A DNA stretch of 64,000 nt, from the NCBI GenBank assembly GCA_047495785.1, contig JBLDXI010000020.1, positions 1,674,001-1,738,000 of the forward strand. The letters are read 5' to 3'. The notes beneath the pieces are model-generated. The model ran no database searches, was not told the origin of the DNA, and saw only the letters and a program-made list of their open reading frames with translations. The stretch comes from Lepidodermella squamata (lineage: Eukaryota; Animalia; Gastrotricha). The position numbers were made by a program, and so were the translations under genes. Below, one piece after another: positions 1 to 64,000 of this stretch. The stretch's first letter is position 1. Each line of letters opens with the position of its first letter.

Positions 1-93
1 GCGAAACGATGAATGAAATTTCATGATAAGCGCAAGTGATAGCAATAAAAAAATCTGAATTTTCGGAAAAATTCGAGTCGAGTTTTCGCAGGA

Positions 94-2255
94 CTAGTTG
101 TTTCCGATCGTGGCCGTGTTAGTCATCGTTGCCGTGCCGCCGTTGCTGTTGTACGTGATGTTGCTGCTCGGGTAGCGAGAGACGACTTTTTGCACCCACT
201 CGCCAAAGTTGATGTGCGAACGATCGGCAGTAACGAACGGGTGCTGCATCAGTTTTTGCAGGGTACCCCGCTCTTCTGGCTGCTTCCTCAAACTGAAAAA
301 TAAAATGAAGAAGATATAATTCGTATTTCATGAAATAAACAAAGGATTCGGCGAAATTTTTGGCACGGCAAGATTCGGTGCCGTTTTTAAAATCAATGAA
401 CTTGAAAATAGTCTGATTGCCATCAGGTTGTGGAGAATTTTATATCGGAAATTGACCATTGAAGAACATTTGTCTCAACATTTTCAATTTATTCAACTAT
501 TCACATCTTATTTCTAGTTTTATACACACAGTCGATTTTCATTTCACTGTATTCAGAGGTTAGGAATCTTGCTAATTACCGAAAAACATGAAATTATTTT
601 TGCCACGTCAACCTGATACGGTGTAACTTTTCGGTGAGACCGTCATTCAAGGAGGACGGGGCATTCTAGAGGTCTAAAACTTCAGAAATCTACCAGAAAA
701 ACTGGATCAGGCCATGATGAAAGATTACAATCGTTTTTTCAGGCCAATGCATTTTTAGCGATTTGTTGGTAAATTTGGGAAAATCGCGCAATTTGTCAAA
801 AGGGTATATATTTCCCAAGGTGAAAAAATTCTGCAAAAGAAACTGAACTTTCCATTGCGTTCCTCGAGATAGCTATTTTACGTAAGCTGAACGCGTGAAC
901 AGTGAAAATTGCAATTTTATCAAATATTCTAGACGCCTCGAATTCACGGTAAAAAAAAGAGCAATGACTCAGTATCATTCGACTTCTCCTATAAAAAGTC
1001 TCTAAATTGTGATCTCTCGAATCGTTGAATTCATAACGCCGAAAACTCTGTGAGCATTGTTCGACCTGATCGCTGAATTTCCGTCAAAACTTGATATGGG
1101 ATAGTTTCGCGTTTTGAAGCTAACTTACCAGCTATGAACAAAATCACGGCATTCGGCGCTGAAACCTCGTTCTGGCAGACGAGGCGGCTCCTCATTGACG
1201 ATAGTCTCCAGGAGGTCGAAAATCGATAGAGCTGGCTCGTTGACACTCCAGCAAACTGGCAGCGGCTTGCCTGTTCGAACTGCCTCGTCATTCTGAGCTC
1301 CAATGTCTCCCTCGAAAGTGCGTTCAGTGTCCTTCGAATCAGGAGCTGGAATGGGATAGCGGCCGAGGCCAAGTTCGGCAAGAGAAAGGCCCATCGACCA
1401 GATGTCAGATTGCACGGAATATTCACGTCCGAGAAGACGCTCAGGAGCCATGTAAGATCTAAACAGAAACAAATAATTGTTGTCCAAGTAAATTTTAATC
1501 AATTTACCTAGTGCCGACGAAGCTATTAGCCATGGAATCGATCAGTTGGCCAGAAACACCGAAGTCGCACATTTTAATTTCACCTCTGGTGTTAACGAGA
1601 ATGTTCGAAGGTTTGACGTCGCGATGCACGATGCGGTGAGCCTCGCGAAGATAGTGTAGAGCTCTCAGAACGGCGACGCTGATGATAGACAGTAGCGGCT
1701 CTGCAATTCTGCTGCATCGCTTCAGCAACAAATCCAATGATCCGCCGTCCATGTACTCCATGCATATACTAATATCTGCGTCATCATGGAAACAACCGTA
1801 ATAGCCAACGATATATGGCGAAATGCAGTCGTTTAGAATTTTCAACTCGCGCATTATTTGGTTTTTGATAGCTGGCTTAATTTCCAAATGGATGACTTTC
1901 CTCGCCATCACAATTGAAGTTGGCTTGTGGACTACTTTGTATACTACGCCACCGTTGCCGACACCTAGTTCACCAAGTCTTTCGAAGTCATCCGCATGCA
2001 GTTCACCGACGGATTTCTTAGCCTCAAAAAACTCAGCTAGAGCTTGCTTCTGGCCATCGTCGATTTCTGTTTCTTTGGCTTCTTTCTTCTGCACATCAAT
2101 CGTTGGCTTGCTCCTAAAGATCAAGGCAAAATTAGGAGCTTCTTAATTTTAATTTCAAGAACTTGCGCAGTCGTTTCTTCGGGAGGAATAACAGCCGCAG
2201 CAGCATCGGCGGGAATGGCCAATTCTAGACCTTTGATGTTCTTTCTCTTGCTCAT
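94..2255 (-). CDS. MAP2K1: Dual-specificity MAP kinase kinase MEK1/2; exons 2255-2167, 2113-1508, 1458-1129, 292-94
   Basis: Kinase motifs [19 protein letters not shown] and [27 protein letters not shown]; basic N-terminal D-site [12 protein letters not shown]; splice phases consistent (intron 1 appears to be GC-AG). Confidence 0.95.
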
Positions 2256-2702
2256 TTTTTTGTCTTAAAGTATCTACGAGAAAGGGGCAAAAAAAACATT
2301 CAATAACATTATTCCAAGATACTTTCACCCGAAATAGAGTGTCATTCCTCGGACTCTTAGATATCTCGAGAAAGCAGATTGGAGAGTGGCTAGTTTTTGG
2401 GACATTTCTGGGGAGACGAACGGATTATTCATGTATAACTGAGAAACTAGCACACAATCAAATACCAAAGAGTTTGGTAGATTTACAACTTTTAATTACG
2501 AGAATTTATACATGACGTCAGAAATCTTACCTAAAGGCACCAATACTTGCGGCACATAGTATTGGAGCATAGCTCGGATAACATATATCAGTTTCTTCAG
2601 CAAGTTTTCTACACGGCTGCTAAGTAGGATACTAGATACTACGTGACACTTGATTTATGTAGCTTTAATGATTGGCGTGAAAATCAAACCTATGTTTGTT
2701 CC

Positions 2703-2765
2703 GATGATGATGATGATGATGATTACGGCTTTACACCCTTTGCGAGGGTTTCGCCGCCTTCAACG
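2703..2765 (-). mobile_element. Possible 3' remnant of an RTE-like non-LTR retrotransposon with (ATC)n tail
   Basis: Minus strand reads TTGAAGGCGGCGAAACCCTCGCAAAGGGTGTAAAGCCGTA followed by an (ATC)n tract, resembling RTE-clade 3' ends that finish in a short tandem repeat. Confidence 0.3.
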
Positions 2766-4803
2766 CGGAGGCAAAAATTCGGGCAGTTAGCTGTCGGGAT
2801 ATAGTAGCAAAGATATTACCCGCTTTGTCCTCCCGATTATTCTAGATCTCAAGCATATCATCGCAACCAGAAGCAGATGTCAACTCTTAACAGCTAGAAT
2901 TTAATCGGTAAGGTCGCCAAGCTTTCAGCTCTGGGCACTGCTACATGAGGTTCTGAAATTCCAGTTTCGCACGTGAATTTAGCGAGTCATGCGCTAGCAA
3001 GCCAAATTTTGGCTCCTCGATCTAACGCCCTAACGCTAACCCTGACCATAATCCATCAGAATGCCACCAAATGAAAGTAGTCCAATCAATCAAGTAGTCA
3101 AATAAATAGCCCACTTTTTCAGTAATGTTAGTTTCGCATTGAAAGCAGCTAGTACGATGAAAGTTGCAACACTCTCGAGCCTAGAGCTCTCGAGATTCTA
3201 TGTTTGTTGAATTTGAATCTGATAGGTAACAATCAACCAGTCAAAACAATGGTAAATCCAACATGGGCACCAGGCAAGTGAGAAGGGTATGACTCATTCG
3301 ACCAAAAGAGCTAAGCGGGACCGATGATTCAAGGCCTTACTCTCAGGAGCGTCTCGCCGTCGCGCTCAATGTGTGCTGTGCCTGCTGGAGGCAGCTAGGC
3401 GGGGTTGGCAAAACGATCGCGGGTCGGGGACAAAAATTGCTGCCCCGTTTTTGCCCATTGCCCGCGCAAACTAATAGAAATTGTTGACCAATATTAATGC
3501 TAATATTGTTTTGTGTCTTCTCGTCTGTTAACTGGTCTTTTTAATACAATTTAAAATAACGTGATTTGGCGGGAAACTTTTAAAATCAGCTGACATCGTC
3601 CAAAATCGTTTTTTCCTGTTAGTGTCCCAACGTCTTATTGCAAGAAGTGCCGAAGAAGTTGGAGGTGTCTGAAATCGTCCCTGCTAAAACAACAGAGCTT
3701 GATTGTTGTTAACCTGCTCATACTACAGGCGCTGCGGGCAGGGAACGCCTTTATCTGCTGTTAACCTCCAAGCGATCACTTATTCCACTATCCCCTTCTC
3801 AGGTTAATCTTCGACACTGATTACCAGGTGAAGCTGTTAGATTTCCTCCACTCATTGGCATCGAATTGATGAATAATTGAGTTTGATGTAAAATAACTTG
3901 CCATATTGTGGTGCATTTAAAACCTGAGCTGTTCTATGCCGCTATCTTACATGCAATCAGCAATATATTTTTAATCGTTTTCGTTGCCAATACAAACTTC
4001 GATATCGGATTGTGGTATGCATTGACTACAGAAGCATGTTCGAATCGTTGTTTTCGACGAGACAAGAGACGAATGAATAACCACTAATATGAGCCTACAA
4101 GCCAACTGGTCACTGTGGTGAAGTATTCTTTCGAAGTATCGCTATCTCTTAAAAGGTGAAGCCGTGAAGACGAGACCTTGGTGGCTGCTCTCATTTATAG
4201 TGAGACTTGCAATTTAGGATTGACGCAGAATTTTTACGCGCATCCTAAATGCATTTACAGCTATTACTGAGTTATTTACATATAAATTACATATTTGCCT
4301 ATAATGCTGATAGTAAATTATTATGATCCTCAGTCGCAAATCGCAAAGTATAAATAAGTATTCACGGTTTCCATTCAGATTTCAGATCCTGCACGATGTA
4401 TCAGATTTTTGAGTAAAGGTGAGAAGGCTTGATTTTAAACCTTACATTTTCTTTTTCGGGGGTGCTTTCTATGTTCTATGGTATACAAACATTGGGGATC
4501 AAATCGATGTAGTAATTGATTATATACGCTTGCATTTTCGCGAGTTTGCTACTGTTTGTGTAAAGAATTATTTTCTTAATATGCATATGACTTTTACCAT
4601 CGATGAAAACCGATGAAAAACGTGACTTCATTGATTTTTCTAAAACGCGTCATTAACGATAGCGCCCCATAATATGTTAGATATTTAATATTTACTTACA
4701 TGTCTCGATTTGTGCGCACTTCGAGCTAAAGTGGCGCCTTTCTATTTCAGACATAACTCTTAGTTATTTATGCATTATTTTAAATTAATCGAATGGTTGG
4801 ATA

Positions 4804-7800
4804 ATGCAAATGTCTGAACCTTCATTATCTGACTCTGAGGATGCCGTAAATCAACTTCTGGATTTTGCAAGAAACGGCAATAAAGTTGGCACTGATAATA
4901 TACTCAACTATCGCAATGTCGACATCAATTCAAAGGGAGTACGCAAGAAAAACTACGGATGGACAGCTTTACACCTATCGTCCTATTTTGGGCATGAAGA
5001 CGTGGTTAGTACGTTGCTGGAGCATGGCGCAGATGTAAATGCAATAAATTCCACTGGCGACTCGGCCCTACACAAAGCTGCTTTCTCCAGACGAACTGTG
5101 AGCAGAGAAGCATTTCACTTCGTCAATATTTTTAGTAATTTCATGTTGGTTTGATAGAATGTCGTTCATCAATTAATTAAAGCTGGAGCGGACGTCAATG
5201 TGGTAAACTCTGAGGGATTCACAGCACGGCAGCTCACCGATTCAGCAGAAATTATACAGGCTCTTGATGGTACTTGGTTACAATTAAGGAAATTATTTAT
5301 AATTCGGTTTTCATAGCGGCCTCAAAATCAGACTTAATGAAGCTGGAGCGGAAATTGCTGGATGCTGCCCGAGAGGGAAATATCGAAGACATAATACACT
5401 TGGTGAGCCGTACTTTAAGAAGTCGATTTTTAGCCGCTTTTGCATTTTACATTCTCGGCGATTTTATCACTTGCGCCGCAAAACTGTGTGAATTGATGAC
5501 TCGGTATGCAAATAGCCGGCGCGCCTTGATAAAACTTAGATAGAGATGTTTTCAACCTCATACTGTTATCTGTCCGCTGAATTTTGCTGATATAATTCCA
5601 TTTGCTTAAATGTCGTCCATGTGTTAGGTCCAAAGTCCCGCTCTATCAAGTTCCTCTAATGGCAGCACCACTGTATCTTATCTCAAAAGTGGAACGACTT
5701 GCCCTAGCATAAACTGTGCAGACGCTCTTGGAAATCGACCTCTTCACTACGCCACATTGGCTGGAAATAGGGAAACGGTCATTTTGCTATTGCAACTTGG
5801 CGCAGATCCTCAGCTAACAAATCAACGCGGTATTTCATTTGCTTTATTTACCCCGAGTATACATACAATATACAATCACACCTTTTCGCACCGAGATTTT
5901 GTATCGGGAGCTGAAAATGATTTGATGCTGCTTATTTTTTAGGCTTACGAGCTGTTGACCTTGCTAGGGACGGGCTTTTGAAAGAAATGCTAGAAGTCAG
6001 GAGTCTGAGAGAAATGTCGAAATCTGCCAAAAGAGCCGAAGGACCTCTCTACCGGGTAATCGATAGCCTTATATTTAAATGTTAATCCCTTGAAATCTTT
6101 CATTTCTATTTTAGAAAAGCCGGATTCGAGCTGCTCGTGAACAATGGGTTGTACTCGAAAATGGGACCTTGTCACTACACGTGAATAAGTTTGTGCGGCG
6201 CTTTTCAAGTTGATTTATGCTATATAAATACTTCGTCTCTAGGGAAGCTGAGCGGAGTAAAAAGCATCAAAAAGGCGGTCGCTTCCTCGCTGGCTCAAAA
6301 ATCGAAGGCGAATCTGGCAAAGATGCATTCACCTTACGGTTCAGCAACAAGTCGAAATTGATGTTCTCAGTGCCAAAGGGTGAAAACGCAGTATTTGAGA
6401 GACAGGTGCGATCGATTTAGGCTCAATAAGCGCATCCCAGTTTAATTCGTTATTTGTTCTATTCAGAAATGGATAAATTCGTTTAGAGATCACATCGATC
6501 ACGCTAATAAGCTGCTCGATTCCGAGCTGAGGCACGCGAATGATGACGAGTATGAAGCTGAAGTAGCCACCCTTGGATCGCTACAAAGCAGCATCGAGGT
6601 AAAAATATTGCGCCAGAATAAAGCTAGCCTAGTGCTTTTGCGAATGAAATATATAACGCATTTTGTACTAAACAGCGCTTCAAAATTAACCGCTGAATAC
6701 CAATTATTTACGCTCATTGAGCAGATTTTTTATTACGCGCAGAAGGCATAAAATCATAATGTCTGGTGAATGGTCTGTGGGTTGTTATAACTGGGTCTAT
6801 CTCGCGCGGTGAAGAGGTGGTAGGCGCTTTTGCGTATCTGGGTCGATACTGGTCAAATATGAAGGCCACAAAATTAGCACATCTATCATCGTAGAATTTC
6901 TATTACGCGAAGAAAAAAAGCAAATGAACGCTCTGAAAGCGTATACCTATACATACCTGTCGGTTGATAAATATATATTTACTGCGCCTGGTATACCCTT
7001 TAGATACGGTATATGTCTGCTTTTTGTAGAAAACACGCATGCTCGTGCATACCGATTGTATTACTACTACTACTACTACCCCACACAGCATATGCTTTTT
7101 TACACACGAGCACTGCCACCATACGTGTATAAGGTCTTTGACATTTGCCTGCGTTGCGATGCGCTCAGCTGGCAAATTTAATAATATAACAGTATTATGA
7201 ATACTATTATTATATTTGTCCTTAACGTCATCGTCCATGTTCTGAGCATGTAATACATATATAAGCGACAGTTTATTCTAAACTACCTCTCGCCTGTTTT
7301 TATTATTTTTGGGGCTTGGTTCTCGCCAAATTTCTTCAGCCACCTAATCCTTCGTCATACCTTGAGGCAATTAAATTTGTAAAATTTACGGTACAAAATG
7401 CGTTATTTATTCCTATCATTTTTGCTTGCGCGCCCTCGAGATTTGAGTTATTGACTGATTCTTGTTGTTTGCTATTTCTCCACGTGATTTAGAACATCCG
7501 CGCGTACGATCAATTGCTCCGCAGGCAGTTAGACGACATTAACAAGGTTCAGTCGCAGTTACGTCAAGAGCAGCGCGCTATTTCGGGTATTCCTTCTAAG
7601 TTACAGGGTTTGCTTCTTCCATTTTCAGGGTCGCTTTTTCCTACCCCGTAATTTTTTCCTCCCCAGAGCTTGTTCATGATTTGGACGGAAAAGTCTCTCA
7701 GTTGGTCGGTCTTTCCAATCAGATGTGCTCTGATCTCTCCAGTTGCGTGAATGTCATGTCCCAAAGAGAAGAGGTTTTAACTTCATGTTCTTTCTTGTTT

Positions 7801-10800
7801 TCATCTGCGACATTGTTATGATTATCGCTAGCTTTACCGTAAAGAAATCGACGAAGAAAAACGTCGAAATAAAATATTGGAAGAGTCTTTACAAGCTGTA
7901 GCCAAAGAGGCCAAACACTTGGAGAATTCTCTGCAGACATTTCGCAGCAACTCATTCCACGTTCCGGGAAGTGCTGACCAAATAGCCAGAAGCATGTCAG
8001 CACTAGCGAAAAACGAAGGAGACTCCGAGGAATCAGGAGACGAGACAGCATTTTTTGACTGTCCATCGCCGGAAGTCCAACGTATGTTTTTTCTTGATAT
8101 TTTTATTTGAATTCTTCAGTGCGATTATCTTATAGCGGGAAGTCCGAAAACGCCGGATTCTCTCCATCTCGAACGAGAGGAAGTTGATGTTACGGCTAAT
8201 GGATTAGTTTCGAAACTTCATGAAAGTCTTACGATTGAGAAAAAGAAGCAAGCGAGCAATCACAGGTAGGTATTTCCATTTTGTCTCTTCATCGGCAAAG
8301 GTTGTATTCCCTCATGCTGGCTCATGGTTCTGAAAACATCTGAGGGGCTTCACCTCTTATTAGCGCTATGTTGAATATTCGTTGATCGTAGCCAGCGTAG
8401 CCTATAGTGCGATTAAAAGTCACTCCTATTTATGGCTCCGGCCGAGTATAATTGATCTCGCTTGTTGTGATGCAAACATGGAGAGGGTTTAGAACAATAA
8501 CATAGATAAGCTTATTTTCTCAAACGCCACCAGCTGGCCTCGAGCTAAATGGCTGAATTACCGATTTGTTACTCTTCGCATTATATGCCTGCTGAAATGA
8601 ATCATCACAGCCTCGCGCGGTTGATGGACTTCATCACTACAGAATATCGCTCGTGAACCTTCAAGATACTTCATTTTTTCGCAAAGCTTACTTATATTAC
8701 CTCCTCACATCCCCTGGTAGTAGCCTTCGTAATACCTGAGCTATGTGTGGCATGCATGAGTCACTTGAAAACGGGAACTGGGTCAAAAAAAATGATCTTA
8801 TGTTTTCGCTGCGGCAAATAATGTTTTTTCAATTAGATATTTTATTTTTATGATTTTATTTTTATTTTGTTACTGAATAATATTTTTTCCCGTAAAATAA
8901 TGTAAATTAATTTTGATCTTCCCGCGACCGAAATTTTTGAATTTCGCGAAAGTTTTCGCTCGGTGCTTTGTCGTGTCGTCAGTGAACACGTTACTAAGTG
9001 AAGCATCCTGTAAGAAAAATGTTCTTCTTTATCCATGTAGCCTAACATTTATCGGCTGTCAAGCACTCGTTACATTTCATTGTCTTCGCCTGGCAGTACA
9101 GCAACTTCTTTCGCTCTCCTTCCATCCTTCCGGTGGCTTCATGTACAGCTTGCTCTTCAATTGTCTTTTAGGAAGTCCTCTTACTCATACCTGGCAAACA
9201 TAACTGTTCTTGATGATAGGTTACCATCACGTTGGTGTTGCGATTAGGATATGTGGTGCGACACGGGATTGAGAATATCTAGGATAGCTTATAGTTGAGG
9301 AGTTAGATTCTATAATCTGGCTATCCTTCCACCTTTGATTCCTACGAATCCCGATTTTTTCAAGTTTGATTGATGGTCATTCAACCTTTATCGCTATTGG
9401 GTGTTTAATAGATAAGTTGCTTGTTCCTACTCGAAGGATTCGATGCTAGATGCTACTCTGTAGGACATCAAGTTCGTTCTCCATCCTGGCCGGCTTATGC
9501 ATCTGATCTTGCTAAACAGTACTTATCTGTTTTGCATAATAGAGTTGAGATTCATACTTGTTGAGATTTTATTTGTTAATTGTTCTCGGTCATCATGAGC
9601 GAGCATGAGGGCGAGAAAACTGATAGCCCTAACGAAGTGAGAGAACCTATAGGAAGGTTGATTTGGCTTTATTGAATGTTTATTCATCATTCAAATACTT
9701 CTCTGTCTTTCAGGAAAGTGCTTCCAGTCACCATGTACTCCCGTAAAGTCAGCGTATGGACTATTCTGAAACATTGCATCGGAAAAGTAAGTTTTCTAGA
9801 TGTCAACTACAACCTATCATCATGGCTCTTGAAATCTAGGATTTGTCACGGATCACCATGCCCATAGTCTTGAATGAACCGCTCACTTTCTTGCAAAAGC
9901 AAGCTGAGTACTTCGAGTATTCCGATTTGTTGAGCAAAGCTTGTAACCTCGACAATCCGGTGGATCGTATGGAAGTATGTCTTGAAAACAAAGGAGTTCT
10001 CTTTAATATCATCTTTGTCGTCTATTAGCATGTCGCCGCTTTCGTTATATCTTCTATTTCTTCCACCGTGGACCGTATTGCAAAGCCTTTCAACCCTCTA
10101 TTAGGCGAGACTTTTGAGTTGACCAAGTGAGTTAGATCTTTTAGAATTCTGTCATCAGGAATGCGCTTGTCATCTTAGGCCTGAATATGGTTTCCGAATT
10201 TGCTGTGAACAAGTCAGTCATCACCCTCCAGTGAGCGCTTTTTACGCGGAATCGCTTGATCGACCCGATGGTTTCAGAGTAACCGGCTCAATGTGCCCGA
10301 GAATTCGATTTTGGGGCAAAAACGTAGAAATTCTACCGAAAAGTAAGCATGAGCTGCTCTACTATCTACACACGAGCTAGCATTTGCGTGATAACGCGCC
10401 GTTAAATATTCAATTTGACATGTAAAAAATTACGGTGGCCCCACTTTTTGCCCTGACGCAGACAAACACTATCTTAATGTGTTTTTGCTCACGTGTTTTA
10501 GACTCGACTCAACTCGAACTGGTGCCGTTTAAAGAGGTCTACACATGGGACTCGGTTAAGGTCGTCTGTCACAACATAATTATCGGTCGGATATGGCTCG
10601 AATACTCGGGCCGGTGTACGCTGGTGTGTCACACGAGCGGCCTACGCTGCCTCATCGACTTCAAACCCGCCGGCTGGTTCGGCGAGCTCCACCGGATAGA
10701 GGCTACTATCTTCAATGAGAAGAACGAAAAGGTACGGTCCATCTACGGTAAATGGACCGAAGCTGTCTACTCGGTACCTGTCGATGTTTGGGCCGCCTAC

Positions 10801-11322
10801 GAACGTGGGGCTAGTTCGGGTAAATCAAATGGGCGATCAAGCAGTGCCGTACCTACGACATCCGATTCAGAATTGGCGTCCGGTGGCAGTCTCGAGGACA
10901 TCGAGGGCTGTGCTCCGACCTCATCGCCGTGTGATTTGCATCTAGAAGGGCAAAAGCTGATTTGGCAAGCTGTTCCTATTCCGGAATATTGCAAGGAATA
11001 CTTCAATTTCTCTCTTTTCGCGATGCAATTGAACGAACCACCATCACCTGAGCTGAAAGCAGTTCTTCCTCGCACGGATGCACGTTTAAGGCCGGACTTA
11101 CGGCTGCTCGAAGACGGTGATATCGACCGCGCTGCAAGTGAAAAACATCGATTGGAGGAGAAGCAGCGTATGGTACGTAAGAAGATGCAAGAAAAGAAGC
11201 AAGAGTGGCAACCGCTGTGGTTCAGAGAGGAGAATAACCAATACACGAAGGCGAAAGAATGGGCTTACACCGGCAATTACTGGAAACGGGACTTTGCGAA
11301 CTGTCCCGATATCTACGAATAA
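4804..11322 (+). CDS. OSBPL1A: Oxysterol-binding protein-related protein 1, long form (ankyrin repeats, PH, FFAT-like motif, ORD); multi-exon
   Basis: Ankyrin repeats ([22 protein letters not shown]), PH-like exons near 6030-6500, FFAT-like DETAFFDC near 8040, ORD with [12 protein letters not shown] and intact EQVSHHPP (10207-10230), ending [14 protein letters not shown]. Confidence 0.93.
9595..9656 (+). CDS. Alternative first exon giving an ORD-only ORP1S-like isoform
   Basis: ATG-initiated 62-nt exon ([21 protein letters not shown]) with a phase-2 GT donor and 57-nt intron that splices in frame to the first ORD exon at 9714. Confidence 0.65.
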
Positions 11323-13254
11323 TGAAGTGTTTTATTTATTGTTTCTCCACACCTACACGCACAGACAGCTGTAACTTCTTAGCCGCCTCTATTTTGTGTT
11401 TTGAGATGATGAAAAAAGAATAATAATTGCGGACCTAAGCGCTTCATTCGGTTCCGTCTCCTCCAAATCTTCCACATCGTGCCGCGGATGATTGACGTAT
11501 TTTTTGCTCCGGAATCGACTGTTTTATGTCTCTCGGCCTGTCACAACTTGTTAGGCAGACATAGATTTAAATTCTTCTTCTTCTGATCAGAGTCGTTCGA
11601 CACTATTTTTTTCGTTTGTGTCTTTCATTACTGATGACTTCTACTTAAACATGGTAAAAAAGGAATTAACAGAACAGGGAAAAATTGATTTTGTTGCTAA
11701 CTCGCAGTTTTTTGTGCCTTTCGAGTCGCCGATACCTGTTCTCTTCTTCTCTCTGCTGATGATGATGTTATTCGAACAATAACCAGGGCTGTATAAGATT
11801 AAGACTCGCATTTTTACCGTGGTGCAGATCAAGTGAATAGATAATATACTTATATATCACGCGTTTTAAACAAATCAACATTTTTATACGGCAAATTCTA
11901 GAAAATTTATTCGTTCGTTACCCTCAATCTTCTATACCTATAATCATCTTATTTTTTCAGACAAGTCGAGCTTTTTTCTTGTTCAATAAAAAAAGCGGCA
12001 CTTGAGTATTTGCTTGTAGTTACAAATTAAACTAGCGTTCTCGCGCCTTCTTTCCTTTCATTATATTACTACTACTTTTATTACGTCAAACCACTACAGG
12101 GACAATAAGCTCGTTATAGGCTGAGATTTGAATTGAGGCATTTGTTATATGTCACGGCCATGAAGTGATCATGCGTGAATTTTTGTTGTTTATTCAATCT
12201 ACTCTTGAATTTCTACTTATATTCGTGAATCGCGTTTCCTCTCTTATGTCGTCATTTTCGCGCATCCCTACCATCACTACTTGTAATATTGTCGTTATTA
12301 TTGGATTTTAGCGCCTAGAGCAGCCTGCTGCGTCTGAAATTCAGGTTGCGTGAACACGCAATAACCCGATGATTTGCTAGCAAAAAGTACAAGGCACTCG
12401 TGTGAACCTGCCTCCTTAAAGTGGAACGGCTGCTCTTAATCCATATCTCTCTATCTCTTGGATTGTGTTTGTTATATATTATAAATAATATATCAGGTTA
12501 AAATTATTACTATTATTTAATTAATTAATATCACGTTTAAAAATGATAATGAAGATGAAAAATGATGGCGAAAATTTGACAGAAAATGCAATCGGGATTT
12601 TGAAGAAATAATAAATATGTATTATGATGAAGCTGCTGCTGCTCCTGTGTATTTCGTTCTGATTTTGTTATAATTCAATACCTAAATAGCGTGGGTCCCC
12701 TTGGGGCTCGCTGTCACGGCTTGACTAATGCGTATTTCCGATAGTTGTGTGCGTGCCGAGGGGCGATTATGTAGTCAGGCAGTGTGTAAGAATTTCCTGC
12801 CAACAAATCGTGTTCGAGAGCATTTCAGCTACGCAGCGCATTGAATCGGCGGTCGAAATTGGTTCAATTTTTTGCCGTACTAGAAAGGTATTTTTTGCTA
12901 GATCAATCAGGTGGAAAAGTCGCTGTGGCATTGAAATCGCTCCTGTGAGTCATAAACGCTCGGACAGTTTCAAGTTGAAAAATTGTGTGTAAATCATGAG
13001 ATTGATTTTTCTTCGAAAATTCGATTGATGATTCAGCAAAAATTCTGCCATTAAATTTCCCATAACTGGCAGGGTATATGCGGCTAAGAAGAATAAGTGC
13101 GCACAAATCTGAGTCTTGACATTTCTTCGCGGTGACAGCCCGTACGTCGAAATTTTTTCTCCACACGGCATGAGTACGCTCCACGATGGGCGCTGTAGTG
13201 ACTTTCAGGTGAAAAAATTTCAGACGAGATTACTAAGAGAATTAATGTTTATTG

Positions 13255-13383
13255 AGGTAGCGTGGGCGTAAGTTTTTGGCGTTGGCCAAAAAGCTTCGCA
13301 AAAGTACACGTCGCTGGTGAGTAATACCGTTGTAATAGGATGTAGTCCTCGGTAGGCGTATCATCCCACCATTGGTATTTAAA
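13255..13383 (+). promoter_or_regulatory. Duplicated promoter module of the ORD-only copies (also about 16693-16825 and 18763-18865)
   Basis: AGGTAGCG(T/C)GG, GGCGTxxxxTCCCA and a TATA-like box are conserved in the same order upstream of copies 1-3 while the spacers diverge. Confidence 0.55.
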
Positions 13384-13434
13384 CCAAGATTGAAGTTAAA
13401 TAGAATCGAAAAAATTTGTTAAAACTCAGGAATC

Positions 13435-15033
13435 ATGTCGGAGATTATTAAGCCAGGAAGCTTTCAGTGCTCGAACGAAAAGTTAGTACTTGTACAGATT
13501 CTATTATTGGGACTGGTTTTGAATTGATAATGTTTAGGTATCGGAGGAAAATTGCTCTGAACTCCGAACTATTGGCGAGATCGAAGGTGTCATTCTTTTC
13601 CCTGGTCAAGCAGCTTTTTGTCGGCATGGTAAAATACTCTGAAAAATTCGCTTCGTTCCATATCGAATTCTTGTTTTCCTCTTATAGGATGTTACCAGAT
13701 TATGCGCCCCGATACAATTTTACGCACCCCTTTCATGGATTCAACGCGACGTGGACCATTTTATTGATGCTCACTTCCTGCATCAAGCTAGCAACGGCTC
13801 AGACCCTTTAAAACGGCTGGAAATTGTTACGGCCTTTTGCGCATCATTTCGAGGATCTGTTGCATCTTCTTCCGGGCGAGCGCTCTTCTTTTCGCCCGTT
13901 GTCGGCGAAACGTATGAGTTGATAAGGTCAGAACATTCTTTTCAGCTTTCTTCGGTAGGGTATAATGATGTCATTTCTTCAGACCCGATCTCGGCTTTCG
14001 ACTCGTTGAAGAAAGCTTAAACTACAAACCAATGGGATCAGCTATCTTCGTCGAATCAGTTGATGAGTTGGGAAATCCGAATAATTTATTCAAGGCTCAT
14101 GTTTCAGGTTGGAGTGATATTCGTTTTACTGGAAAATCTGTCTGCGCTCAGCCTCGTGGTATTTTTGAACAATTTGACTAAAAAGAAATTGCCACATCTC
14201 AATTTTTCACAGTTGGACAAATTATCATAGAGCTTCCCCAGCACGGAGAAGTATACGTAGAAAATATCACTGATTGGAAATTGGTTGTATCAAATTTTCT
14301 GCGAGGCCTAAGCAATTCGATGTTCCGATTGGAAGGTTCTGCCGAAGTCAAGCAGTATCGAAGAACGGAAAGCGGTTTCAAGCCTGAAGGCAGGAGCCTT
14401 TTGAAATTTCACCCTCCCACTAAGGGAATCGATTTTCTTGGCGGCTGGGATCCCAGGGAAGACCCGTGCTGGGCTGAGGGATTCATTGAAACTAGCTCTG
14501 GGGACCGACCTACAGCGTTATTCGGGGCTTACAACGAGGAAATGAATGCGGTTAATATGGAAACGTGGCAAGACAACGGTGGATGGGTGAAACTGAAGAA
14601 GAAATCAAGATCGAGCCAAATTTCGCTTGCTGGGCAACGAAAGCTTTGGCAGAAGAGCCATCTGATGGAAAGCGATCCGTTTTACATGAATTTGGGCCCA
14701 ATTCATATTCAGATGAACGAATTAACGCAAGAAATGGAAAGATCGCTACCGCCAACAGATTCAAGGTTTCGCTCTGATTTGAGGTTGCTCGAAAATGGAT
14801 TTATACAAGAAGCGGAAGAAGCTCGATTCGTCATTGAATCCAATCAGAAAAAACTGTTCGACCAGCGAAAGAATGAAAATGGCGAAGACACCTGGCAGCC
14901 TCTGTGGTTCAAGGAATGCAATGAGCCGCATGTTCCGGGGGTTTCTAAATTCATGAAATTTGACGAATCTTATTGGCAACGCGATTGGAGCAGGTGCCCT
15001 GAAATGAAACTCTTCAAACGACCAGCTCAATAA
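13435..15033 (+). CDS. ORD-only OSBP-related paralogue, tandem copy 1
   Basis: Short ATG exon then ORD exons with intron positions matching OSBPL1A; LPPTDSRFRSDLR and WQPLWF motifs; signature degenerate (ESLNYKPM). Confidence 0.88.
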
Positions 15034-15228
15034 ATTTCATCCATCATTATTGCAATTTATCACGTTGATCGCCTATTGTTATCGATGTTCCGATTTTTTT
15101 AATTTCGACAAATAAATTCGTGGTGCGTGCGGCCAATAGTCCTATGTCCATGAGGGTTTATTTTGAGATAAATCGAAAAATCAGCATTATTTTCAAAACT
15201 TTTAGTAAATTATGTCACCGAGACTATA

Positions 15229-16150
15229 CTTTTTTTTATTTACCAAGAATGTTCGGCCACATCACAATTTTTAATATTTAAAGACTTAGGCCTAGAGCGT
15301 TCATCTTCTGTTTGAAGAAGGGAATGTCGAATTTCGGAGGGAAGCAGTTAATTTGTAAGTTGTTCCAGGTTGTAACAATATTTTGTAATCTTGAGAATAT
15401 TTCGGTGTCGCGGCCAGTTGCTCTAGGATGATGCGCGTTGACAGGCGAGCGAAGTTTGACTTGAAAACGATGTTGTTTCGCCGATTCTCGAGATTTTGTG
15501 CGTCGCTTGGGTGTGAGCTGGAAGCGGTCGCGGATTTGTTTTGTGCCCCTTCTGCCGACGATGATCTTGTATAGGTAGCACATTACGCCGACGAATCTCC
15601 TTTCGCCCAGAGACATTAGCTTGACCCCTGTTTGGCGAGTGAAGCGGTCTTGGACGGCTTGAAGGCGGTCTAGTGTTCTTTTCGACGCGTGGGCGTAGCC
15701 AATCATGCCGGACCATAGACATAATTTAAATCTTAAATTATGTCTATGTGCCGGACTCAAGTATTGGCAGGGCGTGCGTTTTGAATGCGTTTCCCAGCTG
15801 CCATAGCGCTAGGAATGGGCGGAGGCGAAGCAGCTGGGTCACAATCGTGTTAGCTCGCGCTACCAGTTTCGTCACACATGACTCCATAGAGAGTGCCGGG
15901 TCGAGAGTGAGGCCGAGTAGGACAGTCGGGTCGCAAGTCGGTTGTTGTTCCTCAGGCGTTGCCGGTTCCCCTACTTTCCGTCTGCCACTTCGAAATCTCG
16001 GGTAGCTGAAGGTTGTGTCGAGTGTCGACCCTCTTCTTGGGGTCCATAGAGACACGATTGGCACCCGCCCAGGCTGTGGCGCGACGTTCACCTTTCTCGA
16101 CTTATACTGGGGGTAGTCAATCACGGCGGATCGAATGGCACCGGCCATTT
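15229..16150 (-). mobile_element. Truncated or internally deleted non-LTR retrotransposon (CR1/L2-like RT C-terminus) with A-rich tail
   Basis: ORFs 15744-16148 and 15278-15760 give LLGLTLDPALSM...LPILESGMIGYAHAS...LQAVQDRF...SLGERR...WNNL, typical of the RT C-terminal region; AATAAA and an A-tract near 15229-15241. Confidence 0.8.
15714..15748. mobile_element. 35-bp palindromic P-superfamily-like footprint with 8-bp TSD TGCCGGAC
   Basis: CATAGACATAATTTAA-atc-TTAAATTATGTCTATG flanked by TGCCGGAC at 15706-15713 and 15749-15756; removing it restores the LINE reading frame. Confidence 0.8.
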
Positions 16151-16896
16151 GGACCGCTATCGCTATCGCGCAATTAGTACATGCGTTGCGTTCTGGTTAA
16201 TGGTTTTTGTTAGGTCGCGGTTCGATTCCTCCTGCTCACCGCTCACATCCATTTGTTAAGCTATTTTATTTTTATGCGTGAACAAAGAGGATTGATTTTT
16301 CTCTTGGCAAAAAAATCGCACTGCTGTTGTTCGATTCCTCATGCATGCTTATACTTTTTGGCTATTTTGAAATCACCAATTTGCTGCGAATTTTAGGATG
16401 TGGTTTTCAGATTATTGACGAGCATGAAAAACTGAGATAGAAACTGTAAAAATCTCATTTTCGATTTTGGATGGACATGGGACTATAGGCCGCACGCAAT
16501 ACGAATTAAAGCCTTCGATGAGCTTGCCTCTTTCTTCATATCACGGCTCGTATGGAAATTTACTGGTGGAAATTTGACCGAAATATACTTGCGTTTCCTT
16601 AATACCTTCTCAAAAGGCGCTTTACTGAATCTTTTGTCATTATTATCGGGCGGAAAATGGCACGAGTGCACACAAAATTAATTGTATAGCCAAGGTAGCG
16701 TGGGCAAAAAACTGTACATGTACAAAAAACTTGACAAAACTTGATATTGTTGATGATTTATACGGTGTAGTGTGTAGTGGAAGGGGGCGGGGTAGGCGTT
16801 ACCTCCCACCATCAATATATATGAACCCGTTATTGAAGTAATTTATGCTAGAACATAAGCAATCCCATAACTACCAAAACTAATCTGCCTATAATC

Positions 16897-18502
16897 ATGT
16901 CGGCTATCGATGAGGTTATCAGTCGAGGAAATTTTCAAAGTTCGAATGGAATGTAGGTTCTTGGGTCTCAAATTTAATTCGAACTGACTGTAAATTGTTG
17001 AACATTTCTAGGTATCGGAAGAAAATGGCGATCAATTCTGAGCTGCTGAATGAATCGAAGGCTTCACTTTACTCCCTGATGAAACAGCTTTTCGTCGGCA
17101 TGGTAAGCAATTTACTGCTTCATTGCTCCTGAAATACGCTGATTTATTTATCATCAGGATGTGAGCCGCCTATGCGGTCCAATAAAATTCTATGCTCCCT
17201 TGTCATGGTTACAACGCGACGCAGATCATTTCATCGACGCGCGCCTGCTGCATCAGGCTAGCAATTGCTCAGACCCTTTGCAACGCCTGGAAATTGTCAC
17301 CGCCTTTTGCGCATCATACCGAGGATCTATCGTATCCTCAACAGGACGGGCGCTATTATTCTCCCCTATTGTGGGCGAAACTTTTGAGCTCAGCAGGTCA
17401 GAAAATTTCATTATACGTATAAGCAGGTCTCAATAATTTTTAATTGTCAAGGCCTGATCTCGGCTATCGACTCGTCGCAGAATGTCTGGGGTACAAACCA
17501 ATGACGTTTGCTGTTTTCGCAGAATCGATTGATAAATCTGGGAAACCAAACAATTTGTTCAAAGTTCATGTTGGAGGATTCAGTGATATTCAATTTAGCG
17601 GGAAAGCTGTTTCTGCACAGCCGCATAGTAAGTTTCAAATTTACAATAATATAAATTCGCCTAAACATATTTCATGAACAGTAAAAATAGTGATTGAGCT
17701 TCCCAAGCACGACGAAGTCTACATCGAAGATAACAGTAGCTGGAAAATGTTGGTATCGAACTTTCTACGAGGCGTAAACAATACGCGGTTCCGGTTAGAA
17801 GGATCTGCCGAAATCCAGCAGTATCGAAAAACCGAGAGCGGTTTCAAGCCTGAAGGCAGGAGCTTCCTGAAATTCCATCCACCCACGAAGGGGATCGATT
17901 TCCTTGGTGGCTGGGATCCCCGGGAAGACCCATGCTGGGCTGACGGATTTATCGAGACTAGCTCAGGCGACAAGGCAACAGCGTTATTCGGGGCTTATAC
18001 CGTCGAAATGAATGCAGTTGATATGGAATCGTGGCAAAACAATGGTGGATGGATGAAATTGAAGAAAAGATGCAAATCGAGCCAAATTTCGCTTCCTGCG
18101 CAACGAAAGCTCTGGCAGAAGAGCCCTATGATGGAAAGCGATCCGTTTTACATGAATTTAGGTCTATTTCATATTCAAATGAACGAATTAACTCCTGAAA
18201 TGGAAGGAAAGCTGCCGCCAACGGATTCAAGGTACCGCTCTGATTTGAGTTTGCTCGAAAATGGATTCATACAAGAAGCCGAAGAGGCTCGATTCGTCAT
18301 TGAATCCAATCAGAAAAAACTGTTCGACCAGCGGAAGAATGAAAATGGCGAGGATACCTGGCAGCCCCTGTGGTTCAAGGAATGCGAAGAAGAGCCGAAT
18401 TTTCCAGGGGTGTCTAAATACTGGAAATTTGATGAATCTTATTGGCAACGGGATTGGAGCAGGTGCCCTGAAATGAAACTCTTCAAACGACCAGCTCAAT
18501 AA
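16897..18502 (+). CDS. ORD-only OSBP-related paralogue, tandem copy 2
   Basis: Same exon structure as copy 1 with high similarity; signature ECLGYKPM. Confidence 0.88.
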
Positions 18503-18940
18503 ATTTCATCTGTTATTGTCAATTTTTCACTTTGATCGCCACGTAGCTATTATCGATGAGATTAAGATTTTATCAAGTTTGGCAAATAAATAATGATGTT
18601 TTAGCGTGCATCACCTGCATAATGGGGTCTGTATGCGGAATTTTGACGTGGCATTGTGACCGAAATGTATTTGCGTTTCCTTAACTTTTCAAAAAATACT
18701 TTTTAAAACTTTTTTGTCATTAGATATCGGGCAGAATATTGTTCGAGTATTTATGTTAGCCAAGGTAGCGCGGCAAAAACTACACAATTTTAAAATGTTC
18801 ATGATTAATGAGGTATAGTGGAAGTGGGCCGGGATGGAGTTGGCGTTACCTCCCAATATATGAACACTTATTGAAGTTGTTATATTGCTAATTTATGCTA
18901 AACCATAAAAGCAAGCCGAAATACTTGAAACTACCTAATC

Positions 18941-20521
18941 ATGTCGGCCATCAATCGACGAAATGTTCAGAGTTCAAACGAAAAGTCAGTTATTAGGGCG
19001 CATACTATTTGGATTGATTGAACAAATGTTTAGCTATCGGAAGAAAATGGCAATAAACTCTGAGCTGCTGAATGAATCGAAGGCATCATTTTATTCGCTG
19101 ATCAAACAGCTTTTCGTCGGAATGGTAATCAATTTCTTATATGTTACGTTGTTCCTGAAATGATTTATTTTTCATCAGGATGTTAGCCGCCTATGCGGTC
19201 CAATAAAATTCTACGTTCCTTTGTCATGGTTACAACGCGACGCAGATCATTTCATCGACGCACGCCTGCTGCATCAGGCTAGCAATTGCTCAGACCCTCT
19301 GCAACGCCTGGAATTCGTATCGATCTTCTGCGCATCATATCGTGGATCTGTTGCATCCTCGACAGGGAGGGCGCTCTTTTTTTCCCCGATTGTAGGCGAA
19401 ACTTTCGAGCTCATCAGGTCAGACAATGTTTTATGTAACCAGGTCAATAATTCTAATTTGATTTGTTAAGACCCGATCTCGGCTATCGACTCGTCGCAGA
19501 ATGCCTGGACTACAAACCAATGACGTTTGCTGTTTTTGCAGAATCGATTGATGAGTTTGGAAAAGCAAACGATTTGTTCAAGGTTCACGTTGGAGGGTTC
19601 AGTGATATTCATTTTAGCGGGAAAGCTGTTTCTGCGCATCCGAATGGTAAGCTTTCGATTAACAGTTAAAACTCGTACAAATTGTCATCTCTTATAAAAA
19701 CAGTGAAAATAATCATTGAGCTTCCCAAGCACGGCGAAGTCTACATCGAAGATAACAGTAGCTGGAAAATGTTGGTATCGAACTTTCTACGAGGCGTAAA
19801 CAATACGCGGTTCCGGTTAGAAGGATCTGCCGAAATCAAGCAGTATCGAAAAACCGAGAGCGGTTTCAAGTTTGAAGGCAGGAGCTTCCTGAAATTTCAC
19901 CCTCCCACGAAGGGGATCGACTTACTTGGCGGCTGGGATCCACGGGAAGACCCAAGCTGGGCCGAAGGGTTCATCGAGACTAGCTCAGGCGACCGGCCAA
20001 CTGCTTTATTCGGGGCTTACAACGTCGAATTGAACGCAGTTGACATGGAAACGTGGCAAGACAACGGTGGATGGGTTAAACTGAAGAAGAAATCAAAATC
20101 GACCCAAATTTCGCTTGCTGGGCAACGAAAGGTTTGGCAGAAGAGCCATCTGATCGAAAGCGACCCATTTTACATGAACTTGGGCCCAATTCATATTCAG
20201 ATGAACGAATTAACACCAGAAATGGAAAGATCGCTGCCACCAACGGATTCAAGGTTTCGCTCTGACTTGAGGTTGTTCGAAAACGGTTCACTGCAAGAAG
20301 CGGAGGAGGCCAGATTCGTCATTGAATCCAATCAGAAAATACTGTTCGACCAGCGAAAGAATGAAAATGGCGAGGATACCTGGCAGCCTCTGTGGTTCAA
20401 GGAATGCAATGAGCCGCATGTTCCGGGGGTTCCTAAATTCATGAAATTTGACGAATCTTATTGGCAACGAGATTGGACTCGGTGTCCGGAGCTCAAACTC
20501 TTCAAGCGCCCAACCCACTAA
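18941..20521 (+). CDS. ORD-only OSBP-related paralogue, tandem copy 3
   Basis: Same exon structure as copies 1 and 2; signature ECLDYKPM. Confidence 0.88.
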
Positions 20522-20907
20522 ATTTCAGTTACCTGATAATATTATTGCATTTTTATGTAGATTGCCAAGGTTTTATTTTGATATTGTCGATGGCATCGAT
20601 TGCATCGATTTTGTTAAATTTTCCTCTATCAAGTTTCCATTTTTTTCGTCTCGTATCCCGCGAAAATCAGGTGCAAATTAGGGTTTGTTTGTTTGGGTTG
20701 AAATACTATCGAAATATTCTCGCGGTCAAAAAAATGACATTATGGACACCTACCTAACCTCTTACTATAACGAAGATTGAACGTGCGCTGGATGTTACAA
20801 ACAAACAAATGGCGTAGGCTGCTCAGGTGCAAGACACATCGTTATACACATAGAATAAACTAGCGGTACGAATATTATATAAAAATAATAAGAATAAGAA
20901 GGAAACA

Positions 20908-23863
20908 ATGGCTTTGGCTGAGAATAAAAGAACTACGGCGAAATTTGTGAATGAAAATTACGAGCTCATAAGGTTGAATCATTTTTATTTTCATATTTAC
21001 TAACATTTTTACGCATTGTTTTGCCGTCATTTTCAGGGCAACGCTACAAGGTTCAAGTTAAGCTACTAGTCAGGTAAATATAACGTTACCTTATAAGTTC
21101 AAAATGCGTGGGTTGTGCACACGTTAAGCGTGGAGGTCGACTTTTTATCGCATGTCTTCCATTCATGAAAAATGATTTCTATTAGGAAAAAATGAACCGG
21201 ACCGATCAGACTTTTGATTAAGTCGCTATTATTATAAGCCTGCTTTACTATCATCCGACCAAGATTGTTTGATTATTTCTCTTCTACCACCAAGTAACAA
21301 TACCGCATTTGCTGAACACTAACCCCGCCGTTTACTGCCCTGTCTCTCTTAATATACCCCAGGTAAGACGCACACCGCCAATGAATAAGCCTACCGCAAA
21401 CATGCTTCAAAGGCAACGGTTGTATATAGCCCATTAGAGCAGTGGTTCGCAACGTTTTGAGCTGTCCCCGGCACTAGAAAGAAACGTTCTTGACGCTTGG
21501 CAGGCAAAACTGGGTAAAATCGCTCTTTTTAGAAACAAAATTTCTACCTCTTTATTTGAATTCGTTCAAATCACGTTCCAAAGAACCATAAGCAGGGTAC
21601 TATTCTGAAGCTGGCTTTACTTGAACTATACAGCTAAGAATGAATCAATAGATCTATTATGAACTTATCGGATAAATCTTTCTTGCTGCATAAGGACCAC
21701 TCATGTAAGATCGGATTTCGCGTGTTATTTTATGGCTGTTTTATTCAAGGGTAGCCCAATTCTGAAGCTCATCTTTTGAAAATAGAGCTGTAAAGAAGAC
21801 TTAATTACCCGAAAATCTGTGATGATTACAGCTGTCATCCGTTGCCTAAGCTAGAGACATCTGAAATACGCCACTGGTTGCTTTACTCTTGATCCTAACG
21901 AAAATTATTTTAGTTCTGCTTTTAGGTTGGCAATAATGTTAATAACGGCTTCATGTAAAGAGGAGCATTCCAATAATGCGAAGTGCGAAAAGTGCGGCCT
22001 GACCTACGAACTTTGCTCAGACGGAAAATTGTAAGAAACTTCAAGCCTTCAATAATTTCAAATTAAAAAAATCAATTTTGAAATTTAAGGCGGCGAACTA
22101 CGTTACCTGCGACGGTTCACGAACGTCGAAACAGCGGAAATATGTTCATGAATTTCATCAAAAAGCTAATTGGTGTGGTAAGTTTATCTTGTAATAAAAA
22201 ATATCGCAATTTTTAACAGCTTCTCCTCATTTAGGAACTCACGAAAGCTGGCTTTCCCGTTAGCTTTTTCGAGCCAGGTGATTGGCTCCATCGACTACCC
22301 GAACAGCTTCGTTACGTCGATATGCTTCGCCATGCAAGCGATTTGCAATGCCCTTATGATAGGATGGCGGTGAGATATAAATTACATCTCGAAAACTGCC
22401 ATTAATCTGAGATTTTTCTTTAGAATGTTGTGAGTGTGGTGATTTCAATGATGTCAGTGCTGGTCAACTCAGACCGAGTGATGGCTATAAATCCCGTTCT
22501 CGGCGAAACTTTCGAAGTTTGCAGGTATGAGAATCATGGAAAATTCCAGCTTCAAGTCATTATTTTCTTCCCATTCAGGCCCGATTATGGCTTTAGATTT
22601 GTTGCAGAGCAAACTAGCCATCATCCACCCGCAAATGCCTATTACGTCGAATCAGTGAATCAGTAAGCTCTCGAACCTTTTTTACCCGAATTTCGCAAAT
22701 TTGTGTCTTACAGTAAGGGTGAGCCTGACGGCGTGTATCGCGGCTACGGAAATTCAACGGCAACTGCCCGATTCACTGGAACTACGATTGAAGTATTCCC
22801 AAGAGGTAGATGAGCCTATTGAGTTTTTTCGGTCCAGATTCTACGCTAATTTCTATTAGGATTTTACACATTCGAGCTGCTCAAGCATCAAGAAGCTTAT
22901 ACCCTCGATCCTTCGAAGGTCACTGTGGTCATAAGCAATTTGATTCGAGGCCCGGAACGCTTCAAGCACCGCGCCGAAGGTGAAACTTCATACGAACGTC
23001 ACATGATGACACCCGAGCTGCGAGCAAAGGACGAAGGCGTCAGGGCAAATCTAAAATTCTTCGCACCACTCGGCGGTGTTGGCTTTTTCGGCAACTGGGA
23101 CGAAATGGCTGACCCTTCTTACAGCGAAGGCTACGTTGAAAACGGAAAGGGCGAGAAAAAACTTGTTCTTTTCGGCAAATACAACTACGAAATATATTCA
23201 GTTCCCGTTGATATTTGGAATGAACGAGGTCCCTGGGGAAAGGCTTTGGCTGAAAAGAAGAGCGAACATCACAAAAAACCGAAGAAAAAAGAAGCCAAAA
23301 CTGACTACTCGTTAATCACTGGCCTCAGCCCTGAAGGTCTTGCATTGTTCGACTTCGCGTTGCCGCATCAAAAACTGTTATGGAGGAAAGATCCCCTTCC
23401 CAGTAGTTCGTTGGATTATTTCAGAATGACGAAATTCGCCATGCAGCTCAACGAACTTGCTCACCACCCCAACCTGCCCCCGACAGATACTCGGTTCCGG
23501 CAGGACATTAGAGCGATGGAACTTGGTGATATTGACACATCAGCCCGCGAGAAGCATGTGATTGAGGAACGGCAACGAGCAAGCTTGCGAGAGCGACTCG
23601 CCGCGGCTGGCAAAAAAACGGGCGAAACTGATCCGTGGCAACCGGTTTGGTTTCGATTGGAACCGCATCCGCACTCGGAAAAGCTCGGCAAAGTTTGGAT
23701 GTTCACCGGCGAGTACTACAAGCGGGACTGGTCGAAATGCCCGGATCTTGCCTTCGTCATCCCCGACGAAAGTGTCAAACCTGCGCCAAGCGATAAAAAA
23801 GTTGTTAAAATTTGTCCGGCGAATGGGGATACGAAAAAGAAGCACAAATCTGGGAAAAAATAG
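20908..23863 (+). CDS. ORD-only OSBP-related paralogue, copy 4 (more divergent; start at 20908 or 21936)
   Basis: ORD exons with [32 protein letters not shown] and IEERQR; lysine-rich C-terminal tail. Confidence 0.85.
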
Positions 23864-24118
23864 CGCCATTTAAAATATTTTCTTTAAATAATAATATATA
23901 TTTTATTCTGAAATCACGTGCCCTGATATATCTACCTATCTACGATAAATGTGGTGTTTTATTTTCAATTCTGTGCACTTTCCATCATACCATTTAAGAA
24001 CTTCAAAGTCGGCCACATTCAACAAATAAAAATAATATTAATTTGTAGGTAGCAATTTTCACAAATTTTTCAGTAACCTTTGCTTTTATTTCTCCGTAAC
24101 AAAAAAAACAGGTAAAAA

Positions 24119-25140
24119 TCAATGATCAGGAGCAGTACAAAATAGTTGAAGCAATGAATCGGTTGATGGAGGAATTTTCGAAGCAGATGTTTTCAGATGA
24201 ACGGCTCTCAGCAGTCTCAGAAGGGACGATGCGTCAAGGATCGGTTCCTTTGAACCCTAAAATATCGCAAAATTCGTAATTAAATCAATAAAAAAGTATT
24301 TGAATCACCTCTTTTGATAATAGTTTCATTATTTTCTGCACCTTGTCCAAGCGACATTCTCGTTGCGATTTTAGGAAATCAGCCTCCTTAACCTCAGACT
24401 CAAGTTTATCGCTAAATTTTCCGACGTATGTTTCAATAACTTTCCGAAATGATTCATTTTTCGGCGAAACAATGCTATAAGTCGCGAGAAGCTGCCGCCT
24501 GGCTTTAGTTGTCGGATCACTGATGTAAGATTTCACCTCGTCAACAAATGCCGAAACGCCCTCTTTCGAAACTTCAGCCACTGAAAAATGCTAAATAAAA
24601 AAAGTAATTAAATTCGATAACAAAACATATTTCTATTCACCATTCTTTCCTCCTGGCTATCGCTTGATTCAAAATAACAATTCAGCAAATTGTCAACTTC
24701 TCTCATCGGTAGATCCTTCTCAATGGCAAGCATTATGATCTGAAAATGAAAAAAAAATAGTAGAAAAAGTATTTTCCGCCGTAAAAGTACTCGAATTCTC
24801 AGCCCGAAAACCACTTTCGTTCGATGTCTCACAGCAACAGCATCCGGCCAAGTTCGATACAGACCCTGGGCAAATTTCAAAGCTTCCTCGACATCCTTGA
24901 TGTTGGCAGACATTGATAAACGCGTTAACGAAGCTAAACCAAGACGGATGACAGTCAATCGATCGAACAGAGCCGGATCTAGGTGTGGATGAACCTTGGC
25001 TATTTCTATAAGAAAACGCATAGATATCGAATTTTCGGGTAAATTGCTCAAAAACCATCTAAAACTGCGTAGATTTTATGCTTCAGCGCGTATTCAATAA
25101 TCCAAACTTCGATTTCGTCGCAAATCTCGTGGTCACTCAT
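24119..25140 (-). CDS. TINF2: TIN2 (TINF2 N-terminal domain)-like shelterin component; 5 exons
   Basis: VEEALKFAQGLYRTWPDAVAVRHRTKVVFGLRIR-IIMLAIEKDLPMREVDNLLNCYFES resembles recalled human TIN2 [63 protein letters not shown]; short GT-AG introns keep the frame. Confidence 0.65.
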
Positions 25141-25201
25141 TTTAAAAGTAAATAGGTACCTTTGATAAATTAGAAAATTTATTTTGTCAGTAAAATTTAT
25201 A

Positions 25202-26629
25202 TCACAGAACTCTAGCACGAATGCATGAAGATGCGTCAAATTTTTCAGTTGATTTGTAATCAGAAATAACAGTATCTAGAGATTCAACGGCCTCTGCAAT
25301 CTCACTTGGGTCCATTCCGACGCGTTCGTAGTGGTGAACGTAAGCTCTATGCGCATATAGCGACTGAAATCGCCCACGCATTTCCTGGAAAGACTTGACA
25401 ATTGCTGTTGAGTTACATAACGCAACAACGATAGACGGCGGCGGGCATGTTAACGGAGCTACTGAGCATAACCCAGTTTTCCAGGCATCCGGGTTCCAAG
25501 GTACGAATCTATTCTTCCGCGATAATCTCGCTACTCCAGCTCGAATATCAGAGGCCTCGATCGCCCCACGGCAAAGCAAGGCGTTAGCTAAATGATAACC
25601 TGATGAGTAAACATCAGGTGTCCCGAATAATTGATTACGCGCTGAGAAGGCCTCGTCGAAAAGCGGTTCAACTTTCACGGAGAAAGGTCCGTTAGCACCC
25701 GCCACGGGGGCTTGACTGCTCAATAAATACATCAGACGAGGAAACGGGACCATATTAGTGGCTACGTCGGACAAATCGAGATTTAGCGGCCCTTCAAACC
25801 TTGCGCATGCGGTTAAATTCAAAACTAGTTGAGCAATTATATCATTCATGAGATCAAATGGTTTCGAAGGCTTGGTAGCAGATGAAGGTCTGCGCTGTGA
25901 TGCAGCTCTCGCCGATGATGCACTTAGCACAGCATCTTTAGTCATGGGTTGCGTTATTTTATTCCGCTGAATCACTGAATACAGCGACTGGTTTGATTGC
26001 GGGAATACGCAAGTCGCATTATCAGTGAGATACCGCGTGGCAAGAACAGCATTGTAAGGCGACGTGACAACGTCATCGTCCTCACTTGGGTATATGGGAA
26101 GGGCGAAACGAAGGACATCGGGATATTCTTCGGCTACAATACTCATGGTATAGCTGCCAAGACCAGATCCAGTACCGCCACCCATTGAATGTAGAATGAA
26201 AAAGCTCTCAAGGCTATCGCAATCTTCCACAGCACGCCTGACGGCATTTTTTATTCTATCGCCATGGGACTTTCCGTATTCGTAGAAACCACAAGCCCAG
26301 TTGTTACCTGAGCCAGATACGTCGGTGACTAGCAGCCGAGAATCAAATATCTCAGCATATTTTCGCTCGCGGACTATCGAATTTATCACACCTTCCTCCA
26401 TATCGATTAATACAGCGCGAGCCTTCAAATCAACGCCATCTGACGAGAAGCATTTTCGCTTCGATGACCGCGAGAAGAATGAATTCAAAGTCGATGAACG
26501 AATAGATGAAGCTTTGGATTTGGACGGCTGAGAGCTGATAATCTTTGCTTCCTCAAAAGCCCATGCCCAAAATCGTGTGCCGACTTGATTGCCACATTGG
26601 CCAACTTGAATGAAGATTGATTCAGGCAT
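25202..26629 (-). CDS. TUBE1: Epsilon-tubulin, intronless
   Basis: QVGQCGNQ, ARAVLIDMEEGV, SGSGNNWA, GGGTGSG and epsilon-type EDDDVVTSPYN and WKTGLCSVAP. Confidence 0.95.
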   Translation of the reverse strand: MPESIFIQVGQCGNQVGTRFWAWAFEEAKIISSQPSKSKASSIRSSTLNSFFSRSSKRKCFSSDGVDLKARAVLIDMEEGVINSIVRERKYAEIFDSRLLVTDVSGSGNNWACGFYEYGKSHGDRIKNAVRRAVEDCDSLESFFILHSMGGGTGSGLGSYTMSIVAEEYPDVLRFALPIYPSEDDDVVTSPYNAVLATRYLTDNATCVFPQSNQSLYSVIQRNKITQPMTKDAVLSASSARAASQRRPSSATKPSKPFDLMNDIIAQLVLNLTACARFEGPLNLDLSDVATNMVPFPRLMYLLSSQAPVAGANGPFSVKVEPLFDEAFSARNQLFGTPDVYSSGYHLANALLCRGAIEASDIRAGVARLSRKNRFVPWNPDAWKTGLCSVAPLTCPPPSIVVALCNSTAIVKSFQEMRGRFQSLYAHRAYVHHYERVGMDPSEIAEAVESLDTVISDYKSTEKFDASSCIRARVL

Positions 26630-27757
26630 AAAATCTATAAAAATCTAGAGCTGGGAGAGAAAGGATCCAGTCAGAATTCGACATCTTATAGTTCATAACT
26701 ATGTTCAATTGTTTAGGATTGAATCAAAGGACTCGGGCCAGTGCTTGGCTAATGTCGCTCATGAAGCAAAATTAGGTAACTAATATTGCTAGAAAGCGTG
26801 ACATGTTCTGCGTTGCCTAGTTGCCCAGTTAAGAGTCAAGGAACGCTCAAGATCTTCTAGAGCTCGTTATCTATCGCGGAGGAAACAGGAAGGATACCGC
26901 GAGATGCCGCTCGCGTAAACTCTAGTAATGGTTTATTAATAGTTTAAAACCAAAATTATAGCTTCAATACTCGTAGTAACCCAGAAACCAGCGCTTAGAT
27001 ATTCATACCTTCTTTTCCAGGGATTAGCACACGTAGCTTTTTCGGCTTGAACTCTGTCTCTGTCTGATAAATAGGCTGCTCGAAAGAAGGAATTCTAAGT
27101 ATTAATCAGCTTACCTACCAATCAACGACTTACTTTGGCTCCGGATTCCGAAACAACCCGATAAAGTAGACGCATCGAGAGGGCGAGATGACGCGCGAAG
27201 ACCACTCTTCATCGAAAGTCCTCCGGATGAGGCCTGAAAATGAAAACACCCCATCGTTTTCAAAAGCCCCGCCATATCAAATAAAAAATAAATATATTTA
27301 TTTGGGGTTTACAATCAGATGTCTCAATCAGGCTCACTTGTTTCCAAGGACTGATGGCGATTGGCGACCTTCAACTCAAGCTGAACAGCTTTTTCATTTT
27401 TGTTGCAGGAACGAATCGGGTACGAATCGCGAGCAGCAGACTACGACTTTCGATGTATTTTTCTGTTGAAGTCTGAAGTCCTGTTGTAATATCTCCTCGA
27501 TTGAACAAATGTGTCTTTAGTTTTACTACATTCCTCACCTTTATGAAGCCTGAATGACTTAACTTTCGTCTTAACTCATCTGCTATTCATTCATTCAAGC
27601 AAACTGCAGCGGACAATCCTGACTAGTGTTTGAAGATTTTCCGCTTTACATTAGCTTTGCGCTTGATCTTTAAATATAGCGAAACCTCTAACGCTTTGCC
27701 CGCATTTAATCATGCAAACGCCATTATCTAATTTAGGCCTTACCTGTTTGGAGCCTC

Positions 27758-30077
27758 ATGCGCCGAGCTGATAAATCTGGAGCTTCTAATGATGCTAGGG
27801 AAGCCGCTGCTCGCCGAAATCTGAAATCTCCAGTTGCTGAAGATTTAGATTCTTCAACAGCTGCGACATCACGGTCGTCTACTAGTTCCCAGTCTTCACG
27901 AAGCGATAGGAACATCGGAGGCGCATCCTCTTCCCCTGCTGTGAGTGAGGCATCTGCGAGCATTATGTTTCCGCCGCTGGTTCTGGAGAAACAAGCTGGG
28001 CAGCCGATAAAGGCAAATTTATCCCAGCCTTCTGCTTCTTCCTCTGTAATAAGCAATGAACTTTTGGGCCAATTACATTCGTTCTACAAACAGGATCAAT
28101 TTACCGATATGGAAATACACATTCAAGGCAAAACGATTCGAGCTCATCGCGTGGTATTGGCGGCAGCCTCCGACTACTTCAAGGCTATGTTTTCTCTAAA
28201 CATGTCAGAAAAGACAAATGGGCAAGTCAATTTACACGACTTGGACCCGGCAGCTGTGCAAACACTTGTTGATTTCGCTTACACATTCGAGTTGAAGCCT
28301 GCACTGTCTGTTGAGACAGTTCAGCCTTTGCTATACGCTGCTTCAATTTTGCAATTCAGCAAAGTTCTTCACCTTTGCTCTGAATTTATTGAAAATAACC
28401 TGGATCCGAAACACGCTCTTTCTATTTTACCGATCGCTTCTCATTTTGGTCTCAGCGAGTTGCTGACAAAAACTCGGAATTATGTTGCTCGGAACTTTCA
28501 CGCCACTGTTTTGAATGGAGCTGAGACTTTCGAAGAAGTCACTGAGCTTTCTGAAGATGTTATCGCAATGAGCGAATCAGATCTGACGGAAATATTCTGC
28601 GACAAAGAGCTTGTGATTAGGAGTGAATCTGTCTTATTGGACGTCCTGCTTAAGTGGGCTGAATACAACCCTCTGGACGAAGATAGCAACGAACCGAATC
28701 CCAGACACGATGCAGCTAGAATGATCATCAAAGATTGCATGAAAGTAGCCTATCTGCCGGCTGCTAGCTTATATCGATTGCTGAGGCAGGAACCGATTAC
28801 AATGGACGCTAGTGCTGAATTGCGTGATAAAATTCAAGATGCACTGATTTGCCAACTCAGTTTGCTGGATGATCGGAACGCTGCCACTCTCATTGGCCAA
28901 AGCAAACTTCAGGAGCTTCGCACGCCAAGGCGCTGCGGTTCAGGCGCTCTGGTTTGCGTCGGTGGTCGTCAGGCGTCATCAGAACCTTTCCGTTCTGCTG
29001 AAGTTTATGATTTCACCTTTGATAAGTGGCTTCGTATCCCAGATTTGAATCAACGCCGAAGGCACGTTGGCGTTGCTGTCGGCACCAAGCAGGGCAAACG
29101 TGGTCTTTATGCTGTTGGAGGGCATGATGGTACCAGACATTTAGATACTGTTGAAGTTCTTCCACTGGAACCAGGCCAAAAGTGGAGACCTGTTGCTAGT
29201 TTGAGAACCCTCAGACGAGGCCTTGCAGTGACTTCTGTTCAAGTCAGTGACTCGCAGAACTTGCTTTTCGCCATAGGAGGCCTGGACGACCAATCTTGTT
29301 TCCCCCATGTCGAGATTTATGACCCAGAAGCGGACGTCTGGACTTTCGGGCCTCAAATGAGTGCAAGTCGCGGTGGTGTAGCTGCAGCCGCTATTCAAAC
29401 TAGGGTTTACGCAGTAGGTGGGAATGACGGGTCTTACAGCGTTGATAGCGGCGAAGTTCTTGACCCTGTTGCTGGTCGATGGACCCCCATTGCTCGAATG
29501 AGACATCGGCGGGCTGGAGCGGGTTTGTCAGTTCTAAATTCTTGCTTATGGGTGGCAGGAGGATTCGACGAGAATATCCCCCTGAATGCTGTTGAATTCT
29601 ACGACCCCAGGCTCAATGCTTGGCAAAAGGGACCAAATATGCGAACGGCGCGGGGCGGAGTCGGATTAGCGACTATGGGAAATTATTTGTTTGCAGTCGG
29701 GGGCCATGATGGCACGGATTACTTGGCAAGTGTCGAATGTTTCGATCCTCGCATGTTTGTTTCGAGCATCGGCGCTGCAGTCACGCCAATATCTCCAGGT
29801 GGAACGCCAGGATCTGCCTACAATGCCGGTTTATCTACTTCATCACCCGCGACGGCAATTGCACCCGGTTCATCTCTCGAATGGGAATATGTTGCGCCGG
29901 TTTGTGAAATCTTATTTTAATTCAATTTTCTTTTAATTGAAAACTGTTTTACAGCTTGGAAGTGGCAGAGCTGGCGCCGGACTTGTCCACATTGCCGATG
30001 TTATACCCTCGGTGGATTTACCAATAATCGGTGGCTACTCAGCGACAGCGAATCGATCGGTTGCTGACTGTGTCTAA
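27758..30077 (+). CDS. KLHL8: Kelch-like protein 8 (BTB-BACK-6 Kelch); exons 27758-29899 and 29955-30077
   Basis: BTB (HRVVLAAASDYFKAMF); Kelch motifs EPFRS, RRRHVGV, GGLDDQSCF and GGFDENIPL match KLHL8; ends VADCV. Confidence 0.88.
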
Positions 30078-30506
30078 TTTTCATGTAACTAATTATTGAA
30101 ATTACGATTTATGCGGGTCTCTACAGGTCTTTAATACTATTTTCAACGAACCTGAGCATTGTTGTTACATTGTTGTTGTTGCATGCTTGAATTTGACATT
30201 TCTTCTCAATAGCTTCGTATTTGACGATGGCAATTTGTGAAATATCCATCTTGTATCTGCAATAAAGTTTTATCTTTTATCCGTGCACTGAAATAGTTTT
30301 TTGTTGTTGGAGTCATTTAGCGTAGAAGTCCAACGAATACAGTTTCATTCATCGTCGTTTACCGTCGTTGTGAATGGGGGAGCAGGTCAATAGATTCCAA
30401 AATCTGTCGCATTGGATACATCGCTATTCAGTATCAGTTCACTCAATTTATTCCTCAAGCAAAAAGTATAATTTAGCTGCTATAATCGTTTTTAATCCAT
30501 TTTAAG

Positions 30507-31753
30507 ATGGCTAGCAAAGCCAATGGAAACTATCATTCGGTGGATATTTTGCCGCCATTGACGGAGCTCGGCCAATCAGGAGAACTTATAGTCACTGATC
30601 GCGATTTCAACTTGGGCACTAGGCCAATTTATGGCTCTCTAACGATTATCGAGCCAATGGCACCGCCTCCTAAGGACACACAACCGTACGAGCTGAAAGT
30701 GGGAAATCCAGGCCTGAAAGACCGTGTCTCGTTTGCTGTCGAAAAGTTGAACCCGGACGGCGCGGCTAATATCGGCAATGTCTCCGTTAGGAATAACAGC
30801 GAGGGCTTATATGAAAACCCGCTCACTCAGCGACTCGCGAGAACAGCGCCGCTGTCTATTGATGCGTTCGAGCAGATTGTTGACGAAGTTTTGCGGCAAA
30901 CTGGAACTGATATTTACGCTAAAGCTGAGACTTCGGAAGCATTTGCTAGGGCTGAAGCCGAATTCAAGCAAAAGCAAGCCAAGGACAAACGAAACGAAGG
31001 CATAGCCAACTTGATGCTACCGGATGACCATTCAGACTACCTTCGTAACAGGCCAGGTGATCCCTTGGGGTTCGCTATAGAATCATACATGGCTGATGAT
31101 ACCCGACACTTTGCACCCATGGAAAGCGTTGACGATCTCGTCGATTTTTACGTGAACGGCCGGAACCCGGATATAAGAGCTCATCACGAGGAAAGATTTC
31201 GAATGACCGTAAATGGCGAGAGCCCAACTGTGCCGTTTATCGATACCAGAGTGAAAGAAGGAATAAATAATATGTGCCTGACATGCAAGACAGAAAATCA
31301 CGTCCCGGACTGGTGCGATTGCTGCAAGGAAAGAAACGTAGAAAATTCCGAGAAGCTGAAGTCTTTACCAAAGCAACCTAACATGCCTGCATCTTTCGAT
31401 GCATTCCACGTCTGCAGTCCGAACAATCCTGATTGTACTCGAATTTGCAAACTCAGCGAGAAAACAGTAAATTCACTACCCTTAGTCAAATTATATTTAT
31501 TTTATTGAAATTTCCGAATTTACAGAGAAAACATTATGCAAACGCGAGGTTGATGGGTGCTTCCTATAGCACTGGAGAGATGGACGATGAATTTTGGATG
31601 CAACGTTACAAAAATTCTATGTCAAATTTGGACCAAGGCATAGCGCAGTTACAAGATGAGGTGGAAGAGTCAAAAATTGCAAGCATTCGATCTCAAAAGC
31701 ACGTGTCACTTTACAAGATAAACGACACTAGGCACCAATCGTTTTATTTTTGA
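30507..31753 (+). CDS. Hypothetical protein (about 395 aa) with Cys clusters; exons 30507-31466 and 31526-31753
   Basis: Long ORF, in-frame 59-nt GT-AG intron and AATAAA at about 31772 after the stop; no family recognised. Confidence 0.65.
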
Positions 31754-34123
31754 TATAACCCTATGCATTGTAATAAATAAAGGTGACTTGGAATTCTGAA
31801 TACACACTACGCGCAAAATGTGCCTTTTCGGAACTGTGAAACTGTTACGGCAATTATTCACGATAAAAGTTCTCATGCCCAGAAAGAATGTTAAAAAAAT
31901 TCCACAAGCCATGAGAAATGAGAATGGTAATCAAGTTGTCAATGGGATAAAAATCCGGGGAAATTTGGTACAACATGGTAAAATACTGAAAAAACCGAAC
32001 AAATTATCGGTGTAATATAACATAATACTTTCATTATTCGTCAGCAGGCACGAACGTATGCTCTTCGTCTTGATCTTTGTTTTGATTTATTTCTGTCCGC
32101 AAAGGTAATATTTCCGCAAAGGTTTTTCAGTAAATTTTCGGGAAATTTTGAAGCTTCTAATAAGGAAAGCGTTAAATTGCAGGTTTGCTTCCGGGAAGAT
32201 CTGCAGATTCTGGACTTGTGCACCCGACTATCACTGTATTAGTGCTATGAGCTATCACATCATGCCAATTTGAAAGGAGCCAAAATCCAAATTTGCCATC
32301 GAAATAAGTATCAGCGGCATGAAAGACGCGCTTCACTTTGAAAAGGTTGTGTTTATTTATTTGAAAGCTCATACGCCCAAGAGAGGGCAGCTTGACAATG
32401 TTAAGGAAAACAACATATAATTGCAGGACAAGTTCAGATTATAGGACAGGAAAGGTGTAGTAGGAGAAAACAAAGTTATAGATCAGACACTCGATCAATT
32501 ATGTGTCTGATCTATAATTCCATAATCTTTGAAAGAGGTATAGGACTTCAATGACATTTATCATATCATTTTACGTTAAACGGTTGACTTCAGCGGAAGG
32601 AAAATGGGATAGAAACATCGCCTCGCAAAACCTTAGCCGCACGATGCATGGCGCATGGCGCGATATAGATGTAAGGGATCGATCGCGTGAGCTTCATAGC
32701 AAGTTGCCAGGGACGCCGCGCCAATAATCAAAAAATAGTCCTGACATAAATTACCAGCACAATAATTCAGAAAATTGAAGTCAAAATAATACTGCATATT
32801 TTAGTAGAATATTTTGAATTTTGAATTTGTATGCAAACATCTTCTCTGTCTGGGCTGCAGTCTTGCTTTTGAACCTTGTTTTCGGTTGTTGGGGTGAAGA
32901 GTAACGAACGCACAAGCGTTGTGTTTCACATCTTTGAACTCTTCAACTAGCTTTGATCTTTGGCTATTACTATCTTTTATATTTACTCGGCGATTCTGCT
33001 TCGTTAAAAGCTTCTTTGTCAGCGTGTTAAAGTGACGTTCGATCACCAACATCTAAATTTTTAAACCGTTCATCAGCATGATGCAATTATGAAACGTAGT
33101 TCACGATGGATGATTAAATTTTAGCTCTACTTGTTGTAATATCCAGGGTGGCGTTGGGGTCTGCCAGCGAGGATTAATCATTTATGCTACTTAACAACTG
33201 ATGAGTCATTATGCATTCGACTCCGGTGGTCTGTCCCTGTGGTGTCGATTTGAAAAATTCGAGGGCGCATAAGACGCTTCTTCAGAAAAAACTGCGCCTT
33301 AGAAGCATCTCTGGGTGCCTTAGCAAATGAAATATTTTCAGCTCATGCCTGAATCAGGGCTGTGGGCGCCATCGCTGTTAGATTTAAATTGGCGGTGTGC
33401 TACTACCACTAGCTGCCCCGTATCGTCGCCACATGTCTGGTGTCTGGAGTCTGGAATGCCGAGTTCCAATTATTCCTAGGTGCACGATGTCTTATCCGAT
33501 CAACTCAGAGAAATCGGCAACGGAATATTACATGGAACTTTCGACTCTTTCTGTCGTTTTTTGTTCAATTCCTATTTTGTCTCATATTCTAGGGCTCTTA
33601 GTCTGTAAGCTTTAGATCAGCGGTTTACTCTATCCTGCCGATCGAACTGGAATTGCAATCGTCTAGAATCAGCGCCTGCATCAAATAGAGCAGCGCGGGA
33701 TTCGTAGTCCCGACATCGTTTTCAAATATTGTATGCGTATCGCCTTTTTGGTATGCTGAAATACATGTGGACCTGTGATGTTTTATAATTACTTCTGCTT
33801 TAAGGCTCGCCACCTCCAAACTCCACTGCAGTTTATGGGCAAGATCTTTCACAGCTTCGAATACACAAGGGCTCAGCACTCGGTCGCCGTACATTTTTAG
33901 TTGGTGTATTTGGCTTTTCTGCGTGACTTCAAAGAAATCGGCATTGTGTCGTCGTGTCGTTTCCGATCGCTAAATTTTCTGATTCAACTGCTGCCCGTTT
34001 TCTTAAACGCAATTTAAGAAAAAGAGCTGATTTTCCTGTTGTGCTTGGATACTTCGTTTACCCGCTAAAGGATCATTTCGATATTTTTCTACAATCTGAC
34101 AAATCAAACAGTTGTTTTATTGT

Positions 34124-35399
34124 ATGGCCAAGATGTCTAACCCGAACCCAGTGCGTATACAGTTTGTCCGGCACAATTTCTCGGAAATTCAGTACAAGAA
34201 TTTGCGATTCCTCATTACGGATCGGCCGACGGACGCTAATATGGAGCAATATATTGCCGAATTAAGAAAGTTCAATTGCAAGGTTGTCGTTCGAGTTTGC
34301 GAACCAACCTACAAAACAGATAAACTTGCAGAAAATAACATCACCGTCTTGGTTTGTTGATTTAGCAGGAAAATTTAGCGGTCTACATTTTTTGTTCCTC
34401 TTTTAGGACTGGCAGTTTCCGGACGGCCACGGTCCTCCGGCGCACATCGTGGATAATTGGTTTAACCTACTGCAAGAAACATTCTACAAACGACAGAATG
34501 CTGCTGCGCCGACAAATAATGTCCCTTCTCCTGCTGCAACTGCTAATGCTGCTGCTACCCCTTCCTCGGCGACGAGCGTTGACTCTTCGCCCGTTAACAA
34601 CAATAACAATAACATTTCTGCTGTGGGATCGCATGACGCGTCTAACGCTAGTGCCAATCAGAACAGCAGTGTGACATACTCCACTGGACTTCATGGAGAC
34701 TCGCAGTCGGTTTCTGGTGCTGCGTCGTCTGTTCGTCCTCCCTCTTCTGTAAGCTTAATTTCCCGATTCATTCAAAATTCTGTGCTTTACTGATAAAGTG
34801 GCAAAAACTTATCACCCATTTATAGCAAAATAATCGGTCATTTTTGGTTCAAAGTGCGTCGTTTCAATTGCTGATAATAGTTGTCTCTAACACTTCAGTT
34901 GAGAGACAGTGGCTTTAATTGATAAGAATTTTTTAACCACAAAGGAGCGTCACTTAGATTCAATTGACATATTTTTCGCCAAAATTTATCAATGCAAATC
35001 TTGGGCTATTGATTTTTTAAATTGATTAAAATTATTGATGTCGGTCAAATTTTTATGTGATTTTTTGTTAATTTGTAGCCTCAGTCGCACAGTCCATGCG
35101 TGGCGGTTCATTGCGTCGCCGGTCTCGGCCGCGCCCCGGTTCTCGTCGCCATCGCTCTCATGGAACGCGGCATGAAGTACGAGGACGCGGTCGACTTGAT
35201 CCGACAGCGGCGTCAAGGTGCCCTTAATATGAAGCAGCTGGAGTACCTGCGACAGTACAAGCGCGGCAAGCGCCTGCCTCGTGTGCCTACCGGCGTCTCG
35301 CACTCGGGCAGCGGATCGAGCAACGTCAGCTCTGGCGGTCTCATTCACAGCAACGGCGTTGGCGGCTCGGACGGCGACAAGCAATGCAACATCCTCTGA
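34124..35399 (+). CDS. PTP4A1: PRL/PTP4A prenylated phosphatase; exons 34124-34351, 34407-34748, 35079-35399
   Basis: [34 protein letters not shown] and C-terminal CaaX CNIL. Confidence 0.93.
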
Positions 35400-38332
35400 C
35401 TATATGATAATAGTGATTATGAAAATGATGAATTAAGGCCGTTGCGAGAGCTAATTAACACCGCAAGTCTAGAAATAATTTCTTCTGTAGTTCTGCTAAA
35501 TAAAAGTCCCAAGTGCTTTGACGCCACGCTTGATACCGCTGCAACAAATTATCTGTGTTCTTCAACTCCTGCCGATGCATTTCGGGCTGGGAAGTTGCCG
35601 ACATTAAATCCGCGCTTGTACAACTACTAATAAGATTCCCATCGTCACTCTTTCCACAAACAGACAGAAAAATGGACTCATCTTCTTACAGTAAAACGTT
35701 GATTGATCACTTGAAATGCGCGGCCGTGACACGTCTTTCTAATGTTGTGTATTTTTAAACTTGAAAGTTTTAATAACTGAAAATCATACGCGTTTAGTTC
35801 GATTAAAGTAAAAATGTTAACTGACTACTAACTTGACAATATTATTCTGTGTCACGGTCGCGTCTCTGTGCCAAGTTATCATATATGAATATTATATATT
35901 ATATAAATAGTCACTCTAGCCGGTTTTTCATCTCTCCTCATCGCCGACTCCGTTATGTTTCTTTTCGCTCGTGTTGCGTGCAATCATAAAAAAAACTGAA
36001 TCAGCTTGTCATTTCTTGCCCAAAAATGAACTCGTCGACCACTCTGTTGGACCAACGCTCTCTTAATTAATTATAGGATGCCGCCTTCCTCGGACATGCT
36101 CTCTCTCATCTTCCCTCGCGAGATTTTCAACTGTATGTATAAGAAACAACCACCAACAATGGCGAAAATATTAGGCACTTGACTTGCTCACATTGTTGTT
36201 GTTGTTTTCTATTGTTGGTTGGGGGATTTCGCTGTCGAAAATCATCATCATAGGCCTGAACTCGTTCTGAGCCGTTTTTCTCGCTCCTAATTGGCCGCGC
36301 TGCCTTTGCGAATGCCCACACACATACCACACACGAAACAATAGTGGTAGTAATACCTTGCAAAGGCCGAAGAAAAAAAACGCGCGCGCTGCTGTCAATT
36401 CTATAGCCGCCGCCGCGTTTTATCTATGCCGCCGTAGTTCATCATCAGCGTGTGTGTGCGCGCACTACAACTACCAACTCCGCCATATTAAATGCATACT
36501 ACCTAATAGTCGGTATCACGTTCTAGCTAGGCGAAAAAAACGCCGACGAGGTGCCTGGCTGAAATACTGTGGCTAAGCTCAATTGGCCATTTTTTTCTGT
36601 CAACACTCGTTTTTTGGCACCAGACTCGATGATGATGATGATGATGGAAGTGAAAGAAAATCATTCTTCCGTCGCGTTAAGTTTACGCTCAATTAAATTC
36701 TTCGTTAGTTTTGAGACGCGCGTTGGTCCGCGCTGCAACAACACGAGCTGATTGAAACATCGTATATATAATTTTTAAGGAGGATGACAAAAAAAATTGA
36801 CCATGTTGTTTACACTTGCTGTTATTACTATTAACAACTCTATATAATATTAAAACTAGTAATCATTATTATATTCTTCGGATAAAACGACTTTTTTGAT
36901 CCGTTTTTTGAGAACAACTCTTTGCTTCAAAAAAAAATCGCTTAGCTACGCTTAGAATTGAAGGTTTTTCTCTCACATCTTTCTTCGCTCTCTCTCTATC
37001 TGGTCCAATTGATCATCGTCTTGTAAATGTGCATGTGTTTTATCTAGCTGTAAACGTGCGACCTATAACGATTCGGAGGACGATTGAGGGGAAAAGCTAC
37101 TCTTCTTCAACTTCAGAAAACAAAAATCAGCTTGCTGCGCTAGAAAGTGAAAAATTATTCACTAATAGAGAAACACTCTGAAAATGATAATTATTACACA
37201 TCGTTATTATTACTATTCTATACATGCGTGTTTCTTATTGGCGATCATTTTTTTGATTAAATGACGACTTTTTCGCGCGAGACGAGAGACACGCCTGCCT
37301 CATCGAGAGCCCGTTCCACTTAATGAAAGGCGGAAAATCTATTCATCACCTGTCCAGGTTTTCCGCCGCTCCTACTTCTGCCACCGTTTTTTCTCTTCTC
37401 CAGGCTTTTCTTACTCCTATTCGCTTGATTCGAATCGGCGGTGGCGAGCAACCTTATTGTATTCTTCACTCCAATTATCGTCTCAGTTATTTGGTTATTG
37501 ATGATGATGATGGTACAAAAAATAGTTTGCACTAATTTGGTAGAAGAATAACAAACAAAAAAGCTCAGCTTTGTTTCCGTATATGAAAAAAAAAATATAT
37601 ATATATATACAGCCTCGATTATTATTGAAACTATTAACAATACTGCTATTTAATTCAAAACGTCTTTTTCTGTGTCTAATAATAAAAATGGAAAAATACG
37701 CGTACGCGCAAATCGCACTCTTCTTCAATCCACCATAAAAAATATGAAAAAAGTTGGTTGAATGACGAAATTTCATCGAAAAAATTGAATCCTGTTTTTT
37801 TTGTTCCCTGTCTACGATCAATTTTCAGTTCACTTTTTCAACATCACTGTCACGCAATTTTTTTGCAGATGGCGCCGCATTTTCTTTGCTCTTATTTTTC
37901 ACTCTGTCTAGCATTTGTTGCATTGTTTATGAGTCGGAAAAGCTATTGAGAAGGGAATTTGCGAGAAATAACACAAAACAGTATAAAATAAGTGGCGAAG
38001 TTAACTGGGACGAAACCGATTTTATAGTCACATCCAGCTTAATTTTTTCTGAACGAAATCTGACACCTGGTTCGCTCTCGTCATTTCCGCTGTCAAAAAC
38101 CGTGAAGAATAGGCGGTCTCACTCTCTCTCTATTTCTCTCGCGTGTGTTGAAAATATTCTATATATATTATTATTATTAATGATGGAAATAAATTTAGTA
38201 ATAATATTATTCTAGGTCCCGCGCGATATGATGATGATGCGATGTGATGGCTGAAAAAAATGAAAATGGAAAACAATAAAAATGAACTGAAAAAGGGGTA
38301 TTTATGCCACTGTCTTAATCGATTTTTAGGTG

Positions 38333-41300
38333 ATGCGAATTATTGCTGCAGTTGTTATTTTTATCGCGATCAGCCACGCGTATGATCAAACGACGTACGA
38401 CATTGGCCAGCGGCAGTACGAGGCGATTGTGGCCGACACCCGGCACCCGAAATACGGGCCCTGCTGGACGCGGGTGCTGGAGGACTCGCGGCAGGGGTGT
38501 CGGAAACTGACGGAAGACACGCAGCATCGACTCGCCCTCGGCTTTACGAATTGCTTCCTGACAAAAACCGGCCGTCAGACGTATGAAGGATGCGGCGAGT
38601 CGGACATTTCAAACTGCGTCAAGGACATGGATTCAGCCGCATTTACCGCCTACACGAATTTCTTCACGCATGCTCAGTCACTGTGCTACTTCCTAGAAAG
38701 CATACGCTGGCAGGTTCGTAATTCGATCCTCCTTAATTTATGATGAGCGTAAAATCGATTTAATTTACCAGGAAAATGCGGAAACAACTATCGGTCGCTT
38801 AATCGACCAGACCCTGCATTTCGAGGAGCGCCTCAAGGAGTGGAACGTGTCTGTGTTGTCCTTCGAGAACAGAACATTAGGACTGCAAGCGCAGCTGGTT
38901 GAAGCCGGAAGTCGGTTGACGAGCACTTTAGACCAATCGCAGGTAAGATGAGTCACTTGTTGTTAGTGCTTAGTGTCCAATTTTATCCGGTTTTTTTTGG
39001 CTATTAATGAACGCCAAAAAGTCGAAAAAGAAAATAAAGTGTAATTTCAGAAATAAATTGTAAAATTAACTGCTGGGTTCCATAGGTCAGGGCTTCTGAA
39101 CACCTTGGCGACCTCAAAATAAAAATTCTTACCAGACTGCGACCCCTACCCAAATTTCTTCATTTTTATCCTTTTTCGATGTAGGAATACGTACCCTATA
39201 TTCAGAAATTCTCTTCAAAAAATATAAAATTTATTAACACCTATTAACACCCATTTTTCAAAGAATTTCTTGAAACTTACACATCAACTTGGCTTTTAGC
39301 CGAATTATCAGCCAAATAATACCCAAAAATAACCAAATCGCCGCCGATTTTTTTTAGTTTTATCAGATCATCGGGTGACCTCATTTGAGAAGTGTTGCTC
39401 TAGGTTGAAGAGAGAAAATCAGAAAAATTTAATTTAACTACTTAGGAAAATTCGGTATTTTTCTCAAAATAAAACCAAAAGCATTTTTCATTTTGGTTGT
39501 GTGATTTCACAGGAAGAAAATTGAAATTCGCTGAAGATGGGAAATTCACTGAAGTCTTGACTGGATTTCTTCGATTTTGTTATTCTGTTTGGAACTGTCC
39601 ATAATCGATTTGCATTTTCATGGAATTTTTAATACGGAATACAGAATCTTTTATCGGAACAAAATTTAAGGTGAACGGAACCTAATTACTAATTAATGAT
39701 GAAACTCAAAAGATAACTCAAAATGTGCCAAGTGTTGATTTCCAACCAATTCTCAAAATTTGGGGCAACGCATGATCCTTAAAGTGAACGCTATGTGCTT
39801 TCCAGAATTTTACGCTGAATTTAAAAATAATTTATTTAGAATTACAACTGTCAGTCTCAATAAATATTGCAAATTCTGGTTCTTTTTAAAGGAAAAATTG
39901 GTTCCGGTACTAGGAATCAAGTTGTCTGGATTTTTATATTTGCAGGTCATAAAACTTGATCGGTTACGTTATTGTTGAGACACCCTGTATTTGATGGAAA
40001 ATATTATTTTAATTAATTAGTATATTGAGAAATTTTTCGCAAATTTTTATTAAGAGACCATTTTCATGATTTTCACTTGTAAATTTATTTTGCCAATCGA
40101 ACGCCATGAATTTGAGGCTCTAGCACTAGCTTTTCCCAAAATGAAGTATTTTTCCCTGGGTCAACTTTGATCTCATTTTTTGCATTATTTAGGCGGCTGT
40201 TGCTGTGATGAGGCAAGCATCTGCCGACCAGCACGCGATTATTCGAGATGTATTCAAGCAGCTGACCAGTCTTCAAGAAATGGTCGTCGACGAGTTCGCC
40301 GGTTTCTACGCGTACGCCTACTACGTGGCCTCAACCGGGCTCGCCTACGTGCTGACGTCAACGCAGCGAACCGAAGCGGCTCGAGTGCCTCTTCTCGCCG
40401 TCACCTCAACGACGTTCGCCGTCGAGCGGTTCGCGCTGCGGCAGCTGCTCGAATTCTGCCAGGGCCTGCGAGACGTCTCGAACCTGTCGATGCATGCGGC
40501 CGTGTGGTGGCTGCGCCGCGTCGCCGTTTTCGCGTGTCTGTCCCTGCTAGCGTGGTCGGCGGTGCGCTACCGTGATCTGCACATGATAAATCACTCGCTG
40601 CTGGAGGGCGTTGCTAGGGAGCAGCGGCACTTGCGGCGCATCTACTCGCAGATCGCGTCGCTGCGATCGGCGCTCAGGGAGCGGTCGCTGACGCCGACCA
40701 ACGACCAGCCGGCGACGAGACCGCCGCACCGGCCGCGCCGCCGCAGCCCGGAAAAGGACTCGGTCACGCCAACTCCGCGTGATTCATCGGCCGCGGCGAC
40801 TGCGACTGCCCTGAGCAAGCACTCGTCGAGGCAGCCGCAGGAAATCGTGACCTCGCCGCCGGATGCCGACGACGAGGGTGATGGCGGAAACGATGACACT
40901 GGTAAGAAAAATAAAATACCTCCCAGCTTAAGAAAAACTGAAAATAGCCTGATTTTCCGCGCATCATCTCGATAGATCTAAGAATTTAACTTAGAAATTC
41001 TTTTCCATTCATATGACGGTTTTGTTTAGGTAATTCCTAATTTTTGAACTGTCCGAATTTTTACGAAACCTAATTTTAGATGCGAAAATTTTGTTGAAAA
41101 AAATCGCAATAAAATATTACCTATTAAATTCACTGTTATTTTCAGTAGATAAGGCCCAGAAAATGGTATTTTAACAGGTTACGTTTGGGGCCAAGTTTCG
41201 AAAATGTAGCAAATTGATTTTTAAGGTGGTTTAGAATTGTTCAGATTAATTTCGGATCTGTGTCATGACCCTCTTTCGGACAAAAAAGTCTTTCTTTTGT

Positions 41301-42771
41301 CACATGACAAATTTGAAAACGCAACTTCTTGCACTAAAATAATTTAGGTGAATAATTACTTTTTACCTTCAGTAAAAATTTATTTATTTTTGACGAAAAA
41401 AACCTAGGTTATTTCGGACGGCTTAGTATTAATGTTTGATTGAGCGTCCTATTTAAGCGAACCGCAATTTTGTGTGTTGAGAATAGGTGAGCTAAAAAAA
41501 TTGAAAAATCGAGGGATTTGAACCCTCGATACAAAATTTTGTTCGTTACGCAGGTTTTCCATCTAAGGCATCAAATTTCAAGGATTTGAAATGTGATTGA
41601 CTCTTCTTCGAATTTCGATACTGTCCGTTACCTTTTGCAATTATTCAAAACATGAACCTGCCTTACGATGCAGTTTTTTGGCTTATTTCTAGCAAGAAAT
41701 ATGGCAAATCTTTTTGACCGCGGGAAACGTCCGCGTAGAATTCGAAACACATGGAAGAAGTATTTTAGGGCTATTCAACATTTTCAACGTGTTTTTGTAT
41801 GCCAAGAAAAAAATTCGTGCTTGCTCGAAATGAACCCGTCCGAAATAAGACCACGCTACAGAACCCTGTGATATTTTTCGTGACTAGGCAGAACACAATT
41901 TACTGAATTACATTAAAATTAGCAATTAATCTTAGCCCCAAATAGACTGCAGCAATATCAATTTTCTAGTTTTTCCAATCTCAGACTTTCCAAGTCTTTT
42001 ATTTGATATGTCTGCGATGTTACACTCATCAAATAGCTGGTTTGACCTTATTTCAGACGAGAGGTGTCTGATTTCTTAGCACCCTTTAAAAATCGATAGG
42101 TCGGCTGTGTTATTCTCAAGGGCTTAAGATTTTGCTTTGTCTGCGTAATAAAAGCGACTAGGCGCCCGTTATTGATTAGGCGGGGCACCAATTTGTAAAG
42201 CTTCAAAATATCTTCTACGCAAACATGATTATAATCAAGGTAACCTAATGAGGAAAATTGAACCCGGGTTATTGACTTTTAGGAGGAAAAATTAACTTTT
42301 CATTTTTTCATTTTTCATTTAAATTATTTGACCTGAAAATGAAAATTTTATTAGTTTAAAATAATGCGATTTCAAGATCTTCGATATTAAATTATGTCCG
42401 ATTTTTTTTCAGCTTCTGTCACCGGCAGCACAATTAGCACGCTTTCATTGTCCCGCTACAATTTGCGGTCTTCACAACGTTCTTCCGTCGCGTCATCGCC
42501 AATCACGACTAACCCGGTGATCCGCGAACTGACCCCGACTTCCACGACCTCCAGCATCCGGTCCAGGTCTCGCTCACGATCGCGATCCCGTGCACCGGCC
42601 ACTCCTAACGCGACCCCAACAACCCGCCTTAACAGCAGTCGCTTATCAGAAGCGGGCGATGGGCCAGTTTCGGACTCGCAGCTTCTGGCAAGTGTCGAGG
42701 CATCGGCTCGCCGGACGGCTAGGACAGCTAGAATGGCTCGTTTAGCTGCTCAACGGGAGGAACAATTCTGA
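38333..42771 (+). CDS. Brambleberry/GEX1/KAR5-family nuclear membrane fusion protein; exons 38333-38713, 38772-38942, 40193-40901, 42413-42771
   Basis: Signal peptide, Cys-rich domain (GPCW...GC...RLALGFTNCFL...C...C...AYTNFFTHAQSLCYFL), coiled-coil, hydrophobic segments around LTSTQRT...AR and a low-complexity tail. Confidence 0.8.
39088..39397. mobile_element. Degenerate hAT (Charlie/Buster-type) MITE in an intron
   Basis: Imperfect terminal inverted repeats (TIRs) CAGGGCTTCTGAA / TTGAGAAGTGTTG, subterminal GCGACC motifs; flanks ccaTAggt / ctcTAggt (6 of 8 match, central TA). Confidence 0.5.
41409..41848. repeat. Inverted-repeat-bounded intronic element containing a tRNA T-arm-like hairpin
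   Basis: TTATTTCGGACGG and CCGTCCGAAATAA form a 13-bp inverted repeat; the minus strand reads GAGGG-TTCAAAT-CCCTC (B-box-like) near 41511-41527. Confidence 0.35.
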
Positions 42772-44146
42772 CGCAATAACATTTCAAAACACCAAATTCC
42801 ACTTGACTCGCTCACTTTTTTTCTTGTTGTTGAGGCTTTTTTGCAACTGCTTTTTAAGATCTCGATGGCTTTCGAATTTCAATGGTGAAAACCGGTTTGA
42901 TCTTGCATGTCTTTTTGTCACACTACTATACTGCTTTTGTATCCTGTTATTGGGTATTTACGATTTTTTGGCTTTTTTGTGACCGGTTGATTCATCTCAG
43001 CTGCGTTCGATAATAATAATAAAAAATCGCCTGTTTCCATGCGTGGGTCTCTTCTTGTCCGAACGTGCCTGAAATTATTGCGATGATTATGTTATAGAGT
43101 CCCCATGGAGCGCGCCGCTCCAGCTTCAATAAGTGCCGATAAAGTGGGTTGTCGTGGTGACACTTTTTAGCGTAGAAAACTGTCATCGAAAATCGATTTT
43201 CCAGGTGCTTTATTTTTTGGCTGAGTCAACACAGACAGGACGCGGCCGGCGACAGCAACATTTTCAAGCATAGAAACCGAGAAGGGCAGCAACGAGTTTA
43301 TTCAAACAAATGAGAGGTGATTTCATTCTGATTAAAGAAATGGTGATGGTTCACCCCTATTGATGCCAAGGAACAATAATTAGAGCTCAAAATTTCATCT
43401 GGCTAAAAGTAATCAGTTGGATTATGGAGTGATTTGGCCTTAAAAAGTCAAAGGTGGTTAGGTAAGGACCCTGAGAGTGGGGAAAGGCGATCTAAAACTG
43501 TCAATTTATTCCCGTTCATATTAGGCGGGGTCCATCGAGCTGTCAGCGTCAGTGTCTCGCGAAACTAGGAATTTTCTAAATAATTTCCCCCTTCTTTATC
43601 TGGAAATGAGTTGTGTCGAGGTGCATTGTACGCATTCTTGTTATCGTTTTCTTGGTCTATTCAACGGCATGTCAACGTAACCCCGACTGTAGAAGCATGA
43701 CAAATCCTAGTAAAATCCTCCTTAATTTTTTTAATCACATTCATAATTGCGCTCACCTTTTTTACACTTAGAAAATTTGACACCTGTGAGCCTCAAATAA
43801 GAGGGCAGTACAGATACAGATTTTAGTAATTTTCCAAAAATTCAATTGTAATCTGATTTTGTCAATGTCGATTTTGCTTGAGCGTCTGAAAAACCAAAAA
43901 ACACGGCAAAATTGGGCTCAAAATTTTATTCGACTGTAAAAATCCGACACAGATCTGAGACCGGCTGTTTTAGCTGAGAAAAAAGTATTTGTATCACCAG
44001 TCACTCTCCAATGTTTCTTTGAGACAAAATTGAGAGAAAAGAAAAGAGAAACACAAGTTACGTCTAGGAAAAAAAATCGTCTAGAAATTAAGACTAGGAG
44101 TGAAATAATCGATGATCTCAGTCACTTGGCTCGACGATGGAGAAAT

Positions 44147-47100
44147 TCAGTTATCGGCTCCGCATCGCACTCGCTTGTGCTCCTCGCTGAGCGATTCCAA
44201 AGCACCGGGTGACGCGCTTCGCTTCCGCGTCTGCTTCGCAGCGCCGTCCTCCTCTTCGATATCTTCGCCCTTCAACGCAGCCATGACCGACTTCTTCGCG
44301 GCTTTCAGCATCGCCGCAGTGTCCGGGACTTCGACCGGCTTGCGTTCCATCGCCAGCGCGGCCGTGATGTTGACGTCCAGGGTGTAGGCGTTGGTCAACA
44401 GCTTTGAGCAGTGCATGGATTCGGGTTGGAGATCGGCGCAACCGGCGACCAGCAGCAACTTGCAGTGCGTCGTCTGCTCGCCTTCGCTGGTCGACGAAAT
44501 CGGCAGCAGAATTGATCCACTGCGCGCCTCAGGCCAACCGGCCGCGCCGTCAAGGCAGTACCATCCATTCGACGGATTTTCTAATAAAGAAATCAAAATT
44601 TCAATTTTCAAAAAAGTGTTATTAGCTTATTTCGGTTTCCTGATATAATTTTAGGCAGAATGCTCAAAGTTTTCAAGAACTTAGCAATGATCTTTCAAAG
44701 TTTCTGAAATTGACGTAGTGAACGTAATGAGCTTCGGCTCGACATTGAAAGGAAACGTTTCACCGTCATTCTCCTTAGAAAAGCTGCAGATTCTCTCGTT
44801 TTGGCGCTCTCAAGTTTAACAGCAAACAAAACCTCTTTCATCAGGCATCTTTAGATAGCAAAAACCTTTATATGGAAAAAAACCTTGATGACTTTCTTGG
44901 CAATAGCAAGGAAGTTCGAAAAACTACTACGAAAAAACTCTCATTGGTACCAGGACGCCCTTTACGCTCGATTTATGATCTTAAGCCACTCCCATGGCTG
45001 CGATTCATTAGTGTTTTTTTTTCTTTTGACCTCTTTGCCGAGCTGACGCTGAAGACAACATCATCTTGTAGATAAGGGAAATCGCCTTCAATCACAAGAC
45101 TGATCGGTGAGTACAGCAATTCGAAAAATTCGTCCAACAAGCGAAAATTGATATCAAAACTGTTAAAGAGTCGAAGATTGGAACGCGCCTGGTGGTCGCG
45201 CCTGCCTTTCACGGCTGAAGCCCCTGGTCACCGACTGGCAGCCGGGCGTCGTGCGATCTAGTAATTTACTCTTGTTTTTTTTGTTGCTTTTTGATTGCTA
45301 AATTTTTTCAGCTGGGTCAGAGGCGGCCTGTCGAGGCGCGCGAGGACCGTGTAACCTATGCCCCCCCCCCTGCTTGCTGCTCCTGCTGTTGTCCCTTCTC
45401 CCGCTGCGAACCGCCAAAACCCGTGCTGCCCGAGCAACCGCGGCGGCAAGGAGAAGGACGCGAGACTGGAGGCCTTCCTGCGTAATTATTGATCAAGTTG
45501 ATCTTTTTCACTCTTTCTCTCATCTCTTATTTTGTATAGGCCATTGGCATCGAAGCGCAGAAGGCCGCCGTCTACGCGTCCCTCTTATTTTCCTTAATCA
45601 CTTGCGCGGGTTTCGTCATTCGTTCAATTCGCTGGTGCGTGGTGCGCAAGCGCAATGCCGCTGCGCTGCGCGATTTGGCGAGCGAAGGCGTGAGGGCAGG
45701 CGCTAAAGCTGTTGCCGATCTGGCAGCGCAGTTCAACCGGAGTCTCTTCTCAACCGGCTGAATGTGTCGACCGTTACTAACGCGGCCGTGCTCAGCTCCA
45801 CCGTCATCGATGTGGCTGGAGGCGCCGATCAGACGAGCAATTCCGAACCTGGCCCAGCCGAGCCGTCAAACACTCCGGCGCAAAACACTCGACAGAAAAA
45901 GGCCGCTGTGAAGCCAAAGTAAAGAACGAAGAAAAACTCGAATATTTTGTTTGATTCAGGCATCCGAACATCCGCTCGCAGTATGCAACACGCCAAATCA
46001 CCTCAATATGCACCATCAACGTCATGAATCTGCAGGCTACACGTGGTTTCAGGGTAAGACTGCAAAGCTTTTTAAGCAATCGATTCTATAGCTTCCTTTT
46101 ACATCAGTTTGGAAGAAAATGCAGCGACACACTCTAAAATCTAAATATCTCAAAATCAAAACTGTAGATTCCGATTTTAGCAATGTCTATACCAGACTTG
46201 AGATCAAACGGAAACCAGCTGTGACTGAAACTTGGAACTCAATAGATTTCTCAATTTTTCATCCAACTCAAATGTTCAAGATTTTTCAAATTTTTGAATA
46301 ATTATCCCGCTTCGATTTGACATGAGTTTGAACCACATTCGTATTTCTCGAAAAAAATCGACTTACCTAGGTCAAACATCCACAGGTCTTTCAGCTCGGC
46401 GTCGTTTTCATTTCGCCCACCAAACACGAAAAGCCAGCGATGTTGGCACACGCAGACCGACATGTACGACCGAATTTCAGGCCAAGGTTGCGCGAGGGCC
46501 GCCGCCTTCTCCTTGCTCTCCATCTCAGCCTGGGTCGTCTTCTTACGAATCGCCTCCAAATTCCGCTTGACCTGCTCGGCAATATCGTCGTTCGCCTCTT
46601 CCTTCTTCGAGTTGCCGTTCGAGCCCTCCTCCTTAACGCCTTCTCCCTCTTCCTTTTCAACCTCTTCGTCGTCGAGGCTCTCGCCCTCACCCTCGTCGTC
46701 ATCGTCCTCCTCATCCTCGTCACACTCGCCATCATCCACGTCATACGCGGTCCATTTTCGGGTCTTGGTGTCGAAAATCGACAAATCATTCGTCCGACCA
46801 TCGGTGTCACGGCCTCCGAAAATCAAAACCTGGTGGTTGCCAGTCTTCGCCGTGTACATAGTCGCGCCATGGGCGGCGCGAGGGGTCGGCGAGTCCAGGT
46901 TCAACTGCATCGGTTTCTTCACATCGTACAACCCGTCCGGGTTCGGCGTGGCGTTGATGCAGTACAGGTCGTCGAACCAGGTCAAACGGAGCGGGTCTTG
47001 CTTCTCGCCGGCCTCTTCCTTCTTCTCACCATCCGGTCCACCGTCCTCGACGTCCTCATCCTCGTCGTCGTCTTCGTCGTGAATTCCGCCGGCTGGCACC

Positions 47101-49260
47101 GGGCCGAACCCGCCGAATAGCCACAAGTGGGTGCCGGATGGCGTGGTGACTGCGGTTAAGGTGGCTTTGTCGCGCGGGGTCGGAATCGGGGTTCCGACTG
47201 GCGGTTTTTCTTCGCCGTTTGCAGCGGCTTCAGGGCTGGATTTGGCAGCCGTGAACTCGCTCTTCTTCCATGGACCGTTAGCTAAAAATGAAGAACAATA
47301 AATGCATTTTGGGTTCAAATTTATCTCAAAATAATTTCCAGCTCTTAAAAAAAATTCTTTTGAAAGAAGACAGCGGTCGGAACTAATAGCTTATCGGAAA
47401 GCCTCTTCAACACGTTCAACAAGTTTTAAGGATTTTTTCATCTACACCACTATCTTGTATATTCAAGCGCATGATTCACTGGAACTAGGTCTGGAACCTT
47501 AGCATCACTCCGAGACGCAAAACGAAAAGCCCCTTGCCCAGCCTCATTAACATTCGTTTCGTGCTGCAGGCCTCAGGGCTTTCTCATCCATATTCATAGC
47601 ATCGAGACTTGGCCAAGCGAGTAAAAGCCGTGCGATCGCCATTGAAGGATCAGGACGAGCTGCTCGGAACTACGTCGTTCGAGGCAACTGCGGCGAAGCT
47701 GAACCCTATTAGTCGCAGATCTGACCTATAGTACGAGGGCCGGCCTTTTCAAGAAAGCTGATACGATTGCTACAATTACCAGCAAAGTAAGATCGCAGCT
47801 CGAGGCGCTACGCGGCGACACCCTAACCGCCGTGAAGACCCACTACTGAGGAATTCGCCTATCCCGGAAAGTATTGATTAATCCAACTGTACATTGTGCA
47901 ATTACTTCTCTAGACCAAGCAGACTCACAGTCGATTAAGTTCATAGTAAGCCAACGTTTGGATCGTCCGACAGTTATTTGTCTTATTTACATCAACAACG
48001 TGATCGTTTCATCAATCAAGACCAATTGAATCCAAGTCAATGGGAGGCATTATCTACCTCGTCGCAGCTCCTAACCGCAACTTGTCGCACGACGCGATCG
48101 ACTCCGAAGTCTTCATCCGGGGAAATGGCCCAAGACGCATGGCTTGAAATTAATGCTGAGCTTTCGCTTGTACCAACTTATCACAAACAAAAACACAATT
48201 CTAACGGATATCAAACAATCAGCAAATCCTGTCTACATTGTTTTGCAGCAAAAAAGAAGACAGCGTGTAATAGGCGATGAAGTCTGGAATTTACTACTGA
48301 CTCGTCTTCGGAAAATGTCAGACAAGACAATCGATACTTGTAATCCTGAAGCAGACTACTACCCAATCGTTTATGTACGAAATGAGACACGTTCGAAGCT
48401 GAACAACGCTAAATTACGACAAGTTAGCCAACTATACTACAAGACAGGAACGAAGAAATGTCAATTATGATTTTGGCTGACGTGAAAGTTAGCAGCAGAA
48501 ACCCGACATTAGATGTAGAACGCGAAACGATATTCAACCTATGACAACCGATGGCCAACTCCAACGCGTTGACCGTAATCGTTGCCTTTTGTGCCCGAAA
48601 GCCTGGGACCCGAATGAAGAAATGGACAAGTGGACGCAATGCTCCAGGTGCCAATGTTCAAAAACTGATTTGATTGAAGACTGAAAATGCGTACCTCCAC
48701 TCTACATTGCGATAACCACGATGCCAAATCTCGTGCCTTAGAACCTTATTTCAATTAATTTTTGTTACGTAGCTCTGGTGAGTACTTCATTATCGATCAA
48801 GAAAATAGGGTAAAAATTTAGATTTAAGAGGCTTAAATTTATGGCTGGAAACTCAATTTTAGTGGTAAAACCCTCTTGGAATGAAAAGAAGCTCACGTAG
48901 TTGGTAGGTCCAGAAGTCGTTAAGCCACGCCTCGGAGTGATTGAAACCACCAAACATGAACAGACGATCGCCGGCGATAGCCAAGCTGGCGCCAGATCGT
49001 GGGGAGGGGCATTCCGCGCTAGTCGCTAGCGCCGTGACTTCATTAGTCGACGGCTTGAAAACGTACAATTCGTTAGTTTCCTGATAGTCGTCATCAGCCG
49101 AGCCAGATTTCTTGATCAAACCGCCGAAAATGTACACGGTATCAGCCTCGCCAGCAGCATTCGTGCTGTAGCAGTGGGCGAAACCTTCACGGGCGAGGTG
49201 TTCGTTGTTTTTGAAGTCAACCGTCGTGCAGGCGACAGGACTAGCAGAATCCGTGGTCAT
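44147..49260 (-). CDS. Kelch-domain protein, KLHDC1/2-like; exons 49260-48897, 47281-46367, 44580-44147
   Basis: Kelch motifs PSPRSGA, PTPRDK...LFGGFG and PTPRAAH...IFGGR...RTNDL; acidic loop insertions; basic C-terminal NLS-like segment. Confidence 0.8.
44975..45761 (+). CDS. Putative nested antisense gene (about 184 aa, two hydrophobic segments); exons 44975-45010, 45072-45106, 45169-45260, 45312-45481, 45540-45761
   Basis: Four GT-AG introns of 51-62 nt join into one stop-free frame; exons GC-rich, introns AT-rich. Confidence 0.45.
47460..48740 (+). mobile_element. Probable decayed retroelement-like sequence in the Kelch-gene intron
   Basis: Coding-like composition with broken ORFs (47978-48280, 48144-48470) and no splice pattern; family not identified. 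Confidence 0.3.
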
Positions 49261-49427
49261 TTTCATGATGAAATAAATTATCAAATCGTCGGAACCTAAC
49301 AAAGCAGAATATTTAATTTAAAATCGAAGTCACAGATATAGCAGATATTAATCACAACTAAAGACAAAAAATCAGCAGAATAACGAAAAATTATGTAAAA
49401 ATTTAAGGCAGTTCAATTAGAATAGTT

Positions 49428-52286
49428 TCACAGATCAGCGAGAAGATCACGTTCGTCTGAAGTGTTTGCCGCAATTTTAGCAGCTGGTTTCGGCTGGTCG
49501 CTATGGCCATTTCCGTTCGAAGCCGGGTGATATTCGCCGATTTTTCCGCACTTTTTGCGAATCGCCTCGACAAACTCATCGGCCTCTTTCGACGAAGCGG
49601 CGCCATCGCCTCGGCATTCGTCAGACGTGACTAGACCGTCGCCGGTTTGCACGAGACGAGCGAAAAACTCGATGCAATTCAGTCGCTGGAGTAAATTTTG
49701 AACGGCTTCATTGTAAATCCCAGGCTTTTTACGCTCTATACAGTATCGACGCAATAAATTGAGGCAGTTGAGGCACTTTTCGTAGTCAGCTGAACCAAGA
49801 CCAGTTCCGAGAATCGTGTAAATGACTTGAACCAACATATCGCATACTGAAAAAATCGCAAAAATTAATTAAGGAGGATTTTACGATTTAATACTCACTT
49901 TCTTCAAAAGACCTAGCTCCCTCTCGAACAAGGTCCATGAAATCCTGAACAGGATTTTCATTTGTGATAATCGCTCTAGGCCCATTTGAGGTGGATGAAG
50001 TTGAAGCGGCTACATTGTTGAAATGGCCAAGATTGGTGAAATCACCCAGGGTGGGTGCCGCCGGGTCTTCCGGACCCGCTGACGGCTCCTGCTCCATCGC
50101 ATATTTCCGGTCGACCAGATCGAACAAGCTCGCAACGTTCTGAGCAGCTTCATCACGCCGCTGAACCATCGCCTCGTCCTGTAACTGCAACGTATCGACC
50201 GCAGTTGGCAGGGGGATATTCATATCCGGGTGCAAGATTCTCTGCCGAATAACCCGCATTACGTGCTGGAAATACGGGTCTACCGTTTCTTCAGGGTTTA
50301 AAGGCTCTTCCCACGTGCCAGTTGGTAACATCGCTGCTTCGATCAAATTAGCAACAGCATTGAGTTGATCCTCGTTCGGACGAAACGTGTTTTGTTTTAC
50401 CATTTCAGGTGTCATGTTTTCTCTGGGCGTGTTGATCAACTGGTCCAAAACTTGCCCAGCGGGTAGGTTCGAAAATGTATACATCGAAACTTCGTCCGTA
50501 AACGGCAAGTCGACGTAATACAACGCGTCGTTTTCGTCGCTTTCCTCGTCTTTTTTCTCTCCGTCTTTTTCTTTAGGTGGATGCGGAATCAAAGCGGCGA
50601 GTCGTGGTGCCGACGCCCTGTTGTAGCATTTTCGAACAATGGCAACGTAGCCCAATTTTCTCAGAGCCCGAACAAGGGCGGCAAAACGAACTGCGGTGGC
50701 CTATTTAAAACCGTTATTCGAAATAAAAATAAAATAAAATAAAACTTACATGACCACCCACTGTATCGGCCAACACCACTTGATTACCCTCGTTCATGAA
50801 CAAATGAGGGTCAACGTCTTCAATCGGGCAAAAATGAACTAGTTTGAGGCTCTGAATTGGAGGAAAATCTATTTTTTTCAATTTCAATTAAAATCGACAA
50901 ACTTTTTCATTCGCCAAACCAGTTTTCAGAGCGGTTTCGATAGCCTCAGTCGCATGAACTGGCGTGTTTCCGTAAAGAAATGCCCTCAACAACCCGTCTT
51001 CAGTGACTTTTTCGTCATTATCCGCCTTCCGAAATTCAACATAACGCTGGACATTTGCCGAAGAACTCGCTGCCCCAGTCGAAGTAGACGGTTCATCACC
51101 AGACGCCTGGTTTTTGTTACCAGCCCCGTTTTTCTGATTAGCAGCAGCTGCTAGAACGGTACCGTCAGCCATCGTCCAAGACTTTTTCGGGATTTTCTTA
51201 TTTTTGCCAAAAGCTTGGATAGGAATTGAGAGCCCGGGGGCGATCTCGAGTGAAACCTTCCATGCCATGGGATTCACCTTTTTAGGCCTCATGATTTGTA
51301 AGGAGGCTAAAGCCTCAGCAAACGTGTAAGATTCTCCTATAATAAAAAATTTCAAATATTTTTCAACATTAAATTTTGCTAAAATTACGCATACCGTTTG
51401 TCTTTATAGCTATTTCATTAGCCATTATCTCAGCGGCAATTCGCTTTTTGTCCTTCCTTTTACCGCGAGGCCTTTGATTATCTTCGTTGTTACGCCCATC
51501 AGAAGTGCTAGGATCGGTCTTGCTTTGCGAACCCTGGCTGTCTTGATCAGGAAGCTGCGACACGTCAAATCCACTAGAAGACAATACATAGAAAAAATTA
51601 CCTTATATTTCGAAAACTTACACGAATTTAACGTCAATGCCAGCGTCAACCAAGCTTTTAATGGTGCCGTCCTTCAGCTTATCAGTTAATTCAGTGCCAC
51701 CAGCCAAGTTTGAGAACACAAAAATCGACGTTTCGGAAAAGGCGCTCTTTCGGCTCCTAAATAGCGAGGAAAATTTCAGCTAAAAGGTAGAAAATTTACT
51801 AATTTACCCTGCATTTATAGCTAGATGATCGGCAGCGACAACTATTGCTTCCATAACTGAATGAAAAAATTGTTTTATCAAAGCTTGAATCCAAATATAG
51901 TTGCTTACAATCTCCAGTATTGAACGTTGTATCAAGGCCTTCGGCCATTTCGCAAACATTCCAATTAGCAGCGCCCAGTTCGTATTTCACCGTGATATGC
52001 TGATAGAAATTGGGGTCATCAGTATTCAACCTGTTATCAGATGTTGTATCGCCAAAAAGAATTAGCGCAATTTCATCTTTCGATTCGTTGAAAATCTTGA
52101 GGAAAAAATCGAAAAATTAAGATATTAGGTTAAATTAAGGATGAGTTTTCTTACTTTTCTCTCGATAAAAGAAATAACAGCGCGTCTGGCTGAAATCATC
52201 GCCGTACCTCCTTCTGGCAGTTCTTCATTCATATGAGGCCCCAAATCAACCACCAGAACTATGGCAGCTTTTGGAGCTGGCGCCAT
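49428..52286 (-). CDS. XRCC5: Ku80 (NHEJ); multi-exon
   Basis: vWA start KAAIVLVVDLG, SKDEIALILFG, YVDLPFTDEV, DPYFQH, NPVQDF and C-terminal DERDLLADL resembling the DNA-PKcs-binding tail. Confidence 0.92.
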
Positions 52287-52388
52287 TTTGTAGGCAACTA
52301 AATACTAATAAGCTATAAACGAGAAAATTTATTCATTAGTTAGGTTCGCCTGGAAAATTGACTTGGAACACGCGAGGGCGGACTATTT

Positions 52389-53161
52389 TTACTTTCGGTA
52401 ATTAACCCAATCTTTAAGGCGCGTGAGAGCTTCTTCTTCCTTAGTTGTGAGCTTATCGCCTTCGAAAGGCAGGAAAGTGAAAAGACCACTTGAGAACAGA
52501 GAGTCGCGATCCATCTTGGCTAGATGAGCATTTTGCTTGTGCACATATTCGACGGCGTGAGCGAGATGAGCAGCGTCCATCGGCCGCATTTCGAACAAAT
52601 TGCGCCATAAAGCGCCGGCGAGAACGCGGTCGTTGCTCAAAACACCTTCATCGTAACCGAGCAGAGATGCGCCGAAATGAAACGTGATTGTCCGAAACTC
52701 GCGCTTTTTCACAGCAGATTGTAACTTGAAGAGAAAAAATCCAAATTTTGATAAATAATTGTTTATTTTTGACATTAATACCCTAGCTAGCTTTTTGATT
52801 CGAGCTTCAACATCTTCCCACATCATTTCCACCATTCTTTCTTTCGTGAATTTGCCCTCGGCACCTTCTGGCGAAAGGCGAGTCATTACCATCCACAGGT
52901 GAAGTTCTAGCACCAAAAACCACGAGAAAAACGTGTCTGGCATTTGATATTCTGCAGAAAAATAAATACATAATTTTCTTCTAATTTTTTCAAAAATTTA
53001 CGTTTGAAAAACGCGTCGTAATCGACAGTTTCCGCACAGCTGAGATACATATTGATAGCAGCTTTCTTCATTTTTTGTTGAGGGTAGCTGAGGATGGGCG
53101 CGACACCGAAATGAGGCACAACAAAATTGTACATCTGCTTCAGCTTCAAAAATCGACTCAT
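52389..53161 (-). CDS. UQCC1: Ubiquinol-cytochrome c reductase assembly factor 1 (Cbp3 family); 3 exons
   Basis: MPDTFFSWFLVLELHLWM...MWEDVE...GYDEGVLSNDRVLAGALWRNLF. Confidence 0.92.
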
Positions 53162-53455
53162 TTTTAATGTGAAAATGACTAGAAAATCGAACAAATAAAA
53201 AATCAAAATTTTTATTAGCGATTACACAACGGCTTGAAGAGCTGATGGAATGTACAAATGCTTCATACCCCGTCCGACCAAATAAAAACTAGAGTTGCGA
53301 TACAAATTCCCGCTTCAAAAATATTCCGCACAGGACTAGGGCGATGAAGCAATCCGCAGGGAAAAAAACGCGAAAAAAAGAAACAAGATTTTGGAAGAAT
53401 TTCACAGTGAGCAATTTTAGGTAGCAAGATCCAGTTAACACACCGGCGCCATCAT

Positions 53456-54317
53456 TTATTTGGCAGCTGGTTTCGATTTTTCGCCACTTTTCGGTTCAGA
53501 CTTCGGCTTGGTTGGTTTGCTTTCGGTCGGTGTTGCGGGGGCTTTCTTACCGCCTGATTTTCCGCCCTTTTTCTTCTGTGGCTTTCCTTCGTCCTTCTTA
53601 TCACCACTACCTTCCAAGGCCAACTTGGCTTGCCAGGCCGCGTGGTCTTGTTCGAATTTCTTTTTCGCATCAGCCTCAACTTGACGGTACTTTTGCTTCT
53701 GCTCTTCAGGCAGAGCTCGCCACTCAGCCATCAAATTTTTTACGAAATCAGTCACCTTTTGAGCACCTCGGTTCGCCCAGCGCTCTTTCATGAACAAAAG
53801 CGGGGCGTTCAGCGGGCGGATCGGACGACCAGTTGCCCGCCATTGCTTGCGGCGCTGGCGAATCGCGCGCGAGTGGCGCTTCTTCTGTGACAAAGCGACC
53901 AAATTAGACCGTTGCTCCTCAGTGAGTTGCTTCATTTCACTTTCGTAGCGCTGCTTCTCGCCCTGGGCGGCCTCGACGAGACGTTTCTTCTCGTCCTGCG
54001 GCAATTTCGCGTACAAATCGCTGGCCATTCTCATGACATCGGTCGCTTTCGAGGCCGGGTGTTCGCTTTTCAGTTTGCTGTAATGCGACTGCATGAATAC
54101 AGCGAAAGGCGTGAGGGGACGGCGAACTTTCGGTAAATCGGTCGAGCTCTTTGGAGGAACAGGTTTGTGACTGTAATTCAACGAAAAATTACGCGGCTGA
54201 AGCTTATAACTTATATTACCTTTGGGTGCTTGAAGCGGTAGCCGATTGAGAAGTTGTCATCAACCGAGTCGAAATTCGGCACATCCTTGAAAATGCAGCT
54301 TGCAGTGACAAAGACAT
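53456..54317 (-). CDS. TFAM: Mitochondrial transcription factor A (two HMG boxes); 2 exons
   Basis: Mitochondrial presequence-like exon 1 (MSLSLQAAFSRMCRISTRLM), HMG boxes RRPLTPFAVF and RPIRPLNAPLLF, basic tail. Confidence 0.85.
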
Positions 54318-54570
54318 GGTCAATATCAAAGAAAATTAACAGCTAAAAATCAGAATATTTCACGTTAAAATTACAATCGTTTTCTTTGATTTTTATTCAA
54401 CAATAGCTTCTTCTGAAGGCACAAAGACATAGATCTTAGAGCGGGTAAATATCTCAAATGAGCAACAACTTTTTCTTTGATAAATCTGCATTTTTATCTT
54501 TTATATATATTGCTTGAAATATATAAGCATCCACACCTCGGGAAAGTGAGCAGTAGATTATTTCTAAAGT

Positions 54571-56973
54571 TTATGCAGCAAATTGTTTCTTGGTGATAAC
54601 AACCGGTGGCAGTTGAGCTTTGAACTCGCCGGATGGAAGTTCGGCCACAAATAACTCCCCGGGTAAAAATTCATCCTCCTCGCCATTGCTGTTACTCGCT
54701 CCCACCTCCTTCAAACAATCGAACGATAAAATGTAACGAAACCGGCCGGAATGTTGAATGGCAAAATGATCTGAGCCGTGTCTTTTCGCGCCCGGTTGGA
54801 ACAAAGGCCCGTCGATTCGCATTGGCACCGGCGCGCTCTTGTCGATAGTCGCTAGTAATCGACTGCTTGATGTCAGAATTTTCGATTTCGACGCATCCGC
54901 ATACCCTACCCAGTCGATTGTTTCTTGCTGGTTCAACCACGCACTCGGGTAAGCATTCGGTATATCAACCTCTCCGAGTTCCTCTTTCACTCTCATTTCT
55001 TCGGGTATTTCAACGAATTTATTCTCCGCTTTGTCATACTTTGCCTTTTTAGCCTTAGTTTTCACCTTGAAAGCATCGGCAAAGGTTTTGCGGGTCCAAT
55101 CGGTGTATTTCAGTTTGTTCCCATCGAATTCGGCAACTCGCCGGTCACTGAAGGCGACTAAAATCTGGCGATTCGCGTTAACAGACACCGCGGTGATTAA
55201 CCCTTTGTCGTAGGTTGGAAGACGGCAGATCGGCTCGAAGGAAAACAACTCTTCATCAGTTTCATCGATAGTCAATTTGTACAGTCGCACGACATTACGG
55301 CTTGCGATTGCTACGCAATACGAGTTCTCCGCGGCGTCTTTCGCTATTTTCAGAAATAGAACGGGGAACGAGTTCGAATCAGTTCCGGCATTTTCTGAAT
55401 TGAAGTCTTTGGCGAGGCGGAACGTTTGCGACTGTTCTGGCGACCAAAGCGATCTGACAACAAGCTGAGCATCGGCTGATAATGCTAAAATCGGCGATTT
55501 CGACGGTTCATCGCAAAAAGCAATAGCTGAGACCGAAGGTGCCGGATATTTACGTTTCGATGGCTCGAAACTTATCGTGAAATGCTTGGCAGCTGACGGA
55601 GTTGCAATGTCAAGTTTAAAAACACGAACAATAGAGCCGGCAGAAAAGGCCACGAAATTCGCAAGAGGGGACAGCTTGACTATTTGAGGAGGTAGATAAC
55701 ATGGCATGGTAATCGCTAATTGCCGATTAGGTTCACTCTTTTGATCGGTTTTGTTGGACTCGTCTTCCATTTCGTAGTCTTTGGGCGTGGCAAGGAGCTG
55801 CCATATCTCGACTGAATGACCACCGTCTTTCGACTGGTGTGAAAACGCCGCGACTGATTGGCTTGATGAAACGCGCTCCGCAGAGACCAGGTTGCTAAAA
55901 CTATGAACAGGCATGATCCGGCAAGCAAAATACGCCCTGTCCTTTACTTTGTTAGAGACAACTGAATAAATTCGCCAACCAATTATTGACCGATCAAGAC
56001 CGGCAGTGAGCAGCATATCAGGTGAAATGAAGCAACTTGCCCTCACATCTCGCTCGTGGTCTTTATGAATTTCAGAAGTCAACCACGAATTGACACTGGT
56101 TAACTCATTCTCTGATGTGGGATAGATACTCACAACCGTAGGATCAGCACCAGCTGCAAAAATGATGGGTGGATGGCCTTCGATTCCCTCTCCAACAGAC
56201 AGCGTTAGCACGTCGAGACTGTGAGTCGATAGTTCGGTTATCATTGTGCCGTTTTTGGCATTCCAAATTGTGACAATTCCACGAGAATCGCTGCTAGCAA
56301 AGATGGCATGCTGGCAAGGGTATGCTACCAGTGACCATACAATCACCTTTTGGGGCAGTGACAGCTGCCAACAAATCTTCGGACGAGACCCAGACATCTT
56401 CCAAACATGAATTGAACCAATTCCGCCAGATACCAAGTATTTATTGTCAGGCAGCCAAGCCAAGCTGAGGACACGACCTGAATCATGGCGAAGCGGCGGA
56501 CCAGATAGTTCAAGAGTGTTTTCGGGCGATGTCGTGCAGTCAACTGAAACTAAATTAACGAGGTGAATGTTACCAGAGTCGCTACCACACGCAAGTATGC
56601 CACAGCCAGTTTCAGGGGATGTAGCAGCGGCCAGCGACCAGATAGAGCTAGAATCAAGCGTCAGAGACCGGCGAACCGCCAATCGTTCCAGGTCGTACTC
56701 CACAACTGATCCGCTGACACCGGTTGAAAACAACCGTCCGTTATGCCATGCCAACGCCTCAATGCTAGTCGGTCCATCTTCAGCTGCCAAGAATGGAGGC
56801 AAAGTGAAATCGAGGACAAATTTTACTCCATTAGGGCTGTAACGATACACCTCTAAGGAACTATTACTGCGGGAAACTGCCAATCTGCCACTGAGGGCAT
56901 CGTAGACCATGCAATGGATGGGATGAGTGGCCGGCCGGAAGAATCTTACGTGTTGCACCGCAAATTGACTCAT
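54571..56973 (-). CDS. UTP4: U3 snoRNA-associated protein 4 (cirhin), WD40, intronless
   Basis: VQHVRFF...IHCM...RLAVSRSNSSLEVY, SIEALAW, GRLFSTG, VWSL, DSRG.V.IW, H.RDVRA and C-terminal QLPPVVITKKQF. Confidence 0.9.
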   Translation of the reverse strand: MSQFAVQHVRFFRPATHPIHCMVYDALSGRLAVSRSNSSLEVYRYSPNGVKFVLDFTLPPFLAAEDGPTSIEALAWHNGRLFSTGVSGSVVEYDLERLAVRRSLTLDSSSIWSLAAATSPETGCGILACGSDSGNIHLVNLVSVDCTTSPENTLELSGPPLRHDSGRVLSLAWLPDNKYLVSGGIGSIHVWKMSGSRPKICWQLSLPQKVIVWSLVAYPCQHAIFASSDSRGIVTIWNAKNGTMITELSTHSLDVLTLSVGEGIEGHPPIIFAAGADPTVVSIYPTSENELTSVNSWLTSEIHKDHERDVRASCFISPDMLLTAGLDRSIIGWRIYSVVSNKVKDRAYFACRIMPVHSFSNLVSAERVSSSQSVAAFSHQSKDGGHSVEIWQLLATPKDYEMEDESNKTDQKSEPNRQLAITMPCYLPPQIVKLSPLANFVAFSAGSIVRVFKLDIATPSAAKHFTISFEPSKRKYPAPSVSAIAFCDEPSKSPILALSADAQLVVRSLWSPEQSQTFRLAKDFNSENAGTDSNSFPVLFLKIAKDAAENSYCVAIASRNVVRLYKLTIDETDEELFSFEPICRLPTYDKGLITAVSVNANRQILVAFSDRRVAEFDGNKLKYTDWTRKTFADAFKVKTKAKKAKYDKAENKFVEIPEEMRVKEELGEVDIPNAYPSAWLNQQETIDWVGYADASKSKILTSSSRLLATIDKSAPVPMRIDGPLFQPGAKRHGSDHFAIQHSGRFRYILSFDCLKEVGASNSNGEEDEFLPGELFVAELPSGEFKAQLPPVVITKKQFAA

Positions 56974-57421
56974 AATAGCATGAATTCAAACAAATAAAAC
57001 TGCTTCTATTACATAAAAATCGCAAATCAAATGGGGCCGCATAAAAAATGCTACTCCGAATTCAGAGATTCAAGCTGTTTCAGTGCGGGATACAAGATAG
57101 AAAATTACATTCAAAGAACAATTCCTAATTCTGTGCCAAGGCTCCAGCAGTCATCCATATTATTGCCCTCTGGTCTTTTCAATCAGCATCGATTTCAGAG
57201 TTGGCTAGTTCTTGCGCGAGAAACCGCGTGGGTTCGGACTTGATCGAAGAAAACCCGCCAAATCGAAATTCGATTTTCTATACAACTTTTATTGCAAAAA
57301 ATTAAGCAAGCTCTACAAACTCTATTTTTTAAATTAAAATTTGTTTGATGTGATGGAAAACCGCCGAAATTCAAATTATGGGAGAATGCCGTCCACTTTT
57401 TCGACACAACTTGCTTTCTAG

Positions 57422-57936
57422 CAGTGTGGTCCAAATGCAGACTCCCGAGTCTTTTAGACTCTTTCTGAGATTTTGCAGACTCCCGAGCGTTTTTCGGTTA
57501 AAATCAGGTGAGGCTCCGAATAGACTCCCGTGGATGGCTACCCAAGGCTCGAGCAGACTCCTTGCATATTTAGACTCCGACGAAGGGTGATAAACAGCGT
57601 TTTCAGGTCATTTTCAGGGGCGTAAACAGCTGGTTGTTTTGGTTGTTCAAAGAACTACCAAAATGAAGTCTCAAAAACCCCTCTTCGGCCTATAAAATGG
57701 CTTAAATTGCTTATAAAATGGACGAAATGTTGGCAAAGTTGTCAAAAAATTGCTCGCTTCGCTCGAAATCCAGACATTTTCAATATTTTCTATTGAAAAT
57801 GTTTCTTTTTTTTGCCTTTAGAAACTAAAAAATTAGCATTTATTAACGAAGTGAGACAAAATACACTGTGGAGACTCCGCCAACGATTGCAGACTCCGAC
57901 CACAGACTCATTTATTTTCGGGCTTGGACCACACTG
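57422..57936. mobile_element. hAT-type MITE (515 bp) with perfect 13-bp TIRs and 8-bp TSD
   Basis: CAGTGTGGTCCAA...TTGGACCACACTG flanked by CTTTCTAG at 57414-57421 and 57937-57944; repeated subterminal AGACTC(C) motifs. Confidence 0.9.
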
Positions 57937-58435
57937 CTTTCTAGGACGGCGTCGTGCGTCTGAATTGCCAATAGCCAAGTGCCAAATGCCGTCCTCAACC
58001 CTCATCCTTCCGCCTTCCGTTTTACGTTTTCTTGCAAATTAAATGATGAATCAGCTGTAAGGTGGGGAATCAGAATTTGAGGTAGCACACGAAACAAAAG
58101 GGCATACTTACTCGACATGAGACAGAAACCATCTTGAACCATGCCATAGCCCATTGTCTTCTTTCACTCAGCAATCAGGAAATCAAGAAATCCAGTGCGA
58201 TGTAAAACTAATCGCATAGAGTTCGCATTTGGAACCCGGAACCCGTTACCGATTGCCGCTAGTGGAGTGCTACATTTACTCACTACCTGACTTCTCTTCG
58301 AGCTTCGCATATTCGATATGAAAAATGCAGCACAACATTTTCGCCTGCTGTTAATCTTATCTTAAGATTTAATTACTTTAGTAAGTATCTGATTATATCT
58401 CGACTTGCGTCTTCGCTTTTTGCATATCCACCTTT

Positions 58436-58463
58436 GCTCAACGCTCAACGCTCAACGCTCAAC
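58436..58463. repeat. (GCTCAAC)4 tandem repeat upstream of DDX11
   Basis: Read directly from the sequence. Confidence 0.8.
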
Positions 58464-58538
58464 CCCAGACTTTTACCCGCAACACCCAAACAATTTGCTT
58501 GTTTTACTTATTTATTTTCATAGCAATATTTATTTGAG

Positions 58539-61154
58539 ATGTCCAAGGAAGCTGAAGCCATCGACGAAGAAGGTTTCGTTTTTCCATTTCCACCATATCC
58601 AGGTCAAGTTGAGTTCTGTCATACTCTCTACGATGCTGCTGTGGATCATAAACTCGCTATCTTGGAAAGCCCAACGGGCACGGGAAAATCTATGGCAATC
58701 ATTGCTTCGGCATTGAGATGGCTAACCGATTCTGAAACCAAATTTCGTCAAGAAGTTGATAAATTAAAGGAGCAAGATGCCAAACTAGCTGAGGCGGACG
58801 ACTGGCTAGCCGTTGCTGATCAGCGTCGTAAACTGCAGGATGCTATTTCCGACGTAGAAGTAATAACGAAGTGGTTGGATGAATCTGATAAGTTGGCTCG
58901 TGAATCTCGTTCAAAATTGATTGAACTGGAGTCAAATTTAAAGATGAAATCCGGAGTTAATATTGCATTCGAAGATGTGAACGCTTTGAAAGAAGAATCG
59001 AAAACCCGCAAGACAGAAGCGGATACTGAGCTCATCGGCAGCTCATCGGAGGAAGAAGGAGACGAAAATGACGACCCAGATGGCTTGACTCGGCGCAATG
59101 GCTCAGAAGCTCTGGATTTTCCAGCAATCCCCCAGATCATTTATGCTAGCCGAACTCACAGCCAACTGAGTCAATTTGTAAGCGAAATGTCACGTCACCC
59201 AACCAAAGTGCGTGCAATTTCATTAGGAGCTCGTCAACTGCTATGCATTAACGAAAACGTTCGATCAAACAATTCATCCAGCTGGCTCGTGAATGACAGA
59301 TGTGCCGAGTTGAGAAAACGCAAAGGTGACAAGGGCTGCAAGTTCTACAACAAACAGCGTATCACGGCTCTTTCAAACGGCTTGCTCGGCCAAATCACTG
59401 ACATTGAAGAGTTGGTGAGTCGAGGCCGATCAGCCTGTGCTTGCCCGTACTACGCAGCCCGTCGTGCTATTCCTCGAGCTCAGATTATGGTCGTTCCTTA
59501 CCCACTATTATTTCAATCTTCGGCTCGTGAATCTTCAGGCATTCGCTTGAAAGGATCTCTGGTCATAATCGACGAAGCTCATAACTTGTAATACTTGCTC
59601 AATTATTTTCTATGTGATACAATTTAACATTATTTCTCTCATAGACTTGAACATCTGGGTGACGCGCATGCTGCTCGTATTGATTTGAATCAATTACAAG
59701 CGGCTCAGCAGTTGCTATCAGCTTACTGGGACCGGTACGGCACTCGTTTAAATGCCGCTAACGCTCGAATGGTTCGTCAACTTTCGACCATGGTCGGTGC
59801 TCTGGTGGACCATCTCACTAATAAAAAGACGTCACAGCAAAAGTCGACAGTTTTCAAGGTTGAGGAGTTCGCTTTTTCTGCCGGGGCAGAGGCTATCAAT
59901 TTACCAGCTTTGGTTCGGTGGGCAAAAACAGTTCGGATCGGCCAAAAAGTTCGGTCATTCAGCTCGACCTTATTCTCATCTCTTGCGGCTGGCGATGATG
60001 AAATTGCGAAACAAAACAAGCCGAGCGAGAAGAAGGGAAAAGACCAGCCAGAACAGCCGCAAAGTTTCGGCCAAGCGTCTGCGTTGTGTCAAGTTCTTTC
60101 GTTTTTGGAAACCCTGGGAAATTTGCCAAATTCGCAAACTCGCGTTATTGTCACCGAAGCAAATGAAGTTGAAAAGCGCCCTGCTTCTATCCATGTTTTA
60201 CTCCTCGACCCAGCCTCTCAATTCGGTGCTATTCTTAAGGAAGCTCACAGCGTAGTTTTAGCCGGTGGAACAATGCAACCTGTCGGCGATTTGTTGGATC
60301 AACTGCGAAATTCAGTCCCTGATTTGAAAGTTGTCTGCAAACAATTCCCGCACGTGATCCCCAGCGATTCATTAATGGTTATTCCAGTCTCAAGCGGCCC
60401 TTCGGGGCAAAAGATGCGATTTACCTTCGCGGCTCGTCAAGATTCGTCCGCGTTGAAAGAAGCCGGAAAATCACTGGCTAGTTTGATGCCTCTTGTCCCT
60501 CATGGTTTTGTCGTTTTCTTCCCATCTTACGATTTACTTTCCACTGCGACTGAATTATGGAAGCAAGACGGTTCGTTGGAGCGGCTGGAAAAGAAGAAGA
60601 AAATCTTCATTGAGCCCCGCAATTCCCGTCATGGGATCGAGAAGTTTCTGGAAGAATACGGTGAAATGGCCACTTCAAGCCAAGGTGCTATTTTACTGGC
60701 TGTAATTGGCGGAAAGTTGAGCGAAGGCGTCAATTTATCCGACGATTTAGCCCGTGGTTTAGCCGTCATCGGAATGCCCTACCCATCACTCGCCTCCGTC
60801 GAGTTGCAGGAGAAATTGCGGTATCTCAGCGCGTTGAAGCCGGTTGAGACCGAGAGTGATGGCGAGACGGAAAAAGATCGAGGCCGTCGGTATTACACGT
60901 CGCTGTGTTGGCGGGCCATCAACCAAACAGTCGGGCGTTGCATCCGCCACGCCGGCGATCACGCTGTTGTGTACTTGTTCGACGAGCGTTACACCGCGAA
61001 ATCGGCCCTCGACTCGAATTTACCCCGCTGGATGGGTCCGTCGATTGTCCGCCCGGCTGAGGGCGTTGGTTCTGCCTCGTTCGGCATGGTCGTTTCTGCT
61101 ACTGCCAATTTTTTCAAAAAACGCCGCGCTGCCAAATTTTCTAACACTGAATAA
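58539..61154 (+). CDS. DDX11: Fe-S DNA helicase DDX11/ChlR1; 2 exons
   Basis: FPFPPYPGQ, ESPTGTGKS, YASRTHSQLSQFV, four Fe-S cysteines ending ACPYY, IIDEAHNL, GGTMQP, GGKLSEGVN, NQTVGRCIRH. Confidence 0.95.
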
Positions 61155-61245
61155 TTGACAAAAAATCTTGCATGATGATTTTTCCCCGAATTTTATCAAA
61201 TTTTTCTGATTTCTATTTTTTTCTGTTGTAGAGTTTTAATTGAAA

Positions 61246-62803
61246 ATGGAAGCAGTTCTCGAAGAAGCTCTGAAGGGCTTTGTAACGGATGTTTTGTCGT
61301 CTGACAGGCCTTGCTCGGAACTTTCTTTGAAAATCTTCTTCATTTTCAAAACGATCGTATCCAACCACGATCATATCGACGTAAGTCCGCCTTAATTTTT
61401 CGTACATATTCAACTCCGAATTTTTTATTAAGGAGGAGCAAATATTTAACCTAGTGAAGACGCATTTAGTGAGTGTGGCTGATATCAAGTCGCAGTTGGC
61501 TCAGCAGGACTCATCGTCATCGAAGTGCATTCAAATTCTACGCGGTCAAATACTCATCCGGCTTTTCTTCATTTGGGTCGCTCGCGACTGCTTGAAAAAA
61601 GGCGTCGACATAACAGATGAGGTCGTTAAACTCTGTGAAATGTTCTGCATTAGAACCGACCCGCTTCAATTAAACGCTTTCCTATCAGATACAGTCATGA
61701 AAATGTAAAATATTCAATAATTTAAGGAGGATTTTTTAACTAGTTTATTTCCAGGTTTGTTGACCATATTCCCGATATTTTGGCGCAAATTTTCGACGAA
61801 TTTTTGCTGCCGATTCCGAAAGAGTTGGCGGCAGCGACTGGAAATGAGGACGGCTATGACGAGGATGAAATGAGTTCGAACCGCAGCCCAACTGCTGACA
61901 GTTCGAAAGAGCAGTCGTTCGACGATTCGAACGGCAAACGCCGGTCACGTGACAACAAACCGCCGCGTTTCATCATGTCCCCGATCAAAAACATCGACTC
62001 GAATTCACGCAATGCTGCGAATAGCGGCAATCGATTCGGCAAACGACCTAGTCGGCAAATTCTAGTCGCTGCTCGATCGACGGCTGAAAACGACAAAAGC
62101 GCCGGGGGTAGTGCGAAAATTCGGAGTAAACAAATTTCCGTTGCCATAGCAACGAGTAAAAATTCGAACAGTGCCGATCGGAGGATCAGCGCTAGGTCGC
62201 AGTCGTTTGACCATGTCGGCGTTAGTATGAGGCAGGCTACGCAGCGGCAATCAACCGCGCCTGTTGCGCCGCAGAATTCGACGTCGGCCGTTCGGCGATG
62301 CTTATTCGGCACGGAATCGGCGAAAAATGACGCGATTTCAATGCTGAAGCCTGGCTTCACAACGCCGAGGAAACGCTCGGCCGCTGCTTTGACGTCAGTG
62401 GCCGACACCCCGCCCATGGATGCGAAGAAGCAATACCGACTACCACCAACGACCCCGTTATCGAAAATCAACCATGAAAATCAGCAAAATGATGTGATGA
62501 AGTCGCCGAGTTTTCCTAAGCCTGATTCATTGCCGTTTCGGGTTGTTACAACCCCGTTGAGGCAACTTCAATTGCAACAGGCGGTTATGAGATCGCCAAT
62601 GGCGCCCGGTACGATTTTGGTGCCTCAGTCGCCGGATGACAGTAAAGCGGGTATTACCGCTCGTTCGTTCTATGCGAAGCAAAACGGACCGCCCCAATCG
62701 GTTGTTCAGGCTACGAAAAAGAACCTGTTGTCGAGCGCGAATCGGAGAACGATGAGTAGCTACGACCTGAGCGCTGGTCCGTCAACTCAAGCTTCAAACA
62801 ACG
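61246..62803 (+). CDS. TICRR: Treslin/TICRR (Sld3 orthologue)-like, N-terminally short; exons 61246-61380, 61433-61704, 61755-62803; 3' end probably lies beyond the window
   Basis: QILIRL...DEVVKLCEMFCIRTDPLQLNAFLSD...FVDHIPDILAQIFDEFLLPIPKELA matches the Sld3/Treslin domain; RQI, VRRCLF, SVADTP, VPQSP and RSFY motifs occur in Treslin order. Confidence 0.75.
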
Positions 62804-63008
62804 GTAAGTTGAAAGTATAGAAAATTCGAAAAGTCCGATGAAATTTCATATTTTTTTCATTGAATTCAAGGTGATTTGAGCAAAATTCAAATATCAGAAA
62901 AATGTTGAAATCTGAGTGACTTGAAATTTTGATGTTTTGGGATTTTGGTAATGATGAAATATTTTGAATAAAAATTGACCTAAATTAGAAAATTAGATAT
63001 TCTCCCAC

Positions 63009-63682
63009 GGCTGTGTCTTTTTTCATCTTGCCAAACATCTTTTTCTATCTAACCAAAATTTTGTTCTGGAAAATAATTTAATTGTTAAATCTAGTGTAAA
63101 TTCGCAATAAATCTTTTTTCATCTTGCCAACATGTTCATCAATATACTAAGTAAATTAAACACATTTTTAATCGGGCAATATTCCTTCCATGGTTTCCTT
63201 TCAATCTAACTCCTCGGAGATTTTCAGCGACCATTGGTAGTACGGCGGCCACGGTCTAAGACTACGCTCCACAACGCGACTATAACTGCGTCGTGCGGTA
63301 CCGGGCGGCCGTCCTATCCTTGGTCGATTCGAAGTTCCTAAAGAACAGGCCTAAATCAACGGATGGGCTTGGCTTGAGGAACCGAATCGTGAGATTGATT
63401 TTCTCGATTACCCTAAGCGTACTGGCCACTTTGGTGGTAGGCTATTAAAGATTTCGTTGTGAGACGCGTGGCCGCAAAAGAAAACAATTGAAACACGTGG
63501 CAAGATGAAAAAAGATGTTGGCAAGATACAAAACGACATTGGCAAGATGGAAAAAGATTTTTCGTATTTTTCACGCGAGAAAATGCTGGTTAGATGAATA
63601 AAGATGGAATTTTTCGGTTAGATAGAAAAAGATGTTTGGCAAGATGAAAAAGGATTTTGGCAAGATGAAAAAAGATTAACCC
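63009..63682. mobile_element. 674-bp MITE with GG termini, long repetitive TIRs and 8-bp TSD (Merlin-like)
   Basis: TCTCCCAC at 63001-63008 and 63683-63690; TCTTTTTTCATCTTGCCAAA near the left end is mirrored at the right end; multiple GGCAAGATGAAAAAAGAT subrepeats. Confidence 0.85.
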
Positions 63683-64000
63683 TCTCCCACAGTATGAAAC
63701 GAAAAATACCAATCCCATTATTACAGCGTGTCCCAGAAGTTGAGTAACTATTTTTCAATTTGCCAATTTTTTGTAGAAAATTCAATTAATTTGTTTGAAT
63801 TAATCCATCATTTATACACGAATTAACCGAAGAAATAAAAAATAAACCGGAGAAAACCCCGATGGTAACTGGTTCGGTAATTTTCGGTATTTTCCCCTGT
63901 TGGTCCAAATTTTTCCGCACTTGTTAACAAGGGACATGCTTGGTACTACTCTTGTGATTTTTTTTAATGTTTTCGAATTTATTTGGCCATGAGATGTGGC

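What the first reader, a model, noticed from the sequence alone, without database searches (positions are those of the whole stretch)
44147..56973. Five-gene operon-like run (UTP4-TFAM-UQCC1-Ku80-KLHDC) with poly(A) signals coupled to unpaired splice acceptors
Seen in sequence: five minus-strand genes lie head-to-tail with stop-to-ATG gaps of about 250, 295, 100 and 170 bp. Each junction has the same layout: AATAAA or ATTAAA, a U-rich tract, an AG acceptor with no evident partner donor, a short AT-rich leader and the ATG. Signal/acceptor positions are 54392/54343, 53211/53179, 52328/52313 and 49312/49296, so the acceptor is 15-50 nt after the signal, about where cleavage would occur. Established knowledge: this matches SL trans-spliced operons, and the near-zero spacer resembles Ciona operons and C. 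elegans SL1-type operons rather than C. elegans SL2 operons with roughly 100-nt spacers. Inference: one polycistron in which trans-splicing may itself define the upstream 3' end, possibly in a lineage where operons are undescribed.
Basis: partly seen in the sequence, partly recalled or inferred. Interest (0 to 1): 0.88.

Follow-up and report, generated by a model that had tools for sequence, protein, structure and literature searches.

The report
Spliced-leader operon of five housekeeping genes
Five unrelated housekeeping genes in a tiny invertebrate (very likely a gastrotrich) are packed so tightly, and one is capped with a foreign short leader so close to its neighbour's tail site, that they are probably copied as one RNA and cut apart, as in nematode and sea-squirt operons but in a phylum where this is unreported.

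Summary
The layout is real. Five minus-strand genes (UTP4, TFAM-like, UQCC1, Ku80, Kelch/KLHDC) have stop-to-ATG gaps of 253, 294, 102 and 161 nt. Each gap has AATAAA or ATTAAA and a Y-tract+AG at the stated coordinates.

Public cDNA contigs confirm nine 48-59 nt introns. They also show two decisive ends at the TFAM/UQCC1 junction:
- A poly(A) tail on TFAM at 53196, 15 nt after AATAAA.
- A 21-nt non-genomic leader (GATTGAATATTAAATTTTCTG, plus the shared AG) joined to UQCC1 exactly at the predicted acceptor, 53180/53179.

That leaves about 17 nt between the two messages, with no room for a promoter. The leader is not encoded anywhere in the 64-kb window.

A distant relative (51-59% protein identity, metagenome contigs) keeps all five genes in the same order and strand. 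Its gaps are 92-150 nt, with an acceptor before every ATG, and synteny stops right after the last gene.

Not shown: leaders at the other three junctions, a polycistronic precursor, and the SL RNA gene. The idea that trans-splicing itself makes the upstream 3' end fails at the one junction tested.

The genome is very likely Lepidodermella squamata (Gastrotricha). I found no report of SL operons there. The scan had already noted this signature on other pieces of the same genome.

The parts
56974..57400 (.). Candidate bidirectional promoter region between UTP4 (minus strand) and a DEAD_2 helicase (plus strand). It holds E2F-like TTTGGCGG at 57262 and weak AGs at 57007/06 and 57001/00 before the UTP4 ATG.
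   Evidence: Sequence read. It shares more 8-mers with the relative's 410-bp divergent gap than shuffles do (18 against 5.2, 2 of 300 shuffles reached 18). The internal gaps show no such excess. This is weak evidence and the promoter role is inferred.
54571..56973 (-). Gene 1: UTP4/cirhin-like WD40 protein, single exon, 800 aa.
   Evidence: ORF, WD40 families, named UTP4 hits and a 51%-identical orthologue in the relative.
54343..54397 (-). Junction 1: AATAAA 54397-54392, U-rich tract, candidate trans-splice acceptor AG 54344/43, then a 25-nt leader to ATG 54317.
   Evidence: Sequence. It is the top-scoring AG of 14 in the gap. There is no RNA evidence: the X1 contig stops at about 54310.
53456..54317 (-). 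Gene 2: TFAM-like protein with two HMG boxes. Exon 1 is 54317-54220, the intron is 54219-54171, exon 2 is 54170-53456.
   Evidence: Intron joint seen in cDNA. HMG_box twice. Best solved-structure matches are TFAM across both boxes, E about 1e-10.
53196..53216 (-). TFAM poly(A) signal AATAAA 53216-53211 and the observed poly(A) addition site at 53197/53196.
   Evidence: table 7: an X1 contig carries 20 T on the plus strand before 53196, which is a poly(A) tail in mRNA sense. X1 has no coverage from 53195 to 53139.
53179..53180 (-). RNA-verified trans-splice acceptor AG of UQCC1. The mature mRNA reads leader GATTGAATATTAAATTTTCTG(AG) followed by 53178 onward.
   Evidence: X3 record 15 (781 nt, both UQCC1 introns removed) has 21 non-genomic letters beyond 53180. 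The leader has no match in the window with up to 3 mismatches.
52389..53161 (-). Gene 3: UQCC1 (complex III assembly factor). Exons are 53161-53002, 52951-52782 and 52724-52389.
   Evidence: Both introns confirmed in two independent cDNA sets, X1 and X3. Ubiq_cyt_C_chap. Named UQCC1 hits.
52313..52333 (-). Junction 3: AATAAA 52333-52328 and candidate acceptor AG 52314/13, only 13 nt apart. The UQCC1 cDNA contig ends at 52314.
   Evidence: Sequence. X3 record 15 ends at 52314. A contig end is not proof of an RNA end.
49428..52286 (-). Gene 4: Ku80, about 10 exons. Introns of 48-59 nt are confirmed at 52154-52096, 51908-51857, 51807-51757, 51621-51574, 51394-51337, 50902-50852 and 49898-49847.
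   Evidence: Joints and loose ends. Ku domain. The relative's orthologue has Ku_N, Ku and Ku_PK_bind.
49296..49359 (-). Junction 4: two candidate acceptors, AG 49359/58 (stronger Y-tract, upstream of the signal) and AG 49297/96 (14 nt after ATTAAA 49317-49312). ATG is at 49266.
   Evidence: Sequence, scores. There is no cDNA coverage of 49342-49156 in X1.
44147..49266 (-). Gene 5: Kelch-repeat KLHDC-like protein. Exons are about 49266-48896, 47281-46367 and 44580-44147, with two unusually long introns (1.6 and 1.8 kb).
   Evidence: Kelch families. Colinear tblastx to the relative's compact orthologue. Splice sites read. This gene model is not confirmed by RNA.
43925..43930 (-). AATAAA about 215 nt after the KLHDC stop, the likely 3' end of the run. 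The next ORFs downstream lie on the plus strand (convergent).
   Evidence: Sequence, ORF list. The relative's synteny also ends here.

Best explanation
This is a five-gene polycistronic transcription unit (an animal operon).

Proposed mechanism: RNA polymerase II starts in the bidirectional promoter gap upstream of UTP4 and runs through UTP4, TFAM-like, UQCC1, Ku80 and KLHDC. At each junction the precursor is processed twice within a few tens of nucleotides. Cleavage and polyadenylation occur about 15 nt after an AAUAAA or AUUAAA. A short capped spliced leader (at least 23 nt, ...GAUUGAAUAUUAAAUUUUCUGAG) is then trans-spliced onto an AG 0-30 nt further on. The U-rich tract between the two sites probably serves both as the downstream element for the polyadenylation machinery and as the polypyrimidine tract of the acceptor.

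Shown: the gene layout; the introns; the TFAM poly(A) site; the leader on UQCC1 at the predicted AG; deep conservation of order, strand and tight spacing.

Inferred: transcription as a single RNA; leaders on TFAM, Ku80 and KLHDC; the single promoter; the dual use of the U-tract.
For: 2; that leader is absent from all 64 kb of the window on both strands, allowing up to 3 mismatches. It is therefore not a nearby cis exon.
3; the TFAM mRNA (X1, a different study) has its poly(A) tail at 53196. Only about 17 nt separate the two mature mRNAs, which is too little for an independent promoter between them.
4; a relative with only 51-59% protein identity and unalignable intergenic DNA keeps all five genes in the same order and strand. 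Its gaps are 120, about 150, 92 and 96 nt.
5; every ATG in the relative is preceded by a Y-tract+AG at 13-42 nt.
6; synteny ends immediately after KLHDC, so the conserved block stops where the run stops.
7; short-motif conservation is enriched upstream of UTP4 but not in gaps 1, 3 and 4.
8. The genes are housekeeping types (ribosome biogenesis, mitochondrial, DNA repair), the classes typical of nematode operons. This last point rests on my own knowledge.
Against: 1. The leader was seen on one gene, in one contig, in one run.
2. No RNA spanning any junction was seen. Contigs could not prove a precursor in any case.
3. No SL RNA gene with a GU donor and Sm site was found.
4. In nematodes most SL-trans-spliced genes are monocistronic, so a leader alone does not prove an operon. 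A promoter buried in the upstream gene's 3' UTR is not excluded.
5. The acceptor scores are modest and junction 4 has two candidate AGs.
6. The last 9-10 nt of the leader (ATTTTCTGAG) resemble the genomic ATTTTCT-AG at the acceptor with a one-base offset. I take this as chance in T-rich sequence, and a DNA contig of the same species (X2) matches the window there. It remains a caveat.
7. There is only one comparator species, so the background rate of synteny loss in this lineage is unknown.
Confidence: 0.7

Rival explanations
1. The genes are tightly packed but independently transcribed. Each has its own promoter embedded in the upstream gene's 3' UTR or coding end, produces a short outron, and is SL trans-spliced as a monocistronic RNA. 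A mixed form is also possible, with the run split into two or three smaller units by internal promoters.
For: Gaps 1 and 2 are 253 and 294 nt from stop to ATG, enough to hold a compact promoter that overlaps the 3' UTR. No precursor spanning a junction was observed. Gap 2 shows a marginal excess of 8-mers shared with the relative (9 against 3.5, 17 of 300 shuffles reached 9). In C. elegans most SL1 trans-spliced genes are not in operons and some operons have internal promoters (my own knowledge).
Against: The TFAM poly(A) site and the UQCC1 acceptor are about 17 nt apart. In the relative, stop-to-ATG gaps shrink to 92-150 nt including both UTRs. Order and strand of all five genes are kept at 51-59% protein identity, and synteny breaks right after the run. 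Gaps 1, 3 and 4 show no conserved motifs.
Confidence: 0.22
2. The leader is an artefact or a cis exon: either a chimeric assembly contig, a strain-specific sequence variant just upstream of UQCC1, or a non-coding first exon encoded outside the window. In that case the cluster is simply a compact region of the genome.
For: The leader rests on one contig from one run. Its 3' end resembles the genomic Y-tract with a one-base shift. The leader string is absent from the literature searched. The metagenome scan gave only chance matches.
Against: The junction falls exactly at the AG predicted beforehand. The contig is a mature, fully spliced mRNA that ends 21 nt beyond the junction, as expected for a short capped leader. 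A DNA contig of the same species (X2, 52177-53740) is colinear with the window through this site. There is no copy within 49 kb upstream or 11 kb downstream. Earlier follow-ups on other pieces of this genome also report a leader at predicted acceptors (s1-421510, s1-374160; I did not check these).
Confidence: 0.05
3. [quoted passage not shown]
For: At junctions 3 and 4 the hexamer lies only 13-14 nt before the AG, so the expected cleavage point coincides with the acceptor. The UQCC1 cDNA contig ends at 52314, inside the AG. The Ciona precedent is in PMC1488885.
Against: At junction 2, the only one with a visible tail, poly(A) starts at 53196, 15 nt after a canonical AATAAA and 15-16 nt before the AG. 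The UQCC1 contig stops at the A, one base short of the ...AG end this model predicts. Canonical hexamers are present at all four junctions, whereas most Ciona and Oikopleura upstream cistrons lack them.
Confidence: 0.12

Closest known systems
Oikopleura dioica SL-resolved operons
   Same: The genome is compact with tiny introns. A single short intercistronic spacer separates the upstream 3' end from the trans-splice acceptor: 23-30 nt in Oikopleura (as cited in PMC1488885) and about 17 nt measured here at TFAM/UQCC1.
   Different: Oikopleura upstream cistrons lack AAUAAA, whereas all four junctions here have AATAAA or ATTAAA. The leader sequence is unrelated, and the lineage is a protostome rather than a tunicate.
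C. elegans SL1-type operons and Ciona intestinalis operons (no intercistronic DNA)
   Same: Junctions 3 and 4 place the acceptor 13-14 nt after the hexamer, so the poly(A) site and the acceptor should coincide. Canonical AAUAAA is present, as in the C. elegans SL1-type cases. If cleavage removes the acceptor, the upstream and downstream mRNAs would be mutually exclusive products of one precursor, as discussed for Ciona.
   Different: The one junction measured here has a real spacer of about 17 nt and an ordinary cleavage site. In Ciona the upstream mRNA ends in the acceptor AG and usually lacks AAUAAA. Neither feature is seen here.
C. elegans SL2-type operons
   Same: Same-strand housekeeping genes are co-transcribed from one upstream promoter and resolved by polyadenylation plus SL trans-splicing. 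Operon order is conserved between species.
   Different: The typical nematode spacer is about 100 nt with a Ur element and a specialised SL2. Here the spacer is 0-30 nt, and I have no evidence for a second, operon-specific leader in my data.
Flatworm SL trans-splicing (Schistosoma, Macrostomum)
   Same: Flatworms are the sister phylum of gastrotrichs in the Rouphozoa hypothesis, and they have SL trans-splicing and some operons (my own knowledge, and PMC8629364 listed).
   Different: Flatworm leaders are about 36 nt and end in AUG (my own knowledge). This leader is at least 23 nt and ends in GAG, more like nematode SL1 or the rotifer SL in length and ending. Homology is not testable from 23 nt.

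Membership tests
SL trans-spliced operon (generic) | Two or more same-strand genes with very short intergenic distances | tested here: met
   Stop-to-ATG gaps are 253, 294, 102 and 161 nt, and 92-150 nt in the relative.
SL trans-spliced operon (generic) | Downstream genes' mRNAs carry a non-genomic spliced leader at a 3' splice site | tested here: inconclusive
   Met for UQCC1, with a 21-nt leader at AG 53180/79. Not testable for TFAM, Ku80 and KLHDC because no contig reaches their 5' ends.
SL trans-spliced operon (generic) | The leader is common to many unrelated mRNAs | not testable with these tools
SL trans-spliced operon (generic) | An SL RNA gene with leader exon, GU donor and Sm-binding site | tested here: not met
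   None in the window (Rfam gathering scan empty). The 19-mer scan of JGI metagenomes gave 15 chance hits with no matching context. Note s1-430863 reports an SL-RNA-like gene elsewhere.
SL trans-spliced operon (generic) | A polycistronic precursor RNA spanning gene junctions | not testable with these tools
   Only assembled contigs were available. X1 and X3 have no coverage across 53195-53181, 52313-52273 or 49342-49297. That fits efficient processing but is not proof.
SL trans-spliced operon (generic) | Upstream mRNA 3' end lies immediately upstream of the downstream acceptor, with no room for a promoter | tested here: met
   The TFAM poly(A) site is at 53196 and the UQCC1 acceptor at 53180/79, about 17 nt apart. 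This was measured at one junction only.
SL trans-spliced operon (generic) | Gene order and strand conserved beyond background synteny | tested here: met
   All five genes are colinear in L003 at 51-59% protein identity, and synteny ends after KLHDC. There is only one comparator.
C. elegans SL2-type operon | Intercistronic region of about 100 nt with a Ur element and a dedicated SL2 | tested here: not met
   The measured spacer is about 17 nt. Hexamer-to-AG distances are 48, 31, 13 and 14 nt.
Ciona-type / SL1-type operon (no intercistronic DNA) | The upstream poly(A) site directly abuts, or is made by, the acceptor AG | tested here: inconclusive
   Not met at junction 2 (a 15-16 nt spacer before the AG). 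Possible at junctions 3 and 4 (13-14 nt hexamer-to-AG, and a contig end at 52314).

The most novel reading that the evidence does not exclude
Gastrotrichs, a phylum with no reported SL trans-splicing, resolve conserved multi-gene operons with a roughly 23-nt leader. Within one operon they mix two junction types. Spaced junctions have ordinary cleavage about 15 nt before the acceptor. Zero-spacer junctions put the cleavage site on the acceptor AG, so one precursor molecule can yield either the upstream or the downstream mRNA but not both. That would act as a built-in switch between neighbouring genes.
Probability: 0.25. Interest if true: 0.7.

Novelty: new member of a known kind. Interest (0 to 1): 0.55.

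Why it matters
SL trans-splicing and operons are scattered patchily across animals: nematodes, flatworms, tunicates, chaetognaths, rotifers, some crustaceans, cnidarians and ctenophores. Whether they arose many times or were lost many times is an old open question. A gastrotrich case would add a phylum next to flatworms, with a leader unlike the flatworm one. This locus gives a concrete, conserved five-gene operon with measured processing sites for testing how polyadenylation and trans-splicing are coupled when they lie 0-17 nt apart. It also matters practically: the published L. squamata assembly has no annotation, and gene prediction and 5'-end calling in this genome must allow for operons and leaders.

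Tried and rejected
1. SL RNA gene in the window: the leader pattern with up to 3 mismatches gave 0 hits, and the Rfam gathering scan gave 0 hits.
2. SL gene in JGI metagenomes: the 19-mer gave 15 loci, but none had the upstream GATT context, and the one followed by GT was otherwise unrelated. All are chance matches.
3. Leader substrings in the open literature: 0 papers.
4. More transcript 5' ends through the protein collection. The exact UTP4 is not on record. No near-identical Logan-derived proteins exist for UTP4, TFAM or UQCC1, so no further cDNA contigs could be fetched.
6. Acceptor matrix from nine introns: it ranks the proposed AGs first in gaps 1-3, but it is over-fitted and weak. I do not rest the case on it.
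7. TE or protein content in the two long KLHDC introns: no Pfam hits and no informative repeats.
8. Phylum assignment from protein hits. The best named hits are only 28% (UTP4) and 44% (UQCC1) identical and come from scattered phyla, so there is no phylogenetic signal. Identification rests on assembly statistics instead.
9. Cis-intron reading of gap 1: the only GT before AG 54343 after the hexamer would give an intron of about 32 nt, below the 48-59 nt range seen here. Rejected.

Full report
OBSERVATION.
The region holds five minus-strand genes lying head to tail.
- UTP4: 56973-54571, one exon, 800 aa.
- A TFAM-like protein with two HMG boxes: 54317-53456, one intron.
- UQCC1: 53161-52389, two introns.
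- Ku80: 52286-49428, about nine introns.
- A Kelch/KLHDC protein: 49266-44147.

Identities rest on Pfam, named UTP4 and UQCC1 homologues, TFAM as the best solved-structure match across both boxes, and Ku_N+Ku+Ku_PK_bind in the relative's orthologue. Stop-to-ATG gaps are 253, 294, 102 and 161 nt. Hexamer-to-AG distances are 48, 31, 13 and 14 nt.

I built an acceptor matrix from the nine RNA-confirmed introns. It ranks the proposed AG first in gaps 1-3. In gap 4 it prefers a second AG at 49359/58, which lies upstream of the ATTAAA. On sequence statistics alone the pattern is suggestive, not compelling.

RNA EVIDENCE.
The one read-laying run (window 49100-55000) used Logan contigs of four public runs.
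- X1 and X3 come from different studies and are cDNA. Their contigs lack nine introns of 48-59 nt with GT..AG on the minus strand. X1 also carries a SMART-oligo remnant at 53138 and a poly(A) tail.
- X2 behaves as DNA, with contigs running through introns and gaps.
- X4 gave only 18-21-nt chance matches.

Two ends matter.

(a) X3 record 15 is a 781-nt, fully spliced UQCC1 mRNA. Its first 21 letters do not lie on the genome. In mRNA sense they read GATTGAATATTAAATTTTCTG, followed by AG (shared with the genomic acceptor 53180/79) and then 53178 onward. The junction is therefore exactly at the acceptor predicted from DNA. The leader has no match in the 64-kb window on either strand, even with three mismatches.

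(b) An X1 contig of the TFAM 3' UTR ends at 53196 followed by 20 A in mRNA sense. That is 15 nt after AATAAA (53216-53211) and 15-16 nt before the UQCC1 AG.

The depth bookkeeping in table 2 shows that X1 has no coverage between 53195 and 53139. The same bookkeeping shows no cDNA coverage across 52313-52273 or across 49342-49297. So about 17 nt separate two mature mRNAs.

The same UQCC1 contig ends at 52314, the A of the proposed Ku80 acceptor and 14 nt after AATAAA. A contig end is only a hint of an RNA end. The contigs do not reach the 5' ends of TFAM (they stop near 54310), Ku80 (52272) or KLHDC, so those acceptors are untested.

COMPARATIVE EVIDENCE.
The only close homologues of UTP4 and the HMG protein in 5.8 billion proteins are unnamed proteins on ENA metagenome contigs, at 51% and 59% identity. 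Their contigs (L001-L003) carry the same neighbourhood: a divergent DEAD_2 helicase run, a 410-bp gap, then UTP4 > HMG > UQCC1 > Ku80 > Kelch on one strand. tblastx is colinear from window 62808 to 44168.

Gaps in the relative are 120, about 150, 92 and 96 nt. Each ATG, including UTP4's, is preceded by a pyrimidine tract and AG at 13-42 nt. Intergenic DNA is otherwise unalignable. Beyond the Kelch gene the relative has a different same-strand gene with no counterpart in the window, while the window has convergent plus-strand ORFs. The conserved block therefore ends where the run ends.

The 400 nt upstream of UTP4 share more 8-mers with the relative's divergent gap than shuffles do (18 against 5.2). 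Gaps 1, 3 and 4 show no such excess. This is weak, but it fits one shared promoter region. That region also contains an E2F-like TTTGGCGG.

MECHANISM.
The most likely reading is a single precursor transcribed from the bidirectional gap upstream of UTP4. It would be resolved at each junction by cleavage and polyadenylation about 15 nt after the hexamer and by SL trans-splicing at an AG 0-30 nt further on. The intervening U-tract plausibly serves both machineries; that part is inferred.

It is left open at junctions 3 and 4, where hexamer and AG are 13-14 nt apart. If cleavage there removes the acceptor, upstream and downstream mRNAs would be alternative products of one precursor, as argued for Ciona and for the C. 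elegans SL1-type operons (PMC1488885).

The main rival is independent promoters hidden in the upstream 3' UTRs with monocistronic trans-splicing. It cannot be excluded without TSS or precursor data. It is disfavoured by the 17-nt spacer, the 92-150-nt gaps in the relative, and the conserved order.

COMPARISON WITH KNOWN SYSTEMS.
In spacing, junction 2 is closest to Oikopleura (23-30 nt). In having canonical AAUAAA it is unlike Oikopleura and Ciona and like C. elegans. It does not fit the SL2 type, which has a spacer of about 100 nt. The leader's length and its ...UGAG end recall nematode SL1 and the rotifer leader rather than the flatworm leaders of about 36 nt ending in AUG (my own knowledge). 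Homology cannot be judged from 23 nt.

ORGANISM AND NOVELTY.
The tools hide the source. Several lines point to one species.
- The scan index lists 1996 windows on 149 pieces for this genome, and the window is about 43% GC.
- The proteins have no close named relative in any phylum.
- An earlier follow-up guessed a gastrotrich (s1-421983).
- The published Lepidodermella squamata assembly is 122 Mb in 157 contigs at 43% GC and is unannotated. It comes from a 2024 study that also sequenced a second organism (PMC11660948). That matches run X2 (2024), which shares its study with a different organism.

I take the genome to be L. squamata or a very close chaetonotid. This is an inference, at about 80%.

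That paper never mentions operons, trans-splicing or introns. No open paper links gastrotrichs with spliced leaders or operons. The taxa that a 2021 methods paper names as having SL trans-splicing do not include gastrotrichs (PMC7986045).

The kind of system is well known, so I class this as a new member of a known kind. The scan had already flagged the same signature on other pieces of this genome (s1-421510, s1-374160, s1-368352, s1-365939, s1-379878). What this locus adds is a measured poly(A)-to-acceptor spacer and a five-gene conserved block.

LIMITS.
- One leader, in one contig.
- No SL RNA gene found.
- No precursor RNA seen.
- Only one comparator species.
- The leader's 3' end resembles the local Y-tract with a one-base shift. 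I consider this chance, because the X2 DNA contig is colinear with the window there.

Noticed in passing
window 58539-62820 (+): A second candidate operon lies divergent from UTP4. A DEAD_2/Helicase_C_2 helicase (stop at 61154) is followed after 91 nt by a Treslin_STD-like gene (ATG 61246). A long Y-tract plus AG (...ttttttctgttgtag) sits 14 nt before that ATG. The order is kept in the relative, L003.
   Followed up: partly
window 57420-57945: A MITE-like insert of about 520 bp sits in the bidirectional promoter gap. It has terminal inverted repeats (CTAGAAAGCAGTGTGGTCCA / TGGACCACACTGCTAGAAAGCA) and many internal GGAGTCT repeats. It is absent from the relative, whose gap is only 410 bp.
   Followed up: no
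window 48895-47282 and 46366-44581: The KLHDC gene has two introns of 1.6 and 1.8 kb at about 49-50% GC. The nine confirmed introns nearby are 48-59 nt, and the orthologous positions in the relative span about 55-150 nt. No Pfam hit in the intronic ORFs and no clear repeats. Content unexplained.
   Followed up: partly
window 63010-63130 and 63470-63680: Clusters of a roughly 20-nt unit (TTGGCAAGATGAAAAAAGAT and variants) occur in opposite orientations about 400 nt apart. This looks like a foldback or MITE-type element downstream of the Treslin-like gene.
   Followed up: no
window 51574-51625: A Ku80 intron shows two acceptor forms 3 nt apart in the X1 cDNA (joints 51573>51622 and 51573>51625 with ACA). 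This is NAGNAG-type alternative splicing or an allelic difference.
   Followed up: no
A Ku80 3' UTR cDNA contig reads through it to 49343.
   Followed up: partly
window 25202-26629 (-), 27758-29920 (+): Elsewhere in the window there is a single-exon tubulin-family gene (475 aa) and a BTB-BACK-Kelch gene (720 aa). They were used only to look for a taxonomic marker.
   Followed up: no
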